From IMG/VR virus record IMGVR_UViG_3300044646_000553: a stretch of 64,000 nt of DNA; one strand, 5' to 3'. This DNA is from an uncultured virus (IMG/VR IMGVR_UViG_3300044646_000553) (lineage: Duplodnaviria; Heunggongvirae; Uroviricota; Caudoviricetes). Below are positions 1 to 64,000 of the stretch, piece after piece. Every line of letters begins with the position of its first letter. Positions within the stretch are counted from its first letter, which is position 1. The position numbers and the translations under genes are program-made. The notes under the pieces are model-generated. The model saw only the letters and a list, made by a program, of their open reading frames with translations. It did not search any database and was not told the DNA's origin.

Positions 1-200
1 TCTTCCCATTCTTCCCACCGTTCTTCCCATTCTTCCCATTCTTCCCACCATTCTTCCCGTTCTTCCCATTCTTCCCATTCTTCCCACCGTTCTTCCCATT
101 CTTCCCATTCTTCCCACCATTCTTCCCGTTCTTCCCATTCTTCCCATTCTTCCCACCGTTCTTCCCATTCTTCCCATTCTTCCCACCATTCTTCCCACCA
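1..200 (+). repeat. Coding tandem repeat TTCTTCCCA with a 69-nt higher-order period
   Basis: 9-nt unit with an occasional extra CCA/CCG. CCG variants recur at 18, 87, 156 and at 57, 126 (69-nt spacing). Confidence 0.95.
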
Positions 201-245
201 CGCTTTGGAGGATGCGACTGCGTCTGTAATGGACTCTGTGTCTAA
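1..245 (+). CDS. 3' end of an ORF truncated by the window edge: (FFP/FFPP)n low-complexity region followed by RFGGCDCVCNGLCV*
   Basis: Frame starting at nt 3 gives 66 consecutive codons that are only Phe (39, all TTC) or Pro (27), then RFGGCDCVCNGLCV and TAA at 243-245. Point variants in the repeat are synonymous in this frame (CCA/CCG) and the extra unit is a whole Pro codon. Missing from the ORF track because no start codon lies in the window. Confidence 0.85.
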   Translation, partial: FPFFPPFFPFFPFFPPFFPFFPFFPFFPPFFPFFPFFPPFFPFFPFFPFFPPFFPFFPFFPPFFPPRFGGCDCVCNGLCV

Positions 246-247
246 CA

Positions 248-256
248 TGGTATACT
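248..256 (+). promoter_or_regulatory. Extended -10 promoter (TGGTATACT)
   Basis: TGn-TATACT directly after the stop at 245. AAGGAG SD precedes ATG 281. Confidence 0.6.
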
Positions 257-280
257 TTATTAAAATAAAAGGAGATAAAA

Positions 281-727
281 ATGTATAGTGCAATAGTAAA
301 AAATGATGATCAAACCTGGGATATATTTTTTGATTTTAATTATTATTCAATGGTTAGGTTGTCATCCCTAAAAGAAGCATGGGATAGCGAATTGCCTATA
401 GTTCCTATGGAAATAACTGCATACAAAAACACAGCGTTGATAGGTGCTTTCTGGGACGGATCTTCTTTTTCTGGAGGTCATGAGTTAGATGACATACACT
501 ATAAAGCGCTACCAGATACAGTAGAGTTTTGGGAATCTCATAAAGTTTACGGATTTTTGTGTGATAATGTTTTGATTGCTATGATAGTTACAACAAATGA
601 TACAGATTTTGCAGAACTTGTTGCTGCTGCTTTTGAAGGAGAAGTTAAATTTATTAAGCATGAAGGGCTTCCTTTTGGCAAAAGCATTAAGTATAATACT
701 GAAACGAGAGAGAGTTCTTTAGCATAA
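281..727 (+). CDS. Hypothetical protein
   Basis: 148 aa, good SD. Contains IGAFWDGSSF, a motif type common in small phage fibre-associated proteins. No firm family. Confidence 0.75.
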   Translation: MYSAIVKNDDQTWDIFFDFNYYSMVRLSSLKEAWDSELPIVPMEITAYKNTALIGAFWDGSSFSGGHELDDIHYKALPDTVEFWESHKVYGFLCDNVLIAMIVTTNDTDFAELVAAAFEGEVKFIKHEGLPFGKSIKYNTETRESSLA

Positions 728-745
728 ATTATTATTTACTATTTG

Positions 746-754
746 TGATATAAT
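746..754 (+). promoter_or_regulatory. Extended -10 promoter (TGATATAAT) for the first dioxygenase operon
   Basis: Consensus TGnTATAAT in the 52-nt gap before ATG 780. Confidence 0.65.
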
Positions 755-779
755 ATATACATAGAGTAAAGGAAAAAGT

Positions 780-1493
780 ATGACAATTTATGATGAAAAT
801 GAAACTCCATGGTTTACTAAAGATAGATCAGAAACATCACTAAATAGGTATTCATCAAGGAATATCGGCAACAACATCTTGGTTGAAAATCCAGCCCTAG
901 GAATTAATTTATACAGAAATGTATTTTCAAAAGAAGATTCTGAAAGATATATTAAAATTCTTGAATCTAATTTAGGCGGTAATGGCAAATACAAATGGTC
1001 AGAGGCAAAAGTAACCAACTCTGATGTTCCAATCAAAAAGGCTAGAGATGCTGTAGACTTTAGATTTAAGCAAGAAAACTTAGGTCCAAGAGACGAACAC
1101 AATGCTGAACTTTTAGACTTACATGAAGAAATATATCAAAAGTTAAAGTTTTGCGTTGATGATTATGCACGGTATTGGGGAATAAATGTCATATACTATG
1201 AAGCCTTTAACTTTGTAAAATATGAAGGAGAAGGAACACACTTCAACATTCATGCAGACCATGGACCAATGTATAACTGTACAGTGTCTGCCGTTGTCTA
1301 TATAAATGAAGATTACGAGGGGGGAGAGATTAGATTTCCGAGAATGGATAACTACACTCATACTCCAAAAATAGGAGACATTGTTCTTTGTCCATCTAAC
1401 TATATTTATGAGCATGCATCTTTGCCAATGAAAGAAGGAACTAAATATTGTGTTGTCGTAATGACAGACATTAATGAACTGGGACACAAGTAG
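780..1493 (+). CDS. 2OG-Fe(II) dioxygenase, prolyl 4-hydroxylase-like
   Basis: HAD...YINEDYEGGE...EHAS...TKY: HxD...H triad with Lys at the 2OG-binding position. Confidence 0.9.
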   Translation: MTIYDENETPWFTKDRSETSLNRYSSRNIGNNILVENPALGINLYRNVFSKEDSERYIKILESNLGGNGKYKWSEAKVTNSDVPIKKARDAVDFRFKQENLGPRDEHNAELLDLHEEIYQKLKFCVDDYARYWGINVIYYEAFNFVKYEGEGTHFNIHADHGPMYNCTVSAVVYINEDYEGGEIRFPRMDNYTHTPKIGDIVLCPSNYIYEHASLPMKEGTKYCVVVMTDINELGHK

Positions 1494-2260
1494 TGTCTTT
1501 GGTTGCTAGGTTTCGATCATTTAGGCCCTGGTTAAATAAAGAAGATATCTCTGTTCCTGTTCCTACACAAAAAGAAATCCCAGATTGGTACAAAGATGCA
1601 GATAGATTTGCAAAAATGCCAAACGGAGAATACTATAAAGCAACAAAAGAGGTTTGTCCATTTCCCAAAGAAGGAACAACAGATGACTATGGAAAAATCC
1701 CAACATGGAAAGCGTGTCCTGCAATTATGGATGCGTTTGCGACAGGATATGTATTTAAAACTCCTTGTGATCTAACATTTGCTAAAAATTCTCAGGGAAT
1801 AATTAATGTAACAATTAATGACCCTAAGTATAAAGACTTTTGCACACAAAGACCTCCAATGCCACAATTCGAACATCCAAAAGGATACTACCAACACCAT
1901 TTTGCCTGGAGTTCTCCGTGGGGCCTAGAACTTCCAGAAGGATATAGTGCATTATTTATGACTCCAATGAACAGGTTTGATCTTCCATTTTTAAATACAA
2001 CTGGAATTGTTGACTCTGACAAAGTTCATCTTCTTGGAAGTTTTCCATTTTTTATTGCAGATGGTTGGGAAGGCACTATTCCAGCAGGAACCCCATATTT
2101 GCAAGTCCTTCCATTTAAAAGAGAAAATTGGGATCATGATATAGAGATTTCAGATCAATCTTCTATATATGGTAAAATGGTAGATAACGCAAAGTTCTAT
2201 CGTCAACCTGACGGGGGCGTATATATTAAAAAAGTTTGGTCACGCAGAGAGTATAAATAG
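1493..2260 (+). CDS. DUF6065-like protein (possible dUTPase-like beta fold)
   Basis: WKACPAIMDAFATGYVFKTPCD, PEGYSALFMTPMN, IPAGTPYLQVLPFKRE. Shares the C-terminal I-x-AGTP-x-x-x-x-x-P motif with ORF 2953. Confidence 0.55.
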   Translation: MSLVARFRSFRPWLNKEDISVPVPTQKEIPDWYKDADRFAKMPNGEYYKATKEVCPFPKEGTTDDYGKIPTWKACPAIMDAFATGYVFKTPCDLTFAKNSQGIINVTINDPKYKDFCTQRPPMPQFEHPKGYYQHHFAWSSPWGLELPEGYSALFMTPMNRFDLPFLNTTGIVDSDKVHLLGSFPFFIADGWEGTIPAGTPYLQVLPFKRENWDHDIEISDQSSIYGKMVDNAKFYRQPDGGVYIKKVWSRREYK

Positions 2261-2269
2261 GAGATACAA

Positions 2270-2953
2270 ATGCAAACATGGACAGATAAAGAAAGTCTTG
2301 GAAATGGAATAACCTGTTATAGAGGGGTTATTAAAAAAGAGTTTGATGTAGTCAATAGGCTTGAAAATACTTTAGGTTCTGTTGCTGGGTACGGAGAGTT
2401 GTCTACAGAAGGTAAAAGATATCACTGGATGCCAGCATATGTTGGTTATCAACAACTTATGCCAGACTACAGAGACTGTGTAGATTTTAAATTTAAAAAA
2501 ACAGACATTGAACAAGATAAAAGTGAAGAGTCTTTAAAGTTGCAGTCTCTTTGGCAGGACATCTATGATGCACAATCTGCAGCAGTAGAGGACTACAGAC
2601 GAGACTACAACATTATGCCACTTAAATATTGGGAAGCCTTTAATTTTATTAAATATGGTCCAGGCCAACACTTTAAAGAGCATCATGATCATGGATACTC
2701 CTACAACTGTACTGTTTCGTTGGTCGCTTATGTAAATGATGACTATGAGGGTGGAGAGTTATTTTTTAGACTACAGGGGTTAAACATTAAGCCAAAGGCT
2801 GGAGATCTTTACATCTTCCCATCTAACTTTATGTATCCTCATCAGGCTATGCCAGTTCATTCTGGAACTAAATACTCTATTGTTACCATGCTTGACTATA
2901 GTAAAAAGTATCATACGCCAGACATGTATGATCCTAAATGGGATAATGAATAG
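2270..2953 (+). CDS. 2OG-Fe(II) dioxygenase, prolyl 4-hydroxylase-like
   Basis: HHD...YVNDDYEGGE...PHQA...TKY. Close paralog of ORF 780 (shared EAFNF-x-KY, YNCTVS and VVM/IVTM-x-D motifs). Confidence 0.9.
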   Translation: MQTWTDKESLGNGITCYRGVIKKEFDVVNRLENTLGSVAGYGELSTEGKRYHWMPAYVGYQQLMPDYRDCVDFKFKKTDIEQDKSEESLKLQSLWQDIYDAQSAAVEDYRRDYNIMPLKYWEAFNFIKYGPGQHFKEHHDHGYSYNCTVSLVAYVNDDYEGGELFFRLQGLNIKPKAGDLYIFPSNFMYPHQAMPVHSGTKYSIVTMLDYSKKYHTPDMYDPKWDNE

Positions 2954-3663
2954 TGTATAACATAATAGTTGAAAAAATGCCAGGGTGTATTTTTGAAATA
3001 AATCCAATGTCAATAAAAAGAGATTGGATGGATGCTACATCAGAAAACCATGCTTATAGATGTTTCCCAGTAACGCAAGCAAATGTCGTTGGCTACAGTC
3101 TTTCTTGTAAAGAGGATATTGAGTTTATTTGGGACGGGATAAACGATCAAACTCAAGATCATGTAACAATATTTAATCCAGAAAGATCATATTCTGGAAG
3201 AGGTCAGTCATCAGTAAGCCTAGACACAGGGTTAATATTTAGAACTATAGAAGAACTCAGCATCCTCACTATAAATCCAGTAAATTATTTTAATGATGAG
3301 TTTGAAACGATGTCATCCTTAATAAGTACTTCTTTTTATGACAACCCCTTGCCGTTAGCAATTAAAGCAAGGTTTGCAAATAAAAGGGTAACAATTAAGG
3401 CTGGAACTCCAGTAGCAACAATAATACCAATATCCTTAACAGGCTTAAACAATACTGAAATTAATATTATAAAGTATCAAGATAATGACAAAAAAAGAGA
3501 GCAAGCAAACAGGTCTTATGGAGAGGCTGCACAAGTTCTTAATTCTTCGGGAGAATGGACAGACTGGTATAGAAACGCTGTAAATGAAAAACAAGAATCT
3601 CTGGGCTCTCATGAAACAAAAACTTTAAAACTCATTGTAAAAGATAGTTCTGGTGAGTTATGA
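2953..3663 (+). CDS. DUF6065 family protein
   Basis: N-terminal RDWMDAT..HAYRCFPVTQAN..GY signature; IKAGTPVATIIPI. Confidence 0.65.
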   Translation: MYNIIVEKMPGCIFEINPMSIKRDWMDATSENHAYRCFPVTQANVVGYSLSCKEDIEFIWDGINDQTQDHVTIFNPERSYSGRGQSSVSLDTGLIFRTIEELSILTINPVNYFNDEFETMSSLISTSFYDNPLPLAIKARFANKRVTIKAGTPVATIIPISLTGLNNTEINIIKYQDNDKKREQANRSYGEAAQVLNSSGEWTDWYRNAVNEKQESLGSHETKTLKLIVKDSSGEL

Positions 3664-4115
3664 GTGAACTAAATCCAACACATGAAGATATAGTAAGCGA
3701 ATATATAAAAAATGCCAAAGAAGGAAAGGTTGGCCATTACATGATAACAGTTGCTAGAGATGGGGAGTCTCCAGTACGGTCTATAATATCATTTGACAAC
3801 ATAGACGAGGCATTTAAAGGTTACTCAATGTATGAAGATGCTGGGTTTGCAAAAGATTATCTTACAGTTTCCCTATATCAGCCATCAGGAATAGTCACTA
3901 CAAAAGTTTTAAAAAGAAATCATGCTGGAGATCCTTCGTTTGTTAGGCAAAATTATATTGATACGGTTGAAGCCTTGCACTCTGTTAAACATAAGTTAAG
4001 CAAAGAAGACTACGAAGAGATGTGTATTAAAATTGTTACCTCATTTGCAAAAGACAACTGGAGATTTAATGCAGACAGGTTTTTAAAACAACTAGAAATA
4101 GAAAGGACATTGTAG
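3660..4115 (+). CDS. Hypothetical protein
   Basis: 151 aa, overlaps the upstream stop. C-terminal FAKDNWRFNADRF motif. Confidence 0.75.
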   Translation: MSELNPTHEDIVSEYIKNAKEGKVGHYMITVARDGESPVRSIISFDNIDEAFKGYSMYEDAGFAKDYLTVSLYQPSGIVTTKVLKRNHAGDPSFVRQNYIDTVEALHSVKHKLSKEDYEEMCIKIVTSFAKDNWRFNADRFLKQLEIERTL

Positions 4116-4126
4116 GATAAACCCTA

Positions 4127-4135
4127 TGATATAAT
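4127..4135 (+). promoter_or_regulatory. Extended -10 promoter, probably leaderless transcript
   Basis: TGATATAAT with ATG 4142 only 6 nt after the hexamer and no SD in between. Confidence 0.65.
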
Positions 4136-4141
4136 CTTATT

Positions 4142-4816
4142 ATGGACAAAGAAAAAGCCACTGTTGTAGTTAGAAAGCCATCGATAACCCCGTCTGGCTG
4201 GTTTGGCGATAGTAAAGATATGATCGTAGAGTTAGAAAACTTTATGACACAAGAAGAGATTGAGTTTTTAGAAAAGGCTGCAAAGTCTTTAACTATTTGG
4301 GATGTAACAGAAAGCCATGTAAACGAAAATGGAACTGTTGTTTATGATTCAGAATACTGGAAAGACAGAGTTGCAACCAGTCCAACACTTAACAAAAATG
4401 ATCCATCAATTGCTCCAGTAATCGCAGGACTTTTTGAAAGGTTAAAGCCTATAGTAGAAGATTTTTATAAAGTAAAGGTTATCCCTACTGGAACAACAAT
4501 TGTAAAATGGCTTCCAGGACAATTTCAAAAACCGCATGCAGACAAAGAGTTGCACGAAGGCCCAGATGCTGGCCTACCAAATGATTTTCCAAACTATGAT
4601 CTTTCAAGTTTGTTTTATTTAAACGATGACTACGAAGGTGGAGAACTATACTTTCCACTGCAAGAAGTGCAGTTTAAACCTAAAAAAGGCGCTGCATACT
4701 TTTTCCCAGGTGACAAGAACTATATCCACGGGGTAACAGAAATTAAAAGTGGTTTAAGATTTACCTGTCCTTTCTTTTGGGAAATTACAGAGCATACAGG
4801 AGATCGAAAGCCATGA
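4142..4816 (+). CDS. 2OG-Fe(II) dioxygenase
   Basis: HAD...YLNDDYEGGE...IHGV...LRF. Confidence 0.9.
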   Translation: MDKEKATVVVRKPSITPSGWFGDSKDMIVELENFMTQEEIEFLEKAAKSLTIWDVTESHVNENGTVVYDSEYWKDRVATSPTLNKNDPSIAPVIAGLFERLKPIVEDFYKVKVIPTGTTIVKWLPGQFQKPHADKELHEGPDAGLPNDFPNYDLSSLFYLNDDYEGGELYFPLQEVQFKPKKGAAYFFPGDKNYIHGVTEIKSGLRFTCPFFWEITEHTGDRKP

Positions 4817-5682
4817 TAGCAATGTCTTCAAAAAGTTTGGATTCTGTTGAGTTGTATCCTAAAATAATTGTGTATAAGAATTTATTTAAAGATATTGCAA
4901 AAACTACAAAATTACTTGAAGAAGAAAGCGAAGACGGTTTGTTTTCGCCATGGACAAAATGGTCTAATTTTGGAGAATATCTCAATCCGTTGTTTAAAAA
5001 TGACCCTTTCCAACTATTAATAGGCATGATAAGAGTAATAAAAACAACAAATTTAAAACAAGAAGAACATAAAAATGCAATATTGGAACTTTATGAAAAT
5101 TTCTATATAGCAACAAAAGACTACGCAAATAGGTTTGATATTGAGATAGATGATCAAAAAATTGTAAAAACACACGAGGGCCAAGACATAAAAGAATGGG
5201 TGATTAATGGTCCATCAATAGCAAGATACAGAACAGACATCACAGATCCAGTTGCAATGACGTATCATTCTGACTATATCCGTGAGCCAATCACTAGTCC
5301 AGGGCATAAATATGTCATAACGGCCCTGACATACTTTAATGATAATTATTCTGGCGGTGAAATTGATTTTATTGTTGATGGAGAAGCCTACATGTATAAA
5401 CCACAGGCTGGAGATGTTTTGGTATTTCCTTCAGGGCATCCACAAATTTTAACTAAAGAGGGAAAGATATACCTACACGGAGTTATGCCAGCGCAAGGTT
5501 TTAAGAAGTATATCTCCAGAATGTATTGGATGAAATACGAACCAGGAGAATCCGCATGGTTTGAACAAGAAGAAAAGTTTGGAAAAGAAGTCTGGAACAA
5601 AATGCAAGAAAAGATTATGGAAGAGTTTAGAAATGCTCATCCAAATAAACATAGTGCTGAAAGGGAGAAAAGAATATCATGA
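4813..5682 (+). CDS. 2OG-Fe(II) dioxygenase
   Basis: YHSD...YFNDNYSGGE...LHGV...KKY. Start moved to ATG 4813 (ATGA overlap with the upstream stop) from TTG 4777. Confidence 0.88.
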   Translation: MIAMSSKSLDSVELYPKIIVYKNLFKDIAKTTKLLEEESEDGLFSPWTKWSNFGEYLNPLFKNDPFQLLIGMIRVIKTTNLKQEEHKNAILELYENFYIATKDYANRFDIEIDDQKIVKTHEGQDIKEWVINGPSIARYRTDITDPVAMTYHSDYIREPITSPGHKYVITALTYFNDNYSGGEIDFIVDGEAYMYKPQAGDVLVFPSGHPQILTKEGKIYLHGVMPAQGFKKYISRMYWMKYEPGESAWFEQEEKFGKEVWNKMQEKIMEEFRNAHPNKHSAEREKRIS

Positions 5683-6428
5683 ATCTAGAAAACAAAAACA
5701 GAATAACTAAAGATATAGTTGTTTATGAAAACTTCATTGATGCAGATACTGCTGAAAAACTTGTAAAAGTTTTAGATAAACATGTCGAGGTTGGAACAAT
5801 CACATGGATGCCAATATCATTCTACGAATCCTATTCTTCTGTATTACCACAAGATGATGATGAGCATGTTATTGCAGAAGGTCTTCCTACTACTATTTTT
5901 TCAGACATGAAGCAGGGGATAATTGAAGCAGTAGCAAGTGTTCATGACCTTGATCCAAAGATAATTTCTCAAATTGGATATCATACTCAAAAGTGGGAGC
6001 CAGGAGCATACGCAAGAAAACATTCCGACAATACCGATGAGCACGGACACTCTGGTGCCTTTACAAGGAGTAGATATGCTGCATTCTTATATCTAAATGA
6101 TAATTTTGAAGGAGGAATGTTGCAGTTCCCAGATCAAGACATAAGCATACAGCCCAAAGTTGGAATGCTTGCTGCATTTGACGGGGGATTTAACAACATG
6201 CACGAAGTAACCCTTATCACTAGTGGAGTTAGATACACCATAGGTTCTTTTTGGGATGATCGAGAAGAAGATGCATACCCACAAGAAGTAAGAGATGCAT
6301 GGGCAGCAGAAATGAAAGAAACTAGAGCGCATCAAGAAATTGAAAGAGCCGAGTGGCAAGAACTCTTAAAACAGGGTTGGAAACTTGATGCTAATGGAAA
6401 TAAATATAAAGCAGATGATTTAAAATGA
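5679..6428 (+). CDS. 2OG-Fe(II) dioxygenase
   Basis: HSD...YLNDNFEGG...MHEV...VRY. Confidence 0.9.
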   Translation: MNLENKNRITKDIVVYENFIDADTAEKLVKVLDKHVEVGTITWMPISFYESYSSVLPQDDDEHVIAEGLPTTIFSDMKQGIIEAVASVHDLDPKIISQIGYHTQKWEPGAYARKHSDNTDEHGHSGAFTRSRYAAFLYLNDNFEGGMLQFPDQDISIQPKVGMLAAFDGGFNNMHEVTLITSGVRYTIGSFWDDREEDAYPQEVRDAWAAEMKETRAHQEIERAEWQELLKQGWKLDANGNKYKADDLK

Positions 6429-7087
6429 ATGTTTTTTTAAAAAAAGAGTTCGATGATGCTGGATATAACACTGAGGTTTTCCATGACCAGGTTTTGTTTA
6501 TTTATGATTTTTTAAAAGACGGAGAGTTAGAAATTTTATGGAACATAATTAATACCACTGACAACGCAGACTGGTCAATAGAGTATACTAAAAATCTTGC
6601 CAGGTTTTGCATGGAAAAATTTGGAAGGGACGATGTTGAAAATTTAATTTCAGAAGGTAAATTTGAAAAAACTCTTGGATGGGAAGATAAAAATCTAGAT
6701 ATTACCAAGAGACCTATAAGCACAGTTCTTCAAAGAAGGCTTGGAGAGTTACTTGAAAAAGCAGACCCATCCCTAGAACTCGCTGGGTTTGGAACTCTTC
6801 AAAGAATGCAAGAGGGCGTTGAACTAAAAGCACATACGGACCAGAATACCGATCCATCAATTAAATATGCTGCTATACTATATATTAATGATGACTACAA
6901 AGATGGAACTTTGTTTTTTTATAACAAAGAGAATTCAGATTTGAGGCCAAAGCCAGGAACCTTGCTTATTTTTCCAGGTAACGAAGAATATGAGCATGGA
7001 GTAAGACATGTTGGAGAAGGTCCTATTCGTTATGTGACTGTAGGATTTATGAAGACAATTGGTTTTTATGAAAATAATAAGTACTAA
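6425..7087 (+). CDS. 2OG-Fe(II) dioxygenase
   Basis: HTD...YINDDYKDG...EHGV...IRY. Confidence 0.9.
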   Translation: MNVFLKKEFDDAGYNTEVFHDQVLFIYDFLKDGELEILWNIINTTDNADWSIEYTKNLARFCMEKFGRDDVENLISEGKFEKTLGWEDKNLDITKRPISTVLQRRLGELLEKADPSLELAGFGTLQRMQEGVELKAHTDQNTDPSIKYAAILYINDDYKDGTLFFYNKENSDLRPKPGTLLIFPGNEEYEHGVRHVGEGPIRYVTVGFMKTIGFYENNKY

Positions 7088-7098
7088 GGAGAAATACT

Positions 7099-7728
7099 AT
7101 GGAAAGAGAAATACTTGAAGAAAAGGTCTACTATTACACAAACGTAATTGAAGACCCAAAGAAACTTGTTGATGCAATTGAAAATGACAACAAAGATCCT
7201 TGGGGTGAATGGATGGCGTGTAGTGGAGAAGCGTATGTTTATGGAACAGATAAAACCATTGCTCTAACTTCAGATGCTGATGAAAAAAATAAGTATATCT
7301 ATAATACCTTACAAAAAGCATTTGACGATGTAGCAAGAGACTATGCAAAAGCCCAAGGAATTACAGATGAACCAAAACTATTTCCACAGTATCCAATTAA
7401 AAAGTATCAGCCAGGAACATTTATGGGTGCACACTTTGATCAACAAGAAGGAGACCAAAGACTTAAAGTTTCTTTTGTTATGTATTTAAATGACGATTAT
7501 GAAGGCGGAGAAATTTCTTTTACAATTGCTTCTCCAGAAGGAGTACTAACTCAGCCTAGCCCAGAACCAGATTTTGATGATGCTAAAACTAGAGGAAACT
7601 ATAACTTTTATGTAAAGCCCAAGGCTGGAAGTATAATTGTTTTCCCTCCATCACCACCATATCATCACACCGCACACCTAGTAAAAAGTGGCGAAAAGAT
7701 TATGGTTCCACAGCACTGGATTCATTAA
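7099..7728 (+). CDS. 2OG-Fe(II) dioxygenase
   Basis: HFD...YLNDDYEGGE...HHTA...EKI. Confidence 0.9.
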   Translation: MEREILEEKVYYYTNVIEDPKKLVDAIENDNKDPWGEWMACSGEAYVYGTDKTIALTSDADEKNKYIYNTLQKAFDDVARDYAKAQGITDEPKLFPQYPIKKYQPGTFMGAHFDQQEGDQRLKVSFVMYLNDDYEGGEISFTIASPEGVLTQPSPEPDFDDAKTRGNYNFYVKPKAGSIIVFPPSPPYHHTAHLVKSGEKIMVPQHWIH

Positions 7729-7778
7729 TCTTTTATAAAATAGTTTTTATTAACTCTTAACTACAACTTTAGGGGAGA

Positions 7779-7808
7779 GTTTTGCTTTTTGCAAAACACT
7801 GCTATACT
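7779..7808 (+). promoter_or_regulatory. nrdJ promoter (TGCTATACT, 7800-7808) with an inverted repeat over the -35/spacer region
   Basis: GTTTTGC-TTTTT-GCAAAAC at 7779-7797 lies directly upstream of the extended -10. Confidence 0.55.
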
Positions 7809-7845
7809 TAACACTTATTCCGTTTTTGAAAGGACGATACACATT

Positions 7846-9879
7846 ATGTCAGATTTTTTTAGTTTTAGGCTTCCAGAAGACTTTGTAGAAAAGTATATAA
7901 AAGTTGAAAGCCCATTTGGATTTAAAGATGCAGCAGAAAATTCACTTGGAGAAATTACTTTTATTCGTACTTATTCTAGGATGAAGGAAGATGGAACTAA
8001 AGAAAGATGGCACGAAGTTTGTCGTCGTGTAATCGAGGGGATGTATTCAGTTCAAAAGAACCATGCCAAAGAAAACCGTTTGCCATGGAATGACTATAAG
8101 GCTCAGAAGTCAGCACAAGAAGCATACGACAGAATGTTTAATTTAAAGTGGACACCACCAGGTCGTGGCATGTGGGCATTTGGAACCCCTATGACCATGG
8201 AAAAGAAAAACTCAGCAGCATTACAAAACTGTGCAATGGTATCAACGAAAGACCTTGACAAAAATGATCCAGGAGCATTGTTTGCTTGGGTTATGGATGC
8301 CCTTATGCTTGGCATTGGCGTAGGGTTTGATACAGTGGGACAGGATAAAAATTTCTCTATTTATGCCCCCACAGAGCCAGAGCAAATCTTTGAGATTCCA
8401 GACACTCGTGAAGGGTGGGTAGAGTCAGTCAGAGTTTTAATTAATTCATATCTCAGGCCAAATCAGAACATCCAGAAGTTTAACTATGACTTAATTAGGC
8501 CCCTAGGAGCCCCTATAAAGGGTTTTGGCGGGGTTGCATCAGGTCCTGCACCCCTTATCAGGTTGCACAATCAAATAGACCGTGTGATAGGCTCTAGGGC
8601 TGGAGAAACCCTAGATTCTCGTGCTATTGTGGACTTGGTTAATTTAATTGGAACCTGTGTGGTTTCAGGAAATGTTAGAAGATCAGCAACCCTTGCTTTG
8701 GGTAGTGCTGGAGACGATGTGTTTATGAATTTAAAGAACTCTGAGTCATTTCCAGAACGAAACTCTTTTGATCCAGAAAATCCAGGGTGGGCATGGATGT
8801 CTAATAATTCTATCTCAGCAGAAGTAGGAACAAAGTATGAAGACTATGTAGATTTAATTACTGAAAACGGAGAACCAGGTTTTATCTGGCTTGATGTTGC
8901 TCGTAATTATGGACGACTAAAGGATGCGCCAGACGGTAAGGATTATCGTGTGATGGGATTTAACCCATGTGCGGAGCAGCCATTGGAATCATACGAACTA
9001 TGTACACTTGTAGAAGTGCACTTAAATCGTCATGAATCTAAGGAGGACTTCCTGCGTACCCTGAAGTTTGCATACCTTTATGGAAAGACTGTAACACTTG
9101 TTCCAACACACTGGCCACAAACAAACGGTATCATGCAACGTAATCGTCGTATTGGTACATCTCTAACAGGTATTGCATCATTTGCAGATCAAAAGGGTTT
9201 ACCAACCGTTCGTGAATGGATGGACGAAGGATATAATAAAATCCGTCACTATGACCACCAGTATTCAGAATGGCTATGTGTTCGTGAATCAATTCGTGTA
9301 ACAACTGTTAAGCCATCAGGATCAGTTTCAATTCTTTCTGGTGCAACCCCTGGAGTTCACTGGGGACCTGGAGGAGAGTTCTTCCTTCGTGCAGTTCGTT
9401 TTGGGAATACAGATCCGATGATGCATTTGTTTAAAGCAGCGGGGTATACAATTGAAGATGACGTAGTATCAGCAAACACGTCAGTAGTTTACTTCCCAAT
9501 CAAGTCAGGCCATCCAAGATCTGAAAAGGATGTAACCCTGTTTGAGAAGATTGCACTTGCTGCAACTGCTCAAAAGTATTGGTCTGACAATGGTGTTTCT
9601 GTAACACTTTCATTTGATAAGGAGACAGAGTCAAAGCATGTAGTGCCAGCACTGCATATGTACGAGGGACAATTAAAGGCAGTCTCATTCCTGCCAATGG
9701 GAAATCATACATATCCACAACAGCCATATACTCAGATTACTGAAGAGCAATACGAGTCATATATTGGCAAGTTAAAGCACATTGATTTTTCTGCTATTTA
9801 TGATGGAGCAGAAAATCTTGAGGCTCAAGGAGAGTCTTATTGCACAACTGACTATTGTGAAATAAAGATAAACAAATAG
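7846..9879 (+). CDS. nrdJ: Class II adenosylcobalamin-dependent ribonucleotide reductase (monomeric RTPR type)
   Basis: PPGRG, ALQNC, GNVRRSA, GFNPCAEQ (thiyl Cys), TTVKPSG and a C-terminal CTTDYC redox pair. Start ATG 7846 after a GAAAGGA SD. No intein-sized insertion. Confidence 0.92.
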   Translation: MSDFFSFRLPEDFVEKYIKVESPFGFKDAAENSLGEITFIRTYSRMKEDGTKERWHEVCRRVIEGMYSVQKNHAKENRLPWNDYKAQKSAQEAYDRMFNLKWTPPGRGMWAFGTPMTMEKKNSAALQNCAMVSTKDLDKNDPGALFAWVMDALMLGIGVGFDTVGQDKNFSIYAPTEPEQIFEIPDTREGWVESVRVLINSYLRPNQNIQKFNYDLIRPLGAPIKGFGGVASGPAPLIRLHNQIDRVIGSRAGETLDSRAIVDLVNLIGTCVVSGNVRRSATLALGSAGDDVFMNLKNSESFPERNSFDPENPGWAWMSNNSISAEVGTKYEDYVDLITENGEPGFIWLDVARNYGRLKDAPDGKDYRVMGFNPCAEQPLESYELCTLVEVHLNRHESKEDFLRTLKFAYLYGKTVTLVPTHWPQTNGIMQRNRRIGTSLTGIASFADQKGLPTVREWMDEGYNKIRHYDHQYSEWLCVRESIRVTTVKPSGSVSILSGATPGVHWGPGGEFFLRAVRFGNTDPMMHLFKAAGYTIEDDVVSANTSVVYFPIKSGHPRSEKDVTLFEKIALAATAQKYWSDNGVSVTLSFDKETESKHVVPALHMYEGQLKAVSFLPMGNHTYPQQPYTQITEEQYESYIGKLKHIDFSAIYDGAENLEAQGESYCTTDYCEIKINK

Positions 9880-9886
9880 TCTTCTG

Positions 9887-9895
9887 TGGTAAAAT
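9887..9895 (+). promoter_or_regulatory. Extended -10 promoter (TGGTAAAAT)
   Basis: 9 nt before ATG 9905, no SD. Confidence 0.55.
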
Positions 9896-9904
9896 AGACT
9901 CATA

Positions 9905-12900
9905 ATGTCTACTCCATCAAACCTATACGCAGAAAAGGTGTTTGCAGAACACCCAACAGGTCTTTGGGCTCTTGACGATAATGCAGATTATATTTCTTTA
10001 ATTTCTGAACCACAAAGAAATCTATCTAACTGGACGATTACTGGCGGTACTCATCAAGACTATCCACAGTCAATAGGCGAACCATTCATCAATAGTTATG
10101 TAGGCAAAATTACAGCAACTCCAACTAGCAACGAATCAGCATCGATTGTTGCAATAAGCAATGAGATTATGGATCTGCGAGATATGAGCGATTACTTGGG
10201 AACATTTTCCGTTGGTGGATACTTTTATTCTGAAAGTGCCTATATTGCAGGTTTTGAAATTGGGTATCAATATGAAGATACGACCAGCGGACAGATTGTT
10301 ACACATCTAAAAAATTATGACACCATCATAAACAATAGTTGGGTTTTTATATCAGAAACATTTGATATACCACCAGACGATTCAAAAATACAACTAGTGT
10401 TTAAGATTAATTTTATTGGGGGATCAGAAATAGAAGATGTGTTTTTAATAAACGGAATTACTTTTGGGCAATGGTCAGAAGAGTTTGCATCAACTTCTCT
10501 AGGAACAACCTTAATAGATATTCCTTCAACAATTTCAATTGCTCCACAGAAAGGCCTTGTTGCAAAATGCTATGGATTACAAGAACTTGATGCCTACTAT
10601 TTGGCTTCTGAAAATATGCTTAAAGCAAAAAATTTAAGCATCCCAATGGTTTATGGAGCATCCAGCCTAACAGCATTATATCCAAATGGATCAAATCCAT
10701 CTCTTATAATTCCTGGAGTAGGACTTTTAAATGAGTCTGGAAAATTTAAAGAATACACTCTTGAAACTTGGTTAAGGGTAAACTCTTATACTAATGAAAC
10801 AAAAAAAATCATAGGACCAATCGCTTCGGATGATGGTATATATGTTGACGGTCCAGCGATAGGTCTTAAAGTTGGTAAAGAATATAGAACATATTATGTT
10901 GGAGAGTGGACAAGACCAATGCTCGTTCACTTAAGAATTGGAAAAGATGTTGCGTCTCTTGTCATTAATGGACAAGAAGTTATATCTTTAGGTTATGACA
11001 GAGAAACTATTTCTTTCCCAGAAATGTTAAACGAAAATCAAAAAAATCAGGACTGGATAGGATTTTATACACATGAAGATGTTTATCCAATAGAGATTGA
11101 TTGTGTTGGAATTTACCCATACGTGGTTGCAACCGCTATGGCAAAAAGAAGATTTGTTTTTGGTCAAGGTGTAGAAATACCAGAAAACATTAATACATCA
11201 TATAGCGGAACTTCCGTATTTATTGATTATGCTTTTGCAGATTATACTGCAAACTATTCTTATCCAAAGGTCGGATCTTGGCAACAAGCATTTAACGATA
11301 ACACATCAATTGTTAATAAATCTTTATCTGTACCTTCTGGGCCTCTTCCAGAAATATTTTTGTCATCAAAAACAGAAGAAGAGTTGTTGTCAGATTGCAA
11401 GTTGGCACAGTCATCTGATACAGAAAACTTTTTTTCTTTTAGACCTAACTCAAACTGGGAGTCTGTTTCTGGGTATTTATTTTTTAAAAACTTTGATTTT
11501 TTAAAAACTCCAATATCTGCATTTTATGGTTGTATGAAAATACCAGAGTTATCTCCTACTACTCAGACACTTTTTAGAATTGAAAAAGAAAACACCAATA
11601 GTTATTTTGCAATAGAACTAATCAACAATCAAATATCATACTCTATAAATTATGATGGAGTCTTAGAAACGATATACTCTCCAACTATTGCAGAGCCTGG
11701 AGAATTGATTGATGTTGGGCTAAATATTCCAGCGTTTGTTTCTAGGTTTGGAAATCCAGCCTCAGATTTCTTTGGATCTTTATCAGATTTAAGACTATAT
11801 GTAGGCGGTAAAAAAGACGAAACTTCTACATTTACGGGTAAAATTTATAAGATTGGCTTTTGTACAAAATACAACTTTCAAAAAATTAGGTCATTATTTA
11901 ATGAGATAGGTGTTCCAGTTTGGAACGAAGATCTTTTTGCTGTGTATCAGAACAATCAGTTAATAAATATAGACGGTGGAGTAGACACAACATCAATGTC
12001 ACCACATGGAGGAACAACGGATACGGCTAACGGCGCTATATCTGGAGGTGGTGTTTTTATATCTGATGAAGATTTTCTTATAGATCATGTGGCAAGTTAT
12101 ACTCTTTTGCCAGATGAAATTTTTGATACATACAGTTTAACAGTGTCTGCAAACGCATATTGGGAAGATCAAATTCCGCTAACATATTTTGCTGAATCAG
12201 TTTTAGATAAACGGGGGGATCAGTATTTTGACCTTGATTTTATACAGTTTAATATAGACTATCCAATACCATCAAAAACTATTGCAATAGAAACTGAACC
12301 AGTTGACTGGACATATGCAGAACTTGCTAATGAGTATGGTCTGCCAGTTCAAAGAACTTATGAGTCACTTGATAATTATTTATTTACTGGTTATAATGAT
12401 TATGAAGATCTTAAAAACAAAATAGCAAAAGACTATAGGTATGACACAGATGGAGCAATAGTAAAAACTTATGTTACATTTCAGTATACAGAGTTGGGGG
12501 CAAATCAAACTTCTTTTTATTTTACAAAAACAGAAAGACCTTCTAGAAATGGAATTTTAATTCCTGGCTCAGACTGGATGACTACAAAGTATGAAGTTGT
12601 AGACAATATGATAATTTATCCACCAGTTGGTGTAGACTTTAACGATCTCTCTATAGTTACGCATATTGATATAAATGTTAAAAATTCATCAACTCACAAT
12701 GTCAATATTAAAAAACTTTCTTACGCATCGCAGGCACTAAATGAATCAGACGCAAGTCCAATAGGAACTAGGTTTGGAACCCCTATATACCCATATACCA
12801 AAACTGGAATTTACTATAACTTTAAAAAGAATAATCCATTTTCTATATATACTGGATCATCTCCATATTTGTATCTTACAAAAACAAGTGGTATTCAAGT

Positions 12901-13621
12901 AAAGGGGCAGTACGATCCTATTGTTAATCGTGGACTTTCTATTCCTATGAATACAAGCAGAGCAAATAACTTTAAAGTAATAGCAATGCAAATGGCTGTT
13001 AGATTTGATGGAGACTACTTTCCATACGCACCAACTCAAATATTTGAAGTAGAAAGCAAAGGATCATATATAAAGTTTTACATGGTTGCAAATGACCCAA
13101 GTGGAAGAAGAGCAAAAATTTACGCAATTGATGCAAAGACTGGTTTAGTTCAAGACGGCATTGGGTTTTACTGGAACGGAAAGATTGTAAAAGAGCCAGT
13201 GCTAACTCTTCAAGAGTGGGGATTCTTAGGTATTAATTTTGCAGACAGTCTTGACTTTTCATTTTTTGAAGGGGCAACAAGATTGACTGGCCCACTAATG
13301 TTTAATAGTATTTCTTACTATCAATCAACAAACCTTCAAGAAGTCCAAAACATATCAGAAAGACCATGGTTTAGGGTAAAGGTTTTATCTGGCTTAGGTC
13401 TGGACTGGGAGTTCTGGAATGTTGGATCATTTAACTGGAATAAAGTTCTTGTGTTGGCTGAAACCAGTTATTATGGAGTAAACCCATCAGAGGTATACAA
13501 GAGTTATACTGGAACAAATAAATTAATTGTAGGAGACAACTTCCCATTGACAGTTGGAGATTATGCGTACTCTTTATATAATGACATTTCCTGGAATAAA
13601 TTTACGGTTGATCCCGTTTAA
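9905..13621 (+). CDS. Large putative virion protein with LamG/concanavalin A-like beta domains
   Basis: 1238 aa. N-terminal EHPTGLWALDD, YTLETWLRV and SLVINGQEV resemble LamG-type segments. Directly precedes the head module. Confidence 0.55.
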   Translation: MSTPSNLYAEKVFAEHPTGLWALDDNADYISLISEPQRNLSNWTITGGTHQDYPQSIGEPFINSYVGKITATPTSNESASIVAISNEIMDLRDMSDYLGTFSVGGYFYSESAYIAGFEIGYQYEDTTSGQIVTHLKNYDTIINNSWVFISETFDIPPDDSKIQLVFKINFIGGSEIEDVFLINGITFGQWSEEFASTSLGTTLIDIPSTISIAPQKGLVAKCYGLQELDAYYLASENMLKAKNLSIPMVYGASSLTALYPNGSNPSLIIPGVGLLNESGKFKEYTLETWLRVNSYTNETKKIIGPIASDDGIYVDGPAIGLKVGKEYRTYYVGEWTRPMLVHLRIGKDVASLVINGQEVISLGYDRETISFPEMLNENQKNQDWIGFYTHEDVYPIEIDCVGIYPYVVATAMAKRRFVFGQGVEIPENINTSYSGTSVFIDYAFADYTANYSYPKVGSWQQAFNDNTSIVNKSLSVPSGPLPEIFLSSKTEEELLSDCKLAQSSDTENFFSFRPNSNWESVSGYLFFKNFDFLKTPISAFYGCMKIPELSPTTQTLFRIEKENTNSYFAIELINNQISYSINYDGVLETIYSPTIAEPGELIDVGLNIPAFVSRFGNPASDFFGSLSDLRLYVGGKKDETSTFTGKIYKIGFCTKYNFQKIRSLFNEIGVPVWNEDLFAVYQNNQLINIDGGVDTTSMSPHGGTTDTANGAISGGGVFISDEDFLIDHVASYTLLPDEIFDTYSLTVSANAYWEDQIPLTYFAESVLDKRGDQYFDLDFIQFNIDYPIPSKTIAIETEPVDWTYAELANEYGLPVQRTYESLDNYLFTGYNDYEDLKNKIAKDYRYDTDGAIVKTYVTFQYTELGANQTSFYFTKTERPSRNGILIPGSDWMTTKYEVVDNMIIYPPVGVDFNDLSIVTHIDINVKNSSTHNVNIKKLSYASQALNESDASPIGTRFGTPIYPYTKTGIYYNFKKNNPFSIYTGSSPYLYLTKTSGIQVKGQYDPIVNRGLSIPMNTSRANNFKVIAMQMAVRFDGDYFPYAPTQIFEVESKGSYIKFYMVANDPSGRRAKIYAIDAKTGLVQDGIGFYWNGKIVKEPVLTLQEWGFLGINFADSLDFSFFEGATRLTGPLMFNSISYYQSTNLQEVQNISERPWFRVKVLSGLGLDWEFWNVGSFNWNKVLVLAETSYYGVNPSEVYKSYTGTNKLIVGDNFPLTVGDYAYSLYNDISWNKFTVDPV

Positions 13622-13623
13622 TA

Positions 13624-13632
13624 TGGTATACT
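13624..13632 (+). promoter_or_regulatory. Extended -10 promoter (TGGTATACT), leaderless
   Basis: ATG 13640 lies 7 nt after the hexamer. Confidence 0.6.
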
Positions 13633-13639
13633 TGTGGAT

Positions 13640-14026
13640 ATGGATTCGTTAATAGACCCAAAAACTGGTCAACCAATTGTTAAAAATGTCAGACGTAGAG
13701 TCATTGAAAAAGATTATGACTGGGGTCTATACATTTATAAAAAGGCCAACGGAAGATATTTCTCAGATGGTCATGGTTCTGTCTTAAATATTCCTTCTAT
13801 GCGAGGGGACATTTCAAAAATTTCAGAACTAAAGCAGGCAGCAATACACTACGGAGACCCAGGAGACGGAACTGTAGAATTTATTGCTGGCTCATCTCGT
13901 GTATCTGAAGAAGAGTATAGCGAGCAAGTAGACAGAATGAACTCTGGATTGCTTCCTAATCTAAACGATCTTGGAGCAGTTCAAGCAGCAAAAGATACAA
14001 TAGCATTGTATGGAGACGAGGAGTAA
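13640..14026 (+). CDS. Hypothetical protein upstream of portal
   Basis: Open frame of about 128 aa, stop 2 nt before the portal start. ATG 13640 preferred over GTG 13634 because of promoter spacing. Confidence 0.75.
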   Translation: MDSLIDPKTGQPIVKNVRRRVIEKDYDWGLYIYKKANGRYFSDGHGSVLNIPSMRGDISKISELKQAAIHYGDPGDGTVEFIAGSSRVSEEEYSEQVDRMNSGLLPNLNDLGAVQAAKDTIALYGDEE

Positions 14027-14028
14027 TT

Positions 14029-15621
14029 ATGGAAGATAACGAAATTGTTATTGGGGCAAGCATTGATCGTGCAATCAGTAAAGACGAGCCATTCTTAAAC
14101 TCAGATCCTTTTAAGGGTAATTGGGAAACACTAAAGACTCTAGACGGCCTAGACTCAAATTTTAAAAGACGCATAAGCAGATCTTCAACCAAGATGGTTG
14201 AGCCAACAACACAATATACAACTGCAGCACTTGCTGGAAAAAGCGGTATTGATGGAGCACAATCAAAAGAAATAAACCCAGGCCTAGTATATGTAAACGG
14301 CTACGGAATGTTCGATGTTATTACACCACCATGGAACCTATATGAATTGGCAAACTATTACGACACTTCTTTTGCAAACCACGCAGCCATTGATGCAAAG
14401 GTAGAAAACATTGTCGGACTTGGCTATGAGTTTCATATCTCTCAAAGAACAATGCTTCGTTTAGAGTCTTCAGAAGACAATAGCGCTACACAAAAGGCAA
14501 GAAAAAGAATTGAAAGAACTAAGATTGAAGCAAGAGATTGGCTAGAGTCACTCAATGACGATGACTCTTTTACTGCAACTATGGAAAAGGTTTATACAGA
14601 TCTTCAATCAACTGGAAACGGATATCTAGAAGTAGGAAGAACTACTCGTGGAGAGATTGGGTATGTCGGTCACATCCCAGCAACAACAATGAGAGTAAGA
14701 AGAATCAAAGACGGATATGTACAAATTATTGGAAATAAGATTGTTTACTTCCGTAATTTTGGAGCAAAGAATCCAAACCCACTAACAACAGATGCAAGAC
14801 CAAACGAGATTATTCACTTTAAGCAATACTCACCTCTTAACACTTTCTACGGAGTACCAGACATTATGTCGGCCATCAACTCCCTGCATGGAGACTCGCT
14901 TGCTTCACAATATAATATTGACTACTTTGCAAATAAAGCAGTGCCAAGATACGTAGTAACACTAAAAGGTGCAAAACTTTCTGGAGACGCAGAAGATAAG
15001 ATGTTCCGATTCTTGCAGACAAATCTCAGAGGGCAGTCACACAGAACGCTATATATTCCACTTCCAGGTGATAGCGAAAACAATAAAGTTGAATTTAAAA
15101 TGGAACCCATCGAAGACGGTATACAAGACGGCTCATTTAAAGAGTATCGTAAGCAAAACCGTGATGACATCCTGGTAGCACATCAAGTGCCATTGTCTAA
15201 ACTTGGAGGTGGCGATTCTGGATCTATTGCAGCAGCACTTGCACAGGATCGTACCTTTAAGGAGCAGGTTGCAAGGCCAGCACAAAGACAATTGGAAAAA
15301 ATGATCAATAAGATCATTCGTGAAAAGACAGACATTGTTGAATTTGTATTTAACGAGTTAACCCTAACAGATGAAATCGCACAATCTCAAATCCTTGAGA
15401 GGTATGTAAAGAATCAGATCATGACTCCGAATGAAGCACGAGTTGCTCTTGACATGCCACAGCGAGAAGGTGGGGACGAAGTCTTACAACTTAAGCCAGA
15501 GGCTGCAGCAGAAGCAAGCACAACAAGGGCTAGGGATTCAGAGAGAACAAACAACAACTCTGACAGTTCTTCAACCGTTGCTGGACGAAATCCAAAGGGT
15601 GAAGGAAGAAAAACTCCCTGA
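14029..15621 (+). CDS. Portal protein
   Basis: 530 aa. TGNGYLEV, NEIIHFK, FYGVP, YFANKAVP, IMTPNEAR are typical HK97/PBSX-type portal motifs. First gene of the head module. Confidence 0.9.
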   Translation: MEDNEIVIGASIDRAISKDEPFLNSDPFKGNWETLKTLDGLDSNFKRRISRSSTKMVEPTTQYTTAALAGKSGIDGAQSKEINPGLVYVNGYGMFDVITPPWNLYELANYYDTSFANHAAIDAKVENIVGLGYEFHISQRTMLRLESSEDNSATQKARKRIERTKIEARDWLESLNDDDSFTATMEKVYTDLQSTGNGYLEVGRTTRGEIGYVGHIPATTMRVRRIKDGYVQIIGNKIVYFRNFGAKNPNPLTTDARPNEIIHFKQYSPLNTFYGVPDIMSAINSLHGDSLASQYNIDYFANKAVPRYVVTLKGAKLSGDAEDKMFRFLQTNLRGQSHRTLYIPLPGDSENNKVEFKMEPIEDGIQDGSFKEYRKQNRDDILVAHQVPLSKLGGGDSGSIAAALAQDRTFKEQVARPAQRQLEKMINKIIREKTDIVEFVFNELTLTDEIAQSQILERYVKNQIMTPNEARVALDMPQREGGDEVLQLKPEAAAEASTTRARDSERTNNNSDSSSTVAGRNPKGEGRKTP

Positions 15622-15661
15622 TGTCCGATATGTCCAGAATGTGATACTTGTGTAAAATGGA

Positions 15662-15670
15662 GGGTATAAT
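15662..15670 (+). promoter_or_regulatory. -10 promoter (GGGTATAAT) for protease/capsid
   Basis: TATAAT at 15665-15670; GTG 15677 follows after 6 nt. Confidence 0.55.
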
Positions 15671-15673
15671 ATA

Positions 15674-17011
15674 GTGGTGAGCAATATATCTAAAGCCCAT
15701 TGGAATTCAGATGGGGAAAATCTTCGTCTATCAATGCCTTTTAGTAAGGTCGACAAAGAACGACGCATCGTTTCAGGTTTTGCATCATTAGACAATCTAG
15801 ACAAGCAGATGGATATCGTAACAGCAGAAGCATCTATGAACGCTTTTGCAAAGTTTAGAGGAAACATTCGTGAAATGCATCAACCACTTGCAGTTGGTAA
15901 GATGGTAAATTTTAAAGAAGATAAGTATTTTGATCCAGACTCAAAGAAATTTTACAGAGGCGTTTTTGTTTCAGCATATGTTTCAAAAGGTGCACAAGAT
16001 ACTTGGGAAAAAGTTCTAGACGGAACACTAACAGGTTTTTCTATTGGTGGACGAATGAACAAATGGGATGACGGATTTGATGAAAAGTCAGACTCACAAA
16101 TTAGAATTATTAAAGACTACGACCTGATAGAGTTAAGCCTTGTAGATTCACCAGCAAATCAATTTGCCAATATAGTATCGGTTGAAAAAGTTGATGGTGT
16201 AGATATCGTAAAGGGAGACTTAACAGTTTTAGAAAATGTTTTTTACGACAAGGAAAACGGTATTGTAATATCATCTGAGAACGAATCAGAACTCAGCCCA
16301 GTCAGTGGAGAACAAATGGAAAATATAGGGTTCGTTGAAAAAACGGATAACGAAAAAACAGTAATGATAAAATTCTTAGTTGATAGTGCTAAAGGCATTA
16401 ATACTTCTAAGATTAACAAGGAGGTACAACCTATGACAAAATCAAAAACACAAGTTGAAAAGACAGATGTAGTTGAAGATGTTGTGGTCGCTCCAGAGGC
16501 AGATGCATCAGTTGCAGAAGTTACTGAACAAGTTGCTAAGGCAGAAGAGGTTGAGGCAACAGAAGTTGCTAAGACCGATGAAGTTGTAGCAGAAGAGATT
16601 ACTAAAGCAGAAGATGCTGAAGCAGTCGAAACAGTAGTTGAAGCAGTTGTAGAAGTATCTAAGTCAGAAGAGGTAGTTGCAGAAGCAGTTACCGAAATGA
16701 AAAATACTCTAGAATCAGCCTTTAGCGATCTAGTGTCAACAGTAAAGGCTTTGCAAGCAGAAGTAGAACTTCTTAAGTCTTCAAAGGTAGATGTTGATAC
16801 AGTTAAGGATTCATTTGCAGCAGTTGCAAAAGATATTGCAGCAGTATCAAGTGAATTTAATGAATTTGGAAAACGAGTAGACGCTGTGGAAGCAGACACC
16901 GCATTCCGAAAGTCTGGAGATATCGGCGATATCTTTCAGAATCAATCTGAAACGGTTGAAAAATCCCTATGGGGCGGTAGTTTCCTCAAAACAGCCGATC
17001 TATTCAAATGA
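15674..17011 (+). CDS. Prohead maturation protease fused to a scaffold domain
   Basis: VSGFAS, IREMH, GFSIGG, ELSLVD-x-PAN (HK97-type serine protease motifs) and an acidic coiled-coil C-terminal half. Start is GTG 15674 or 15677. Confidence 0.88.
   Translation: MVSNISKAHWNSDGENLRLSMPFSKVDKERRIVSGFASLDNLDKQMDIVTAEASMNAFAKFRGNIREMHQPLAVGKMVNFKEDKYFDPDSKKFYRGVFVSAYVSKGAQDTWEKVLDGTLTGFSIGGRMNKWDDGFDEKSDSQIRIIKDYDLIELSLVDSPANQFANIVSVEKVDGVDIVKGDLTVLENVFYDKENGIVISSENESELSPVSGEQMENIGFVEKTDNEKTVMIKFLVDSAKGINTSKINKEVQPMTKSKTQVEKTDVVEDVVVAPEADASVAEVTEQVAKAEEVEATEVAKTDEVVAEEITKAEDAEAVETVVEAVVEVSKSEEVVAEAVTEMKNTLESAFSDLVSTVKALQAEVELLKSSKVDVDTVKDSFAAVAKDIAAVSSEFNEFGKRVDAVEADTAFRKSGDIGDIFQNQSETVEKSLWGGSFLKTADLFK
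16433..17011 (+). CDS. Nested in-frame scaffolding protein (192 aa)
   Basis: Strong SD AAGGAGGT at 16418-16425, in-frame ATG 16433, and extended -10 TGATAAAAT at 16365-16373. Confidence 0.65.
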   Translation: MTKSKTQVEKTDVVEDVVVAPEADASVAEVTEQVAKAEEVEATEVAKTDEVVAEEITKAEDAEAVETVVEAVVEVSKSEEVVAEAVTEMKNTLESAFSDLVSTVKALQAEVELLKSSKVDVDTVKDSFAAVAKDIAAVSSEFNEFGKRVDAVEADTAFRKSGDIGDIFQNQSETVEKSLWGGSFLKTADLFK

Positions 17012-17034
17012 ACAAATCACTAGGAGGTGACAAT

Positions 17035-18165
17035 ATGTCAGAAGAAATAATCAAAAACCAGCCAGGCGCTGAAGCAAATCTAGGAGGAGAAACTCCAGGT
17101 CTGTATCAGGGTCAAGGTGCTTTCGCATCAGGTGGTATTGGTGGAGTATCAAATCCAGGAGCAAACACTCTCGGAAACATTCCAACAGCAACACTTGGAT
17201 CAACAAGCGGAGCAAATGCTGTTAACCCTAGTGGTTCAGCGGCTTCTGGAATTTTGCGCCCCGAGCAGGCACGTCGTTTTATCGACTATGTTTGGGACGC
17301 TACAGTGTTAGCAAAGGATGGCCGTCGTGTAACAATGAAGGCTAATTCAATGGAACTTGAGAAGGTAAACGTCGGTGAGCGTGTAATTCGTGCAGCAGCG
17401 CAAGCAATTGGTACATACACAAACACAGGCGCAACATTCTCTAAGGTCGAACTTACTACCAAGAAGATTCGTCTTGATTGGGAAGTAACAGCAGAATCAT
17501 TGGAAGATGGTGTAGAAGGTGACGCTCTAGAAGATCACTTAGTACGCTTGATGACCAACGCATTCGCAAATGATATCGAAGATCTCGCTATCAATGGTGA
17601 TGGTTCAACAGGATCATTCTTGTCAATCATGCCAGGCTTTATTAAGAAGACCAAAGATGGTGGAGCACATGAGTCAGTAGTGACCGTAGCAGATAATGCT
17701 TGGACACCTGATGTAATGCAGGGCATCATCAATGCAATGCCACGTAAGTACCGTGCACTTAAGAACAATCTTAAGTTCTACGCAGGTACAGACGTATTCG
17801 GTGGAATCGTTAAGAATAACGGTACACTTGCTGATGCAGTTGCTGAAGCGTTTGCTGGACAAATTCCAGGAAGCACCCAAGCAAATCGTCAGAACTACCT
17901 TGATGGTATCGGACAGACATTCGGTGGAGCACGTACAACTCGTGTTCTCGGAATCGAAGTTCAGGAAGTTCCTTACTACCCAGCAGGATATGTCGACTTG
18001 ACATTCCCAGCAAACCGTGTATGGGGATTCCAAAGAGACATCACTGTAAACCGTGAATACGTAGCAAAGAAGGACACGATTGAATACACAGTATTCGTTC
18101 GCTTCGGACTCCAGTTGGAAGAAGAAGACGCCATTGCATACGCAGATGCTGCTTCAGACGCATAG
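17035..18165 (+). CDS. Major capsid protein (HK97 fold)
   Basis: GILRPEQARRFID, ANDIEDLAINGD; follows protease. SD GGAGGTGA before ATG 17035. Codon bias typical of highly expressed genes; terminator downstream. Confidence 0.9.
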   Translation: MSEEIIKNQPGAEANLGGETPGLYQGQGAFASGGIGGVSNPGANTLGNIPTATLGSTSGANAVNPSGSAASGILRPEQARRFIDYVWDATVLAKDGRRVTMKANSMELEKVNVGERVIRAAAQAIGTYTNTGATFSKVELTTKKIRLDWEVTAESLEDGVEGDALEDHLVRLMTNAFANDIEDLAINGDGSTGSFLSIMPGFIKKTKDGGAHESVVTVADNAWTPDVMQGIINAMPRKYRALKNNLKFYAGTDVFGGIVKNNGTLADAVAEAFAGQIPGSTQANRQNYLDGIGQTFGGARTTRVLGIEVQEVPYYPAGYVDLTFPANRVWGFQRDITVNREYVAKKDTIEYTVFVRFGLQLEEEDAIAYADAASDA

Positions 18166-18187
18166 TCTGTAACCAGTAACCTTTAAT

Positions 18188-18227
18188 GGGGGGCGGGAGT
18201 TCACTCTCCTGTCCCCCTTAATACTTT
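18188..18227 (+). terminator. Intrinsic terminator after major capsid
   Basis: 12-bp stem GGGGGGCGGGAG / CTCCTGTCCCCC (two G-U pairs), 6-nt loop, then TTAATACTTT. Confidence 0.7.
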
Positions 18228-18229
18228 AG

Positions 18230-18238
18230 TGATATAAT
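18230..18238 (+). promoter_or_regulatory. Extended -10 promoter (TGATATAAT)
   Basis: Directly after the terminator. SD AAGGAGG precedes ATG 18257. Confidence 0.65.
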
Positions 18239-18256
18239 ACAAACAAGGAGGATACA

Positions 18257-18682
18257 ATGGAAAATAATAATAACGAAATGCGATCAATACATGAATTTGT
18301 AGAAGAGCCAGCACAAGCACCAGAGCCAGTACAGGAGCCAGCACAAGCACCAGAGCCAGTACAGGAGCCAGTACAAGCACCAGTAGTTGAGGCACCAGTT
18401 GTCGAAGAACCAGCAGTAGAAGAGCCAGTCCAGGCACTAGGATTTACTAAAACAGGAGCAATTGGTTCAATGGCAGCAGACGGCCCTAAGAAAACTGTTA
18501 AGGTAGATGGTCTTGGAGACAAGGTCGCTATTCACTCAACAAAAAGCGTTTATTGGTCAGAAGTCGGGTCTGTAACTAAAGGTTACAATATTGTAACAAA
18601 ACAACAGGCAGACAAGTGGTTAACTCGCAAACATGTTAGAATTGCAGAACCAGAAGAAGTCAAGAAGGCTTTTGGTTTGTAA
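18257..18682 (+). CDS. Pro/Glu-repeat protein, possibly head-associated
   Basis: EPAQAPEPVQ repeats followed by a compact basic C-terminal domain; located between capsid and adaptor. Confidence 0.75.
   Translation: MENNNNEMRSIHEFVEEPAQAPEPVQEPAQAPEPVQEPVQAPVVEAPVVEEPAVEEPVQALGFTKTGAIGSMAADGPKKTVKVDGLGDKVAIHSTKSVYWSEVGSVTKGYNIVTKQQADKWLTRKHVRIAEPEEVKKAFGL
18305..18383 (+). repeat. 30-nt coding tandem repeat (EPAQAPEPVQ x2.6)
   Basis: GAGCCAGCACAAGCACCAGAGCCAGTACAG exact at 18305 and 18335, partial at 18365. Confidence 0.9.
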
Positions 18683-18684
18683 AA

Positions 18685-19566
18685 ATGGAAATATTGAGGG
18701 TTCCGCCATACGCTAATATACCAGTTACTTATACAGTTCCTACATCTGTAGTGGACGAAGATGTAACTGTTACTGTTACCGATTTGGCGGACCTTTCAAT
18801 TTCTACATTAGAATTTGATGAACTTTCAACGGGAGACACAGTAACAATAAACCTTCCTGGAAGATATGACTCTGACTATAGAGTAGAAGTTATTATTGAC
18901 GGAGATATTGTTTCTGATACTACATACGAAATAGTCAGGCCGTACGTAAACCCAACTACAAAGGGAGATACAGCCTCAGACATTTCTGCCTATGCAGATA
19001 ATGAAGAATTAGCAAGAGCAATTATTGATTCAATAGTTGGAGAAGGATTTTATTATAAGAAAAAGGTTTTAAATTTTACAGGAACTGGATCAGACTATTT
19101 GCCTATCTGGGATGATGTAAAAAAAGTTTTAACGGTATATGAAAATAACAAATTGGTTACAGACAGAGAATATGAAGTAACATCTGACAAGACAGCAATT
19201 GTTGAGAAATCAACGGACAATATTAATCGTGCAGAGTCAGCCCCACTAGTATTACCTGCAGCGTCTTCCGATTCATTAGATCCACAGTTTATTTATAGAG
19301 GATTTGGAAAAACTTGGGACTACAGAATAACCGTCGAATACGGACACACATCTGTTCCATCAGATATTGTTAAGGCAACAGAGATGCTTGTTCACGATAT
19401 AGAATGCGGGAAGTTAGATTATTACAAGAGATTTATTTCTTCATACAACACAGATCAATATAGAATTCAATTTGATAAAGGTTTATTCGAAGGAACAGGA
19501 AATATACTTGTAGACAAGATACTCTCGAAGTATACTAAGTCTATTACAAAACTTGGGGTGTTGTAA
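18685..19566 (+). CDS. Head-to-tail adaptor
   Basis: Position, plus ARAIIDSIVG and YGHTSVPSDIVKAT (adaptor-like VP-x-D-I motif) and ILVDKILSKY. Confidence 0.6.
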   Translation: MEILRVPPYANIPVTYTVPTSVVDEDVTVTVTDLADLSISTLEFDELSTGDTVTINLPGRYDSDYRVEVIIDGDIVSDTTYEIVRPYVNPTTKGDTASDISAYADNEELARAIIDSIVGEGFYYKKKVLNFTGTGSDYLPIWDDVKKVLTVYENNKLVTDREYEVTSDKTAIVEKSTDNINRAESAPLVLPAASSDSLDPQFIYRGFGKTWDYRITVEYGHTSVPSDIVKATEMLVHDIECGKLDYYKRFISSYNTDQYRIQFDKGLFEGTGNILVDKILSKYTKSITKLGVL

Positions 19567-20015
19567 TGACTGTTTGTGAAACTCCAGACTTTATGTTTCC
19601 AATGCAAGCCTCTCTATATCATCCAATTGTTGAGCAAGGCGACTTTGGAGCAATTAAAAAACAATGGGTTTTAGATAGAACCTTTGCTTGCAGTTTTTCA
19701 TCAGGAGGCTCAGCATTTAAAGAAGAAGTAAAGCCAAATGTAAACATTACTCAGAATAGCATTTTAGTTGGAAGGACAAAGTCAGACATTAGAATATCTT
19801 CTAGAGACAACAAGAATTCTTTAACTAATATACTCATAACAGATGTAAAAGATCAAGAAGGAAACCTAGTTTATCTAGAAACCTCTGGTCCAAGATCTGG
19901 TAAGGGAACGCTATTTGAGATAGCGACCTACGAGCCTTTTGTAGGACCATTTGGAGTAGTAGAATCTTATAAGTTGATTATCAGAAGATCAGAAAATCAA
20001 ACAGGTGACGTATGA
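19566..20015 (+). CDS. Putative head closure/stopper protein
   Basis: Synteny and size (149 aa). Confidence 0.45.
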   Translation: MTVCETPDFMFPMQASLYHPIVEQGDFGAIKKQWVLDRTFACSFSSGGSAFKEEVKPNVNITQNSILVGRTKSDIRISSRDNKNSLTNILITDVKDQEGNLVYLETSGPRSGKGTLFEIATYEPFVGPFGVVESYKLIIRRSENQTGDV

Positions 20016-20686
20016 GAACAGTATTTAATTCTATGCAATTTAAAAAAGATATGAACAATATTGTTGATTACTCTGTTGGATTTTTAGAGGGTATTCATAG
20101 AGGAAAAACTGTATTCTTAAAAACACTAGGACTAGAAACAGTAGAACTTATGAAAGAGTTTATAGACTCAAACGCAAGGGTAAACCCAGAAATGCTGCAC
20201 CATATTTACGAATGGCATCAAACAGGAAGCCCCAGTGCAAGACTATACGACATATCATATACCACCAGCCAATTAGGACTATCTTTTAAATCATCTTTTA
20301 GTCAGTCTACATCAATTAAGAATGGATCAAGAACTCCGTTTTATGACAAGGCAAGAATTATGGAAGAAGGAATTCCAGTTACAATTAGGCCAAGGCTTGC
20401 TCAGGCTTTAGCGTTTGAAGATAATGGAGAAATGGTGTTTACAAAAAATGAAGTCAGAGTTGACAATCCTGGAGGAACTGCAGTAGAAGGTGGTTTTGAA
20501 AAAGTGTTTGATATGTTCTTTAATAGATATTTTTCTCAAGCATTCTTAAGGGTGAGTGGAGTTGCCAAGTATCTTGAAAATCCAATAGTGTACAAAAAAG
20601 ATATGGCAGCAGGGAAAAGAATGGGCAGATCAAAAGGAATTTCAACAGGCTATCGCTGGATTGCTAACGCAGGAGTAGGTGCATAA
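20012..20686 (+). CDS. Putative neck/tail completion protein
   Basis: Synteny; basic 224-aa protein with KARIMEEG. Confidence 0.4.
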   Translation: MRTVFNSMQFKKDMNNIVDYSVGFLEGIHRGKTVFLKTLGLETVELMKEFIDSNARVNPEMLHHIYEWHQTGSPSARLYDISYTTSQLGLSFKSSFSQSTSIKNGSRTPFYDKARIMEEGIPVTIRPRLAQALAFEDNGEMVFTKNEVRVDNPGGTAVEGGFEKVFDMFFNRYFSQAFLRVSGVAKYLENPIVYKKDMAAGKRMGRSKGISTGYRWIANAGVGA

Positions 20687-21285
20687 TGTCAGTAGTCATC
20701 GATCATCCACCATCATTTATCAACGCATTTTTACAGCAAAAACTTGGTCCAGACTTTGGCGCTATCCCAATGTTTCCAACAATGCCAACCGATATGGCAG
20801 GATTGGCTCAAGAATTTTCTATTGACAATCTAACAGAGGGAACTCCAGGAGTGTTTGTGTTTAATGGCAATGCTGCAATATACGATAGAATGTTTAAAAT
20901 GAGAAGAATGCCATTCCCTCACATCAAATGTGAACAACTACTTTATTATTTTAATGCTTTAGAAGAAAATGCTGTGCCAAACCTAATAAGAATAACTCAG
21001 AAAATTCAAGACTTTCTTGATAGAGGGGATGAGTCAGCAGAAGACCTAAATGCTTGGATTCTGTCTACTCTAGAGGTTGAAATAGAAACTGAAACCCTTA
21101 GACCAGTTGCGACCATTCCTGGACACGGAACATTCTATGTGCCTTACTTTCATAACTTTAAGATATATCAGTTGGAAGAAACCAGGGACATTATAGACTT
21201 TGGTACAGCCCGTACTTATGCGGGGAATAAAATGATCATCGATTACGACTGGCATGCTGTATACCCAGACCTAAATAACCCATAA
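20686..21285 (+). CDS. Putative tail terminator
   Basis: Acidic 199-aa protein directly before the major tail gene. Confidence 0.4.
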   Translation: MSVVIDHPPSFINAFLQQKLGPDFGAIPMFPTMPTDMAGLAQEFSIDNLTEGTPGVFVFNGNAAIYDRMFKMRRMPFPHIKCEQLLYYFNALEENAVPNLIRITQKIQDFLDRGDESAEDLNAWILSTLEVEIETETLRPVATIPGHGTFYVPYFHNFKIYQLEETRDIIDFGTARTYAGNKMIIDYDWHAVYPDLNNP

Positions 21286-21353
21286 TAAAAAGGCAGTATA
21301 ATTAGGATGAGGAAACAAGCCCTTTTTTAATAAAATGAAAGAGGTGAGAAAAT

Positions 21354-22007
21354 ATGGCATACAGCCGTGGTTCAAGTAGTAACATCATCGTAGGTGCAGC
21401 AGCACTATTTACGCATGATGCAGGTCCAATCGGACTTGACAGCGCAGGAAAGATTACTGATGCTCAAGCAGCAACAGATCTACCAGCATTCACCGCATCC
21501 TCAACATCCTATAAGGATACTGTAGATGCAGATGAAGCATACACAAACGTAGGCTACACATCAAATGGTTTGGAACTCGCATTCCAACCTGATTTCGGTG
21601 AGGTAGCAGTAGATCAACTTCTCGACGTTGCTCGTTTATTCAAGCAAGGTATGACAGTTAATCTAAATACATCTTTCGCAGAGGCAACACTAGAAAATCT
21701 TCTAGTAGCAATTGCAGCAGATGACACAGATCTTACATCAGCATCAGGAGTTTCACAACTCAAGATGTCTGCAGGAGATATTGGTGACGTTCCATTAGAG
21801 CGTGGCCTTGTAGCAGTAGGTCCAGGATCTGGTTCCGCTGCAACACCAAAGGAAAGAATTTACGTTGCATACCGTGCACTCTCAATTGAGAATGTAACAG
21901 TATCAGCAAAGCGTGATGAGGCTTCAATGTTTGAAGTATCATTCCGTCTTCTTCCAAACGATGACGCATCATACGGTAGAATCGTAGATCGTTCTCTAAC
22001 AGCATAA
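21354..22007 (+). CDS. Major tail tube protein
   Basis: NIIVGAA, VGYTSNG, VDQLLD, FAEATLENL. Own TATAAT (21297-21302), SD GAGGTG and a downstream terminator. Confidence 0.85.
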   Translation: MAYSRGSSSNIIVGAAALFTHDAGPIGLDSAGKITDAQAATDLPAFTASSTSYKDTVDADEAYTNVGYTSNGLELAFQPDFGEVAVDQLLDVARLFKQGMTVNLNTSFAEATLENLLVAIAADDTDLTSASGVSQLKMSAGDIGDVPLERGLVAVGPGSGSAATPKERIYVAYRALSIENVTVSAKRDEASMFEVSFRLLPNDDASYGRIVDRSLTA

Positions 22008-22024
22008 TACAACTTAATAGGATT

Positions 22025-22053
22025 AGCCCAGACCCTTGAAAGTCTGGGCTTTT
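22025..22053 (+). terminator. Intrinsic terminator after major tail gene
   Basis: Perfect 9-bp stem AGCCCAGAC / GTCTGGGCT followed by TTTCCATTT. Confidence 0.75.
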
Positions 22054-22064
22054 CCATTTCCATT

Positions 22065-22073
22065 TGGTATACT
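22065..22073 (+). promoter_or_regulatory. Extended -10 promoter (TGGTATACT), leaderless
   Basis: ATG 22080 lies 6 nt after the hexamer. Confidence 0.6.
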
Positions 22074-22079
22074 TATATA

Positions 22080-22760
22080 ATGGCAACAAGCATTTATGAA
22101 AAAATAAAGTTTAGTCTTATAGACGGTACAGTCATTGAGGCTGGACCTCTTAAAATAAAATATCTTAGAGAGTTTTTAGAAATTTTTGAAACTATAAAAG
22201 AAGCAAAATCAGACGATGAATCTATATCTGTTTTAGTTTCTTGTTGTTTAGTAACAATGAAACAATATGCCCCACACATCAAAACCTTGGAAGATGTTGA
22301 AGATAATTTAGACCTTCCAACTATATATAAAGTAATTGACATTGCAGCAGGAATTAAGATAAATCAAAAGTCTGAAGACACGGTTAAGTCTCAAGCAGTA
22401 GACAGTGGGTCTTCATGGGAAACGCTAGATCTTGCAAAACTTGAGTCAGAGGCTTTTCTAATAGGGATATGGAAAGATTATGAAGAACTAGAAGAGTCTC
22501 TTTCAATGCCAGAACTTACAGCAACTATTAAAATCAAAAGAGAGTTAGACTACAGTGATAAAAAGTTTGCTGCTGCCATGCAAGGAGTGGATCTTGATAA
22601 AAATTCAGGGAATCCAAATGCATGGGAAGACATGAAGGCCAAAGTATTCAGTGGTGGTAAGGCCGTAGATGGAAAAGACATTCTTGCATTACAAGGAAAG
22701 AATGCAGAAAAGGCTGGGTTTGGAATTGGAATGGGCCTTACTTATGAGGTTTACGAATAG
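22080..22760 (+). CDS. Tail assembly chaperone, long (gpGT-like) form
   Basis: Between major tail and tape measure. N-half is paralogous to ORF 22816; C-half (WKDYEELEESLSMPEL) resembles a gpT-like domain. Confidence 0.65.
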   Translation: MATSIYEKIKFSLIDGTVIEAGPLKIKYLREFLEIFETIKEAKSDDESISVLVSCCLVTMKQYAPHIKTLEDVEDNLDLPTIYKVIDIAAGIKINQKSEDTVKSQAVDSGSSWETLDLAKLESEAFLIGIWKDYEELEESLSMPELTATIKIKRELDYSDKKFAAAMQGVDLDKNSGNPNAWEDMKAKVFSGGKAVDGKDILALQGKNAEKAGFGIGMGLTYEVYE

Positions 22761-22780
22761 CAAAAAATATGACTCCGCTA

Positions 22781-22789
22781 TGGTATAAT
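22781..22789 (+). promoter_or_regulatory. Extended -10 promoter (TGGTATAAT)
   Basis: Consensus match; SD AAGGAGG before ATG 22816. Confidence 0.65.
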
Positions 22790-22815
22790 TAACTAAACCT
22801 TATAAGGAGGAATAG

Positions 22816-23139
22816 ATGGCAACTGCCACAGAAGAAAAAACAGTAACTCTGATCGACGGAACCAAGATCAAGGTAAGACCACTAAAAATCTCACTACTTC
22901 GTCCGTTTATGAAGAAGTTTGAAGATATCGCAAAGGTAGCAGAAGATAATGAGAAGTCAATGAATCTGCTTATGGAGTGCGTACAAATTGCAATGCAACA
23001 ATACAAGCCAGAATTGGCAGAAGACAAGGAAGCCCTAGAAGAAAATATGGATCTTCCTACAGTATACAAGATCGTTGAAGAGGCATCTGGAATTAGACTT
23101 TCAGACGCTACTCTACTTGGCAATCTTGTAAACAATTAA
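22816..23139 (+). CDS. Tail assembly chaperone, short (gpG-like) form
   Basis: LIDGT, PLKI and DLPTVYKIV are shared with ORF 22080; directly before tape measure. Confidence 0.65.
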   Translation: MATATEEKTVTLIDGTKIKVRPLKISLLRPFMKKFEDIAKVAEDNEKSMNLLMECVQIAMQQYKPELAEDKEALEENMDLPTVYKIVEEASGIRLSDATLLGNLVNN

Positions 23140-23159
23140 ATAAAAAGAGGTGTTAATGG

Positions 23160-26100
23160 ATGGCTGATGTTCAATCCAATATTCATGTAAATATTGATAC
23201 GTCGGATGCTCTAGCAAGTTTAAAACTTCTACAGCGTCAAATATCAGCCTTCCACACACAAATGTCGAAGTCTGGCGCAGCAGCGTCAGCGGTAGCAGCA
23301 AATCAAGCACAAAACTTGATGAACAGCATAAATGCAACTGGACAATTCCAGGCATCGATGCGAACGGTAGCAACAAGTACCGAACATTTTACTAATGCTC
23401 TAGAAAGAAACAAGTTAACATCTAGAGAGTATTTTAGATACACTGGCGCAGCCACAAAAACTTTTGGTAGACTATTTAAGTCTGAATTTGAAACAATAAA
23501 CAAGGTTGCACGAGAGCGTGTAAAAGATATACAGACCCAGTATATTAAGATGGGCAGAGGAGCCAATGGTGCTCTTCAGGCTATTGCAGTAAGACCGCTT
23601 ACCCTAGACATGAAAAATCTGGGTACACAAACAGCAATGGCAGCACAAAGACAGCAACTACTAAATCAATTATTAAAGCAAGGCTCTACCAATCTTTTAA
23701 ACTTTGGTAAAAATACTCAATGGGCTGGTCGTCAGTTGATGGTTGGTTTTACAGTTCCATTAATGTTGCTTGGCTCTACCGCTGCTAAGACCTTCATGAA
23801 ACTTGAAGAGCAGGCTATTAGGTTTAAGCGTGTCTATGGTGAAATGTTTACCACACAAGAAGAAACCGATGCAATGGTTAAAGATATCCAGTTGCTTGCA
23901 AAAGAATATACCAAGTATGGCGTTGCTGTAGAAAAAACTATGGAGATGGCTGCCAATGCTGCAGCAATGGGTAAGATGGGGGAAGAACTAAAGGCTCAAG
24001 TAATGGAAGCAACTCGCCTTGCTGTTCTTGGTGGTGTTGAGCAAGAGCAGGCCCTTGAGACAACTATTTCTGTAACCAATGCGTTTGGTGTCGCTGCAGA
24101 AGATTTAGCAAAGAAAATTGACTTCCTTAACGCAGTAGAAAACCAGACTGTCGTATCTATTGAAGATTTAACAATTGCTATTCCAAAGGCTGGACCAGTT
24201 GTTCAACAACTTGGTGGAGATGTAGAAGACCTTGCATTCTTCCTGACTGCTATGAAAGAAGGTGGAATTAATGCATCAGAAGGCGCTAACGCACTTAAAT
24301 CTGGTCTTGCATCTTTAATTAATCCATCTGAAAAAGCATCCAAGATGCTTGCAGGACTTGGCATAAATATCAAGGGTATTGTAGAAGCAAATGCTGGAGA
24401 TGTTAAAGGAACTGTAGTAGACTTTGCAGCAGCACTAGATACTTTAGATCCTCTTAATCGTGCTAGAGCAATTGAGCAATTATTTGGAAAGTTTCAGTTC
24501 TCAAGATTATCAACGCTATTTCAAAACGTAACAGCACAGGGAACACAAGCGTCACGAGTTTTACAACTTACAAAAGCAACTACAGAAGAATTAGCAATTT
24601 TGTCTGAACGAGAATTAGCAAGGATAGAAGATTCAACTACCTACAGGTTTAAGAAAACAATTGAAGATCTAAAGGTTTCTCTTGCTCCAGTTGGAGAACA
24701 GTTTTTAAAAGCCTTGACGCCCATTGTTGAGTTTGTTGGTAAAGTTCTAGAAAAGTTTAATGGCTTAGGTGACGGAAGTAAAAGATTTATTACAATACTT
24801 ACAGTTGCCCTAGGTGCAATTGGGCCAGTAGCCCTTATGACATTTGGTTTGCTTGCTAACGGTGTTGCAAATATAATTAAGTTATTTGCAGCAATGAAGT
24901 CATCTTTTAATAGAGCGGGATCATCAACACAGATTTTAGGGCAACAAACAGATTATTTAACTAAAGAACAGATGGAGGCTTCTGCGGTAGCAGCATCTTT
25001 AGATCAGGTTCATCAAAGATTACGACAAACATTTACTTCAGAAACAGCAGCAGTAAACGCTTTGGCTTTAGCATACAGAAACGCAATCGCAGCACAGGTA
25101 GGGTTTACTGGACCAGTAGGAAAAGGAAGAATGCCTCAAAGCAAAAAATATTCTAATGGTATTACAAATATTCCAGGGCCAAAGGGTGCAGGAGATATTG
25201 TCCCAATTCTTGCTTCTCCTGGAGAAGCAGTTATTCCAGCAGATGCAGCACAGGATCCAGCAAATAAGCCATTTATTGCCCATATGGTTGCAGGAAAAAA
25301 GTTACCAGGATTTAAAAAAGGTACAGAAGAAATTAAAAAAGATAACAATGTAGTTAATAAAACTCACGTAGGTGGAAAAAGCACTCCAAAAGACATCCAA
25401 GAAATTATAAGAACAAACCCATACATGAGTGCAGATCAAAAAGCAAAACTGCTTGCGATGGAGCAAATCTTTAAGTCTCAAGGTTTACCAGCAATGACAA
25501 CAACCAAGCACGGCTTAATGTTTGATTTCCCTGAGTGGATGAATAAGATAATGCCAAGTACAACTAGTGGAGTATCTAAGGAAGAGTTTATAAAAGAGTG
25601 GGAACGCCGTGGTCCAGAAAAATGGAAGGCTTCTGGAATGAATGCAACTCAAGCAGCATCAATGGATAGAGCATTCCGTGAAGCAATAGGAATGAGCACT
25701 AAGCCATATATAAATGATTCAATTATGGACGATCTGTTTAGAAACAGAGTGCCAGAACTGTTAGGTCCTGACGACAAGGGATTACAAAAAGCACAACAAC
25801 TTTATGCAACAGATTACAGATTTAACATGGGCAAAGGACTTGGTACTACTCCAGAAGAAAGCAGAAAAATTCTTCAAAATGCAAAAGATAAAGGATTTAT
25901 AAAAGACTTTAGTATTAAAGAAGGCTTTGGTACAGGAGAAGGAAGAACAGATAAGATTGTAACAAAGTCTTCAACTGTCACTCTAAATGACGGAACTGTT
26001 GTAAACATGAACAGACTTGGAACAGGAACAACGCCTGTTATAAGTCAAAAGACTTCTAAAGGGCCAGTAACAGCACCAGAGTTAATTCAAGAAAACATGG

Positions 26101-29100
26101 AAAAAGCACAGACTCAAGAGTCAAGATTAAAGGCAATAGCAGATGATGCAGCAAAGACAAAAACTGGTCAAAAGAAACCTACAAACTTTGGAAGACAAAT
26201 ATCTGGAACTTCTGGAAGAAGTTTTGCTGTAAGAGAAATTGGTGGACTTTATGAAAAACCAAATGGTCAAAAAGTATTTGTAAAGCCAATGATGAGCGAA
26301 CTAGATGCTATAGCAGAAAAAAGAGCAACCGATTTTGCTAGAAGTGTTCAAGGACTAGACACTCCAAAACAGACCATAAGCACAATGATAGATCCAACAG
26401 ACCCAACAGGAAAAAGAAAGATTATTGTTTTAGAGTCAAAGTTTGACCCAAAGTATGCCGATTCAATTCCAAAAAGTTTTACTCAGGATCAATATTTTAG
26501 ACAATTGGTGTCCGCTAACCTTCGTGGAGACAAAGACCTTAAAAGAGGAAACCTAGGAGGAAATGTATTAACAGATGTTGGAACTGCGGGGGTATTTGAT
26601 AAGGCTTCAGGTGTAAGAACACTTTCAGAAAAAATGCCTTCTCTTGCTGAAATGGCAGAAGAAAATTTAAAGGGCGTTCCAGGAAAACAGGCAAAAAATT
26701 CACCAAATTGGTTTGCTAATGCAACAAAAGACATTGCATTAAATATGAGCCCAGACGAATATGATCGTGCTATGAAATCAGAAATTCAAAGACAACTTGC
26801 AAAAGCAGAGCCATACGTAGCAAAAATGCCTTTAACCGATCCTTTAAGGCCTCAGTATGTTATGATGCTAGAAAGACTTAAAGAAGGCTTAAAAGTAGAC
26901 TGGAAAACTTTACATCAAAAACATAGTTCTATTTTGGTAAAGCCTGACGAAGTTTCAGAAGATGAAAACGAAAAAACTAAAAAAATAAAATCAGAGCCAA
27001 ACAATCGTAAATTTAAATCTAATAGCCCAAAAGATACAAGAATTGCTCCAGCATCTATAGCCCCATCAGTTCGTCAAGGACCAAGAGGTATAAAAATTCC
27101 TGGTTTTTCAGAAGCACCTATGTCATCTCAAGAGGTAAAACAAAGAATTGCTAAAGAGCACTCTCAAGCAAAAGCAGCAGCATCTAGAACTGCATTATAC
27201 GGCTCAGGACCAATAGACGCTGAGCAAAAGTCTTTAAGGCGTCAACTAAAAAAACTAGAAGGAAATGGAAAAACATTAAATAATGTAGCAGCAAAAGTTG
27301 CAGTTACACAAAAAGTAGTAACAGATAACATGACTGAAAATGTTAAAAAACAAGGTGTAGCAGCAAGAATGCAACAAAAACTAAAGGCAAAGTACAACGC
27401 AAGCAAAGAAGCAAAAGCAGCAGCAAAAGCAGCAGGCACTCCAAAAACTGGCATGGGCATGGGTGGTGCAGCAATGGGTGTTGCTGGTGTGGCAATGGTT
27501 GGATCAATGATTCCAGGTTCAGTTGGAGAAATGTTTCAAAAATTAATGATGCCACTTATGGGGCTTGCAATGATTCTTCCAATGCTAAGTAGCAGAATGG
27601 GTGCACTCGCTGTAGGTGTTGGTGCCATTACTGCTGCATACATATATCAAAGAATGCAATTTGATAAAGCACAAGATGCAGCAATGAAATTGACAGAAGC
27701 AATGGGTTCTGGATCTGAATCAATTAGAAATCTCTCAAAATTTGCAAACACAGTTTCTGCAGGAGAAACTATGGACAGAAAAAGAAAAGAGGCCTTTTCT
27801 CCATTCCAAATAAAAACAGGGAAAACAACATTTGGAGAATCTTTCATGGCAGGCGAAGACGGAAAGGCTATGGCTAAAAATGTTGGAGAAACAATAAAAT
27901 CATCTGGAAGTAAGCAAGTAGCACAAGACCAAGTATTTAATCAGATGGCAACTGCTGTTGCTTCAGGAGCATTAAGCCCAGCACAAGCGAGAAGCATTGT
28001 AGGAAATCTTGCTCAAGAACTTGGAGACTATTCTTTTGGAATTAGTGTAAATGCAAAATTGATTGAATTCTTAGGACCAAACGGAGAAAACATTCTTAAG
28101 GATCCAATAGGAGTTAGAGTAAAGATACTGCAAGATACAAGAGAAAAAATGAACTTGTCAACAGAAGCAGCAAGAAAGGCTGGAGGGTTTACTGGCACAG
28201 ACAAACTTAAGACTGGAGGCTTTACTCTTGGAGGTGCTGCAGCAGGTGCTGGAACAGGTTTTGTTGCTGCTGGATTAGGCGCTGCTGGCGCAGCAGCAAT
28301 GGGAGCAACTATTGGTAGTGCAGTCCCAGTTGTAGGAACTATTATTGGCGCAGCACTTGGCGCAGGCGTTGGGTACTTCTTGTCTAAAAAAGATAGAAAT
28401 AAAAGAATTGGAGAAGCCTCTGGTGCAAGCGTTGCTATGCAAAAAATGGCTCTTGAGCAGCAGCAAGAAATGATGGACTCTGTAGAATTGCAATATATAA
28501 AAGAGATGGAAATTGCTAAAGCCAAAGGCGATCAAAATAAAATAGATGAACTTACACTACAGTATTCCAAAGATAGAGTGCGCTTACTTGAACAAAATGC
28601 AGCGCTGGTTGGAGATATTCAGAAAAATTTTAGTGAATCCGAAGGAGCAACTAGAAAAGCACTTATGACAGGTGTAGACAAAGCAATTACAAAAAGATAT
28701 AAAGGAACCAATTTAGAAGATGTCGTTCCTCTTGCTACATCAGGAATAAATGATTCTAAATTAAAAGATGAAATAAAGTATACATTAAAAATGGAAATGG
28801 CAAGTGGACAAATAGACCCATTACAAATGATTGAAATATTTGATAAGTTTGGTAAGGACGCAACATCTATGGAGGCTGTTGCTACCATTATAACAAAGTT
28901 TGGTGGAAAGTTTGCAAATGAAGCAATGGGAGTTGTGGCAATGTTCAAAGATCCAAAACAATCTGCAGATTTTGTTGCTCGACTATCATTACAAGATCCA
29001 GATATGGCAGCAAAAGATCTTCAACTATTCCAAAAAATTTCTCAATCAGGACAGGTCATAGATCTCGATGTTGCTTTAAACTATTACAACACAGATGAAG

Positions 29101-31934
29101 ATGCTCGTGAAGCCTTAAAAACAGATTTAGCAGAAATAGAGGCCCTCAAAGGCAAGGTTGATTTAAAGATCGCTGCAACAGTTCTTGGCAAAGAAGAGAT
29201 GGAAGCACTTCGTAAAAATAGTGAGCATTTTTTAGGACTAGATGATTTTCAACAAAAAGTGTATATGCAAAACCTAAGAGTTATGTTCGGCATGGAAGGC
29301 GACCCTGCAATGCAGGAACAGTATAAAAATTGGCTGGCTATGGATGGAAACAAAGGAAAAACTTTTGATGATTTTGCTAATGCTAAAAGCACACAGTTAA
29401 CAGATATTGTTAAATCAGATTCTGGTGCTGTAGTTCCAGGCAATACTCCAGGAAACAAGAAAGGTCCAGACGCTTCTCCACTAGACGACCTATTAAAGAA
29501 ACTAAGAGATGTTCGTAAAAATACTATAAAGGTTACCAAAGGTTTTGATGCTTCCTTTAAATCATTAAACAAGATATTTGGTGGAAAGAAAACTATTGAA
29601 GTTTTCAGCGGTATTGAAAACGATATGAGAAGATTAGGCGCAGGAGAAGACCTGATTGATCTTATTGTTGGTATGGATCCAGCAGAGTTTGAAAAACAAA
29701 AAAACAAATTGTTTAAATTTAAAAACGGTGAAATTGTAGCATTAAAAGATGGTGCAAAAAGTATTGGTGATGCCCTTCAGTCAATCGCACTTGGAGATTT
29801 TGTTAGCACACAAGATAGAATGGTTAAGAATATTGGCAATCAAAATGTTGCGCTTGAAAGACTTCAGGCTGCTGGAGTAGAGGGTTCTATTGCCCTAGAC
29901 ATGGTTGCAGACTCTGGTACTGCAGCAGCAATTGCTAACAGTAAATTGTCAGACAAACAACTTAAAAAAGTTATAAAAGCAGCAAAAGAAGCAACAAAAG
30001 CACAAAAACAAATGGCTGCTACTGAAGCAATTACCAAAAAAATATCAGAAGTAAAAGACGAAGGAAAAGCATATACAAACTTAATTCAAGCAATAGGACA
30101 ATTTACCAGAGAAGAAATAGAGTTGATTATTAATAGTGCAGAGGCGATGGGACAATTGGCTATAGGTATTGATACGCCAGCCACGCTCAAAGTATTTAGG
30201 GACTTGCTAAATAGTTTAAAAAAAGAAGCAGAAAACAAATTTAAAATTAAATTATTAACTATAGAGGGAATGCAAGAAATATTTGATACTGGGTTTAGCA
30301 ATGCAATGGAATCTTTTGATGTAAAAGAAACAGCACTTAGACTTAGATTTAATGTTGACAACAAAGCCCTAAATGATGAAATTAAGAAGGCGGAAGAAAA
30401 AATTGCCTTAGCACAAGAAAAAATAAGAATAGAAGAAGTTGGATTAAAGCAGATTGAAGATCAAGAAGAAAAAGTTAATGAGCAATACGATAAAAGGCTT
30501 GAGGCTTTAGACGAGGTTGAAAAGGCAAATGCCTCAATATCTCAACAACAAAAGGGACAGTTAACTCTTGCCGAAGCCCTAACCTCTGGAGACATTGCTG
30601 CTGCTGCTCGTGCAGCCCAGGAAATGAGAGCACAACAGGCTGCAGACGCTGTTACAAAACAAAAAGAGGCTTTAGAGCAATCGAGAGAATATGAACTTTC
30701 ACAACTAAGATCAGAAGATGGAAGAAGTAGAATTGAGATTGAAACAAAAATTAAAGAATTGCAAGATCAAATTTATGAGATTGAGACAAAAAGCCTTGAG
30801 CCTAATAGAGAAACCTTACGACTAAACGAACTTGCATTAGAAAATGCAATAGCAGGATTAACTACTCTAGGAAAAACTAGAGAGCAATGGGAAGCAATTA
30901 AAAATGCTGTTGACCTTGCAAGAATAGCAAGTGCTCAATTTATTAAGTCAATGCAAGATGCTTTAAATATTCAAGGAAGTCTTATCAAGGGATACCAGGA
31001 GCAAAAGGTAAACACACCAGTTATAACTCCAGAACAAAAAGTGACATGTCCAGAAGGCTATGAGTTTGATGGAACTAATTGCGTAATGAAGGGTGCAACA
31101 GTTATTGTATGCCCTGCTGGATTTAAGCAGGTCGGAGACAAGTGCGTTAAAGAAGGAACAACAGAAATAATTTGTCCTGATGGCCACACACTGGTTGGAA
31201 ATAATTGCGTAAAAGAAGCAGAAAAAAAGACAGTCTGTCCTGAAGGATATAATTTGGTAGGAAATGACTGTGTTAAGGTGGGTCCAACAAAAACAGTCTG
31301 TCCTGATGGATATGACCTAGTAGGAAATGACTGCATCAAGCAGGGCAACAAGGTTGATGATCCTATAATTCCAGCAACTACACCAACCAAAACACCAGCC
31401 ACAACAAAGTATGTTGTAAAACCAGGAGATACGCTATCAGAAATTGCAGCAGACAATGATATTACTTTAAAACAGTTGTATGCTTTAAATCCTAAATTTA
31501 AAACTGACCCTAAGTATAATGGTGGAAATATGATTTGGTCAGGAACTACTGTTAAACTTCCTGGTGATGATGGAACAGTAGGCGGTGGGGGTGGAGGAAG
31601 GAATGTCCAAATTCTCTCAAAGGGTGGCCTCATAAACCCAATGCGATTTGCTGTAGGTGGTTTTGCAAAAGGTACTGACACAGTACCAGCAATGCTAACT
31701 CCAGGGGAGTTCGTTATGAGCAAGTATGCTGTCGATTCTTACGGAATAGATAATATGAAAAAAATAAATAATGGAGAATCGGTTGGCGGATCAGTGTATA
31801 ATAATACATATGCATTAACGGTTAATGCTAGAACAGATGCAAATCCAAATGATATTGCACAAGCAGTGATGGCAACAATTAAGCAGGTTGACGACAGAAG
31901 AATTAGGGGGGTGGCAATAAGTGGCAGAAGATGA
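23160..31934 (+). CDS. Tape measure protein with accessory domains (kinase-like, CPxG Cys repeats, LysM)
   Basis: 2924 aa. TP901-type core (GRQLMVGFTVP, DFLNAVENQT, GINASEGANALKS), hydrophobic segments, coiled coils, C-terminal GTDTVPAMLTPGEFV, and LysM YVVKPGDTLSEIA. Confidence 0.9.
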   Translation: MADVQSNIHVNIDTSDALASLKLLQRQISAFHTQMSKSGAAASAVAANQAQNLMNSINATGQFQASMRTVATSTEHFTNALERNKLTSREYFRYTGAATKTFGRLFKSEFETINKVARERVKDIQTQYIKMGRGANGALQAIAVRPLTLDMKNLGTQTAMAAQRQQLLNQLLKQGSTNLLNFGKNTQWAGRQLMVGFTVPLMLLGSTAAKTFMKLEEQAIRFKRVYGEMFTTQEETDAMVKDIQLLAKEYTKYGVAVEKTMEMAANAAAMGKMGEELKAQVMEATRLAVLGGVEQEQALETTISVTNAFGVAAEDLAKKIDFLNAVENQTVVSIEDLTIAIPKAGPVVQQLGGDVEDLAFFLTAMKEGGINASEGANALKSGLASLINPSEKASKMLAGLGINIKGIVEANAGDVKGTVVDFAAALDTLDPLNRARAIEQLFGKFQFSRLSTLFQNVTAQGTQASRVLQLTKATTEELAILSERELARIEDSTTYRFKKTIEDLKVSLAPVGEQFLKALTPIVEFVGKVLEKFNGLGDGSKRFITILTVALGAIGPVALMTFGLLANGVANIIKLFAAMKSSFNRAGSSTQILGQQTDYLTKEQMEASAVAASLDQVHQRLRQTFTSETAAVNALALAYRNAIAAQVGFTGPVGKGRMPQSKKYSNGITNIPGPKGAGDIVPILASPGEAVIPADAAQDPANKPFIAHMVAGKKLPGFKKGTEEIKKDNNVVNKTHVGGKSTPKDIQEIIRTNPYMSADQKAKLLAMEQIFKSQGLPAMTTTKHGLMFDFPEWMNKIMPSTTSGVSKEEFIKEWERRGPEKWKASGMNATQAASMDRAFREAIGMSTKPYINDSIMDDLFRNRVPELLGPDDKGLQKAQQLYATDYRFNMGKGLGTTPEESRKILQNAKDKGFIKDFSIKEGFGTGEGRTDKIVTKSSTVTLNDGTVVNMNRLGTGTTPVISQKTSKGPVTAPELIQENMEKAQTQESRLKAIADDAAKTKTGQKKPTNFGRQISGTSGRSFAVREIGGLYEKPNGQKVFVKPMMSELDAIAEKRATDFARSVQGLDTPKQTISTMIDPTDPTGKRKIIVLESKFDPKYADSIPKSFTQDQYFRQLVSANLRGDKDLKRGNLGGNVLTDVGTAGVFDKASGVRTLSEKMPSLAEMAEENLKGVPGKQAKNSPNWFANATKDIALNMSPDEYDRAMKSEIQRQLAKAEPYVAKMPLTDPLRPQYVMMLERLKEGLKVDWKTLHQKHSSILVKPDEVSEDENEKTKKIKSEPNNRKFKSNSPKDTRIAPASIAPSVRQGPRGIKIPGFSEAPMSSQEVKQRIAKEHSQAKAAASRTALYGSGPIDAEQKSLRRQLKKLEGNGKTLNNVAAKVAVTQKVVTDNMTENVKKQGVAARMQQKLKAKYNASKEAKAAAKAAGTPKTGMGMGGAAMGVAGVAMVGSMIPGSVGEMFQKLMMPLMGLAMILPMLSSRMGALAVGVGAITAAYIYQRMQFDKAQDAAMKLTEAMGSGSESIRNLSKFANTVSAGETMDRKRKEAFSPFQIKTGKTTFGESFMAGEDGKAMAKNVGETIKSSGSKQVAQDQVFNQMATAVASGALSPAQARSIVGNLAQELGDYSFGISVNAKLIEFLGPNGENILKDPIGVRVKILQDTREKMNLSTEAARKAGGFTGTDKLKTGGFTLGGAAAGAGTGFVAAGLGAAGAAAMGATIGSAVPVVGTIIGAALGAGVGYFLSKKDRNKRIGEASGASVAMQKMALEQQQEMMDSVELQYIKEMEIAKAKGDQNKIDELTLQYSKDRVRLLEQNAALVGDIQKNFSESEGATRKALMTGVDKAITKRYKGTNLEDVVPLATSGINDSKLKDEIKYTLKMEMASGQIDPLQMIEIFDKFGKDATSMEAVATIITKFGGKFANEAMGVVAMFKDPKQSADFVARLSLQDPDMAAKDLQLFQKISQSGQVIDLDVALNYYNTDEDAREALKTDLAEIEALKGKVDLKIAATVLGKEEMEALRKNSEHFLGLDDFQQKVYMQNLRVMFGMEGDPAMQEQYKNWLAMDGNKGKTFDDFANAKSTQLTDIVKSDSGAVVPGNTPGNKKGPDASPLDDLLKKLRDVRKNTIKVTKGFDASFKSLNKIFGGKKTIEVFSGIENDMRRLGAGEDLIDLIVGMDPAEFEKQKNKLFKFKNGEIVALKDGAKSIGDALQSIALGDFVSTQDRMVKNIGNQNVALERLQAAGVEGSIALDMVADSGTAAAIANSKLSDKQLKKVIKAAKEATKAQKQMAATEAITKKISEVKDEGKAYTNLIQAIGQFTREEIELIINSAEAMGQLAIGIDTPATLKVFRDLLNSLKKEAENKFKIKLLTIEGMQEIFDTGFSNAMESFDVKETALRLRFNVDNKALNDEIKKAEEKIALAQEKIRIEEVGLKQIEDQEEKVNEQYDKRLEALDEVEKANASISQQQKGQLTLAEALTSGDIAAAARAAQEMRAQQAADAVTKQKEALEQSREYELSQLRSEDGRSRIEIETKIKELQDQIYEIETKSLEPNRETLRLNELALENAIAGLTTLGKTREQWEAIKNAVDLARIASAQFIKSMQDALNIQGSLIKGYQEQKVNTPVITPEQKVTCPEGYEFDGTNCVMKGATVIVCPAGFKQVGDKCVKEGTTEIICPDGHTLVGNNCVKEAEKKTVCPEGYNLVGNDCVKVGPTKTVCPDGYDLVGNDCIKQGNKVDDPIIPATTPTKTPATTKYVVKPGDTLSEIAADNDITLKQLYALNPKFKTDPKYNGGNMIWSGTTVKLPGDDGTVGGGGGGRNVQILSKGGLINPMRFAVGGFAKGTDTVPAMLTPGEFVMSKYAVDSYGIDNMKKINNGESVGGSVYNNTYALTVNARTDANPNDIAQAVMATIKQVDDRRIRGVAISGRR
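31047..31334 (+). repeat. Five 21-aa CPxG(Y/F/H)-x6-C repeats inside the tape measure protein
   Basis: CPEGYEFDGTNC, CPAGFKQVGDKC, CPDGHTLVGNNC, CPEGYNLVGNDC, CPDGYDLVGNDC. Confidence 0.9.
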
Positions 31935-32562
31935 GTTAGACCCTAGAGTTGTATACATGCAGGGTCGTAAAAAATATAATAGACCTAGCGGCATGCTTTG
32001 GTCAGAAAATTCTGGAACACTGCAAGATGGCTTATACATCCCATATGGTTATGAAATTGGGGTAGACCCAGAAGTTGTCGAAGATGACACATTGCTAGAT
32101 CAGTTTTTGTTAATTACTGATGACAATAGGCAGCCAATTGAGTTTTCACAAGAGCGTATTGAAAAGCGGGAAAGAATGATCAATGGTCGTATGCGATCAT
32201 ATCACATTGCAGATAAACTTCAGTTAAGCACAAGTTGGGAACTTATTCCATCAAGATCTCATGCAGATGTACCGCATTTTGATGTTGCCACTGGACTATC
32301 ATCAGTTAAGTCATACACAACAGATGGCGGAGCAGGTGGAGCAGATATGCTTGAATGGTATGACTCTCACAAGGGCTCATTCTGGGTATTTCTTGCATAC
32401 GATAGAAAAGGAATATTTAAAGGAACTCCAGACCCATATGATCACCTAGGACAATATAACCAGTTAATAGAAATGTTTATTAGTGATTTTTCATATTCTG
32501 TTGAAAAACGAGGATCAAATTTTGATTACTGGAATGTATCAATAAGTTTGGAAGAGGTATAA
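31921..32562 (+). CDS. Putative distal tail/minor tail protein
   Basis: Follows tape measure; RMINGRMRSYHIADK and a C-terminal SISLEEV. Confidence 0.55.
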   Translation: MAEDELDPRVVYMQGRKKYNRPSGMLWSENSGTLQDGLYIPYGYEIGVDPEVVEDDTLLDQFLLITDDNRQPIEFSQERIEKRERMINGRMRSYHIADKLQLSTSWELIPSRSHADVPHFDVATGLSSVKSYTTDGGAGGADMLEWYDSHKGSFWVFLAYDRKGIFKGTPDPYDHLGQYNQLIEMFISDFSYSVEKRGSNFDYWNVSISLEEV

Positions 32563-35500
32563 TGTTTGAAGACAAAGACCTACAAACATTCCTAGAGACT
32601 TCTCCAACTGTCAGAAATAAGTCGGTAGTCATAGCAGAATGGAATATGAACATTCCAACCAATATAAAACATATTGGAAACTATAGGTATAGACCAACAC
32701 AAGCATCTACCGTCTACTCTTCCTTACCCACAAGTTTTGACATTAATGATGCTGGAAATTTTTATACTGACGCAACTGATGCTGATGTTTTGGTTGATGG
32801 TACATTTGATAATAACGATATCCCCACTACCTTTTTAACAAAGAAAGAAAAATTAAAAACCTTATATTCTTTAGAAGACTGCTTCAATCAATTTAGACCA
32901 AGATCTGGTATTAACAAGGCAGTATTTTTTGAGAATGGAAAACTTCATCACCCCAATCTATTTATGGCTGATAGACCAAGATATTATATGCCAGACAAAA
33001 ATGATTTATTTAAATATTGGACTTCATACAGAACAGAGTCAGGGCAAGAATATGGAATTGCTTCTAAAGTTCGTGGATCCCAATATGACATTGAGGATGC
33101 ATGCCCTTTTGTTGTTTATAAAGAAAAAATTCCAACAAATAGGGTTGTAATTAAAATGCAAACACACACTGGAACAGAAAATCTTGGACCATTTTCATCT
33201 TCAACGGGATCATTTTTAGACCCATTCTTTGGAGAACTAAATCAAAAAGTTCCTAGCAAATGGAAAATACAATTTTTAAAAGATAACAATTGGCAAGATG
33301 TCATATCTTTTGACCCATCAAAAAGAAGAAAAGATGGGTCTGCAATAATTCAAAGCGATGGATATGTTGAGATTGCTTACGGATTAATTGTGCCAGATGA
33401 ATGGAGGTCTAACTTTGTTTTTGCAGAAGTATACTCAAGCATATCTCTACTTCCAAATAAGTCTGTAACTGGGTATGCCTACTTAATCAAAGAAAATGAA
33501 AATGATATGGGCGAATATCATATATGGAACGGTGTGGATTATACAATTATAAAACCAAAATATGGGTGGTATGTTCAAGATGAAACTGTAGATAGACTCA
33601 CTAACTTTGTTACAGACGCAACATCTCCTGATGTGTTTACTAGATCTCTTGATGGAAAAAAGCAATATAGAGAGTTTGAGTTTATTTCTGGAATAAGAAT
33701 TGTTGTTGAAACAATGAATGTAAAAGACTCAACATTTGATTTAATTGAAATTTCTCCAAGACTAGTAATGAACATATCAGATAAAACCCTAGACTATTCA
33801 GTAAATAAAAGCGCTTCAGACTTAGGACTAAGTGGTCTTCCAGTAGGGCAACTAGTTGCATCAAATGGAACAGTAAATATATTTGATTATGATCAAGCAT
33901 TTAACGAAAACAATCCTTTTTCTTTTGTGACTGGCAAAGGAAGCATTATCTCAAAATATATAAACAGACATATACAGTTTAAGTTTTATGAGGTTATAGT
34001 AGATGTAGATGGATGGGACTATTGGGTTCCAATAAAGACTTTGTACTCTGATTCATTCCCAAAGGCAGATATAGAAAACAAAAAAATCTCAATAACTCTA
34101 AGAGATCTTTACTGGTACTTAGAATCAATAACTGCTCCACAAATATTAATGACAGAAGTTTCTGTTAGTTCTGCAGTTTCTCTTTTATTAGATTACATAG
34201 GATTTTCCAATTATACATTTAAAAGAGTAGAGAATGAAAAAGAAATAATAATTCCATACTTCTTTGTTGGCCCAGATAAAAGCGTTGCGGAAATCTTAGA
34301 AGATTTGGCGGTATCAACACAAACAGCAATGTTCTTTGATGAGTATAATAACTTTGTTATGATGAGCAAAAACTATATTATGCCAACCATTGCACAAAGA
34401 CCAACCACCTTTGCTCTAAAGGGAACAAATGATCTATTTCAAGATAAAGAGATAAAAAATAAAACACTTATTAATTCTAAACTTGCCAACATCATTTCTG
34501 TGTCAGCACAGTCTAACAATGTTTATAATGATGGAGTAATTAATTATACAACAAGACATATCCAAAGATCTATAGGATCATTAAGACAAGCAAGCCTTTT
34601 GGATGACGAAAGGTTTTATGTCTACAAGCCAGTTCTTCTATGGGAAGTTTCTGGCAGCGAAAATACAAAATCTTTAAATAATGAAATTGGAACGCAGTCT
34701 TCCTATCTGCTCAGTGCAATTCCACTAAACGCAGATCTGTCTGCAGATGTTCCAATTGTAAAAAACGGTATTGTTATTAATAATACCTTTAGCCTAGGAG
34801 AAGCGTCATATTGGATTGGTAGATATAATGGATACTTTTATTCACAAGGAGAAATTATAAAATACGATGCTGTTCAATATAATGTAACTGGATTTGGAAA
34901 TGTTTGGATTACATCTATTGAAGACTATCAAGATTATTTTGCCAAACTGCCATTCAATGGAAAGATATACCCAACTGGTTTGGTAAGAATTTATTCTGAG
35001 CCTAAATACTTTGAGCAAGAAGGAATTGTTAAACTGCAAAATGGTCCAGTGGTAAAACATGGTCGTGGTCAATTTGGAACAGAAGTTGTTGCACACTCTG
35101 CTGGAATATCTGATTATTGGAAATCAGACGACAACATAAAAGGATGCTACATGGCATCTGAATACCTATTTGATAATAAAGAACTTCCAACAACATCAGT
35201 TGCTGCTGCTGGGAAAGTAACAGACACTGGGTCATCTTCTGATGCTCTTGCAAGAACATCTTCAAGAACTGGACTTATTAAAAACTTTCTTTCTACAACT
35301 CTTACTGGAGAAATAGGAACATCAACACAGCAACAGCCAGGTTCTATTCAGTCTTCTGCTCTGTCTTTAACTGGTCCTAATTTTACAACAAAAGAAAAGC
35401 CAAGAAACTTTTTATCATATGTCCATAAGTCATTAGAGAATAAAAAGTACAAACACTTTGGAACAAGAATGAGGATTGTTGGCAAAATAGAAAATAATCA

Positions 35501-36872
35501 AGACAGAGGCCAAACCTCAAACGGATCTTCTACTTACTTTGTTGTAAATGGTTCTACACCAGACAAAAATATAAATGTTTCTGGAGGTTCTGCTGGAATT
35601 GCGGTAATGCTAAACCCAACAACGAATGTTGGTTATTATTTTGAAATTGCAGCGTTGGGACTTGGAAAGTTGTCAAAAACAGAAAAAGAAAGTGTTAGCA
35701 ACGTATTTTTTTATAAGGTAGAGTCTGACAACGGAACAGCGGTTCCAGTGAAACTGTGGGAAGGCCTAGGAGAAATTACGGTAGATGACGGAAGATTTAC
35801 TGGACAGTCAAGAAGTTTTGCTGAAGAAAATCCAACGGTATATGATTTAGCAGTAGAATACGAAGACATAGGAAAAACAAGAAGATTTTATCTATATCTA
35901 AATGGAAGTCTTTTAGTATCCGTAGATGACCAAAATCCTCTACCAGCCTATTCCAATATTGCATTATTTACAAGAGGATCTTCTAGAGCAATGTTTGAAA
36001 ATGTGTATGCACTATGCAATAACTATTCTCAAAATACATCGTTTTCTTTAGGTGCCCCAGTAAACTCTGCCTTTGGAGATATTGAAATTGACGCAAATGA
36101 ATCTTTTAGAAAGTATTCAATTAGTGGCTTAATACAAAATACATATTTAACTGGAATTGGTTCTTCTGAGCCACCAAAGTATGATATTTATTTTGAAGAG
36201 TTTGGAAGTATTATGAGAGAAGCAGCCGTGTTTAATTTTAAATATGACAAAGCGTATCCAGCCCTTAGCGCTAAAATTTCTCCAACATTTAATAAAATGA
36301 AGAGTTATGTTGTATCTGGGTTTAGAGCAGGATCATATGGAGCAGAGTTTCTTATATTTAATACAACAGATGCTCCAATTACTTTGGATGAAACAAGTGG
36401 TAACTATTTAAGAATTCAAGGAATTACTTTTACTCAGCAGTCTGAAAATAATCTTACGGTAGATGAATATTTTAATAAAAATACTCTTGTCTCTAATCCA
36501 CAGTTTGTTGCAGATAGACTAATCTCTAATCCATATAAATTTAAACAAGACTATCAGGATATTAAACTTAGCAGAATGACACATGGTAAGCGAGACTTTG
36601 CTTTAGAAACTGTATATATTCAGTCACAAGATGAGGCTTCTAGTTTGATGAAATGGCTTGTTGAAAAAGTTACAAAACCAAGAAGATCCCTAGGAGTTAA
36701 AATATTTTCAATACCAACAATTCAACTTGGAGACATTGTTAGCGTAGACTATAAAGAAAACGATATAAGTATGGCATCAGATCCAAACAACAGGTTTGTT
36801 GTATATAATATTGAATTTTCAAGAAGTTCGGATGGACCAGAAATGACTTTGTTTTTAAGTGAGGTGGCCTAA
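32562..36872 (+). CDS. Large tail tip/baseplate hub protein
   Basis: 1436 aa; LEDLAVSTQTAMFFDEYNN and IPTIQLGDIV are typical of hub/central tail proteins. Confidence 0.65.
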   Translation: MFEDKDLQTFLETSPTVRNKSVVIAEWNMNIPTNIKHIGNYRYRPTQASTVYSSLPTSFDINDAGNFYTDATDADVLVDGTFDNNDIPTTFLTKKEKLKTLYSLEDCFNQFRPRSGINKAVFFENGKLHHPNLFMADRPRYYMPDKNDLFKYWTSYRTESGQEYGIASKVRGSQYDIEDACPFVVYKEKIPTNRVVIKMQTHTGTENLGPFSSSTGSFLDPFFGELNQKVPSKWKIQFLKDNNWQDVISFDPSKRRKDGSAIIQSDGYVEIAYGLIVPDEWRSNFVFAEVYSSISLLPNKSVTGYAYLIKENENDMGEYHIWNGVDYTIIKPKYGWYVQDETVDRLTNFVTDATSPDVFTRSLDGKKQYREFEFISGIRIVVETMNVKDSTFDLIEISPRLVMNISDKTLDYSVNKSASDLGLSGLPVGQLVASNGTVNIFDYDQAFNENNPFSFVTGKGSIISKYINRHIQFKFYEVIVDVDGWDYWVPIKTLYSDSFPKADIENKKISITLRDLYWYLESITAPQILMTEVSVSSAVSLLLDYIGFSNYTFKRVENEKEIIIPYFFVGPDKSVAEILEDLAVSTQTAMFFDEYNNFVMMSKNYIMPTIAQRPTTFALKGTNDLFQDKEIKNKTLINSKLANIISVSAQSNNVYNDGVINYTTRHIQRSIGSLRQASLLDDERFYVYKPVLLWEVSGSENTKSLNNEIGTQSSYLLSAIPLNADLSADVPIVKNGIVINNTFSLGEASYWIGRYNGYFYSQGEIIKYDAVQYNVTGFGNVWITSIEDYQDYFAKLPFNGKIYPTGLVRIYSEPKYFEQEGIVKLQNGPVVKHGRGQFGTEVVAHSAGISDYWKSDDNIKGCYMASEYLFDNKELPTTSVAAAGKVTDTGSSSDALARTSSRTGLIKNFLSTTLTGEIGTSTQQQPGSIQSSALSLTGPNFTTKEKPRNFLSYVHKSLENKKYKHFGTRMRIVGKIENNQDRGQTSNGSSTYFVVNGSTPDKNINVSGGSAGIAVMLNPTTNVGYYFEIAALGLGKLSKTEKESVSNVFFYKVESDNGTAVPVKLWEGLGEITVDDGRFTGQSRSFAEENPTVYDLAVEYEDIGKTRRFYLYLNGSLLVSVDDQNPLPAYSNIALFTRGSSRAMFENVYALCNNYSQNTSFSLGAPVNSAFGDIEIDANESFRKYSISGLIQNTYLTGIGSSEPPKYDIYFEEFGSIMREAAVFNFKYDKAYPALSAKISPTFNKMKSYVVSGFRAGSYGAEFLIFNTTDAPITLDETSGNYLRIQGITFTQQSENNLTVDEYFNKNTLVSNPQFVADRLISNPYKFKQDYQDIKLSRMTHGKRDFALETVYIQSQDEASSLMKWLVEKVTKPRRSLGVKIFSIPTIQLGDIVSVDYKENDISMASDPNNRFVVYNIEFSRSSDGPEMTLFLSEVA

Positions 36873-37438
36873 TGAATGTAGAAGGACTCAAGTATCCGAC
36901 ATATCTTTCTTCTGTGGCTGCAATTCCCGAAGCATCTAAAAAAGAAACTGACGATTCGGTAAAAGTTGCAACGCTAGACTTAATATTAGAACAAGAAGAC
37001 ACAATGTCTATTGAAATAATGACAGACTTAATTTTTGAAGACATTGGTGGATATGAACTTGCAACAATATCAAGACACGATTTAGTCAATGGGCAGAAAG
37101 TAATATATGCTCCAATCAAAAACCTTACAGACTTGTATTTGCAGTATAACCCAAACAATGTTTTAAGATTGCAATCGTCCGACTCCTACTTTAAATCTTT
37201 GGCCCTGTCTATTTTCAATCACCTTCCAGTGTGTGGCAACGGTTATGACCTTGTTGGAACAGATCCAGATCTAACAAAAAGAACAAAGGTCCCGAACTGC
37301 AAGTCAGTATATATAGATCCAATAACTGGAGACCTAGTAATTAATTTGGTTAATGTAAAAGAGGGTGAGCAAGCGGAGGTCGAAATATTGACCGCTGGAA
37401 ACATTTTTGATGATACAATATACTATGGGAGCGTTTAA
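36872..37438 (+). CDS. Putative minor tail protein
   Basis: Translationally coupled within the tail module. Confidence 0.5.
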   Translation: MNVEGLKYPTYLSSVAAIPEASKKETDDSVKVATLDLILEQEDTMSIEIMTDLIFEDIGGYELATISRHDLVNGQKVIYAPIKNLTDLYLQYNPNNVLRLQSSDSYFKSLALSIFNHLPVCGNGYDLVGTDPDLTKRTKVPNCKSVYIDPITGDLVINLVNVKEGEQAEVEILTAGNIFDDTIYYGSV

Positions 37439-38601
37439 TGATAACTAATACAGGGAAAAATCTTTTAGCAAAATATCTAGTAGGACAGACACCGTCTTAT
37501 GCATCGCATATTGCGGTTGGATGCGGGGCTAACCCAGTAACTCCAGACCATACCTTTACCACAGAAGAATTAAATTCTATGAAAAATAAAGAATCTTTAA
37601 ATTTTGAGATGTTTCGTGTTCCAATTATTTCAAGGGGATTTGTAAATGAAGAAGGACTATCAAAGGTAGTGCTTACAGCAGAAATGCCTACAGAAGAAAG
37701 GTATGAAATTACTGAGGTAGGAATATTTTCTGCAGGATCTAACCCAGTTGCTGGATCATTTGATAGCAGAGTTGTTTATTCTTTTGCAGAAACAGACAAC
37801 TGGCTATACAGTATTGACGGAGAGTCTCCTTTAGAAATACCCATACAATATGGCCCACTAGATGGAGACCAAAACAATGGAAACATAAATCAAGAATCAA
37901 AAGTTTTTTCTACAAATGCTGACAATAGAATTTTTACAGATGAGGATAGAGTTGCAAGAAACGAAAGATGTCGATTCTTAAATAATATTATTGCAATGCG
38001 AGGGGATACATCTACCCTTGAGTATAGTCCACAAAACTCTTTGTTTGCCCTAGTCGGTTCAGACTACATAACATTAGATCCGACCTCTGTAGATTTTACT
38101 AAAAACAGCCCGTCTGATGAATTAAGGCTTGCTTTTTCTGTTGTTAATAGAGTTACAAATCAAAATGCTGTTCCAGATAATGTTAAAATAATGTTAGAAT
38201 TTTCTCATACTGGCGCAGGCGGTTTTACTCAGTATGCCAAGTTTGTTGTTGATATTGATGATGTGGGATATGAAAGTGGGTCTTCTGCAAACACTCATGA
38301 TTTTACAAATAATAGATATATTGTAGTCAAGAAATCCTTTCAAGAGTTAGACAAAACTTTGGGCTTTAAATGGTCCAATGCTTCAACAGCAAAAATCTAT
38401 GCTTATATTACTAAAGATGGCCTACCTTCAGATTCTTTTTATGTTTGCTTAGATGCCTTAAGAGTTGAAAACACAACATCTACAAACTCTTTATACGGAC
38501 TAACTGGATATTCTGTAATTAAAAATATTAATGCTAGGCCAGTGATTAAGTCATCTAATACAACCAACTATATAGAGTTTAGATTTGTTCTGGATGTTTA
38601 A
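37438..38601 (+). CDS. Putative tail/baseplate protein
   Basis: N-terminal MITNTGK...IAVG-x-G...ITEVGIF resembles tail-collar fibre N-termini. Confidence 0.55.
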   Translation: MITNTGKNLLAKYLVGQTPSYASHIAVGCGANPVTPDHTFTTEELNSMKNKESLNFEMFRVPIISRGFVNEEGLSKVVLTAEMPTEERYEITEVGIFSAGSNPVAGSFDSRVVYSFAETDNWLYSIDGESPLEIPIQYGPLDGDQNNGNINQESKVFSTNADNRIFTDEDRVARNERCRFLNNIIAMRGDTSTLEYSPQNSLFALVGSDYITLDPTSVDFTKNSPSDELRLAFSVVNRVTNQNAVPDNVKIMLEFSHTGAGGFTQYAKFVVDIDDVGYESGSSANTHDFTNNRYIVVKKSFQELDKTLGFKWSNASTAKIYAYITKDGLPSDSFYVCLDALRVENTTSTNSLYGLTGYSVIKNINARPVIKSSNTTNYIEFRFVLDV

Positions 38602-38603
38602 AA

Positions 38604-39041
38604 ATGACAAATACACCAGACAAAGGAATTAAAAATGTAGTTGTTAAAAAAGAATCCCTGGGAAAGGTAACAGGATCTAATGCAACCGTTGTAAGATTTC
38701 GACTAGTATCAGAAGACAAAAATAGAAAATCTCCATATTCTCAAATATTTGTTACAGAATCTGGAGAGGTCTTTATAGGTATTGGAGATATAAATGTTGT
38801 GGGGAATACCGTGTTTGTAAACTGGGCATCTGGAGATGTTTCTACACAAATAATGTATGATGTTTTTGTAGGGTTTGATTCTTCTGCACCAGCGTTTAAA
38901 GCAACAACTGGATCAACTAACTACTCATTCTTAAAAACTGGAACAACCTCTGTTAGAGTAAGAATCCAAGTATCTTCAATAAATCCAGCACTAAATGAAG
39001 ATTTAAAGATTTACGACTCTGGAACGATTCCTCTGGTATAA
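38604..39041 (+). CDS. Putative minor tail protein (beta-rich)
   Basis: 145 aa, Ser/Thr/Val-rich, within the tail module. Confidence 0.45.
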   Translation: MTNTPDKGIKNVVVKKESLGKVTGSNATVVRFRLVSEDKNRKSPYSQIFVTESGEVFIGIGDINVVGNTVFVNWASGDVSTQIMYDVFVGFDSSAPAFKATTGSTNYSFLKTGTTSVRVRIQVSSINPALNEDLKIYDSGTIPLV

Positions 39042-39042
39042 T
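39034..39042 (+). promoter_or_regulatory. Extended -10 promoter (TGGTATAAT) overlapping the upstream stop, leaderless
   Basis: ATG 39049 lies 6 nt after the hexamer. Confidence 0.6.
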
Positions 39043-39048
39043 TATATT

Positions 39049-39492
39049 ATGGCAATTTTACCATTACCCGAAAGAGGACAGCCACTAGACGTAACCTATC
39101 TTTACCAGATAGTTAAGGCTATTAACGATCTCTCAACACAAGCATCAACATCTATATATAAGTATGTAACTGTAGACACGCCTAATGCAGGAAAGCAAAG
39201 CGTTAAAACCTCAGAAGCAAGAATTATTGGAGGTTATGTCCAGGTAACGTCTAGTTCTTCACAAACTGCTGGCTCCTCTCAACCCTTTTCTTATAATTTT
39301 CCAAGTGAATTTAAGTTTGCCCCAATTGTTACTGCAACACCAATAAACATTGGAAATACTGATGCTGGAAAAGATGTTACAGTAACCTTGTCAGCCATTA
39401 CAACATCTGGAATTTCTGGAACAGTAAAGTTTAATGTTGGCGGAGATACTTCTATAGGAGTTAATCTAATAATAGTTGGAATTCCTAACTGA
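39049..39492 (+). CDS. Putative short fibre/lectin-like tail protein
   Basis: C-terminal FPSEFKFAPIVTAT...NLIIVGIP resembles gp53-like/H-lectin fibre tips. Confidence 0.45.
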   Translation: MAILPLPERGQPLDVTYLYQIVKAINDLSTQASTSIYKYVTVDTPNAGKQSVKTSEARIIGGYVQVTSSSSQTAGSSQPFSYNFPSEFKFAPIVTATPINIGNTDAGKDVTVTLSAITTSGISGTVKFNVGGDTSIGVNLIIVGIPN

Positions 39493-39683
39493 TGATTTTT
39501 TGTAAAAGATGCAAAGGTAGAATGTTTCTTGATCGACAATATTCAGAAATCAATAATCTAGAAATGTATTGCATGTCTTGTGGAGCAAGAGCATTTTTCC
39601 ATCCACCTAGTAATTCTCAGGAGGGCAAGTGGCTATTAAAAAGGGAACAATTGAGAGCGAAGGCTACAATGTCCTCCCTGTAA
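39492..39683 (+). CDS. Small zinc-ribbon protein
   Basis: CKRC...CMSC. Confidence 0.65.
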   Translation: MIFCKRCKGRMFLDRQYSEINNLEMYCMSCGARAFFHPPSNSQEGKWLLKREQLRAKATMSSL

Positions 39684-40171
39684 TTCCAGGGAATAAAAAA
39701 GTTTGGTTTTTAAATAAAGACCTAGTAAGAGTTCATCATCTTAACAAGTCTAATGGAATAATGTCTGTTTATAATATAACAAAAGATCAAATTGAAAGTT
39801 GTTTAATTAGTGATTTTAAAAATAAAAGAGAGCGAGCCTATACCGTAGGTCAGACTGCTGATTTAGTTAATCGTCATAAAAAATATATGCCATCATTAAT
39901 GAAACGAGGAGTCATTCCATTTCCGACGGGATCTCAAAAAGGTGGAGCAAGAGGATTTCAAGTAAGGTCATACTATTCAGAATCCCAAGTAAGAGAGATT
40001 CGTGATATACTTGCTACACACCATATTGGCAGACCAAGAAAAGATAAACTAATTACTAATGATATTACGCCCAGCAAGCAAGAGTTGACACGCAGAATGG
40101 GCGATGGTATACTTACATATACGAGAACAGAAGATGGACGGTTTGTACCCATTTGGGGCGAATCTATTTAG
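39629..40171 (+). CDS. HTH (MerR/excisionase-like) DNA-binding protein
   Basis: YTVGQTADLVNRH...MKRGVIP...YYSESQV. Confidence 0.55.
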   Translation: MAIKKGTIESEGYNVLPVIPGNKKVWFLNKDLVRVHHLNKSNGIMSVYNITKDQIESCLISDFKNKRERAYTVGQTADLVNRHKKYMPSLMKRGVIPFPTGSQKGGARGFQVRSYYSESQVREIRDILATHHIGRPRKDKLITNDITPSKQELTRRMGDGILTYTRTEDGRFVPIWGESI

Positions 40172-40184
40172 CGAAGGGTATAGC

Positions 40185-40394
40185 ATGGAAAATGAATCAA
40201 CAAAGGTATCTGTAACACTGGGGTACACATTAAATCTAGGAAACTTTCAATCACTAAGGCTTGACCTTGGAGTAGTTGACTCTAAGCGTGACGGAGAAAA
40301 TACCGATCAGGCTTTTGAGCGTGTCTACAAGTTTGTTGAAGACAAATTAACTGCCAAGATTTTAGAAGCACAAACCGAGGCTGAAGAGAAGTAA
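40185..40394 (+). CDS. Hypothetical protein
   Basis: MENESTK start after a GAAGGG SD; TLNLGNFQSLRLD motif. Confidence 0.7.
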   Translation: MENESTKVSVTLGYTLNLGNFQSLRLDLGVVDSKRDGENTDQAFERVYKFVEDKLTAKILEAQTEAEEK

Positions 40395-40702
40395 TGGCTG
40401 AACGCAAAGACCGTATGGCTTTGCTTTCAAGATACAGCAAGTATCATACCGCAAGGTACGAATCAAAGCCATCTCTGAACCTAAATGTAGAACAGTGGGC
40501 ATCTGATGCTCTCATTGAGTCCTACACCTTGCCAGGATGTTACGATATACTTGAGTATTACTTTGCTGTTTCAGAAACCCCATCATGGAATTACTTTGCA
40601 TATAATGCAGAAAAAATATTACAGGCAAAAAAAGATAGACTGAAAGATAGTCAAGAGAGAGCAGAGCGTAGACGAATGGCTAAGGAGTGGCTAAGTGAAT
40701 AA
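40394..40702 (+). CDS. Hypothetical protein (possible helicase partner)
   Basis: 102 aa, coupled to dnaB. Confidence 0.65.
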   Translation: MAERKDRMALLSRYSKYHTARYESKPSLNLNVEQWASDALIESYTLPGCYDILEYYFAVSETPSWNYFAYNAEKILQAKKDRLKDSQERAERRRMAKEWLSE

Positions 40703-41915
40703 CACAGAGTCAAAATTAATCACTGCCGTTCTTCAGGATAAGCATATTCATGTTCTGCTACAGGCCAATGTCGACAATCTTCTTAGAACTCATGGAGATA
40801 TCTGGAACTTCATAAGACTTTATTTTGAGAATAATTCATCTCTTCCGCCAACAGACCTAGTAAGAGAAAAGTTTCGTGACTTTGATCCAGTGCCAGGTGT
40901 TGGGTCAACAAAGCATCACCTTGAAGAGTTGCAGGGAGAGTATCTACGGGACAGCCTAAAAGACATATTAAGGTCTGCTGCCACCGATGTTCAACAGGGT
41001 GAGGGTGGCAAGGCTTTAGAGGGTCTTATCACAAAGACCTCAGAACTAAAAAAGAATACTGCTGCTATTCGTGATATTGATGTAACAGACCTAGAGTCTG
41101 CGATTGCTTACTTTGAAAATGTAAAGAAGCAACAAGCCCTAGGACATGTTGGCATCAAGACTGGCTTGCCAGGATTTGACAACTATTTACCCTCTGGAAT
41201 CATGCCAGGGCAGTTGGGAGTCTTCTTGGCATACCCAGGTATCGGAAAGTCGTGGTTGGCTCTCTATTTCGCTGTACAGGCCTGGAAACAGGGTCGTAGC
41301 CCACTGGTCATAAGCCTTGAAATGAGCGAAACGGAAGTCCGTAATCGTGTCTTTACTATCATGGGTGAGGGCCGTTGGTCACACAGAAAGTTGAGTAACG
41401 GAGAGATAGAGTTGGACATGCTTAAGGAATGGCATGAAAAAAACCTACAAGGCAAACCAGAGTTTCACATTATCTCAAACGATCAGGGTGGGGAAATCAA
41501 CCCATCTGTTCTTCGTGGAAAGATTGACCAGTACAAGCCAGACTTTGTAATCGTTGACTACCTTCAGTTAATGGCACCTAATCAAAAGTCAGATAATGAA
41601 ACGGTACGAATGAAGAACCTTTCACGAGAACTAAAACTAATGGCTATTGGTGAAGAGGTTCCTATTATTGCTATCTCTTCTGCTACCCCAGACGATGTCA
41701 ACGACCTGTCTACGGTTCCTACTTTAGGTCAGACAGCATGGTCTAGACAGATTGCCTACGATGCTGACTGGGTACTTGCTTTAGGTCGTGGTGCCAATAG
41801 CGATATCATTGAGTGTGCCTTTAGAAAGAATCGTAATGGATTTATGGGAGACTTCCTGGTCCAATGCGATTTTGACAAGGGATACTATAGATACAAAGAC
41901 TATGAAGATAAGTAG
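40695..41915 (+). CDS. dnaB: DnaB-like replicative helicase
   Basis: Walker A AYPGIGKS, ISLEMS, IVDYLQL, AYDAD, KNRNG. Confidence 0.93.
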   Translation: MNNTESKLITAVLQDKHIHVLLQANVDNLLRTHGDIWNFIRLYFENNSSLPPTDLVREKFRDFDPVPGVGSTKHHLEELQGEYLRDSLKDILRSAATDVQQGEGGKALEGLITKTSELKKNTAAIRDIDVTDLESAIAYFENVKKQQALGHVGIKTGLPGFDNYLPSGIMPGQLGVFLAYPGIGKSWLALYFAVQAWKQGRSPLVISLEMSETEVRNRVFTIMGEGRWSHRKLSNGEIELDMLKEWHEKNLQGKPEFHIISNDQGGEINPSVLRGKIDQYKPDFVIVDYLQLMAPNQKSDNETVRMKNLSRELKLMAIGEEVPIIAISSATPDDVNDLSTVPTLGQTAWSRQIAYDADWVLALGRGANSDIIECAFRKNRNGFMGDFLVQCDFDKGYYRYKDYEDK

Positions 41916-41927
41916 TTATAATATGGT

Positions 41928-42299
41928 ATGTCACAAACTAAGGAGAACATCCCTCCAGATTTCTATCATCACAAGCCACTTAAAAGGTTTTATATAAGTG
42001 GCATAATCCAAGACGAGGCTTTGCTTGGAAGATTAAAAATAGAATACGTAAGATTATTAGTTTCAGAGATGAGGTTGAGTGGGTATGTTCCAAGAATTGA
42101 CATTGACCCAGACTTCACTTTACGGTATAATGATAGTAAAGACTTTTTTGAATTTGAATTATCAGTACACGGAGTTTACGCAGGGAAAAGGAAAAGCGAA
42201 TGGATAGCAGGAATAGACGGAACCAGCCTAGTCCCTATACAGCCGAGCAAGTTAAAAGAGTCCTTGCAGGATCAGGCACAACAGTCGAGTCAGAACTAG
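41928..42299 (+). CDS. Hypothetical protein
   Basis: 123 aa. TATAAT at 41917-41922 lies 5 nt before the ATG. 3' end overlaps primase by 100 nt. Confidence 0.7.
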   Translation: MSQTKENIPPDFYHHKPLKRFYISGIIQDEALLGRLKIEYVRLLVSEMRLSGYVPRIDIDPDFTLRYNDSKDFFEFELSVHGVYAGKRKSEWIAGIDGTSLVPIQPSKLKESLQDQAQQSSQN

Positions 42300-43144
42300 A
42301 TGCAGATTTTATAATATTTTGTCCATTTCATAATAATCACAGAACCCCCGCAGCAGAAGTACACAAAACCAATGGGATGTTCTTTTGTTTCTCATGTCAA
42401 AAGTCTGCAGACTTAATAGAGTTAGTAATGCATACCTCTGGCAGAACATATTTTGAGGCAGCAAGGTTTATAAAGAGTAAAGAAAAAGCAAGTAATCTTG
42501 CTATAGAGATTGATCGTGCTCTTATCAAAGAAGAACAATACAGGCCATTTGACGAACTAATTATAAAAAGACTTCATAACAACCTTGTTGCATCTGATAG
42601 AGCCAAAAATTATTTTCAGTATCGTAAATTAACTAAACAGTCTTGTGTTAAATTTTCTTTAGGGTATTCAGAAAAACAGGATATGGTTACAGTTCCAGTG
42701 CATAGTCCAGACGGCATACCCCTTGGTTTTGTTGGAAGATCCATTGAAGGTAAAGACTTTAAAAATACTCCAGGTCTGCCTAAAAGCAAAACTCTTTTCA
42801 ACTTGCATCGTGTAAAGAAATCTGATATAGTATATGTAGTAGAGTCTTCGTTTGATGTAATCAGACTTGACCAATTGGACATACCTGCAGTCGCAACGCT
42901 TGGGGCCAATGTCTCAGGAAAACAAATAGAATTGCTTCAGAAGTATTTCAATAACATTCTTGTTATTGCAGATAATGATGAGGCAGGAGGAAACATGAAA
43001 AACAGGATAATTGAAAAACTTGGATCTCGTGTTTCCGTTATACAACTAAATAAACAATACAAAGACATAGGCGATATGCCAGACGAAGAAATTAAAAGTT
43101 TAAGGTCTTCGTTTGACAAAACCATAGAGTCTATGCTAAACTAA
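42200..43144 (+). CDS. dnaG: DNA primase (Zn finger + TOPRIM)
   Basis: CPFH...CFSC zinc-binding domain, GFVGR, VESSFD, DND. Confidence 0.9.
   Translation: MDSRNRRNQPSPYTAEQVKRVLAGSGTTVESELDADFIIFCPFHNNHRTPAAEVHKTNGMFFCFSCQKSADLIELVMHTSGRTYFEAARFIKSKEKASNLAIEIDRALIKEEQYRPFDELIIKRLHNNLVASDRAKNYFQYRKLTKQSCVKFSLGYSEKQDMVTVPVHSPDGIPLGFVGRSIEGKDFKNTPGLPKSKTLFNLHRVKKSDIVYVVESSFDVIRLDQLDIPAVATLGANVSGKQIELLQKYFNNILVIADNDEAGGNMKNRIIEKLGSRVSVIQLNKQYKDIGDMPDEEIKSLRSSFDKTIESMLN
43113..43142 (+). promoter_or_regulatory. Sigma70/SigA-type promoter for ssb-dnaE
   Basis: TTGACA-N18-TAAACT with extended TG, inside the 3' end of dnaG. Confidence 0.6.
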
Positions 43145-43169
43145 TACAAACACACAAAGGAGAAAAAAT

Positions 43170-43826
43170 ATGAGCATTGTAAAGGGAATCAAGAACATTA
43201 ATGCCCTGCTCGATAGACCAAAGTATGAAAACGAAGGGCCAAAAGTAAAGTGGCTCAAACTAGCAGACGGTCAGTCTGTAAAAATCCGATTCATTGAAGA
43301 ACTTGATGAGGACTCTGCAAACTATGCAGAAAAGCGTGGCTTAGCACTTGTTGTTAAGGAGCATGTAAATCCAAAGGACTACAAGCGAAAGGCTGTAGAC
43401 ACAATGGAAACAGAAGGCCGTGACTGGGCAGAAGAAATGCACCGTAAAGATCCAAAGGCTGGATGGCGTGGCCGTCTTCGCTTTTACTGCAACGTCCTAG
43501 TTGACGATGGCATTGAAGCACCATATGTTGCTATCTGGTCAATGGGTATCAGCAAGCAATCATCATTTAATACAATTCGTGAGTATGCTCTTGAAACAGG
43601 AAGCATCTCAAACGTAGTATGGAAGTTAAAGCGTAATGGTCAGGGTACTGAAACTAATTACACACTAATTCCATCAGCACCAGATAAGGAACCATTTGAT
43701 TGGAAAGATATCGAACCTTATCCTTTGGAGTCAGCACTAAAGAAGATTCCATATGCGGAACAAGAAGCGTTCTACCTGGGCTTTGATGGCCCTTCAGTAA
43801 CTTCATCTACCAACGCTGATTGGTAA
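43170..43826 (+). CDS. Single-stranded DNA-binding protein (gp32-like)
   Basis: WLKLADGQSVKIRF, RNGQGTETNY, C-terminal ..NADW; between primase and polymerase; strong SD. Confidence 0.65.
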   Translation: MSIVKGIKNINALLDRPKYENEGPKVKWLKLADGQSVKIRFIEELDEDSANYAEKRGLALVVKEHVNPKDYKRKAVDTMETEGRDWAEEMHRKDPKAGWRGRLRFYCNVLVDDGIEAPYVAIWSMGISKQSSFNTIREYALETGSISNVVWKLKRNGQGTETNYTLIPSAPDKEPFDWKDIEPYPLESALKKIPYAEQEAFYLGFDGPSVTSSTNADW

Positions 43827-43827
43827 G

Positions 43828-46800
43828 ATGAACTACGTAGGCCTACATGTCCATACCCATTTTAGTTTGTTTGATGGGATTGCTACTCCAGAAGAATACG
43901 TGAACCGTGCAGTTGAGTTGGGGATGCCAGCAATTGCTATCACCGACCACGGTACTTTATCTGGGCATAGGGAACTGCACCGTATTGCAAAAGCAAAGGG
44001 CATAAAGCCAATTCTTGGGCTAGAGGGATACATGTGTGCAGACATATCTGATACACGAGATAAGTCTGAAAGAGAAGGTCAACAAGATCTTGTCTACAAT
44101 CACATTATCCTTCTAGCCAAGAATCAAATTGGTTTAGAAAACCTCAACAAGATTAGTGAACTATCTTGGACAGATGGTTTTTTTAAAAAGCCACGATTTG
44201 ACTTTACTATTTTAGAAAAATACAAAGAAGGAATTATCGTAACATCTGCTTGCCCAAGTAGTGTACTTGTAAAAGCGTTAGAAGAAGAAGAATTTGCTCT
44301 TGCTAAGAAATATATCTCTTGGTTTAAAGAACGGTTTGGCAATGACTACTATATTGAAGTAATGCCACATAACGAACCCCACATAAATAAGTATCTTATA
44401 GAATTAGCAGACGAATTTGGAATTAAGGTTGTTGTTACTCCAGACTGCCACCATGTTGATTCATCACAAAAAGAAGTTCAAGAATTTAAGTTGCTTTTAA
44501 ATACACATGGCAAGTTTGTAAAAGATGCTACATATGAAAAATCAAAAAAGAAAAAAGACATGATGGAACGACTTGACTATCTTTATGGCGAAGACCGTCA
44601 GATTACATTTAACAAGTTTGATATTCACCTGCTCTCATATGAAGAGATTAAAGCAGCCATGGAATCGCAGGGTATTGATAGACCAGACATATACTCAAAC
44701 ACACTCCTATTAGCAGATACAGTAGGAGACTATGGCATTCAGGAAGGTCTCAATCTTCTTCCAGTACAGTACAAGAGCCCTGATAAAGAACTTGCGAAGG
44801 TTGCTATGGAAGGCTTGGTTGAACGAGGATTGTCAGAAAAACAAGAGTATCTTGACAGACTTGAAGAAGAATTACAGATTATTAAAGACAAAAAGTTTGC
44901 ACCATACTTCCTTGTTGTAAGCAACATGATTAACTGGGCCAAGAAGGAAGAGATCATGGTTGGTCCTGGTCGTGGCTCATCTGCTGGTTCTCTAGTTTGC
45001 TACGCATTAAAGATTACGGACATTGATCCTATTGAGCACAAACTTTTGTTCTTCCGTTTTATTAACCCAGAGCGTAATGACTTTCCAGACATTGATACAG
45101 ATATTCAGGATACTCGTCGTGAAGAAGTAAAAGATTATTTAGTTAGACAGTATCGACATGTTGCATCTATTGCTACCTTCCTTGAATTTACTGGTAAGGG
45201 GATTGTCAGAGATGTTGCACGAATATTAAACATTCCTCTTTCAGATGTAAATAAAGTATTAAAGACGGTAGACTCCTGGGACGATTATTGTACATCAAAA
45301 TCAACATACGAGTTTCGTGAAAAGTATCCAGAAGTAGAAGTTTACGGAGAACAACTTCGTGGTCGTATTCGTGGAACAGGCATACATGCAGCAGGTGTAG
45401 TAACAAGCAAGGAGCCAATATTTAGATATGCACCTCTTGAAACTAGATCTTCTACTGGATCTGATGAAAGAATTCCAGTGGTTGGTGTTGATATGGAAGA
45501 AGCCGAAAGGATTGGCTTGATTAAGATTGATGCATTAGGACTTAAGACTCTTTCAGTTCTTAAAGATACTATTGACATAATTAAAGAGCGAGATGGCAAG
45601 AAGATTGACCTTCTTAAAATCAAGATGGATGATGCAAATGTTTATCAGATGTTATCAGACGGATACACAAAAGGTGTGTTCCAGTGTGAAGCAGCACCAT
45701 ACACAAACCTTCTTGTTAAGATGGGCGTTAAAAACCTAAACGAACTTGCAGCATCCAATGCTCTTGTTCGTCCAGGTGCTATGAATACCATTGGAAAGGA
45801 CTATGTTGATCGTAAACATGGTCGTCAAAATATATCTTACACACACCAAGTACTAAAAGAATTTACGGAGGACACATATGGCTGTATTCTTTACCAGGAA
45901 CAAGTTATGCAAGCATGCGTACACCTTGGCGGTATGTCCATGTCGGAAGCAGACAAAGTTAGAAAGATCATTGGAAAGAAAAAAGATGCTAAAGAATTTG
46001 ATCAGTTTAAAGAAAAGTTTGTAGAGGGAGCATCCAAATATATTACACCGCATGCTGCTTTAGACTTATGGCATGACTTTGAGGCTCACGCAGGGTACTC
46101 ATTTAATAAGTCTCACGCAGTAGCGTACTCAACCCTATCCTATTGGACAGCATGGTTAAAGTATTATTATCCACTTGAGTTCATGTACTCAGTGTTAAAG
46201 AATGAAAAGGATAAAGATGCAAGAACTGAATACCTTATTGAGGCAAAAAGAATGGGCATTAGCGTTAAGTTACCTCACATTAACGATTCGGATATCGATT
46301 TTAAAATTGAGGGTAAGGGTATTCGGTTTGGGCTCACTGCTATCAAGTTTATATCTGACAAAATTGCAGAAAGATATATTACAGCACGACCATTTAGTTC
46401 TTACAAAGAACTTGAAGAGTTTACCTTTACAAAGGGTAATGGAGTAAACTCTAGGGCACTTCAGGCACTGAAGGCTATTGGTGCTGCAACATTTCTAGAT
46501 AATCCAAGGGATGATAAAGCAATTAAAGAAAATCTTTATGAGTTTTTAAACCTTCCAGAGTTTAATATCACAATACCTTCTCACTACTATGCATTTATTC
46601 AGGATATTGTTGACTTTGAAGAAAAGGGATCATATATATTTATGGGTATGGTAAAATCAATTAAACGAGGAACAGGATGGTCACGAGTTGAAATTTTGGA
46701 CAAGACTGGGTCTGTGGGCATATTTGATGATGAAAATACAACTATTGAGACAGGTCGCTCTTATTTGGTTCTTTGTAATGATAATCGGATTGTATCTTTC

Positions 46801-47103
46801 ATTCCGTCTGAAGAAATAAAAGAGTCATCTCATGCTCTTGTTAAGTTTTTAGGATACAAACAGTTACCATTCAAAGATGATGAAATGTTTGTGGTTTCCT
46901 TTAAGCCAAGAGTTACTAAGGCTGGAAAGAAAATGGCGTCACTTACACTGGCAGACACAAAGAGAGATCTTCATTCGATTACAGTGTTTCCAACATCTTT
47001 TCCAAAAGCATATATGCATATCGAAGAAGGAAAGTATTACAAGTTTGATTTTGGCAAGACTAAAGACGGAACCGTAACATTGGAGGATGTACATGTCAGT
47101 TAG
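43828..47103 (+). CDS. dnaE: DNA polymerase III alpha subunit (family C)
   Basis: PHP domain HVHTHFSLFDG, TDHG; GRGSSAG; FPDIDTD; HAAG; YSFNKSH. Confidence 0.95.
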   Translation: MNYVGLHVHTHFSLFDGIATPEEYVNRAVELGMPAIAITDHGTLSGHRELHRIAKAKGIKPILGLEGYMCADISDTRDKSEREGQQDLVYNHIILLAKNQIGLENLNKISELSWTDGFFKKPRFDFTILEKYKEGIIVTSACPSSVLVKALEEEEFALAKKYISWFKERFGNDYYIEVMPHNEPHINKYLIELADEFGIKVVVTPDCHHVDSSQKEVQEFKLLLNTHGKFVKDATYEKSKKKKDMMERLDYLYGEDRQITFNKFDIHLLSYEEIKAAMESQGIDRPDIYSNTLLLADTVGDYGIQEGLNLLPVQYKSPDKELAKVAMEGLVERGLSEKQEYLDRLEEELQIIKDKKFAPYFLVVSNMINWAKKEEIMVGPGRGSSAGSLVCYALKITDIDPIEHKLLFFRFINPERNDFPDIDTDIQDTRREEVKDYLVRQYRHVASIATFLEFTGKGIVRDVARILNIPLSDVNKVLKTVDSWDDYCTSKSTYEFREKYPEVEVYGEQLRGRIRGTGIHAAGVVTSKEPIFRYAPLETRSSTGSDERIPVVGVDMEEAERIGLIKIDALGLKTLSVLKDTIDIIKERDGKKIDLLKIKMDDANVYQMLSDGYTKGVFQCEAAPYTNLLVKMGVKNLNELAASNALVRPGAMNTIGKDYVDRKHGRQNISYTHQVLKEFTEDTYGCILYQEQVMQACVHLGGMSMSEADKVRKIIGKKKDAKEFDQFKEKFVEGASKYITPHAALDLWHDFEAHAGYSFNKSHAVAYSTLSYWTAWLKYYYPLEFMYSVLKNEKDKDARTEYLIEAKRMGISVKLPHINDSDIDFKIEGKGIRFGLTAIKFISDKIAERYITARPFSSYKELEEFTFTKGNGVNSRALQALKAIGAATFLDNPRDDKAIKENLYEFLNLPEFNITIPSHYYAFIQDIVDFEEKGSYIFMGMVKSIKRGTGWSRVEILDKTGSVGIFDDENTTIETGRSYLVLCNDNRIVSFIPSEEIKESSHALVKFLGYKQLPFKDDEMFVVSFKPRVTKAGKKMASLTLADTKRDLHSITVFPTSFPKAYMHIEEGKYYKFDFGKTKDGTVTLEDVHVS

Positions 47104-48103
47104 TATAGAAGAAGCATTAGCACAGTTAGACCCTAAGTTAAGAAAAAGATTAGGCAGTGGTGTAGGTATCAACTATGAGTATCAGCCTACACCTAGTTTT
47201 GGTTTAAACCGTGCTCTTGGTGGTGGTCTACCATACGGAAGACAAGTGCTTATCTGGGGCTCAAAGTCGTCAGCAAAGTCTTCTATGTGTCTTCAGATGA
47301 TTGCTCTAGCACAAGCAGAAGGTAAACTGTGTGCCTGGATTGACTCAGAGATGTCATACTCAGAAGACTGGGCTAGAACTTTAGGGGTAGATCCAGAAAA
47401 ACTAATCTACTCGCAAGCAAGAACCATTAGCGATATGGTAGATGTTGGCGTTGGACTTATGAATGCTGGTGTAGACCTAATCGTGGTAGACTCTATTACA
47501 TCAATGCTTCCTGCAATCTATTTTGAAAAAGATACAGATGAAATGAAAGCGTTAGAAAATACAAAACAGATTGGAGCAGAATCCCGTGACTTTAGCAACG
47601 CATGGAAAATGCTTAATTATGCTAACAACAAAGTTAAGCCTACTCTTCTTGTTCTCATTAGTCAGTCTCGCAATAATATTAACGCTATGTATACTAGCCA
47701 GCAGCCTTCTGGTGGTCAGGCTACTAAGTTTTATTCTTCTTGCATCATTAAGTTATTTAGTTCCGAGTCAGACAATCAAGCGATTAAAGGAAAGATTAAG
47801 GTAGGAGATAAATTAATTGAAGAAAAAATTGGTAGAACTATTAAGTGGGAACTCCAGTTCTCCAAAACCTCTCCAGGGTTCCAGTCTGGTGAGTATGATT
47901 TTTATTTTAGAGGTGACGATATTGGTCTTGACACCATCGGTGATCTGGTTACTACTGCTGAATTAAATGGTATTGTAGAGAGAACAGGTGCTTGGTACAT
48001 CCTTCCTGACGGTTCAAAAGTCCAGGGTAAAGAAGCATTTGTCAATCGGGTAAGAGAGGATCTTGACTTGCAAGAATCAATTAAGTCTAGGTTAAATGAC
48101 TAA
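47093..48103 (+). CDS. recA: RecA-like recombinase
   Basis: LNRALGGGLPYGR, WIDSE, IVVDS, SGGQATKFY, GAWY. Variant P-loop GSKSSAKS. SD GGAGG before ATG 47093. Confidence 0.9.
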   Translation: MSVSIEEALAQLDPKLRKRLGSGVGINYEYQPTPSFGLNRALGGGLPYGRQVLIWGSKSSAKSSMCLQMIALAQAEGKLCAWIDSEMSYSEDWARTLGVDPEKLIYSQARTISDMVDVGVGLMNAGVDLIVVDSITSMLPAIYFEKDTDEMKALENTKQIGAESRDFSNAWKMLNYANNKVKPTLLVLISQSRNNINAMYTSQQPSGGQATKFYSSCIIKLFSSESDNQAIKGKIKVGDKLIEEKIGRTIKWELQFSKTSPGFQSGEYDFYFRGDDIGLDTIGDLVTTAELNGIVERTGAWYILPDGSKVQGKEAFVNRVREDLDLQESIKSRLND

Positions 48104-48272
48104 CTACAGCATATACGAAGGAAAGTTTCCTTGTAAGACTTGTAAAAAAGAAGTAAAAACAATGAGAGTTTATATGGAAACTGGCATGGCTTCTTGGATG
48201 TGTTCAGATAAACATTTGTCAGAAGTCATGTTATTTAAAAAAGGATATAAAAAGGTAAAAAAAAATGACTGA
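48096..48272 (+). CDS. Small Zn-finger protein (58 aa, not in ORF track)
   Basis: MTNYSIYEGKFPCKTC...WMCSDKH...; fills the gap and overlaps both neighbours. Confidence 0.7.
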   Translation: MTNYSIYEGKFPCKTCKKEVKTMRVYMETGMASWMCSDKHLSEVMLFKKGYKKVKKND

Positions 48273-48546
48273 GAAAAGCGAGAGTAAAAGAATTGGTGCC
48301 AAACAGCACAAGAATTCTGGACGCAACACTCAAAAAGGTGATGCCTCTTGGAAAACCTTTGTCGTAGACTTTAAAGAGGTAGGTAAATCTTTTACCTTAA
48401 ACAAAGATGTTTGGGCAAAGGCTACCACCGATGCTATGAAGAATGGCAAAGACCCAGCCATCGTTGTCGTGATAGGCGAGGGTAACTCTAAAGTCAGACT
48501 TGCTATAATTGAAATGAGCATACTAGAAGATATGATGGAGGAATAA
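48265..48546 (+). CDS. PD-(D/E)xK nuclease, Hjc-like Holliday junction resolvase
   Basis: N-terminal E, NSG...KGD, VDFK motif, 93 aa. Confidence 0.55.
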   Translation: MTEKSESKRIGAKQHKNSGRNTQKGDASWKTFVVDFKEVGKSFTLNKDVWAKATTDAMKNGKDPAIVVVIGEGNSKVRLAIIEMSILEDMMEE

Positions 48547-48851
48547 TGGAACAGCAACAGACAACAATAGAGATGGTAAATGGTTTGGCAGAAATAGCAG
48601 ACTATATGCAGGATGAGGAGTTGACTACAGCCCTTACCTTTATAGCCAAGATCATTATCAAACCAGACATACCACTTAATGTGGCAACAGTTGAAATAGT
48701 TCGCTTACAGGCAATCGCTGCAAAGATGTCATTAAAGGCTACATGGATGGCCAATGTTGACAAATCTGACAGGGGAAAGAAGAATCTTTACTATACTGCA
48801 GCGGAGTCAATTAACAATCTTGTATCTGCCCTAAAGTATATAATCCGATAA
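48546..48851 (+). CDS. Hypothetical helical protein
   Basis: 101 aa, coupled, SD GGAGG. Confidence 0.7.
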   Translation: MEQQQTTIEMVNGLAEIADYMQDEELTTALTFIAKIIIKPDIPLNVATVEIVRLQAIAAKMSLKATWMANVDKSDRGKKNLYYTAAESINNLVSALKYIIR

Positions 48852-48853
48852 TC

Positions 48854-48862
48854 TGCTATACT
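48854..48862 (+). promoter_or_regulatory. Extended -10 promoter (TGCTATACT)
   Basis: In the intergenic gap before ORF 48886. Confidence 0.55.
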
Positions 48863-48885
48863 TATAGTACTAGAAACGAGATATA

Positions 48886-49701
48886 ATGACAAAAAATTTA
48901 CTACATACAGTTATGATAAAGCCAGAAGAAAAGCCAGTCCACTCGATGGATGTTGCTGCCCTTGTTGAAAAAATCAGAGAGGGCTATACTATTAACAGAG
49001 TAGATAAGCATACAGTCAAAAAGACTTTTGCCCCTTCTACCATTGCCTACGGTCATGGAGAGTGTGCCAGATATTGGTACCTTGCTTTTGATGGACAAAC
49101 ATTTGAAGACAATGCCGATGCATACGCTGCAGCAAATATGACTGCTGGAACATTGTCTCATGCAAGAATTCAGAGTGCAATGATGAACTCTGGAGTTGCA
49201 AAAGTATATCGTAATGATGAAAATGAAGCAACAACAGAGTTTAAGATCAGACATGACGACCCACCTATCTTTGGATATGGCGATGTTATGCTTGATTGGC
49301 AGGGAGAAGAACTCATTGGTGAAATTAAAACAATGATGAATGAAGGGTTTGAATATAGAAAGGCAGCAGGTAAAGCCAAGACTGGCCACCTAATGCAATT
49401 ACTTATCTATATGAAAATCTTAAAACGGCCAAAGGGTGTTATGATTTATGAAAACAAAAATAATCATGAACTTCTTTTGATTCCCGTAGATGTAAACGAT
49501 CATTACCGTCGGTGGGTAGACCAGGCATTTGATTGGATGAGGACAGTTCGAAAGGCATGGGAAAATAAAACTTTACCAGTCAAGAACTATAGGTCCAACT
49601 CTAAGATATGCAAGTCATGCCCAATTAGAAAAGCATGTGAGTCTGCAGGACAAGGTGTAATAAAGATTGCACCCCTGGAGATTCTAAGTGAGACATTGTA
49701 A
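48886..49701 (+). CDS. Cas4-like PD-(D/E)xK exonuclease with Fe-S cysteines
   Basis: C-x-R (ECAR), GTLSH, GYGD, GEIKT, QLLIY and CKSCPIRKAC (1+3 Cys staple). No CRISPR context. Confidence 0.85.
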   Translation: MTKNLLHTVMIKPEEKPVHSMDVAALVEKIREGYTINRVDKHTVKKTFAPSTIAYGHGECARYWYLAFDGQTFEDNADAYAAANMTAGTLSHARIQSAMMNSGVAKVYRNDENEATTEFKIRHDDPPIFGYGDVMLDWQGEELIGEIKTMMNEGFEYRKAAGKAKTGHLMQLLIYMKILKRPKGVMIYENKNNHELLLIPVDVNDHYRRWVDQAFDWMRTVRKAWENKTLPVKNYRSNSKICKSCPIRKACESAGQGVIKIAPLEILSETL

Positions 49702-49972
49702 CTTTTGCGATAAACAATTTTCTCAGTCTGTATCTTACCAGATATATTGCTCTCCCGAATGCAGAGAACTTGCAACAAAAGAAAAAATTGCTGCAAGGTA
49801 TATGCAATCAAAGAGAATGAAAAGAAAAGGAAAGACAAGGTTGTGCAAATCTTGCTCTATGCCACTGTCGATATACAATGATTTTGCAGTATGCTCATCT
49901 TGTTCGGTAAATCCAGAAGCAGTAGTCAAAGCAATTAAAAAGATTAAGGACAAAACAAATGGTAAAAAATAA
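49688..49972 (+). CDS. Cys-rich double zinc-finger protein
   Basis: CNFC...YCSPEC...CKSC...CSSC. Confidence 0.7.
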   Translation: MRHCNFCDKQFSQSVSYQIYCSPECRELATKEKIAARYMQSKRMKRKGKTRLCKSCSMPLSIYNDFAVCSSCSVNPEAVVKAIKKIKDKTNGKK

Positions 49973-50549
49973 GTGGGGTCTAGAAATAAAGCCAGAGACT
50001 ATTTGTGCCATTGACGCTAGTACTAATAGTCTTGCTTTTGCATTATTTTATGAAGACGATCTTGACTCTATAGGAAAAATATATTTTGAAGGAAACAATG
50101 TATACGAAAAGGTTATGGATGCTGGTAAAAAGGTAAAAGCATTTTTTGATATTTACGGTGGGTTTGAGGCAATTGTAATTGAGCACACCGTGTTTATGAA
50201 TAGCCCAAAGACTGCTGCAGATCTTGCATTGGTGCAGGGAGCAATACTTGGATCAGCAGGGCAAACTGGTACAAAGGTTATAGGAAAAGTTTCTCCCATT
50301 ACTTGGCAAAATTTTATAGGTAATAAAAAAATATCTAAGGATGAACAGTTGTTTATTCGTTCACAAATACCTGGAAAGTCTGAGTCTTACTATAAAGCGC
50401 ATGAGCGTATGCTTAGAAAAGAAAGAACTATAAAGTTTATTAATACAATCTATGATAGAACTATTACTGATAATGATGTCGCAGATGCGTGTGGCATTGG
50501 TCATTGGGCTATAAAAAACTGGGGTAAAGCAATTGGAGTTGACAAATAA
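49959..50549 (+). CDS. RuvC-like resolvase
   Basis: AIDAS, IVIE, PITWQ, DNDVADA. Confidence 0.8.
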   Translation: MVKNKWGLEIKPETICAIDASTNSLAFALFYEDDLDSIGKIYFEGNNVYEKVMDAGKKVKAFFDIYGGFEAIVIEHTVFMNSPKTAADLALVQGAILGSAGQTGTKVIGKVSPITWQNFIGNKKISKDEQLFIRSQIPGKSESYYKAHERMLRKERTIKFINTIYDRTITDNDVADACGIGHWAIKNWGKAIGVDK

Positions 50550-50567
50550 CATCATGGCTGCTAAACT
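50539..50567 (+). promoter_or_regulatory. Sigma70/SigA-type promoter
   Basis: TTGACA-N17-TAAACT with extended TG; overlaps the start of the small HTH gene. Confidence 0.5.
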
Positions 50568-50709
50568 ATATACATCACAAGTTTTTATGCGTAAGCGTTA
50601 TCTTATGGACAAAAAGACTCCAGAAGAGATTGCAAAGGAGTGTGGGGTAAGCGTGGAAACTATTTATGTGTATCTTGCAAAATTTGGATTAAGGAAGTCT
50701 AAACGATGA
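50554..50709 (+). CDS. Small HTH protein (51 aa, not in ORF track)
   Basis: KTPEEIAKECGVSVETIYVYLAKFG is a clear helix-turn-helix pattern. Confidence 0.8.
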   Translation: MAAKLYTSQVFMRKRYLMDKKTPEEIAKECGVSVETIYVYLAKFGLRKSKR

Positions 50710-50840
50710 GTAAAACAAAAAAGATTATTTTAGTAATTACCGTGGCTAGTTCAGTAGGCATAGCCTATGTTGTTAATTCCTTTAAAAACTTTCCAGATAT
50801 TTTTGACTTAAGTGACGAGGAGGACGAAGATGAGTTCTGA
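50706..50840 (+). CDS. Small membrane protein (44 aa, not in ORF track)
   Basis: MSKTKK, a hydrophobic stretch and an acidic tail; ATGA overlap with the HTH gene. Confidence 0.6.
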   Translation: MSKTKKIILVITVASSVGIAYVVNSFKNFPDIFDLSDEEDEDEF

Positions 50841-51102
50841 GACACAGTTTACCATTGCTCAAGTTTGTGATGAGATTAAAGAGATGCTGATTGCAAAAAA
50901 TAAATCTTATGGAGATTCTGCTCTCAATCCTGTTAGAGTTTTTGCTACATCAGACAGTGTAGAGCAACTGCATGTTCGCATTGATGACAAACTTTCTAGA
51001 ATAACTAGAGGTGGATCTTATGTTGGCGATAATGATTTAGATGACCTAATCGGTTATCTCATACTGCTAAAAATAGCAAGGGAATTAAACAATGTCAACT
51101 GA
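50830..51102 (+). CDS. DUF1599/nucleotide-modification-associated domain 1 type protein
   Basis: KNKSYGDS, RIDDKLSR, DLIGYLIL. ATG 50830 after a GAGGAGG SD. Confidence 0.7.
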   Translation: MSSETQFTIAQVCDEIKEMLIAKNKSYGDSALNPVRVFATSDSVEQLHVRIDDKLSRITRGGSYVGDNDLDDLIGYLILLKIARELNNVN

Positions 51103-51637
51103 AGATGATCTAGTTAAACATCTTGATCAAGTTAATCAAGTAGTAGAAGAATACCTAAAGGGCAATGACCCTACAGTAATTTCAAAGCAACTGGACATAC
51201 CAAGAACCAAAGTCGTAACCCTTATTAATGAATGGAAGGTCATGGCATCTGCCAACGACGCTATTCGTGCTCGTGCTAAAGAAGCACTTGCTGCTGCAGA
51301 TACACACTATAGCAAACTTGTATCTCGCACATACGAAGTTATTGATGAGGCATCAATGACTAATAATCTTAGTGCAAAGACTGCTGCAATTAAACTTGTA
51401 ATGGACATTGAGTCTAAAAGAATTGACATGCTACAAAAGGCTGGCCTTCTTGAGAACAAAGAACTTGCTGAAGAAATGATAGAGATTGAAAGAAGGCAAG
51501 AAGTTCTTGTGGGAATTCTTAGAGACATAGCGTCAGAACATCCTGAAGTAAGAGATATTATTATGCAGCGACTATCTGCTATTGCAAAGCAAAACGAAGT
51601 AGTAACGATTGTATCTGAATCAATTAGTGAGCAGTAA
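51092..51637 (+). CDS. Putative terminase small subunit
   Basis: N-terminal HTH-like region (ISKQLDIPRTKV) and helical body; coupled to terL. Confidence 0.6.
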   Translation: MSTEDDLVKHLDQVNQVVEEYLKGNDPTVISKQLDIPRTKVVTLINEWKVMASANDAIRARAKEALAAADTHYSKLVSRTYEVIDEASMTNNLSAKTAAIKLVMDIESKRIDMLQKAGLLENKELAEEMIEIERRQEVLVGILRDIASEHPEVRDIIMQRLSAIAKQNEVVTIVSESISEQ

Positions 51638-53418
51638 TGTCAGACTTTGATGATTTTTTAGAAGTTCTTAAAAGCAATCACTTTGAAGAAACCCCAGTAA
51701 ACGCAAAGACATTTGTTGAGTCTCCAGACTATCTTGGTCAGCCACCACTTTCAGATATTCAATATGACATTGTTGAGGCCATGAGCCAGATATATCGTAA
51801 AGAAGATTTGATAGACATAATGGGGCAAGAAGAAGGAACTCGTTATTATGAAAAATACACAAAGAATGAAATCATTCTGCAACTTGGCAAGGGATCTGGA
51901 AAAGACTTTACATCAACCGTAGCATGTTCATATATAGTATATAAACTATTGTGCCTTAAAGACCCTGCAAAGTATTTTGGTAAGCCCTCTGGAGATGCTA
52001 TAGACCTTATCAATGTTGCTATTAACGCACAACAAGCAAAAAATGTTTTCTTTAAAGGTTTTAAATCTAAGATTGAAAAGTCCCCTTGGTTTGCTGGAAA
52101 GTATAATGCTAAGGCAGACTCAGTTGAGTTTGATAAATCAATTACTGTTTACTCTGGTCACTCAGAGCGTGAGTCACATGAGGGTTTGAACTTGTTACTT
52201 GCAGTGCTTGATGAGATTTCTGGTTTTGCATCTGAGGTTGGAACTGGAAATGAACAAGGAAAGACTGCAGACAACATCTACAAGGCTTTCCGTGGATCAG
52301 TAGATTCTCGTTTCCCAGACCTTGGAAAGGTTGTTTTACTTTCGTTCCCAAGATTTCCAGGCGACTTTATTTCAGAAAAGTATGATGCAGTGATTGCTGA
52401 AAAAGAATCAGTTGAAAAAACACACGAATTTATAATTAATCCATTACTTCCAGACACGGACCCAGATAATAAGTTTCAAATTTCGTGGGATGAAGATCAT
52501 ATAATCTCATACAAGTATCCAGGAGTGTTTGCACTAAAGAGACCTACATGGGAAGTAAATCCTACTCGCAAGATTGATGACTTTATGATTGCATTTATGA
52601 CAGACCTTGGAGATGCAATGATGCGCTTTGCATGCGTACCAACTTTTGCTTCTGATGCATTTTTTAAGCAGGCAGAAAAAGTAAGAGCCTGTATGACATT
52701 AAGAAACCCAATAGATAACTTTAAAAGATTTGACGAATCATTTAAGCCAGACCCTACTAAAAAATATTATGTTCATGCTGACCTTGCACAAAAACATGAT
52801 AAGTGTGCGGTAGCAATTGCACACGTAGAAAAATGGGTAAACATACAAGTCATTAATAACTATGAGCAGGTAGCACCTATTGTAGTAGTAGATGCAGTAG
52901 CATGGTGGGAGCCAAAGGTGGAAGGCCCAGTTAATCTCTCTGAGGTTAAACAATGGATCCAGAACCTCAGAAGGATAGGGTTTGATGTTGGAATGGTTTC
53001 CTTTGACCGTTGGCAATCATTTGATATTCAAAATGAATTAAAGCAGGTTGGAATGAGAACTGATACTGTTTCTGTTGCTAAGAAGCACTACGAAGATATG
53101 GCTATGCTTGTCTATGAGGAAAGGCTTGCCATGCCAGCCATAGATTTATTATTTGATGAACTAACCCAATTAAAGATTATGAGAAATGATAAAGTTGACC
53201 ACCCCCGCAAAAAGTCAAAGGACTTGGCTGATGCTGTGTGTGGAGCAATATTTGGGGCAATATCACATACCCCAAAAAATACAGACACTGAGGTAGAGGT
53301 TCATACTTTTAGGGATAGACCTAAGCGAGTTGACGAACTACCTGAGAACGTGATACAATATAAACCTAGCCAGATAGAAGAAATAAAAGACTACCTGGAC
53401 AGACTAAAAACACTATAA
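51637..53418 (+). CDS. terL: Terminase large subunit
   Basis: Walker A GKGSGKD, Walker B AVLDE, nuclease HADLA..HD, SFD and DHP..SKDLADA. Confidence 0.9.
   Translation: MSDFDDFLEVLKSNHFEETPVNAKTFVESPDYLGQPPLSDIQYDIVEAMSQIYRKEDLIDIMGQEEGTRYYEKYTKNEIILQLGKGSGKDFTSTVACSYIVYKLLCLKDPAKYFGKPSGDAIDLINVAINAQQAKNVFFKGFKSKIEKSPWFAGKYNAKADSVEFDKSITVYSGHSERESHEGLNLLLAVLDEISGFASEVGTGNEQGKTADNIYKAFRGSVDSRFPDLGKVVLLSFPRFPGDFISEKYDAVIAEKESVEKTHEFIINPLLPDTDPDNKFQISWDEDHIISYKYPGVFALKRPTWEVNPTRKIDDFMIAFMTDLGDAMMRFACVPTFASDAFFKQAEKVRACMTLRNPIDNFKRFDESFKPDPTKKYYVHADLAQKHDKCAVAIAHVEKWVNIQVINNYEQVAPIVVVDAVAWWEPKVEGPVNLSEVKQWIQNLRRIGFDVGMVSFDRWQSFDIQNELKQVGMRTDTVSVAKKHYEDMAMLVYEERLAMPAIDLLFDELTQLKIMRNDKVDHPRKKSKDLADAVCGAIFGAISHTPKNTDTEVEVHTFRDRPKRVDELPENVIQYKPSQIEEIKDYLDRLKTL
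53330..53359 (+). promoter_or_regulatory. Promoter within terL 3' end, driving ORF 53439
   Basis: TTGACG-N18-TACAAT with extended TG. Confidence 0.55.
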
Positions 53419-53438
53419 AACAAGGAGAAATAAATTAA

Positions 53439-54611
53439 ATGAACTCATTTAAGAAAATCGCACTAGCCATGGTTGCAGCCATGACTTTGGGCACAATCGT
53501 AGCAACACCTGCAAGTGCTGCTGTAATGACAGTCGCTGTAGATCTTGCTGGAACGGCTAACACAACCGCTTCATCAATCTCAACACCTGCTTCATTGCCA
53601 GTACCTGCAGACAACACAGTTGACGCTGCAGACGCACTTAAGTTCGTCGCAACAGTTGACACAGGAACAGTAGTTTCTGTTGTAGCAACAAACGCAACAA
53701 TCGTGTCTGCACTACACACAACCGCTGCACCAGTAACATCGGCATCTGGATCATCAAGTTTATCCATTGCGACTGGTACAGGAACAACAGCAACGTTTTA
53801 TGTATATACTAAAACGACAGCAATTGGAACAGTTGTTATAACAAACCAAGGTACAACACTTACCTACTACGTACAGGGAACTGCTGGTAAGATTAATACT
53901 CTTACAGTATCTGCTCCTGCTTCAGGTGCTGCTGGAACAAAGCAAGACATTTTAGTTACAGCAACAGACGTATTTGGTAATAAGGTGTCTGCACCAACTA
54001 CTGGTACGTCAATTACTGCAACAGTGTTTGCTGCAACAGCAACACTAGATTCTGCAACAGCAGTAACTGGTCTTACACTTTCAAATTTTGGAGTTGCAAA
54101 GTTTACTGCAACACTTCCAACAACTGGAACTCGTGCACTTGTTATGTTTGCTCCAACAACTGCTGGAGATGCAACAACTGCTGATGTAGTTGGTTTGCCA
54201 GCACGAGCACTTGCACCATATGCAGAAATCACAGTTCGTGATCTAGTATCAGAACTTGCTGCACAGACTGCTGCTAAGGATGCAGCACTTGCTGCAAAGG
54301 CTGCTTCAGATGCTGCACTTGTTAAGGCAACAGCAGAGCACACTGCTCTAATTGCTGCTAAGAATGCAGAACTTGCAAAGTTCAAGGACGACACAACAAC
54401 AGCAGTTGCTCAGGCAAAGGCTGCTTCAGATAAGGCACTTGCAGATGCAAAGGTAGCATCAGATGCTGCTCTTGCTGCTAAGGATGCACAGATTGCTAAG
54501 TTGACTGCAGATAATGCAGCAGCACTTTCTTCTTTGAAGAAGTCATTCAATGCACTTGCTACAAAGTGGAACAAGAAGAATCCAAAGGCTAAGGTTACTT
54601 TAGTTAAGTAA
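53439..54611 (+). CDS. Exported Ala/Thr-rich protein (Ig-like core, coiled-coil/basic C-terminus), surface-layer-like
   Basis: Sec signal peptide MNSFKKIALAMVAAMTLGTIVATPASA, AKAASD repeats, Lys-rich end; own promoter, SD and terminator. Confidence 0.7.
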   Translation: MNSFKKIALAMVAAMTLGTIVATPASAAVMTVAVDLAGTANTTASSISTPASLPVPADNTVDAADALKFVATVDTGTVVSVVATNATIVSALHTTAAPVTSASGSSSLSIATGTGTTATFYVYTKTTAIGTVVITNQGTTLTYYVQGTAGKINTLTVSAPASGAAGTKQDILVTATDVFGNKVSAPTTGTSITATVFAATATLDSATAVTGLTLSNFGVAKFTATLPTTGTRALVMFAPTTAGDATTADVVGLPARALAPYAEITVRDLVSELAAQTAAKDAALAAKAASDAALVKATAEHTALIAAKNAELAKFKDDTTTAVAQAKAASDKALADAKVASDAALAAKDAQIAKLTADNAAALSSLKKSFNALATKWNKKNPKAKVTLVK

Positions 54612-54624
54612 TTAGTCCAACACT

Positions 54625-54657
54625 AAAGGGGTTACCAATTACGGTAGCCCCTTTTTT
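54625..54657 (+). terminator. Intrinsic terminator
   Basis: AAAGGGGTTACC / GGTAGCCCCTTT stem followed by a T tract. Confidence 0.85.
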
Positions 54658-54668
54658 GTGCAATAAAA

Positions 54669-54677
54669 TGGTATAAT
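54669..54677 (+). promoter_or_regulatory. Extended -10 promoter (TGGTATAAT)
   Basis: Consensus match directly after the terminator. Confidence 0.65.
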
Positions 54678-54715
54678 CATCCTATCAGACATGTCGTCTG
54701 CAAGGGGGAAAGGTA

Positions 54716-56869
54716 ATTAAACGACTACTAAGAATAGTAACAGCCACAGTTCTAGCCTTTGGCTGGCTACTTATAGCCCCCCAGGAAGCCCACTCTGATG
54801 ATCCACTCACAGTAGCAGCCCAAGAAATACAGGAACTTAACGATAGCGTAGACGATCTTGGCTACAAGGATGAATTTATAGATCTTATAGAGATAGCAGA
54901 AAATAAGTTTGCCTCAGCCACAAATGCGAAGGAACTTAAAGATGATGCCTATGATGCCCACGAAGATGCAGTAGAAGCAGAAGCCACAGCCTTAGAAGCA
55001 AAGAACCTTGCCCAATCAAATGTGGATGGGCAGACAGCCACAGTAGCCTTGGCCCTTGAACATAAAAACAATGCTCTTGAAGAAAGAAACGATGCACAGG
55101 ATGCTCTCAGCATAGCCAATATTAATGTTCAAACCACACAATCTAATATGCAGAGTGCTGGAGGAACAGGTTTGGCATACACTGTTTATACTCTTGTTAG
55201 GCAGGGTAATGTTGCTACCCCAGGATCTGTTCTTTGTTCTGGCACCTGGAACTCAAACTCTATGCAACTTCCAGTGTGCGGAAATAGATATGAAAACTTT
55301 ATAGTTAAATTTACTGGACAGATAACAGTCCCTTCATGGTTTACACAAACCTACTTTGCAGGATATACGGATGATGGTTTTAGAATGTATGTTGACGGGC
55401 AACTTGCTGTTGATAACTGGGTAGAGCAAGGGACAACTTGGAGCGATTACTCTCCCGTATATGATGTTAGTGAAGACAAAACTTTAGATGTAGAAATATG
55501 GTGGTACAACGGAGGAGGCCCTGGATCCTACCTTCTTGGCTGGGGAATCCCTGGAGGATGGACTGGTGCAGGTTGTGACTATGCTGGAAATCCAAGAGTA
55601 TGGGGACAAAATTTTAGTTGTAATCTTAATACATTTTCTTCTGGATCAGGACCAACTCAATCACAAATAAATGCTTACAATGATGCTGTTGCAGCACAGG
55701 CTATAGCACAAACAAACTATAACAATAAATTGGCAGTATACAATAACAAACTAAGCGTATACAACTCTGAGAATACAACACTGTCATCAATGAATCAGGT
55801 TTTGCAAACCAAGACACAGGAACATCTTGATGCCATTTCAGATACAGAAGATGCTTTAGACTTGAAGAATAGCAGAATAGAAATATATAATCAGTCAATA
55901 ATTGATTTAAATAATGCTATTGGTGATGCATGGGATTATTATTATGAGCAGGCACAAAGAGAACTTAATGCTGCTATTGCTCAGGCAGCAGCCAATGCTG
56001 CAGCCAATCAGCCTACCCCAGAACCCACACCAGAACCTTCTCCAGAACCAACCGAAGAGCCAACAGATGAACCAACTCCAGAGCCTTCGCCAGATCCAAC
56101 TGATGAGCCTACAGATGAACCAACGCCTGAACCTACCTCAGAGCCATCACCAGAGCCTACAGTAGACCCTACAGAAGAGCCTACACCTGAACCTACCCCA
56201 GAAGTTACCCCAGATCCAGAACCAACTGAAGAGCCAGTTGTAGAACCTACTGTAGAACCTACTCCAGAACCTTCACCAGAACCTGGACCAAATCCAGAGC
56301 CAGAAGATAATCCTTGGATTGAACCAGATGCAGAAATCAAAGATGAAGTATTGGCAGCCCTCATTCCTAAAAAGGGAACTGGAACTTCAGAAGATTTATC
56401 TGGAGTTATTGCTAACCTTACAAGCAAGGATAATAAGTTAGTTACTCTTTCCCCTGAACAAATCACAGCAGTTAGTCAAACGCTTAAAGCATTGACACAA
56501 GAAGCAAAGCAAGAGGTTGCAGAAGACCTTGGTATTAAGGCTTCAGAAGTTGCACAGATTGCTGAGCAGATGAAGTCTAACCCAGTACTTGCAGAAGCAT
56601 TTGTTGAGTTCGCAGAAAGAGCAGGGGATGCAGGAGAAACCCCAATGCCATTTACATTAGCAGATGCAGTAACAGAAGTACAAACAGAAGCATTCTTAGC
56701 AGACCCACTTGGAGCAGTATTTGAAGTGGATGTTACAGAACTCCTATCTAATTTCTCTGAATTAGGTATGGATATGACAGACGATCAGAGAGAAAAGGCC
56801 CAAGAAGTCATTATCCCAGTAATCATTGTTTCACAGATTGCAAATGTAATGATTGGGATGAGGAGGTAA
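54716..56869 (+). CDS. Exported PA14-domain protein with a PT/PE-rich stalk; probable ATT start
   Basis: Frame is open from TAA 54674. ATT 54716 follows a purine-rich SD and gives signal peptide (M)KRLLRIVTATVLAFGWLLIAPQEAHS. PA14 motifs: NFIVKFTG, TDDGFRMYVDG, IWWYNGGG. Confidence 0.75.
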   Translation: MKRLLRIVTATVLAFGWLLIAPQEAHSDDPLTVAAQEIQELNDSVDDLGYKDEFIDLIEIAENKFASATNAKELKDDAYDAHEDAVEAEATALEAKNLAQSNVDGQTATVALALEHKNNALEERNDAQDALSIANINVQTTQSNMQSAGGTGLAYTVYTLVRQGNVATPGSVLCSGTWNSNSMQLPVCGNRYENFIVKFTGQITVPSWFTQTYFAGYTDDGFRMYVDGQLAVDNWVEQGTTWSDYSPVYDVSEDKTLDVEIWWYNGGGPGSYLLGWGIPGGWTGAGCDYAGNPRVWGQNFSCNLNTFSSGSGPTQSQINAYNDAVAAQAIAQTNYNNKLAVYNNKLSVYNSENTTLSSMNQVLQTKTQEHLDAISDTEDALDLKNSRIEIYNQSIIDLNNAIGDAWDYYYEQAQRELNAAIAQAAANAAANQPTPEPTPEPSPEPTEEPTDEPTPEPSPDPTDEPTDEPTPEPTSEPSPEPTVDPTEEPTPEPTPEVTPDPEPTEEPVVEPTVEPTPEPSPEPGPNPEPEDNPWIEPDAEIKDEVLAALIPKKGTGTSEDLSGVIANLTSKDNKLVTLSPEQITAVSQTLKALTQEAKQEVAEDLGIKASEVAQIAEQMKSNPVLAEAFVEFAERAGDAGETPMPFTLADAVTEVQTEAFLADPLGAVFEVDVTELLSNFSELGMDMTDDQREKAQEVIIPVIIVSQIANVMIGMRR
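56012..56310 (+). repeat. Degenerate 12-nt (PTPE/PTEE/PSPE) coding repeat
   Basis: About 25 four-residue Pro-x-x-Glu/Asp units. Confidence 0.85.
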
Positions 56870-56870
56870 T

Positions 56871-57077
56871 ATGAAAATAATCAAAAAGGTTGTGAAGGGA
56901 TTCTTCACATGGCTTAAAGATGCAGGGGTGGAAGTAATTGCACAGGCCTTTACTCTCCTTGGCTTCTTCATCGCATGGCTAACTTTGACGGGATCAGCAA
57001 GAGACATTGTTGGTATTGCAGTACTTGCAACCACAGTGATATGGCTAATTACAATCCCGCTAAGAAAGGAGGACTAA
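56871..57077 (+). CDS. Small two-TM membrane protein
   Basis: Two hydrophobic segments; SD GAGGAGG. Confidence 0.7.
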   Translation: MKIIKKVVKGFFTWLKDAGVEVIAQAFTLLGFFIAWLTLTGSARDIVGIAVLATTVIWLITIPLRKED

Positions 57078-57078
57078 A

Positions 57079-57291
57079 ATGAAAGATAAATTAATGTGGG
57101 TCATAACCCTAGGCATACTTGGCTTTATTGGCTTAGTAGTTCTTGGTGAATATGCCTCAATGCTCTTACAGCAATCTTCAACGGGTGAAAAATTTGGAAC
57201 CAATGAAGATGCTATCGCTTTAGTTCAAAATGCCTTAGTAGGTCTAATTGGAATTATTGGCGGATATTTCGCTGGGAAAGGAGATAAATAA
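57079..57291 (+). CDS. Small two-TM membrane protein
   Basis: Two hydrophobic segments, ending GLIGIIGGYFAG. Confidence 0.7.
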   Translation: MKDKLMWVITLGILGFIGLVVLGEYASMLLQQSSTGEKFGTNEDAIALVQNALVGLIGIIGGYFAGKGDK

Positions 57292-57575
57292 TGGCAACTA
57301 AAAAGATAGTAGAAGCCCCTAAGAAAGAAAAACCACAAAAGGCTATATCAAATATATTGATGCGTATAGTAGCAGTATTTGCTGCTTCAGGTTTATCAGT
57401 ACTTGGTGCAGGAGCCGTAGTAGGAATTGACACCATACAAGCAGTAATGCTTGCAGGTCTATTAGGCGTAGCAACAGTCATTGAAAGGCTGGCAAGGGCT
57501 TTTTTGGACGATGGAAAACTCACATTGGCAGAGATCAATGATGCGTTTAAAACGGTAGACAAAAAGGCTAATTAG
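57291..57575 (+). CDS. Holin-like membrane protein
   Basis: Two TM segments and a DDGKLTLAEIN tail; near the endolysin. Confidence 0.5.
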   Translation: MATKKIVEAPKKEKPQKAISNILMRIVAVFAASGLSVLGAGAVVGIDTIQAVMLAGLLGVATVIERLARAFLDDGKLTLAEINDAFKTVDKKAN

Positions 57576-57591
57576 TCATTATTAAGCCTGC

Positions 57592-57644
57592 TTGACAGCC
57601 CCTTCTAGGGATGGTATACTTGAGTATACCTATCTGAAGGGGCT
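57592..57644 (+). promoter_or_regulatory. Near-consensus promoter TTGACA-N17-TATACT embedded in a long inverted repeat
   Basis: -35 at 57592-57597, -10 at 57615-57620. Arms AGCCCCTTC/GAAGGGGCT and GGTATACT/AGTATACC. Confidence 0.75.
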
Positions 57645-57650
57645 TCTTGC

Positions 57651-58175
57651 ATGACCTGTATTGTCGTTTTAAAACATGAAGACAAAGTTTATATGGCTGG
57701 AGATCGTGGTGCATCAGATGATGGAACTATTCTAGCACTTCAAGCACCAAAAGTTTGGAAGACTGGTCCATATTTAATTGGGTATGCAGGATCAATGGAC
57801 GGAGAAAGAATTCGTCACAACTTTAAGCCAACTGCTCCTACTATTAAAGATACAGATAAATTTATGCATACAAGATTTGTTAAAGAACTGCGTGACTTTT
57901 ACAACGAGTTCTGGGTTGACACATCTAAAGAGGGAGACCTTGGTTTAATCATTGCAGTTCGTGGAGAACTATACGAACACAGTTCTGGAGATATGTCTTT
58001 ATCTAAGTACATGCTTCCTTATCTTGCCATGGGTTCTGGATCAGAGTATGCATATGGGGTTCTATATGCAACAGATAAGCAGAAAAATGCAAGGAATAGA
58101 GTAATGCAAGCAGTAAATGCTGCTATTAAATTTAACCCATCATGCATGGGTCCAGTTGACATTGTCAGTGCTTAG
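57651..58175 (+). CDS. Proteasome beta/HslV-like Ntn-hydrolase
   Basis: Thr directly after Met (MTCIV), D17-like AGD, K33-like PKV, GYAGS, AMGSG. Confidence 0.7.
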   Translation: MTCIVVLKHEDKVYMAGDRGASDDGTILALQAPKVWKTGPYLIGYAGSMDGERIRHNFKPTAPTIKDTDKFMHTRFVKELRDFYNEFWVDTSKEGDLGLIIAVRGELYEHSSGDMSLSKYMLPYLAMGSGSEYAYGVLYATDKQKNARNRVMQAVNAAIKFNPSCMGPVDIVSA

Positions 58176-58184
58176 GGGTATAAT
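58156..58184 (+). promoter_or_regulatory. Perfect consensus promoter, leaderless
   Basis: TTGACA-N17-TATAAT; ATG 58191 follows after 6 nt. Confidence 0.8.
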
Positions 58185-58190
58185 TATTAT

Positions 58191-58373
58191 ATGTTAGAAG
58201 AAATAGATCACGATGAGTTTACTATATGGTTGGAAAACGGTATAGATAGAGGGTGGATTACAGAACCATTCTGTAACACCCATGATGGAGATCCATACAT
58301 GACTGCTGAAGAACAGCAGGAATGGGAAGACGGTGGAGATCCATGTCAAGTAGTTTTTAAAATAAAAGAATAA
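58191..58373 (+). CDS. Small acidic hypothetical protein
   Basis: 60 aa; C-x-x-HDG...GGDPC. Confidence 0.7.
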   Translation: MLEEIDHDEFTIWLENGIDRGWITEPFCNTHDGDPYMTAEEQQEWEDGGDPCQVVFKIKE

Positions 58374-58397
58374 ACAAACAACAAACAAGGAGAAAAA

Positions 58398-59270
58398 ATG
58401 AAGAAAGCACTACTAGCACTACTATCAGCATTACTTGTAATCACAGTAGTTCAGCCAGCACAGGCACAAGATGAAAGAGTATTGGCAATTATTGACACTG
58501 CCATCAACTCTAATAACTTCCCTCAAATTATTCATGAGGTTTGCTTTACCACTGTAAAGTCAAAGGTTGTTTCTCAAAACATGTCTTGCCCTAATGGAGA
58601 ACTATTTATGGAGGGCAAAGGAGCAGCATCTGCTCCATGGCCAACATCAATTAACAATGCTACCTACCATGGTGATTCAATGGTAAAGTCTGCTCTTACC
58701 GTTAATCCAAATCTAAAAATTGTTTTCATTAGATTTAATGATGTTACAACACTTGGAAATTCAAGGGGAGATGCAAGAGCCTTAGCACTAGCATTTGATT
58801 GGGTATCAAAAAATGCTGCTAAGTATAGTATTGATGCTCTTTCAGTCAGTCAGTCTTCAGTAAGTGCAGGGAACCTTGCACTATGTACAAAAGATACAGT
58901 AACTGTCAATGCAGTAGCATCTTTGACTGCAAACAATATTCCAGTGTTTGCTGCAACAGGCAATGATCGACGCAAAGATGTTGTAGGATTTCCTTCATGT
59001 GTTAATGGGGTCATCGGTGTAGGCGCATTAGGCAACGCAACGCAACTAGAAGGATTGACAAACACAGGTCCTGGACTTGATATGGTTGCTCCTGGTAAGG
59101 TTCGTATCACTAAGTACAATGGCTCTCCAACAGATACTGCTGGAAGTTCTGTGGCAACTGCAGTTTCTGCAGCCTCATATGTAAATCGCAACACCTTTAG
59201 CACTTTTGGAGAGTATTTGTCGTCTCTTTCAAAGATTGTAATAGGGTCTGCCTCTTACATTCGTAATTAA
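58398..59270 (+). CDS. Secreted subtilisin-like (S8) protease
   Basis: Signal peptide ending AQA; catalytic IIDT, HG, oxyanion AATGN, GSS-x-A. Confidence 0.8.
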   Translation: MKKALLALLSALLVITVVQPAQAQDERVLAIIDTAINSNNFPQIIHEVCFTTVKSKVVSQNMSCPNGELFMEGKGAASAPWPTSINNATYHGDSMVKSALTVNPNLKIVFIRFNDVTTLGNSRGDARALALAFDWVSKNAAKYSIDALSVSQSSVSAGNLALCTKDTVTVNAVASLTANNIPVFAATGNDRRKDVVGFPSCVNGVIGVGALGNATQLEGLTNTGPGLDMVAPGKVRITKYNGSPTDTAGSSVATAVSAASYVNRNTFSTFGEYLSSLSKIVIGSASYIRN

Positions 59271-59275
59271 ATATC

Positions 59276-59303
59276 AGTCCTGGGTATGACTAAAAACTGC
59301 CCA
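59276..59303 (+). other. Candidate H-type RNA pseudoknot
   Basis: S1 AGUC/GACU, S2 UGGGUA/UGCCCA, L1 1 nt, L2 1 nt, L3 AAAAAC. Confidence 0.45.
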
Positions 59304-59312
59304 TGATATAAT
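59304..59312 (+). promoter_or_regulatory. Extended -10 promoter (TGATATAAT) for endolysin
   Basis: Consensus match; SD AAGGAGG before ATG 59343. Confidence 0.6.
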
Positions 59313-59342
59313 TATGGTGTCATATCAACAAGGAGGAATATT

Positions 59343-59963
59343 ATGGCAGTAAAAGGTTCAGTAGAAGCAATCGTTGAGGTTGCAAAGAAAGAAATAGGGA
59401 CTATTGAAGGTCCTAAAGATAATGAAACAAAGTACGGTGCATGGATTAAGGTTAACTTCCAACCATGGTGCCAGTCCTTTGTTTCTTGGTGTGCATTTAC
59501 TGCGGGAGTAAAATCATTCCCTAAGTCTGCATCAACAGTAGCAGCATCAGATTGGTTTAAGAAGGCTGAGCGTTGGTCAGATGCTCGTAACGATGATCCA
59601 CAAGCAGGAGACTGGATTTATTTTGATTTCCCAGATGATGGTGTAAATCGTATTTCACATGTTGGTCTTTGCATTAAGAACAACGGTGATGGAACTATCC
59701 AAGTTATTGAAGGAAACACTTCAGGAACTGCAAAGGGAGATCAGCGCAACGGCGGAATGTGCGTAGAAAAAACTCGTGCATATGTAAAGAACAATAAGAA
59801 AAAGTTAATCAATGCTGTAGTTGGTTGGGGTCGTCCAGTTTATACTGGAGAAGAAAATGCTCCACTACTAAGTAAAGCAGAAGCAACTACACCTACAAAG
59901 CCTGCTAAGAAAGCAGTAAAGAAGTCCGCTGGTGGCGGAGGAAAAGGTCATGTGGCACTATAA
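59343..59963 (+). CDS. CHAP-domain endolysin
   Basis: PWCQSFVSW, SHVGL, IEGNT; Lys-rich tail. Confidence 0.85.
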   Translation: MAVKGSVEAIVEVAKKEIGTIEGPKDNETKYGAWIKVNFQPWCQSFVSWCAFTAGVKSFPKSASTVAASDWFKKAERWSDARNDDPQAGDWIYFDFPDDGVNRISHVGLCIKNNGDGTIQVIEGNTSGTAKGDQRNGGMCVEKTRAYVKNNKKKLINAVVGWGRPVYTGEENAPLLSKAEATTPTKPAKKAVKKSAGGGGKGHVAL

Positions 59964-60181
59964 TGGAATCTAAAAAGAAATCAGTACTAAAAACAATCAG
60001 TTGGCCATTTGTACATTTTACTTTTGTTTCTGGAATTTTATTTGCAGCAAGCCATATAATTTATGGTGAGGCTGAATGGGAGTATGTTGGACTATATGCA
60101 CTTTCATACATGGCATTAGAAATGACATTCTATTACCTACATGAGAGAGTCTGGGCAAAGTTTGGACACAAGGTAAAATAA
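59963..60181 (+). CDS. DUF2061-like membrane protein
   Basis: ES..KS..KTISW and YYLHERVW. Confidence 0.7.
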   Translation: MESKKKSVLKTISWPFVHFTFVSGILFAASHIIYGEAEWEYVGLYALSYMALEMTFYYLHERVWAKFGHKVK

Positions 60182-60291
60182 TGCGTATTAAAATTATTAA
60201 GTTTGTAGTAAAGGCTTTAGGCTATGAATGGTCTGGAGATGAACTTAAACTGCCTGTTTGGTATGTGAAGGAAAAGAAAAAGAATAAATAA
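60181..60291 (+). CDS. Small basic protein (36 aa, not in ORF track)
   Basis: MRIKIIKFVVKALGYEW...; TAATG coupling at both ends. Confidence 0.6.
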   Translation: MRIKIIKFVVKALGYEWSGDELKLPVWYVKEKKKNK

Positions 60292-60866
60292 TGAAAATTA
60301 TTGACAATAAAATTTTTATATTAGAAGATTTTATATCTCCTAATACTGCAAGTTTTATTGTAGAAAATTTTTCTAAAGACTTAAAGCCAACACCACACAC
60401 TGGTATTTATGGAAGTATTAGCAATAACGATGAGAATACACATAAAATTTGTGGCAAAAACAAGGTTATAAATTATGATGGAACTAAAGATGTTGCAGTT
60501 GATCTACTTATGAGTCTTTTCCCTAGTATAGAAAAAACAATGTCTGAAATTTTTAAAAAAAATATCGTAATGAAATCCTTTTTTTATAGTCATATGAAAT
60601 CTGGTGGGAAAAACTCTTTGCATTATGACAACCATGAGGATCAGTATACTAATGATTATTCTGGAATACTATATTTAGCAGACAGTTATACTGGAGGAGC
60701 AATAAATTTTCCCAACCAAGACTTAAAATTACATCCAAAGCCAGGAACATTTATATGTTTTCAGGGCACGGAAGACATTCAGCATGAGGTACAAGAAGTA
60801 ATAGACGGAGATAGAGTAAATATTATATGTTTTTTTAAGGAAATGGATATATATGCCAGCATATGA
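60291..60866 (+). CDS. 2OG-Fe(II) dioxygenase (orphan, eighth copy)
   Basis: HYD...ILYLADSYTGG...QHEV...DRV. Confidence 0.88.
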   Translation: MKIIDNKIFILEDFISPNTASFIVENFSKDLKPTPHTGIYGSISNNDENTHKICGKNKVINYDGTKDVAVDLLMSLFPSIEKTMSEIFKKNIVMKSFFYSHMKSGGKNSLHYDNHEDQYTNDYSGILYLADSYTGGAINFPNQDLKLHPKPGTFICFQGTEDIQHEVQEVIDGDRVNIICFFKEMDIYASI

Positions 60867-61038
60867 GTATGACTGCATGGCCTGTGCCATGAGGTATACA
60901 AAGGTTAGAAGCATGTCAGAAGACGATCCAGGCTATAAATGTGATACTTGCAATAAAGACTTGGTTCGTGTATACTCAGATATAGGAGTTACATTCAATG
61001 GCTCTGGATTTTATAAAACCGACAATCGGAAGGTATAA
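60853..61038 (+). CDS. FmdB-family zinc-ribbon protein
   Basis: MPAYEYDCMAC...CDTC...FNGSGFYKTD. Confidence 0.85.
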   Translation: MPAYEYDCMACAMRYTKVRSMSEDDPGYKCDTCNKDLVRVYSDIGVTFNGSGFYKTDNRKV

Positions 61039-61039
61039 T

Positions 61040-61267
61040 ATGTTTACAATGCTTAAAGATGATGTAAAACCAGAATGGAAATTATCACCTTTAGATAGAT
61101 GTGATAGGTGCAACGCAGAAGCCTTGGTTCAAGTAACTGGGCTAAATGGAGAACTATTGTTCTGTGGGCATCACTACAACAAGGTCATGGACAATGCTGT
61201 AGGATATGACAAAATGATGAAGTTTGCTATTACAATACTTGACGAACGAGAAAAGTTGGCGGTATAA
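61040..61267 (+). CDS. Small Zn-binding protein of actinobacterial type
   Basis: DRCDRC...LLFCGHH. Start is ATG 61040 or 61049. Confidence 0.65.
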   Translation: MFTMLKDDVKPEWKLSPLDRCDRCNAEALVQVTGLNGELLFCGHHYNKVMDNAVGYDKMMKFAITILDEREKLAV

Positions 61268-61269
61268 AA

Positions 61270-61677
61270 ATGTATGAATACTATGTAAGAAAAGTAGAGA
61301 ACGTAGTAGATGGAGATACCATTGACGTTCTTATTGATTTAGGGTTTGATATTTTGTTTCAATCCCGTGTGAGATTGGCTGGTATTGATACCCCTGAGTC
61401 TCGTACGAAAGACCTGAAAGAAAAAGCACTTGGTCTTGAATCCAAAGAGTATTTAAAGAAGGCTCTAAAGGATGCTAAGTCTGTTGTAATTAAGACTGAA
61501 AAGATGAACTCATCTGAGAAGTATGGTCGCATTTTGGGCTGGCTATATGTTAATGGAGATACAGTGTCATTAAATGATATGATGATCAACGACGGCTATG
61601 CTTGGGGATACCTAGGTGATACTAAGGTAAAGGATTTTGACGCTTTGGTAAAGGCTAGAAAGAAGTCTGGCAAGTGA
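61270..61677 (+). CDS. Thermonuclease (SNase-like)
   Basis: VVDGDTI, RLAGIDTPE, KYGRILG. Confidence 0.9.
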   Translation: MYEYYVRKVENVVDGDTIDVLIDLGFDILFQSRVRLAGIDTPESRTKDLKEKALGLESKEYLKKALKDAKSVVIKTEKMNSSEKYGRILGWLYVNGDTVSLNDMMINDGYAWGYLGDTKVKDFDALVKARKKSGK

Positions 61678-62006
61678 GCGATGAAGATAAGATATTTAAT
61701 AAGTTAATTTTAACTGGTGGACTTAAGTTTGCTGGCAAAGATCCAGAAACGGGCGAAAATATGTATGTTAGAACAGAAATGTTAAAAGACATAGATCCTA
61801 ATCTTGATCGAGAAATGACTTATTATTTTTCAGAGATAGCAATGAAGTTGTGGGAAAAAGGTTTTATTGACATGGACATTACTTCCCCTAACCCAATTGT
61901 AAACATAAGCGAAAGGGCTTTTGATATAAACAAAATAAATGCCCTTGATCCTAACGAGAGAACAGCGCTTAAACAAATTATAAAAGTTCTTTTCGATAAA
62001 CAATGA
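61674..62006 (+). CDS. Hypothetical protein
   Basis: 110 aa, GTGA overlap; LWEKGFIDMD. Confidence 0.7.
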   Translation: MSDEDKIFNKLILTGGLKFAGKDPETGENMYVRTEMLKDIDPNLDREMTYYFSEIAMKLWEKGFIDMDITSPNPIVNISERAFDINKINALDPNERTALKQIIKVLFDKQ

Positions 62007-62018
62007 TAGAATTGTAGG

Positions 62019-62447
62019 ATGGATGCGTTTATGAATGGCGCTTTAGGGGCAGGATTGTTAAGTATAGTCATGCTTTTACTTTTGTCTGTTTATATAGTTA
62101 GGTTACGGTTAAACTCAAGGGAACCCCAGATAATTAGCCAAGCAATGCTTCAGCACAGGTTCTCTAGCGGAAATAGGTATTCAAGAAAATTTAATACGAA
62201 GAGTCAGTCTAAAAATCATGAAAAAGAAACAAATGTTAGAGTTATCATCGTAGATGGCCAGGCGTACTGGATTAAAGATAACATTTTTTACAATGCCCCA
62301 CTATTAAATGATATGGTTGATAAAGAGTCTGCACAAAGAGTTGACACAACTAACATGGATAAGGTACAATTAGATCAGATGTTGTTCATACTGGACAAAC
62401 TAAGAGAAGGGATAAGTGATGATAGTAGGGGTTCAAGGGACACCTAG
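62019..62447 (+). CDS. Membrane-anchored hypothetical protein
   Basis: N-terminal TM segment; TGATAGAAT (62004-62012) 6 nt before the ATG. Confidence 0.7.
   Translation: MDAFMNGALGAGLLSIVMLLLLSVYIVRLRLNSREPQIISQAMLQHRFSSGNRYSRKFNTKSQSKNHEKETNVRVIIVDGQAYWIKDNIFYNAPLLNDMVDKESAQRVDTTNMDKVQLDQMLFILDKLREGISDDSRGSRDT
62341..62370 (+). promoter_or_regulatory. Internal promoter TTGACA-N18-TACAAT
   Basis: Upstream of the 62416-whiB gene string. Confidence 0.5.
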
Positions 62448-62769
62448 TTTCAAAAACTATAATATTTTTCTTAGAGCAATGGCAGTTGCATTATCTGAAT
62501 TAAAAGAAAACGAGAAAGATTTTTATTTATATACTGCTGGTCCAGGAAACATTAGTGCAATGGCATCAGAGTTTGTAAATCTTTCTGAAAGAGGAATGAA
62601 GGCTAGAGGAAAGTCTATTAAACTGTTTAGGGTTAGCCCTGAATGGATTGAAGAAAACATAGACAGTTTTAATCATTTTGCTTTTGTTGCTAATCCAAAA
62701 GAGCAAGTTTCTAAAGTAGTTAACTTGTCAAGATCAAAGAACATCAACACAAACGTATACAACTTTTAA
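62416..62769 (+). CDS. Hypothetical protein, possible SLOG/YspA-like fold
   Basis: N-terminal IVGVQGTPSFKNY resembles the I-x-G-x-R-x-F-x-D-Y start of that fold; weak. Confidence 0.45.
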   Translation: MMIVGVQGTPSFKNYNIFLRAMAVALSELKENEKDFYLYTAGPGNISAMASEFVNLSERGMKARGKSIKLFRVSPEWIEENIDSFNHFAFVANPKEQVSKVVNLSRSKNINTNVYNF

Positions 62770-62781
62770 GGAGTACACACA

Positions 62782-62994
62782 ATGATATCAATTAATTCTC
62801 TTGAAAAAATGGAAACAATCGTTTCTAAGAACAGCAACTTGTCCTGGGATGGGTGGGATGTTGTAGAGATGGTAAAGTCAAATAAGGCTTTTACATCAAA
62901 GCACGGAGCATTAAAAAATAATGCCTGGCATCTAAAAAAGATTTTTGTCGTTTCTAGAAGTGGATGGGAAATACCTGACAAGTATGTGAGGTAG
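62782..62994 (+). CDS. Hypothetical protein
   Basis: 70 aa, SD AAGGAG; LSWDGWDVV. Confidence 0.7.
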   Translation: MISINSLEKMETIVSKNSNLSWDGWDVVEMVKSNKAFTSKHGALKNNAWHLKKIFVVSRSGWEIPDKYVR

Positions 62995-62995
62995 T

Positions 62996-63277
62996 ATGAA
63001 TAAGTATAAATGGAAAGACGATGCTGCATGCCTGGATTATGACACAAATGTGTTTTTTGACAAGTATGAAGAAGATGAATTGCTAAGGCCTGCCGTAGAT
63101 CTGTTATGTTCTACATGTCCTGTAAGAAAAGAATGTTTTTCTGTTGGTATTTCAGGAAAAGAATGGGGAGTTTGGGGCGGGGTATATTTAGAAAATGGAG
63201 AAATATCAAAAGAATTTTCTAGCCACAAGACAAAGACTGACTGGGGAACCACATGGCAATCCCTAACAATGGAGTAA
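62996..63277 (+). CDS. whiB: WhiB-family Fe-S transcriptional regulator
   Basis: W...AAC...FF...CSTCPVRKEC...WGVWGG. Confidence 0.92.
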   Translation: MNKYKWKDDAACLDYDTNVFFDKYEEDELLRPAVDLLCSTCPVRKECFSVGISGKEWGVWGGVYLENGEISKEFSSHKTKTDWGTTWQSLTME

Positions 63278-63278
63278 T

Positions 63279-63518
63279 ATGTATACAGATCAGATGAGAA
63301 GAGCCTTTAGGTCTTTGGACTGTCCAAAAGGATTTTCTTTGGAAGTAATAGATAACGACAGTTTTATTACAGTCAAAGCAAAAGAAAAAGTTTTCATGTC
63401 TTTAGAAACAGTCGATCTTAAAAGACAGGCTGTAGAATATATGATTCGTGTTAAAAAGGCTTTAGAAGATAATGGGGCAATAGTCCTTTTAGTTAGAGAG
63501 GGTGGTAAAGAAGTATGA
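63279..63518 (+). CDS. Hypothetical protein
   Basis: 79 aa, directly after whiB. Confidence 0.7.
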   Translation: MYTDQMRRAFRSLDCPKGFSLEVIDNDSFITVKAKEKVFMSLETVDLKRQAVEYMIRVKKALEDNGAIVLLVREGGKEV

Positions 63519-63925
63519 TTGAATTAGTTTTAATTTTTATTCTGTCTATTCTTACTTCTTTGTTTTTATATCTTTATTTAAAACAAATAAAAAATAACAA
63601 GGCTATTCTTGCCAATACACTAAAACTATTGCTGCATCAACAACAAGAACACGAAGCCAACAAAACAGATAAAGAAAAATCTAATGAAGATTTTTTAAAA
63701 TTTGTTTCAGATTCTCGTGATTGGGCATATCAATACATAGAAGAAGTTCAGGCTGGCCTTAAGTCATTTATTAATGAGGTTGGTCCCCAGGTTGAATACT
63801 ATGATAGATATGGTGCAGCAGTAGATGGTATGGTTGCTCCACATGACTTCGCATTAAAAAAAATATCTTCAGAATTTAAAAAATTAAAAAACTTACTGCC
63901 AGAAGATTATGATAAAATAGTATAA
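63515..63925 (+). CDS. Membrane-anchored hypothetical protein
   Basis: N-terminal TM segment; FLKFVSDSRDWAYQYIEEVQ. Confidence 0.7.
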   Translation: MIELVLIFILSILTSLFLYLYLKQIKNNKAILANTLKLLLHQQQEHEANKTDKEKSNEDFLKFVSDSRDWAYQYIEEVQAGLKSFINEVGPQVEYYDRYGAAVDGMVAPHDFALKKISSEFKKLKNLLPEDYDKIV

Positions 63926-64000
63926 TGAAATTTTATTATTTTGGTGGTGTGTTTCAAGAAGAAAGTCCTGAGTCAGCACACAATCTAGAAAAAAGCAATT
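63925..64000 (+). CDS. 5' start of an ORF truncated by the window edge (MKFYYFGGVFQ...)
   Basis: TAATG coupling; TGATAAAAT (63910-63918) 6 nt upstream; open to the window end. Too short to assign a function. Confidence 0.6.
   Translation, partial: MKFYYFGGVFQEESPESAHNLEKSN

What the first reader, a model, noticed from the sequence alone, without database searches (positions are those of the whole stretch)
1..7728. Candidate phage peptide/protein tailoring system: (Phe-Phe-Pro)n-Cys protein beside seven prolyl-hydroxylase-like dioxygenases and two DUF6065-like proteins
Seen: an ORF missed by the track ends in at least 66 residues of only Phe and Pro plus RFGGCDCVCNGLCV. One hypothetical gene later come two operons (promoters at 746 and 4127) encoding seven divergent HxD...H dioxygenases with the Y-x-N-(D/E)-x-(Y/F)-x-(G/D)-G motif, two DUF6065-like genes and another unknown. 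Established: this dioxygenase family includes prolyl 4-hydroxylases that act on Pro-rich repeats (collagen, extensin, algal and viral P4H). Repetitive precursors sitting beside tailoring enzymes are the hallmark of RiPP-type clusters. Inference: the FFP repeat is the dedicated substrate, and the enzymes hydroxylate or otherwise oxidise Pro and Phe at different positions. The product could be a modified virion fibre/coat (possibly later glycosylated) or a RiPP-like peptide. I cannot see the N-terminus of the repeat protein, so whether it is a fibre tail or a short precursor is unknown.
Basis: partly seen in the sequence, partly recalled or inferred. Interest (0 to 1): 0.9.

Follow-up and report, generated by a model that had tools for sequence, protein, structure and literature searches.

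The report
Phage Phe-Pro fibre tail with hydroxylases
An uncultured lake phage, probably of actinobacteria, ends its tail-fibre genes with a protein whose tail is pure phenylalanine and proline, followed by seven collagen-type proline-hydroxylase-like enzymes; tail type and enzyme set are always swapped together among related phages, so the tail is their likeliest but still unproven target.

Summary
Window 3-245 is the 3' end of a real gene. In near-identical contigs it is a 290-aa protein: a conserved N-terminal peptide, two FN3/PKD-like domains, a pure Phe/Pro tract and a four-Cys tail. It is the last gene of the fibre block.

Seven Fe(II)/2OG oxygenases follow, all PF13640 with H-x-D...H intact. 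Their nearest solved relatives are prolyl 4-hydroxylases. Two DUF6065-like proteins, here shown to have a dUTPase fold, and two unknown proteins complete the cassette.

New evidence for a link: synteny is fixed (fibre, repeat gene, cassette, class II RNR) while the cassette varies with repeat type.
- Of 55 distinct FFP-type variants, 54 have at least 4 oxygenases.
- All 42 low-proline variants (FSFTP, FGFTP, FGAFGFSP, a Pro-Val tail) have 0-2.
- Trees of both flanking markers need 7-9 switches. All are concordant, though statistical power is low.
- Phages with 97-98% identical RNR carry opposite kits.
- A second repeat protein 7-9 kb upstream uses the same repeat unit.

No chemistry is shown. 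The RiPP reading is not supported. This scan has noted the same pairing on at least ten other genomes. My literature searches found no description. Iyer et al. 2010 described the analogous Syn9 oxygenase array.

The parts
1..245 (+). 3' end of the FN3-(FFP/FFPP)n-Cys tail gene (frame 3..245, stop at 243-245). The full gene is 290 aa in near-identical contigs.
1..197 (.). Tandem DNA repeat that encodes the F/P tract (9- and 12-nt units; period 69, 2.8 copies, 100% identical). Contigs of relatives often break here.
281..727 (+). Hypothetical 148-aa protein with no family. It is present in only part of the relatives.
746..754 (+). Extended -10-like TGATATAAT upstream of oxygenase 1
780..1493 (+). 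Oxygenase 1, P4H-type Fe(II)/2OG dioxygenase (core orthogroup)
1493..2260 (+). DUF6065-like protein A. dUTPase/dCTP-deaminase-like fold, invariant Cys, G-I-V-D-S-D motif.
2270..2953 (+). Oxygenase 2 (core orthogroup)
2953..3663 (+). DUF6065 protein B (PF19541, 92 bits). It lacks the Asp motif of type A.
3660..4115 (+). Hypothetical 151-aa protein. Its only look-alikes are viral hypothetical clusters.
4127..4135 (+). Extended -10-like TGATATAAT, 6 nt before the ATG of oxygenase 3 (spacing fits a leaderless start; inference)
4142..4816 (+). Oxygenase 3 (core orthogroup)
4813..5682 (+). Oxygenase 4. Its ATG overlaps the stop of oxygenase 3.
5679..6428 (+). Oxygenase 5 (core orthogroup)
6425..7087 (+). 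Oxygenase 6
7099..7728 (+). Oxygenase 7
7789..9879 (+). Class II (B12-type) ribonucleotide reductase. It is the conserved right-hand boundary of the variable cassette (context only).

Best explanation
The cassette at 780-7728 is a phage-encoded protein-hydroxylation kit. Its substrate is the Phe/Pro tract of the fibre-block protein that ends at 245, and of other FFP-bearing virion proteins in relatives.

Proposed course: while virions are built, the seven non-redundant P4H-type Fe(II)/2OG dioxygenases hydroxylate prolines of the polyproline-II-prone (FFP/FFPP)n tract, possibly at different ring positions or sequence contexts. This would change the solubility, stiffness or stickiness of a very hydrophobic stalk at the C-terminal end of an FN3 appendage. 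The two dUTPase-fold DUF6065-like proteins would be helpers of unknown kind.

Shown: gene anatomy, family assignment, intact catalytic residues, and strict co-variation of repeat type with enzyme set.

Inferred: the enzyme-substrate relation, proline as the target residue, the timing, and the effect on the virion.
For: 1. The substrate candidate is real and structural. It is a 290-aa protein that closes the fibre block, directly after a 516-aa fibre-like protein with an Mtd_N domain.

2. All 7 enzymes pass PF13640 and keep H-x-D...H. A profile of the seven hits solved peptidyl-prolyl hydroxylases best:
- B. anthracis P4H, about 1e-11
- P3H1, 4e-10
- PBCV-1 P4H, 8e-8
- PHD2, about 1e-6
- Tet-like, only 2e-4

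3. The seven are old orthogroups kept in the same order across relatives. The core is 1, 2, 3 and 5.

4. Synteny is fixed while cassette content tracks the repeat:
- 54 of 55 distinct FFP-type variants have at least 4 oxygenases. The exception, L149, has 2.
- Of 42 low-Pro variants, 30 have 0, 6 have 1 and 6 have 2.
- Spearman rho is 0.80, not corrected for phylogeny.

5. The states switch repeatedly:
- N-domain tree: 8-9 changes, with 4 of 4 starred pairs concordant.
- RNR tree: 7 changes, with 7 of 7 pairs concordant and 3 of 3 starred.
- Pairs with 97-98% identical RNR have opposite kits.

6. In a sample drawn by DNA pattern rather than similarity rank, 63 of 65 loci with at least 5 kb downstream have at least 3 oxygenases.

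7. The repeat unit is matched between separate genes 7-9 kb apart in 35 of 38 loci. Two of the three mixed cases are threshold artefacts.

8. An unrelated cyanomyovirus, Syn9, also places its oxygenase array and a DUF6065 homologue (hhalign 97%, E 9e-12) directly behind its fibre genes.

9. Precedent: PBCV-1 P4H hydroxylates Pro-Ala-Pro-Lys repeats (PMC3634087, passage read).
Against: - No chemistry, proteomics or structure shows hydroxylation.
- The tract is the 3' end of the gene next to the cassette, so the two could be co-inherited by linkage.
- The sign tests have too few supported pairs to reach 0.05 (p = 0.125 and 0.25).
- F-F-P is not a known P4H motif (recalled).
- The dUTPase fold of DUF6065, the adjacent RNR, and a halovirus homologue that also sits next to an RNR hint at nucleotide chemistry.
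- The window holds two other Pro-rich repeat proteins that could be substrates instead, and an eighth oxygenase far from the tract.
- Syn9 has an array but no F/P repeat.
- One genome, L250, mixes repeat types.
Confidence: 0.55

Rival explanations
1. The oxygenase cassette is an exchangeable accessory module that acts on something other than the FFP tract. Candidates are host proteins, small molecules or secondary metabolites (as Iyer et al. proposed for Syn9), or another phage protein such as the PT-repeat PA14 protein. It travels with the fibre tail only because both lie in one recombination hot spot, or because both are host-specific.
For: - The tract and cassette are physically adjacent.
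- Cassettes are swapped between phages with 97-98% identical RNR, the pattern expected of a mosaic hot spot.
- Syn9 has an array without F/P repeats.
- Iyer et al. 2010 read such arrays as secondary-metabolite tailoring (PMC2938197, passages read).
- Other Pro-rich repeats lie at 55022-56869 and 18257-18682.
- An eighth oxygenase at 60291-60866 sits away from the tract.
Against: - No discordant combination appears in 97 distinct variants, nor in 63 of 65 pattern-sampled loci, although breakpoints between the gene end and the cassette should sometimes occur.
- The second repeat gene, 7-9 kb upstream and outside the hot spot, matches the repeat type.
- No scaffold-building enzyme (NRPS, PKS or similar) was found in the cassette.
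- The closest solved relatives are protein hydroxylases.
Confidence: 0.25
2. The cassette serves nucleotide or DNA metabolism or modification together with the neighbouring class II RNR. The DUF6065-like proteins would be divergent dUTPase or dCTP-deaminase-type enzymes, and the oxygenases would oxidise bases or nucleotides.
For: - DUF6065-like A has a dUTPase/dCTP-deaminase fold. By VIA-align the top 22 rows are all this family (Z 9.1-5.6) and the next unrelated row has Z 4.5. Foldseek gives E 1.7e-4.
- Type A keeps a G-I-(I/V)-D-x-D motif like dUTPase motif III (motif recalled).
- The cassette abuts the RNR.
- In halovirus HF2 the homologue lies next to an RNR.
Against: - The oxygenases are P4H-type, not AlkB or TET/JBP. 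Tet-like matches are 7 orders weaker than P4H, and Pfam Tet_JBP scores E 0.009, below threshold.
- I saw no counterpart of the C-terminal motif V of dUTPases, and type B lacks the Asp motif (motif definitions recalled).
- The same family accompanies the Syn9 oxygenase array, which has no RNR beside it.
- This reading does not explain why oxygenase number follows repeat type.
Confidence: 0.07
3. RiPP-like system: the F/P repeat is the core of a ribosomal peptide natural product that is tailored, cut out and released.
For: - A repetitive sequence sits beside many tailoring enzymes.
- Relatives carry a self-cleaving Hint domain or a Cys-rich knot after the repeat.
Against: - The repeat is the tail of a 290-aa two-FN3-domain protein in the fibre block.
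- The cassette has no leader peptide, recognition element, protease or exporter.
- The same repeat occurs inside proteins of 875-1810 aa.
Confidence: 0.03

Closest known systems
Chlorovirus PBCV-1 prolyl 4-hydroxylase (PDB 5c5t) with that virus's Pro-rich repeat proteins
   Same: A virus-encoded small monomeric P4H-type enzyme with virus-encoded Pro-rich repeats as substrates. The profile of the seven enzymes hits 5c5t at 8e-8. Hydroxylation of Pro-Ala-Pro-Lys repeats is reported (PMC3634087, passage read).
   Different: PBCV-1 is a eukaryotic virus with one enzyme. Here a bacteriophage carries seven to eleven old paralogues in fixed order, an aromatic F-F-P(P) polymer instead of PAPK, added dUTPase-fold partners, and a matched exchange of kit and repeat between relatives. 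No activity is shown here.
Tandem dioxygenase array of Synechococcus phage Syn9 (gp41-gp54), described by Iyer, Abhiman, de Souza and Aravind 2010 (PMC2938197, passages read)
   Same: [quoted passage not shown] Syn9 gp43 is a homologue of the window's DUF6065-like proteins (hhalign 97.4%, E 9e-12). The array lies right after the fibre genes.
   Different: Syn9 is a T4-like cyanomyovirus. Its oxygenases are of mixed families (Oxy_5, Oxy_3, DUF6445) and come with Trp halogenases. It has no F/P repeat protein; its neighbours are Gly-rich. The authors proposed secondary metabolites, not a virion substrate.
Bacillus anthracis P4H (PDB 3itq, 5hv0, 5iax) and animal collagen P4H and P3H
   Same: These are the best sequence matches among solved structures (E about 1e-11; P3H1 4e-10). 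The system logic is also shared: a Pro-rich repeat polymer, hydroxylases, and a C-terminal Cys-rich knot as in some collagens (the collagen knot is recalled).
   Different: There are no Gly-X-Y triplets, so a collagen triple helix is not expected. The repeat units vary between relatives in length: 3/4, 5 and 8 residues.
Mimivirus L230 collagen lysyl hydroxylase/glycosyltransferase (PDB 6ax6)
   Same: A virus that modifies its own repeat (collagen-like) surface-fibre proteins with a 2OG hydroxylase (role recalled). There is a weak sequence match (E 0.013-0.033).
   Different: L230 targets lysine and is fused to a glycosyltransferase, and its host is eukaryotic. Here glycosylation genes are seen only about 7-9 kb upstream in the relative L002.

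Membership tests
P4H-type Fe(II)/2OG dioxygenase (Pfam PF13640, 2OG-FeII_Oxy_3) | Match to the family model above its curated cut-off | tested here: met
   7 of 7 ORFs score 33.4-58.2 bits against a cut-off of 27.
P4H-type Fe(II)/2OG dioxygenase (Pfam PF13640, 2OG-FeII_Oxy_3) | His-x-Asp...His iron triad and a basic residue about 10 residues after the distal His for 2OG | tested here: met
   H158, D160 and H212 are invariant in the alignment of the seven. K or R stands at +10 or +11 in all seven, read from the alignment. The role of the basic residue is recalled.
P4H-type Fe(II)/2OG dioxygenase (Pfam PF13640, 2OG-FeII_Oxy_3) | Peptidyl-proline hydroxylation activity | not testable with these tools
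   Only homology is available. The best solved relatives are prolyl hydroxylases.
DUF6065 (Pfam PF19541) | Match to the family model above its cut-off | tested here: met
   2953-3663 scores 92 bits against a cut-off of 26.6. 1493-2260 has no Pfam hit at E<=0.01 but hits phrog_7084 at 3.7e-35, which 2953-3663 also hits at 7e-8, and aligns with it. It is a relative, not a scored member.
Trimeric dUTPase / dCTP deaminase superfamily | The fold | tested here: met
   AF2 model with pLDDT 91.6. Foldseek top hits are dUTPases (E 1.7e-4). By VIA-align the top 22 rows are dUTPase or dCTP deaminase, Z 9.1-5.6.
Trimeric dUTPase / dCTP deaminase superfamily | The five catalytic motifs, including the C-terminal P-loop-like motif V (definitions recalled) | tested here: inconclusive
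   Only a motif-III-like G-I-(I/V)-D-x-D is seen in type A. Type B has S-L-I-S-T-S there. I saw no motif V counterpart at the C-terminus. There was no formal motif scan.
RiPP biosynthetic cluster | Short precursor with leader and core, plus a recognition element, a protease or an exporter | tested here: not met
   The candidate precursor is a 290-aa FN3 protein in the fibre block. No such domains appear in the cassette.
Collagen / collagen-like protein | Gly-X-Y triplet repeats | tested here: not met
   The tract is only F and P, in units FFP and FFPP.
FN3 / PKD-like Ig-fold appendage protein | Match to the fn3 or PKD models | tested here: inconclusive
   P0001 scores fn3 22.4 and PKD_6 22.7 bits, just under the cut-off of 25. 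Homologues pass (fn3 28.7-36.4 bits in P0024, P0046, P0109, P0119, P0021 and P0010).
Hint / bacterial intein-like domain (relatives only, not the window's copy) | Profile match to inteins or BIL domains, an N-terminal Cys or Ser, and a C-terminal His-Asn | tested here: met
   A profile of 28 C-terminal domains hits the Pho RadA intein at 8.5e-9 and BIL 2lwy at 5e-8. C-I-x-x-D-T starts and V-H-N ends are seen. The window's copy has a 14-residue Cys tail instead.

The most novel reading that the evidence does not exclude
These phages build a post-translationally hydroxylated aromatic-proline polymer. In logic it resembles collagen, extensin or mussel glue: a repeat, a hydroxylase battery and a C-terminal cross-link or Hint cap. 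Several virion proteins of one genome share it. Each of the seven or more conserved paralogues would make a different mark, for example 4-Hyp, 3-Hyp or beta-hydroxy-Phe. Polymer type and enzyme kit would be exchanged between close relatives as one matched set, perhaps to retune adhesion to the host surface.
Probability: 0.3. Interest if true: 0.9.

Novelty: new variant of a known kind. Interest (0 to 1): 0.75.

Why it matters
Tandem 2OG-oxygenase arrays in phages have had no known substrate since they were described in cyanophages. Iyer et al. 2010 proposed secondary metabolites. This phage group offers a concrete candidate that can be synthesised: an (FFP/FFPP)n tract encoded next door. It also offers natural negative controls, because sister phages carry FSFTP, FGF or Pro-Val tails and no oxygenases.

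If the link holds, it would be the first phage-encoded hydroxylation of its own virion protein that I know of. It would extend collagen- or extensin-style chemistry to bacteriophages. It would also give the dUTPase-fold DUF6065 family a functional context.

Tried and rejected
- Whole genome: none is held for this window. The upstream sequence came from near-identical IMG/VR contigs instead.
- Cultured-phage collection: no DNA match in near mode, and only an 83-nt oxygenase match to S-SCSM1 in distant mode. tblastn found no match for the FFP protein or for DUF6065 protein B.
- Co-folding of oxygenase 2 (22-row alignment) with residues 190-260 of the FFP protein: no answer, score 0.01 against a mark of 0.32, so this is neither support nor evidence against.
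- Sequence search of DUF6065-like proteins against solved structures: nothing. NCBIfam gave only weak generic dioxygenase hits.
- The two hypothetical proteins: no Pfam, PHROG or NCBIfam family. The Atlas showed only unnamed viral clusters for 3660-4115.
- 'The ORF is an artefact of a DNA repeat': rejected.
- 'Any Pro-rich tail attracts oxygenases': rejected, because L101, L121 and L124 have long Pro-Val tails and 0 oxygenases.
- First noisy screen for second repeat genes: discarded and replaced by a stricter one.
The two-FN3 call therefore rests on Pfam only.
- Literature: 'DUF6065' is in 0 papers. Searches on phage with prolyl hydroxylase, virion, collagen-like, tail fiber, Hint and Phe/Pro repeat found no description of this pairing. 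Kavagutti 2019 (PMC6802176) has no passage on oxygenase, fibronectin or intein (term search only).

Full report
**What is in the window.**
- The window is part of a siphovirus-like phage genome with all genes on the + strand. I identified a portal (14029), a head protease, a major head protein, a 2924-aa tape measure, a DnaB-like helicase, a primase, a large DNA polymerase and a terminase.
- The portal is 46-47% identical to those of roughly 120-134-kb Streptomyces phages such as Coruscant and Yaboi.
- A WhiB gene lies at 62996-63277. WhiB is used as an actinophage marker (PMC6802176, passages read).
- GC content is 34-42%. I infer a phage of low-GC freshwater actinobacteria. No whole genome is held.

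**The repeat ORF is real.**
- Bases 1-197 are a tandem DNA repeat that is open in all six frames, so openness is no evidence of coding.
- A 52-nt pattern next to the repeat found four near-identical IMG/VR contigs. In three of them the FFP frame continues upstream to an ATG behind AGGAGA and gives one identical 290-aa protein, P0001. The fourth contig, like the window, breaks inside the repeat.
- The window differs from L002 by 26 of 7755 bases downstream of the gene. In the last 245 nt, the three substitutions outside a register shift all fall on codon position 3 of the FFP frame.
- In 174 distinct tracts of relatives the codons are TTC/TTT/TAC and CCA/CCG/CCT/CCC, so variation sits at third positions.
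- P0001 has a conserved basic N-terminal peptide and two FN3/PKD-like domains. The Pfam scores are just under threshold here and above it in homologues. A Phe/Pro tract and RFGGCDCVCNGLCV follow.
- It is the last gene of a fibre block, preceded by proteins of 517, 149 and 516 aa, the last with an Mtd_N domain.
- The family is large: 1161 proteins with E<=1e-3 among the 8000 candidates scored, several on contigs of 108-125 kb.

**The cassette.**
- Seven ORFs pass PF13640, keep H-x-D...H, and are only 17-43% identical to oxygenase 1.
- A profile of the seven matches solved prolyl 4- and 3-hydroxylases best, and Tet-like enzymes far worse.
- Across relatives they form seven orthogroups in the fixed order 1-7. 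Oxygenases 1, 2, 3 and 5 are present even in the smallest cassettes, and extra copies bring the count up to 10-11.
- The two DUF6065-like proteins are distant paralogues.
- The AF2 model of type A (pLDDT 91.6) has a dUTPase/dCTP-deaminase fold by two independent aligners.
- Type A keeps a G-I-(I/V)-D-x-D motif and an invariant Cys. Type B lacks the Asp motif.
The second lies 6 nt before the ATG at 4142, a spacing that would fit a leaderless start (inference).

**Does the cassette belong to the repeat?**
- Three family-based scans of viral contigs gave 203 loci, and the repeat gene was found in 202.
- I dropped truncated genes and loci with under 8 kb downstream and no RNR, then collapsed identical tails. 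This left 97 distinct variants.
- Synteny is constant: fibre, repeat gene, variable cassette, class II RNR, a protein of about 1240 aa, a protein of about 136 aa, portal.
- Only the cassette and the repeat change, and they change together:

| Repeat type | Distinct variants | Oxygenases | Complete cassettes | Cassette length |
|---|---|---|---|---|
| FFP-type | 55 | 4-10 in 54; 2 in L149 | 34 | 5.3-14.9 kb |
| Low-Pro | 42 | 0 in 30; 1 in 6; 2 in 6 | 27 | 0.8-7.0 kb |

- All six low-Pro variants with 2 oxygenases are of the FGFTP type.
- Long Pro-Val tails (L101, L121, L124) come with no oxygenase, so proline richness alone is not the correlate.
- On the tree of the N-terminal domains the FFP state needs 8-9 changes. 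The 4 independent pairs on well-supported branches are all concordant, p = 0.125.
- On the tree of the RNR, which flanks the cassette on the other side, both traits need 7 changes. All 7 pairs are concordant and 3 are supported, p = 0.25.
- Four pairs of phages with 97-98% identical RNR carry opposite kits.
- A sample drawn by a degenerate FFP DNA pattern gave 80 loci with an FFP ORF. Of the 65 with at least 5 kb downstream, 63 hold at least 3 oxygenases. The two exceptions are other FFP-bearing proteins of 576 and 1810 aa, not the FN3 gene.
- In 185,579 species genomes the pattern occurs only on 4 MAG contigs, in bins labelled with four different phyla. The three that hold enough of the gene carry the FN3 domain, and three have oxygenases downstream, so they belong to this phage type.

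**A point against mere linkage.**
- Many genomes carry a second protein with the aromatic repeat 7-9 kb upstream. Its repeat unit matches that of the FN3 gene, down to odd units such as FFSPPGFFAPP, FGFTP, FGVFGFSP and NFY.
- Of 38 distinct two-gene loci, 18 are both Pro-rich and 17 are both low-Pro. Of the 3 mixed, two are threshold artefacts and one (L250) is real.
- Either intragenomic gene conversion or a common trans-acting constraint keeps the units alike. An enzyme kit would be such a constraint.

**What speaks against it.**
- Nothing shows hydroxylation.
- The tests have low power, and the tract is contiguous with the cassette.
- The DUF6065 fold and the neighbouring RNR hint at nucleotides. 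In halovirus HF2 the homologue also lies beside an RNR.
- However, Iyer et al. [quoted passage not shown] Syn9 gp43 is a homologue of the window's proteins (hhalign 97.4%, E 9e-12), and that array has no RNR beside it.
- The Syn9 array lies directly behind the fibre genes and Gly-rich proteins gp36, gp38 and gp39. It has no F/P repeat.
- So the partnership of oxygenase array and dUTPase-fold protein behind fibre genes recurs in an unrelated phage. This favours a virion-protein role over nucleotide chemistry. It also shows that arrays exist without Pro-rich neighbours.
- The window holds other possible substrates: a PA14 protein with about 110 residues of (E/D)PTPEP(S/T) at 55022-56869, and an EPAQAPEPVQ-repeat protein at 18257-18682. 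There is also an eighth P4H-type gene at 60291-60866.

**Verdict.**
- The substrate hypothesis is the best-supported reading (about 0.55) but has no chemical evidence. The RiPP reading is not supported.
- The same pairing was noted by this scan on at least ten other genomes. Those are AI notes, not independent evidence. One of them gave me the lead to the Syn9 paper.
- My literature searches found no description of the pairing.

Noticed in passing
relatives, e.g. L014:6977-7477, L025:4876-5394, L068:10802-11296: In many relatives the repeat is followed by a domain of about 165 aa instead of the Cys-rich tail. A profile of 28 such domains matches inteins and a bacterial intein-like domain (8.5e-9 and 5e-8). 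They start with Cys or Ser right after the repeat and end in V-H-N plus 1-3 residues. This looks like a self-cleaving or self-splicing cap on a fibre-block protein.
   Followed up: partly
relatives, e.g. L035:1636-2916 with 9992-11365; L201:2421-5045 with 9989-11320: A second protein, sometimes a third, 7-9 kb upstream carries the same aromatic repeat unit as the FN3 gene in 35 of 38 distinct loci. L250 is a real mixed case. The repeat type is concerted across the genome.
   Followed up: partly
window 1493-2260 and 2953-3663; L328:18055-18840; L082:5866-6750: DUF6065-like proteins have a dUTPase/dCTP-deaminase fold with an invariant Cys. Homologues are Syn9 gp43, inside its dioxygenase array, and a hypothetical protein of haloviruses HF1, HF2 and the HRTV group, which in HF2 lies next to an RNR.
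   Followed up: partly
window 60291-60866: An eighth P4H-type 2OG oxygenase (PF13640, 8.6e-11) lies far from the cassette, next to a CHAP-domain protein and a small membrane protein.
   Followed up: no
window 55022-56869 and 18257-18682: Two further Pro-rich repeat proteins. One is a PA14-domain protein with about 110 residues of (E/D)PTPEP(S/T). The other is a 141-aa protein just after the head protein gene with EPAQAPEPVQ repeats. Both are alternative hydroxylase substrates.
   Followed up: no
window 62996-63277: A WhiB-family gene (8e-12). Together with the Streptomyces-phage-like portal it points to an actinobacterial host.
   Followed up: partly
window 4127-4142 and 746-780: TGATATAAT ends 6 nt before the ATG of oxygenase 3, a spacing that would fit a leaderless mRNA. 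Eight of the nine TGNTATAAT sites in the window are on the + strand, several of them in intergenic gaps (18230, 22781, 59304).
   Followed up: no
L045:10997-13246: In a FAFTP/YSFTP-type relative the cassette holds no oxygenase. It has a DUF6171-like protein, a weak sulfotransferase-like protein (E 1.3e-4, 22.6 bits against a cut-off of 22, no single stretch passing) and one DUF6065-like protein. The cassette may be a tailoring slot whose content fits the repeat.
   Followed up: no
L002:216-3092: About 6-9 kb upstream of the FFP gene in the near-identical relative lie a weak O-fucosyltransferase-like ORF, an NAD-dependent sugar epimerase/dehydratase and an unknown ORF. These are possible glycosylation genes.
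   Followed up: no
L101, L121, L124 (tails of about 290 aa): Some relatives have a short FGF repeat followed by a long (Pro-Val/Pro-Gln)n tract and a Cys-containing end, with no oxygenase in the cassette.
   Followed up: no
L205-L208: The only four matches to the FFP DNA pattern in 185,579 species genomes are MAG contigs binned to Luteolibacter, Bacteroidetes, Beijerinckiaceae and Acidimicrobiaceae. They look like phage contigs binned by mistake.
   Followed up: partly
window 23160-31934: The 2924-aa tape measure protein has an endolysin-like stretch near its C-terminus (residues 2736-2804, phrog_380, 1.9e-7).
   Followed up: no

What the first reader, a model, noticed from the sequence alone, without database searches (positions are those of the whole stretch)
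26180..26930. Kinase-like (HipA/PI3-4K-type) domain embedded in the tape measure protein
Seen (about aa 1010-1255): Gly-containing strand IGGLYE, then KVFVKP (beta3 Lys), AIAEKRA (helix C Glu), LRGDKDLKRGNL (D-x4-N catalytic loop, 26526-26555) and VLTDVG (DFG-equivalent, Asp at 26574). Established: HipA and PI3/4-kinase-like enzymes have this K...E...DxHxxN...D order, and tape measure proteins are ejected into the cell envelope at infection. Inference: the virion delivers an enzyme that phosphorylates a host target before phage gene expression (takeover or anti-defence). The usual His is Lys here, so activity is not guaranteed. The segment lies in a non-helical insert bracketed by LPGFKKG (about 25300) and IPGFSEA (about 27100), which also holds a second unassigned domain, suggesting a swappable cargo slot.
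Basis: partly seen in the sequence, partly recalled or inferred. Interest (0 to 1): 0.8.

Follow-up and report, generated by a model that had tools for sequence, protein, structure and literature searches.

The report
Kinase-fold cassette inside phage tape measure
The giant tail "ruler" protein of this uncultured phage, probably of actinobacteria, carries an exchangeable module that folds like an atypical kinase and keeps its catalytic residues, so the phage may bring a ready-made kinase into its host, though neither activity nor delivery has been tested.

Summary

Of the 120 closest TMPs, chosen by their N-terminal core, 13 lack D2. They carry unrelated sequence between the same breakpoints (aa ~720, at LPGF, and aa 1313-1335, just after IPGF). 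Three relatives add a cytidylyltransferase-like domain there.

Delivery into the host and phosphorylation of a host target remain inference. The Thermus phage P23-45 TMP-fused virion RNA polymerase (PMC10770324) is an experimental precedent for such delivery.

Earlier notes of this scan reported the same cassette on other DNA. The listing showed 8 of 40 notes that held the search words, and 7 of those 8 read it the same way.

The parts
21354..22007 (+). Tail-tube-like / Ig-domain protein upstream of the TMP
   Evidence: phrog_2175 E 2.2e-31. Weak PF25681 Phage_TTP_17, 21 bits, below its 27-bit cut-off. Same position as the 'protein with Ig domain' in Streptomyces phage Coruscant.
22080..23139 (+). 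Two chaperone-like ORFs (22080-22760 and 22816-23139) directly upstream of the TMP
   Evidence: Both match phrog_10504. Syntenic with the two annotated tail assembly chaperones of Coruscant.
23160..31934 (+). Tape measure protein ORF, 2924 aa
   Evidence: phrog_10030 E 3.4e-99. TIGR01760 100.4 bits against a 28.8-bit cut-off.
23901..24488 (+). TP901-type TMP core (aa 248-443)
   Evidence: PF10145, 87.1 bits against a 33.2-bit cut-off.
24780..24896 (+). Hydrophobic segment 1 (aa 541-579)
   Evidence: Kyte-Doolittle 19-residue window >= 1.4.
25194..25238 (+). Internal DIVPILASPGEAVIP motif (aa 679-693), a copy of the C-terminal TMP motif
   Evidence: The first ~640 aa align end to end with a 625-position TMP family (phrog_4704, positions 13-622).
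25296..25322 (+). KKLPGFKKG (aa 713-721): upstream boundary of the slot
   Evidence: Homology to the 13 D2-less TMPs ends at aa 719-720.
25356..26054 (+). D1 (aa 733-965): fast-evolving accessory domain, fold unassigned
26172..26945 (+). D2 (aa 1005-1262): atypical protein-kinase-like domain
26214..26246 (+). Loop between strand 1 and strand 2 with invariant G1019, S1021 and G1029 (candidate phosphate-binding loop)
   Evidence: Invariant. The role is inferred from its position in the model's strand order.
26283..26285 (+). K1042 in VFVKP (strand 3 lysine)
   Evidence: Invariant. Lies in model strand 39-44.
26316..26318 (+). E1053 in ALAE (helix C glutamate)
   Evidence: Shown at 1.0 of 242 after rounding and kept in >=90% of 36. 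Q in L063. Lies in model helix 48-63.
26523..26552 (+). Catalytic loop R1122-G-D1124-K-D1126-L-x-x-x-N1131
   Evidence: R, D, D, L and N are invariant in 36 sequences. Follows model helix 110-123.
26574..26582 (+). D1139-V-G, the DFG equivalent (metal-binding Asp)
   Evidence: D is invariant.
27090..27164 (+). IKIPGFSEA (aa 1311-1319) and the downstream boundary of the slot (aa 1313-1335)
   Evidence: Homology to D2-less TMPs resumes at aa 1313-1335 in 12 of 13. In P0313 it resumes only at aa 2104.
27456..27629 (+). Hydrophobic, glycine-zipper-like segment 2 (aa 1433-1490)
28257..28385 (+). Hydrophobic Gly/Ala-rich segment 3 (aa 1700-1742)
31047..31349 (+). Five CPxG(Y/F/H)...C repeats (aa 2630-2730)
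31410..31562 (+). LysM peptidoglycan-binding domain (aa 2751-2801)
   Evidence: PF01476, 32.7 bits against a 20.9-bit cut-off.
31677..31721 (+). C-terminal DTVPAMLTPGEFVMS motif (aa 2840-2854)
   Evidence: The C-terminal 95 aa are among the best conserved parts.

Best explanation
D2 (aa 1005-1262) is a catalytically competent phosphotransferase of the protein-kinase-like fold. It belongs to a sequence family not yet described and is built into the tape measure protein as an optional, recombination-exchangeable cassette. Proposed mechanism: the TMP is packed in the tail. At infection it leaves the virion ahead of the DNA. Its hydrophobic segments (aa 541-579 and 1433-1490) enter the host membrane. 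The ~850 residues between them, including D1 and D2, end up at the cytoplasmic face, where ATP and Mg are available. There D2 phosphorylates a host component before any phage gene is expressed. A protein Ser/Thr target is most likely, because the nearest structures CotH, CtkA, Fam20C and HipA are protein kinases; a membrane lipid is the alternative. D1, which diverges much faster, would be a targeting or regulatory partner. Shown here: TMP identity, kinase fold, conserved catalytic residues, optional and exchangeable nature, strong sequence constraint. Inferred: packaging of the cassette, ejection, membrane topology, activity and substrate. My odds: kinase-like fold 0.95; active nucleotide-dependent enzyme 0.75; acts in the newly infected cell 0.5.
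Confidence: 0.55

Rival explanations
1. Assembly-time kinase. D2 works in the producing cell, not the next host. It would phosphorylate phage structural proteins or the TMP itself (for example the Ser/Lys-rich linker after D2) to help assemble or stabilise the very long tail, as CotH phosphorylates spore coat proteins during coat assembly.
Against: Thirteen of the 120 closest TMPs build equally long proteins without D2, so assembly does not need it. The next-best structures (MavQ, CtkA, LepB) are enzymes delivered into another cell. The linker is poorly conserved, detected in 83 of 200. The slot's mosaic evolution, with the N-core 97% identical but D2 48-61% identical in P0103 and P0046, looks more like a conflict module than a structural helper.
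Confidence: 0.2
2. Kinase fold without ordinary phosphotransfer. D2 would either catalyse another nucleotide-dependent reaction known from this fold (AMPylation as in SelO, glutamylation as in SidJ; both recalled, not tested), or be a nucleotide-binding or structural plug with no catalysis.
For: The fold alone does not fix the chemistry. No sequence family membership was found. The catalytic-loop position +2, His in HipA/PI3K, is not conserved. The N-to-D spacing is unusually short.
Confidence: 0.12
3. Chance motif in a low-complexity or helical stretch of the TMP, with no real domain.
For: The bare motif pattern occurs in 78 of 500 shuffles of the protein.
Against: A confident globular model. 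158 clusters of homologues in 1.84 billion representatives, 128 of them at E<=1e-30. Invariant catalytic residues. Uniformly kinase-like structural matches.
Confidence: 0.01

Closest known systems
CotH, atypical Ser/Thr kinase of the Bacillus spore coat (PDB 5JD9/5JDA; Pfam PF08757)
   Different: 10-11% identity. No PF08757 match at E<=10, and none in the near-identical record G001. D2 is an internal cassette of a phage tail protein, not a free-standing coat protein.
Thermus phage P23-45 gp96: TMP whose N-terminal part is a virion RNA polymerase (PMC10770324, abstract read)
   Same: A giant TMP carrying a cytoplasm-acting enzyme that works before phage gene expression. This is the only experimental precedent I found for the proposed delivery route.
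   Different: The cargo is a two-barrel RNA polymerase at the N-terminus, not a kinase in an internal slot. No exchangeable cassette is described in the abstract. It is a different phage lineage and host.
   Different: No Pfam hit. hhalign against E. coli HipA gives probability 0.04. The His of DxHxxN is absent and that position varies. There is no HipB-like partner and no helical solenoid.
Kinase domains of phage and plasmid 'polyvalent proteins' (Iyer et al. 2017, PMC5512222, passages read)
   Same: Kinase-superfamily domains inside very large multidomain proteins of phages, proposed to enter the host with the DNA and modify host proteins.
   Different: Those domains are described as having lost the whole C-terminal subdomain and as occurring in (pro)phages of Verrucomicrobia-Chlamydia and Bacteroidetes. 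D2 keeps a helical C-lobe and sits in a TMP. The paper has 0 occurrences of 'tape measure'. No sequence comparison was possible.
TMPs with cell-wall hydrolase motifs, e.g. mycobacteriophage TM4 (PMC1796659, title and abstract start in listing only)
   Same: An enzymatic module embedded in a siphophage TMP that acts at infection. Relatives of this TMP also carry M23 or NlpC/P60 domains, and this one carries LysM.
   Different: Those modules act on peptidoglycan outside the membrane and need no ATP. D2 needs a nucleotide, and therefore the cytoplasm.
Sle1-type TMP-related effectors of actinobacterial contractile injection systems (PMC13277306, abstract read)
   Same: A TMP-like scaffold with structurally and functionally diverse, exchangeable functional domains, in Actinobacteria.
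   Different: These are cellular contractile injection systems, not a phage tail. No kinase is mentioned in the abstract.

Membership tests
Protein-kinase-like (PKL) fold superfamily | Bilobal fold: N-lobe beta-sheet with helix C, helical C-lobe, nucleotide cleft between them | tested here: met
   [not shown]
Protein-kinase-like (PKL) fold superfamily | Strand-3 Lys and helix-C Glu | tested here: met
   K1042 invariant. E1053 kept in >=90%, with one Q. Both lie in the expected elements of the model. Salt-bridge geometry was not checked.
Protein-kinase-like (PKL) fold superfamily | Catalytic loop Dx4N and metal-binding Asp (DFG equivalent) | tested here: met
   D1126, N1131 and D1139 are invariant in 36 sequences down to 25% identity, with one V at D1126 in P0214.
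Protein-kinase-like (PKL) fold superfamily | Phosphotransfer activity | not testable with these tools
   Needs biochemistry.
CotH (PF08757) | Match to the family profile above its cut-off | tested here: not met
   No hit at E<=10 for the window protein. None among 33 members at E<=1. None in G001.
HipA (PF07804 HipA_C) | Sequence-profile membership | tested here: not met
   No Pfam hit. hhalign of the 33-sequence profile against E. coli HipA gives probability 0.04.
PI3K/PI4K (PF00454) | Profile match and DRHxxN catalytic loop with His | tested here: not met
   No Pfam hit. The loop is GDKDLxxxN with no conserved His.
Tape measure protein, TP901 family | PF10145 / TIGR01760 core above cut-off | tested here: met
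   87.1 bits against 33.2. 100.4 bits against 28.8.
Tape measure protein, TP901 family | Gene position between the tail tube/chaperone genes and the distal tail genes | tested here: met
   Gene order matches annotated Streptomyces phage Coruscant. The N-terminal 560 aa are 32% identical to its TMP.
Tape measure protein, TP901 family | Presence in the tail lumen, and tail length set by protein length | not testable with these tools
   No cultured member exists.
Polyvalent-protein kinase clade (Iyer et al. 2017) | [quoted passage not shown] | tested here: inconclusive
   D2 keeps a helical C-lobe (helices 163-257), which argues against membership.

The most novel reading that the evidence does not exclude
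The slot between the two PGF motifs is a general injection bay through which this lineage of large actinophage-like siphoviruses delivers interchangeable cytoplasm-acting enzymes in the first seconds of infection: the kinase cassette, a HIGH-superfamily nucleotidyltransferase, and others still unrecognised. D2 itself might not be a protein kinase. It could be a lipid or small-molecule kinase. Its fold neighbours include the phosphoinositide kinases MavQ, LepB, PI4KII and Vps34. The probable hosts, actinobacteria, are from my recollection among the few bacteria with abundant phosphatidylinositol in the membrane that the TMP penetrates. In three relatives D2 is joined to a cytidylyltransferase-like domain, a pairing that elsewhere makes nucleotide-activated small molecules (recalled: the Kennedy pathway, HldE).
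Probability: 0.15. Interest if true: 0.9.

Novelty: new variant of a known kind. Interest (0 to 1): 0.68.

Why it matters
Phage kinases known so far are made after infection. A kinase carried in the virion would act before any phage gene is read, at the point where host defences decide the outcome. Here the kinase sits in a defined, recombination-exchangeable slot of the one protein that leaves the tail first. That slot offers a natural system for studying how siphophages inject proteins. It also offers a catalogue of candidate early-takeover or anti-defence enzymes (kinase, nucleotidyltransferase, unknown folds), and possibly a scaffold for delivering chosen proteins into bacteria. D2 also adds a new sequence family to the atypical kinases: 158 clusters at 50% identity, invisible to Pfam and NCBIfam. 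It is specific to an abundant but uncultured phage lineage (88 IMG/VR contigs).

Tried and rejected
Sequence-level family assignment led nowhere.
- Pfam and NCBIfam on the domain and on the whole insert gave only a sub-threshold SMP_C2CD2L hit.
- PDB sequence search with the single protein found nothing.
- Two PDB profile searches gave only de novo designs and a WD40-repeat artefact on an 18-residue stretch.
- Pfam on 33 members found no kinase family.
- hhalign against E. coli HipA gave probability 0.04.

Cultured phages and cellular genomes gave nothing.
- tblastn against 50,697 phage records found none.
- Genome contigs pattern scans with the protein and with A2 found none, but only one to six peptide patterns were used, so sensitivity is low.
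- A1 was too diverse for pattern scans.

Free-standing forms were not found. The profile search among proteins of 134-475 aa gave 7 hits, all on contigs of 6.6 kb or less, so I read them as fragments.

My interim reading was that the slot only varies by presence or absence of D1. The N-core-based search overturned it.

Tools that did not run:
- Complex prediction (D1 with D2, ATP and Mg) was not available.
- The window's own assembly is not held.

The window has no tRNA.

Literature searches for a kinase in a TMP and for CotH-type kinases in phages found no such report. These cover the open-access library only.

Full report
THE GENE. The finding lies in one 8775-nt ORF, 23160-31934 on the + strand, encoding 2924 aa. 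It is a tape measure protein (TMP).
- PF10145 matches aa 248-443 with 87.1 bits against a 33.2-bit cut-off.
- TIGR01760 gives 100.4 bits.
- phrog_10030 'tail length tape measure protein' gives E 3.4e-99.
- The upstream genes are portal, protease, capsid, an Ig-domain tail protein and two chaperone-like genes. Minor tail proteins follow.
- This order matches the annotated Streptomyces phage Coruscant (Stanwilliamsviridae, 133.7 kb). Its 2133-aa TMP aligns only with aa 7-567, at 32% identity.
All sizeable ORFs are on the + strand. The window's own assembly is not held. The nearest record is a 46-kb IMG/VR contig rated 42% complete, so the genome is probably about 100 kb. A WhiB gene (62996-63277, 45.9 bits against 23.6) and the nearest cultured relatives (capsid 41% identical to Streptomyces phages) point to an actinobacterial host.

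THE OBSERVATION. The motif pattern alone is weak evidence: it occurs in 78 of 500 shuffles of the protein.

CONSERVATION.
- A word-indexed search with aa 700-1330 found 632 TMP-sized proteins at E<=1e-3 among 7999 scored candidates.
- An exhaustive phmmer search of aa 981-1297 against 1.84 billion representatives found 158 clusters (150 at E<=1e-10, 128 at E<=1e-30). Nearly all are proteins of 2000-4400 aa.
- In 242 aligned copies, G1019, S1021, G1029, K1042, E1053, P1069, S1093, Q1115, D1126, N1131, D1139, F1185 and Y1233 are shown at 1.0 after rounding.
- In a clean 36-row alignment reaching down to 25% identity, G12, G20, S22, G30, K43, A51, P70, Q116, R123, D125, D127, L128, N132, D140, A150, S151, N170 and Y234 (numbering of aa 1000-1270) are invariant, and E54 is kept in 90% or more.
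- Exceptions seen: V for D1126 in P0214 and Q for E1053 in L063.

- Foldseek against the PDB gave no hit at E<=1e-3. Every listed row is a kinase or kinase-like enzyme (BRAF 3e-3, CylM, PI4KIIa, actin-fragmin kinase, CtkA, LepB, HipA).
- The second look over Foldseek's top 999 chains agrees: CotH 11.8/11.5, CtkA 9.9, LepB 9.3, PI4KIIb 9.2.
- Against predicted viral structures there are 10 hits at E<=1e-3. All are large phage or archaeal-virus proteins of 584-1340 aa. Two are named ADP-ribosyltransferase and two PI3K/PI4K catalytic domain. Kinase-like domains in big multidomain virion-type proteins may therefore be more widespread.

NOT A MEMBER OF A DESCRIBED SEQUENCE FAMILY. Pfam and NCBIfam give nothing relevant. 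PDB sequence and profile searches give nothing relevant. hhalign against E. coli HipA gives probability 0.04. The ESM Atlas neighbours that carry a family name are LepB_N, PI3_PI4_kinase (19% of members) and HipA_2 (21%), at scores of 0.92-0.93. These are leads only, but they are consistent with the fold.

DISTRIBUTION.
- 88 IMG/VR contigs encode a relative, and 80 were kept as loci.
- None of 50,697 cultured-phage records does.
- Two low-sensitivity scans of prokaryotic genomes found none.
- Short proteins carrying the domain all sit on contigs of 6.6 kb or less and look like fragments.

THE SLOT. I first looked only at D2-selected homologues.
- The distance from the TMP core to D2 is under 150 aa in 69 of 209 and 250-400 aa in 129 of 209.
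- The longer inserts form one transitive family (D1). It has three subgroups of 73, 47 and 9 members, linked at about 25% identity, plus 11 singletons.
- D1 of the window type is detected in 18 of 80 loci and in 67 of 200 long TMPs.
This looked like presence or absence of D1 beside a fixed D2.

The decisive test was a search with the N-terminal core alone (aa 1-560). It returned 5151 hits, and the best 120 are 86-100% identical in that region.
- Of those 120, 71 were already known to carry D2. Of the 49 new ones, 36 carry D2 and 13 do not. So 107 of 120 have the cassette.
- The 13 without it are complete TMPs of 2543-2734 aa. They align with the window protein over aa 1-720 (78-82% identity).
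- In 12 of the 13, alignment resumes at aa 1313-1335. In P0313 it resumes only at aa 2104.
- Between these points they carry 306-412 aa of unrelated sequence, in three types with 9, 2 and 2 members. These segments have no Pfam match and no similarity to D1 or D2.
- The upstream breakpoint falls at the LPGF motif (aa 715-718; the D2-less proteins have VPGY there). The downstream one falls at or up to about 20 residues after IPGF (aa 1313-1316).
- The motif itself is enriched but far from universal. [ILVM]PG[FMLY] occurs upstream in 62, downstream in 83 and on both sides in 33 of 212 homologues, against 11.4 and 4.2 expected from shuffles.
- The slot evolves independently of the core. P0103 and P0046 are 97% identical to the window protein in the N-core but only 48% and 61% identical in D2.
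- Three relatives (P0278, P0301, P0112) carry a cytidylyltransferase-like domain at aa 728-856, at the start of the slot. PF01467 scores are 34.8, 27.7 and 25.7 bits against a 21-bit cut-off, with D2 further on. NCBIfam gives only sub-threshold FAD-synthetase similarity.

CONSTRAINT. Across 200 TMPs of 2600 aa or more, I measured median identity as identical residues per segment length in the best HSP.
- N-core: 0.68-0.76.
- C-terminal 95 aa: 0.58.
- D2: 0.51.
- Helical body: 0.21-0.31.
- D1 and the linker after D2: 0, that is, undetected in most.
Most of this set was retrieved through D2 or the aa 700-1330 insert, so finding D2 in 200 of 200 is by construction. The level of identity is not.

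ARCHITECTURE AND PROPOSED MECHANISM. The slot lies between hydrophobic segments at aa 541-579 and aa 1433-1490. A third hydrophobic segment is at aa 1700-1742. Five Cys-repeats, a LysM domain and a conserved C-terminal motif lie near the tip end. I propose that the cassette leaves the tail with the TMP, is held at the inner face of the membrane, and phosphorylates a host component before phage transcription. Every step after 'it is a conserved kinase-fold cassette in a TMP' is inference. The main physical objection, from general knowledge, is the fit of three folded ~29 kDa domains in a narrow tail lumen. The main support is the P23-45 precedent: a TMP whose N-terminal part is a virion RNA polymerase that transcribes pre-early genes (PMC10770324, abstract).

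PRIOR KNOWLEDGE.
- Enzymatic modules in TMPs are known: peptidoglycan hydrolase motifs (PMC1796659, listing only) and the P23-45 virion RNA polymerase.
- Kinase domains in phage 'polyvalent proteins' were described by Iyer et al. (PMC5512222, passages read). That paper has no occurrence of 'tape measure'.
- TMP-like effectors with exchangeable functional domains occur in actinobacterial injection systems (PMC13277306, abstract).
- Four literature searches for a kinase in a TMP found none. These cover the open-access library only, and supplements were not consulted.
- Notes from this same scan report the same cassette on other DNA, with CotH as nearest structure. A sequence look-up returned one. 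A word look-up counted 40 notes holding the search words in at least 33 genomes and listed eight, of which seven give this reading. They are AI notes, not independent evidence. I reached the same reading before seeing them. One of them, e1-5948450, gave me the P23-45 paper.

VERDICT. The fold, the conservation and the slot are supported. The function remains untested. This is a new sequence family of a known fold, in a new variant of a known arrangement (a TMP carrying an enzyme).

Noticed in passing
window 780-7728 and 60291-60866: Eight paralogous 2OG-Fe(II) oxygenase genes (PF13640, 33-58 bits against a 27-bit cut-off). Seven are in one block (780-1493, 2270-2953, 4142-4816, 4777-5682, 5679-6428, 6425-7087, 7099-7728) and one lies apart. 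So many copies in one phage is unusual, and their substrate is unknown.
   Followed up: no
window 62996-63277: A WhiB-type transcription factor (PF02467, 45.9 bits). From general knowledge this family is confined to actinobacteria and their phages, so the host is probably an actinobacterium, despite the window's low G+C of 34-42%.
   Followed up: partly
relatives P0278, P0301, P0112, aa 728-856: A cytidylyltransferase-like (PF01467, HIGH-superfamily) domain sits at the start of the same TMP slot, upstream of the kinase cassette. Its subfamily is unresolved. This is a second candidate cytoplasm-acting enzyme carried by a TMP.
   Followed up: partly
[not shown]
   Followed up: partly
relatives P0305-P0321 (13 proteins), about aa 717-1129: TMPs without the kinase carry three unrelated slot fillings of 306-412 aa, with no family match. 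The one printed example (P0310) is rich in A, K, Q and E and may be helical.
   Followed up: partly
window 9905-13621: A 1238-aa ORF between the ribonucleotide reductase and portal genes has no PHROG or Pfam match. Large unannotated proteins next to the portal gene are often head-internal or ejected proteins (recalled).
   Followed up: no
window 25194-25238 and 31677-31721: The motif D-x-VP-x-L-x-PGE-x-V occurs twice, once internally (aa 679-693) and once at the C-terminus (aa 2840-2854). The first ~640 aa align end to end with a 625-position TMP family (phrog_4704). The protein looks like a short TMP extended by the slot and a long second body.
   Followed up: partly
relatives P0261 (aa 2198-2291) and P0255 (aa 3303-3391): Peptidase_M23 (80.6 bits) and NlpC/P60 (26 bits) domains occur elsewhere in kinase-bearing TMPs of this family. 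These giant TMPs can therefore carry several enzymes at once.
   Followed up: no
window 55022-56869: A 615-aa ORF with a PA14 domain and a PT repeat, possibly an adhesin or receptor-binding protein placed away from the tail gene block.
   Followed up: no
window 31047-31349: Five tandem ~21-residue repeats of the form CPxG(Y/F/H)xxxGxxC(V/I)K lie just before the LysM domain near the TMP C-terminus. No family was assigned.
   Followed up: no
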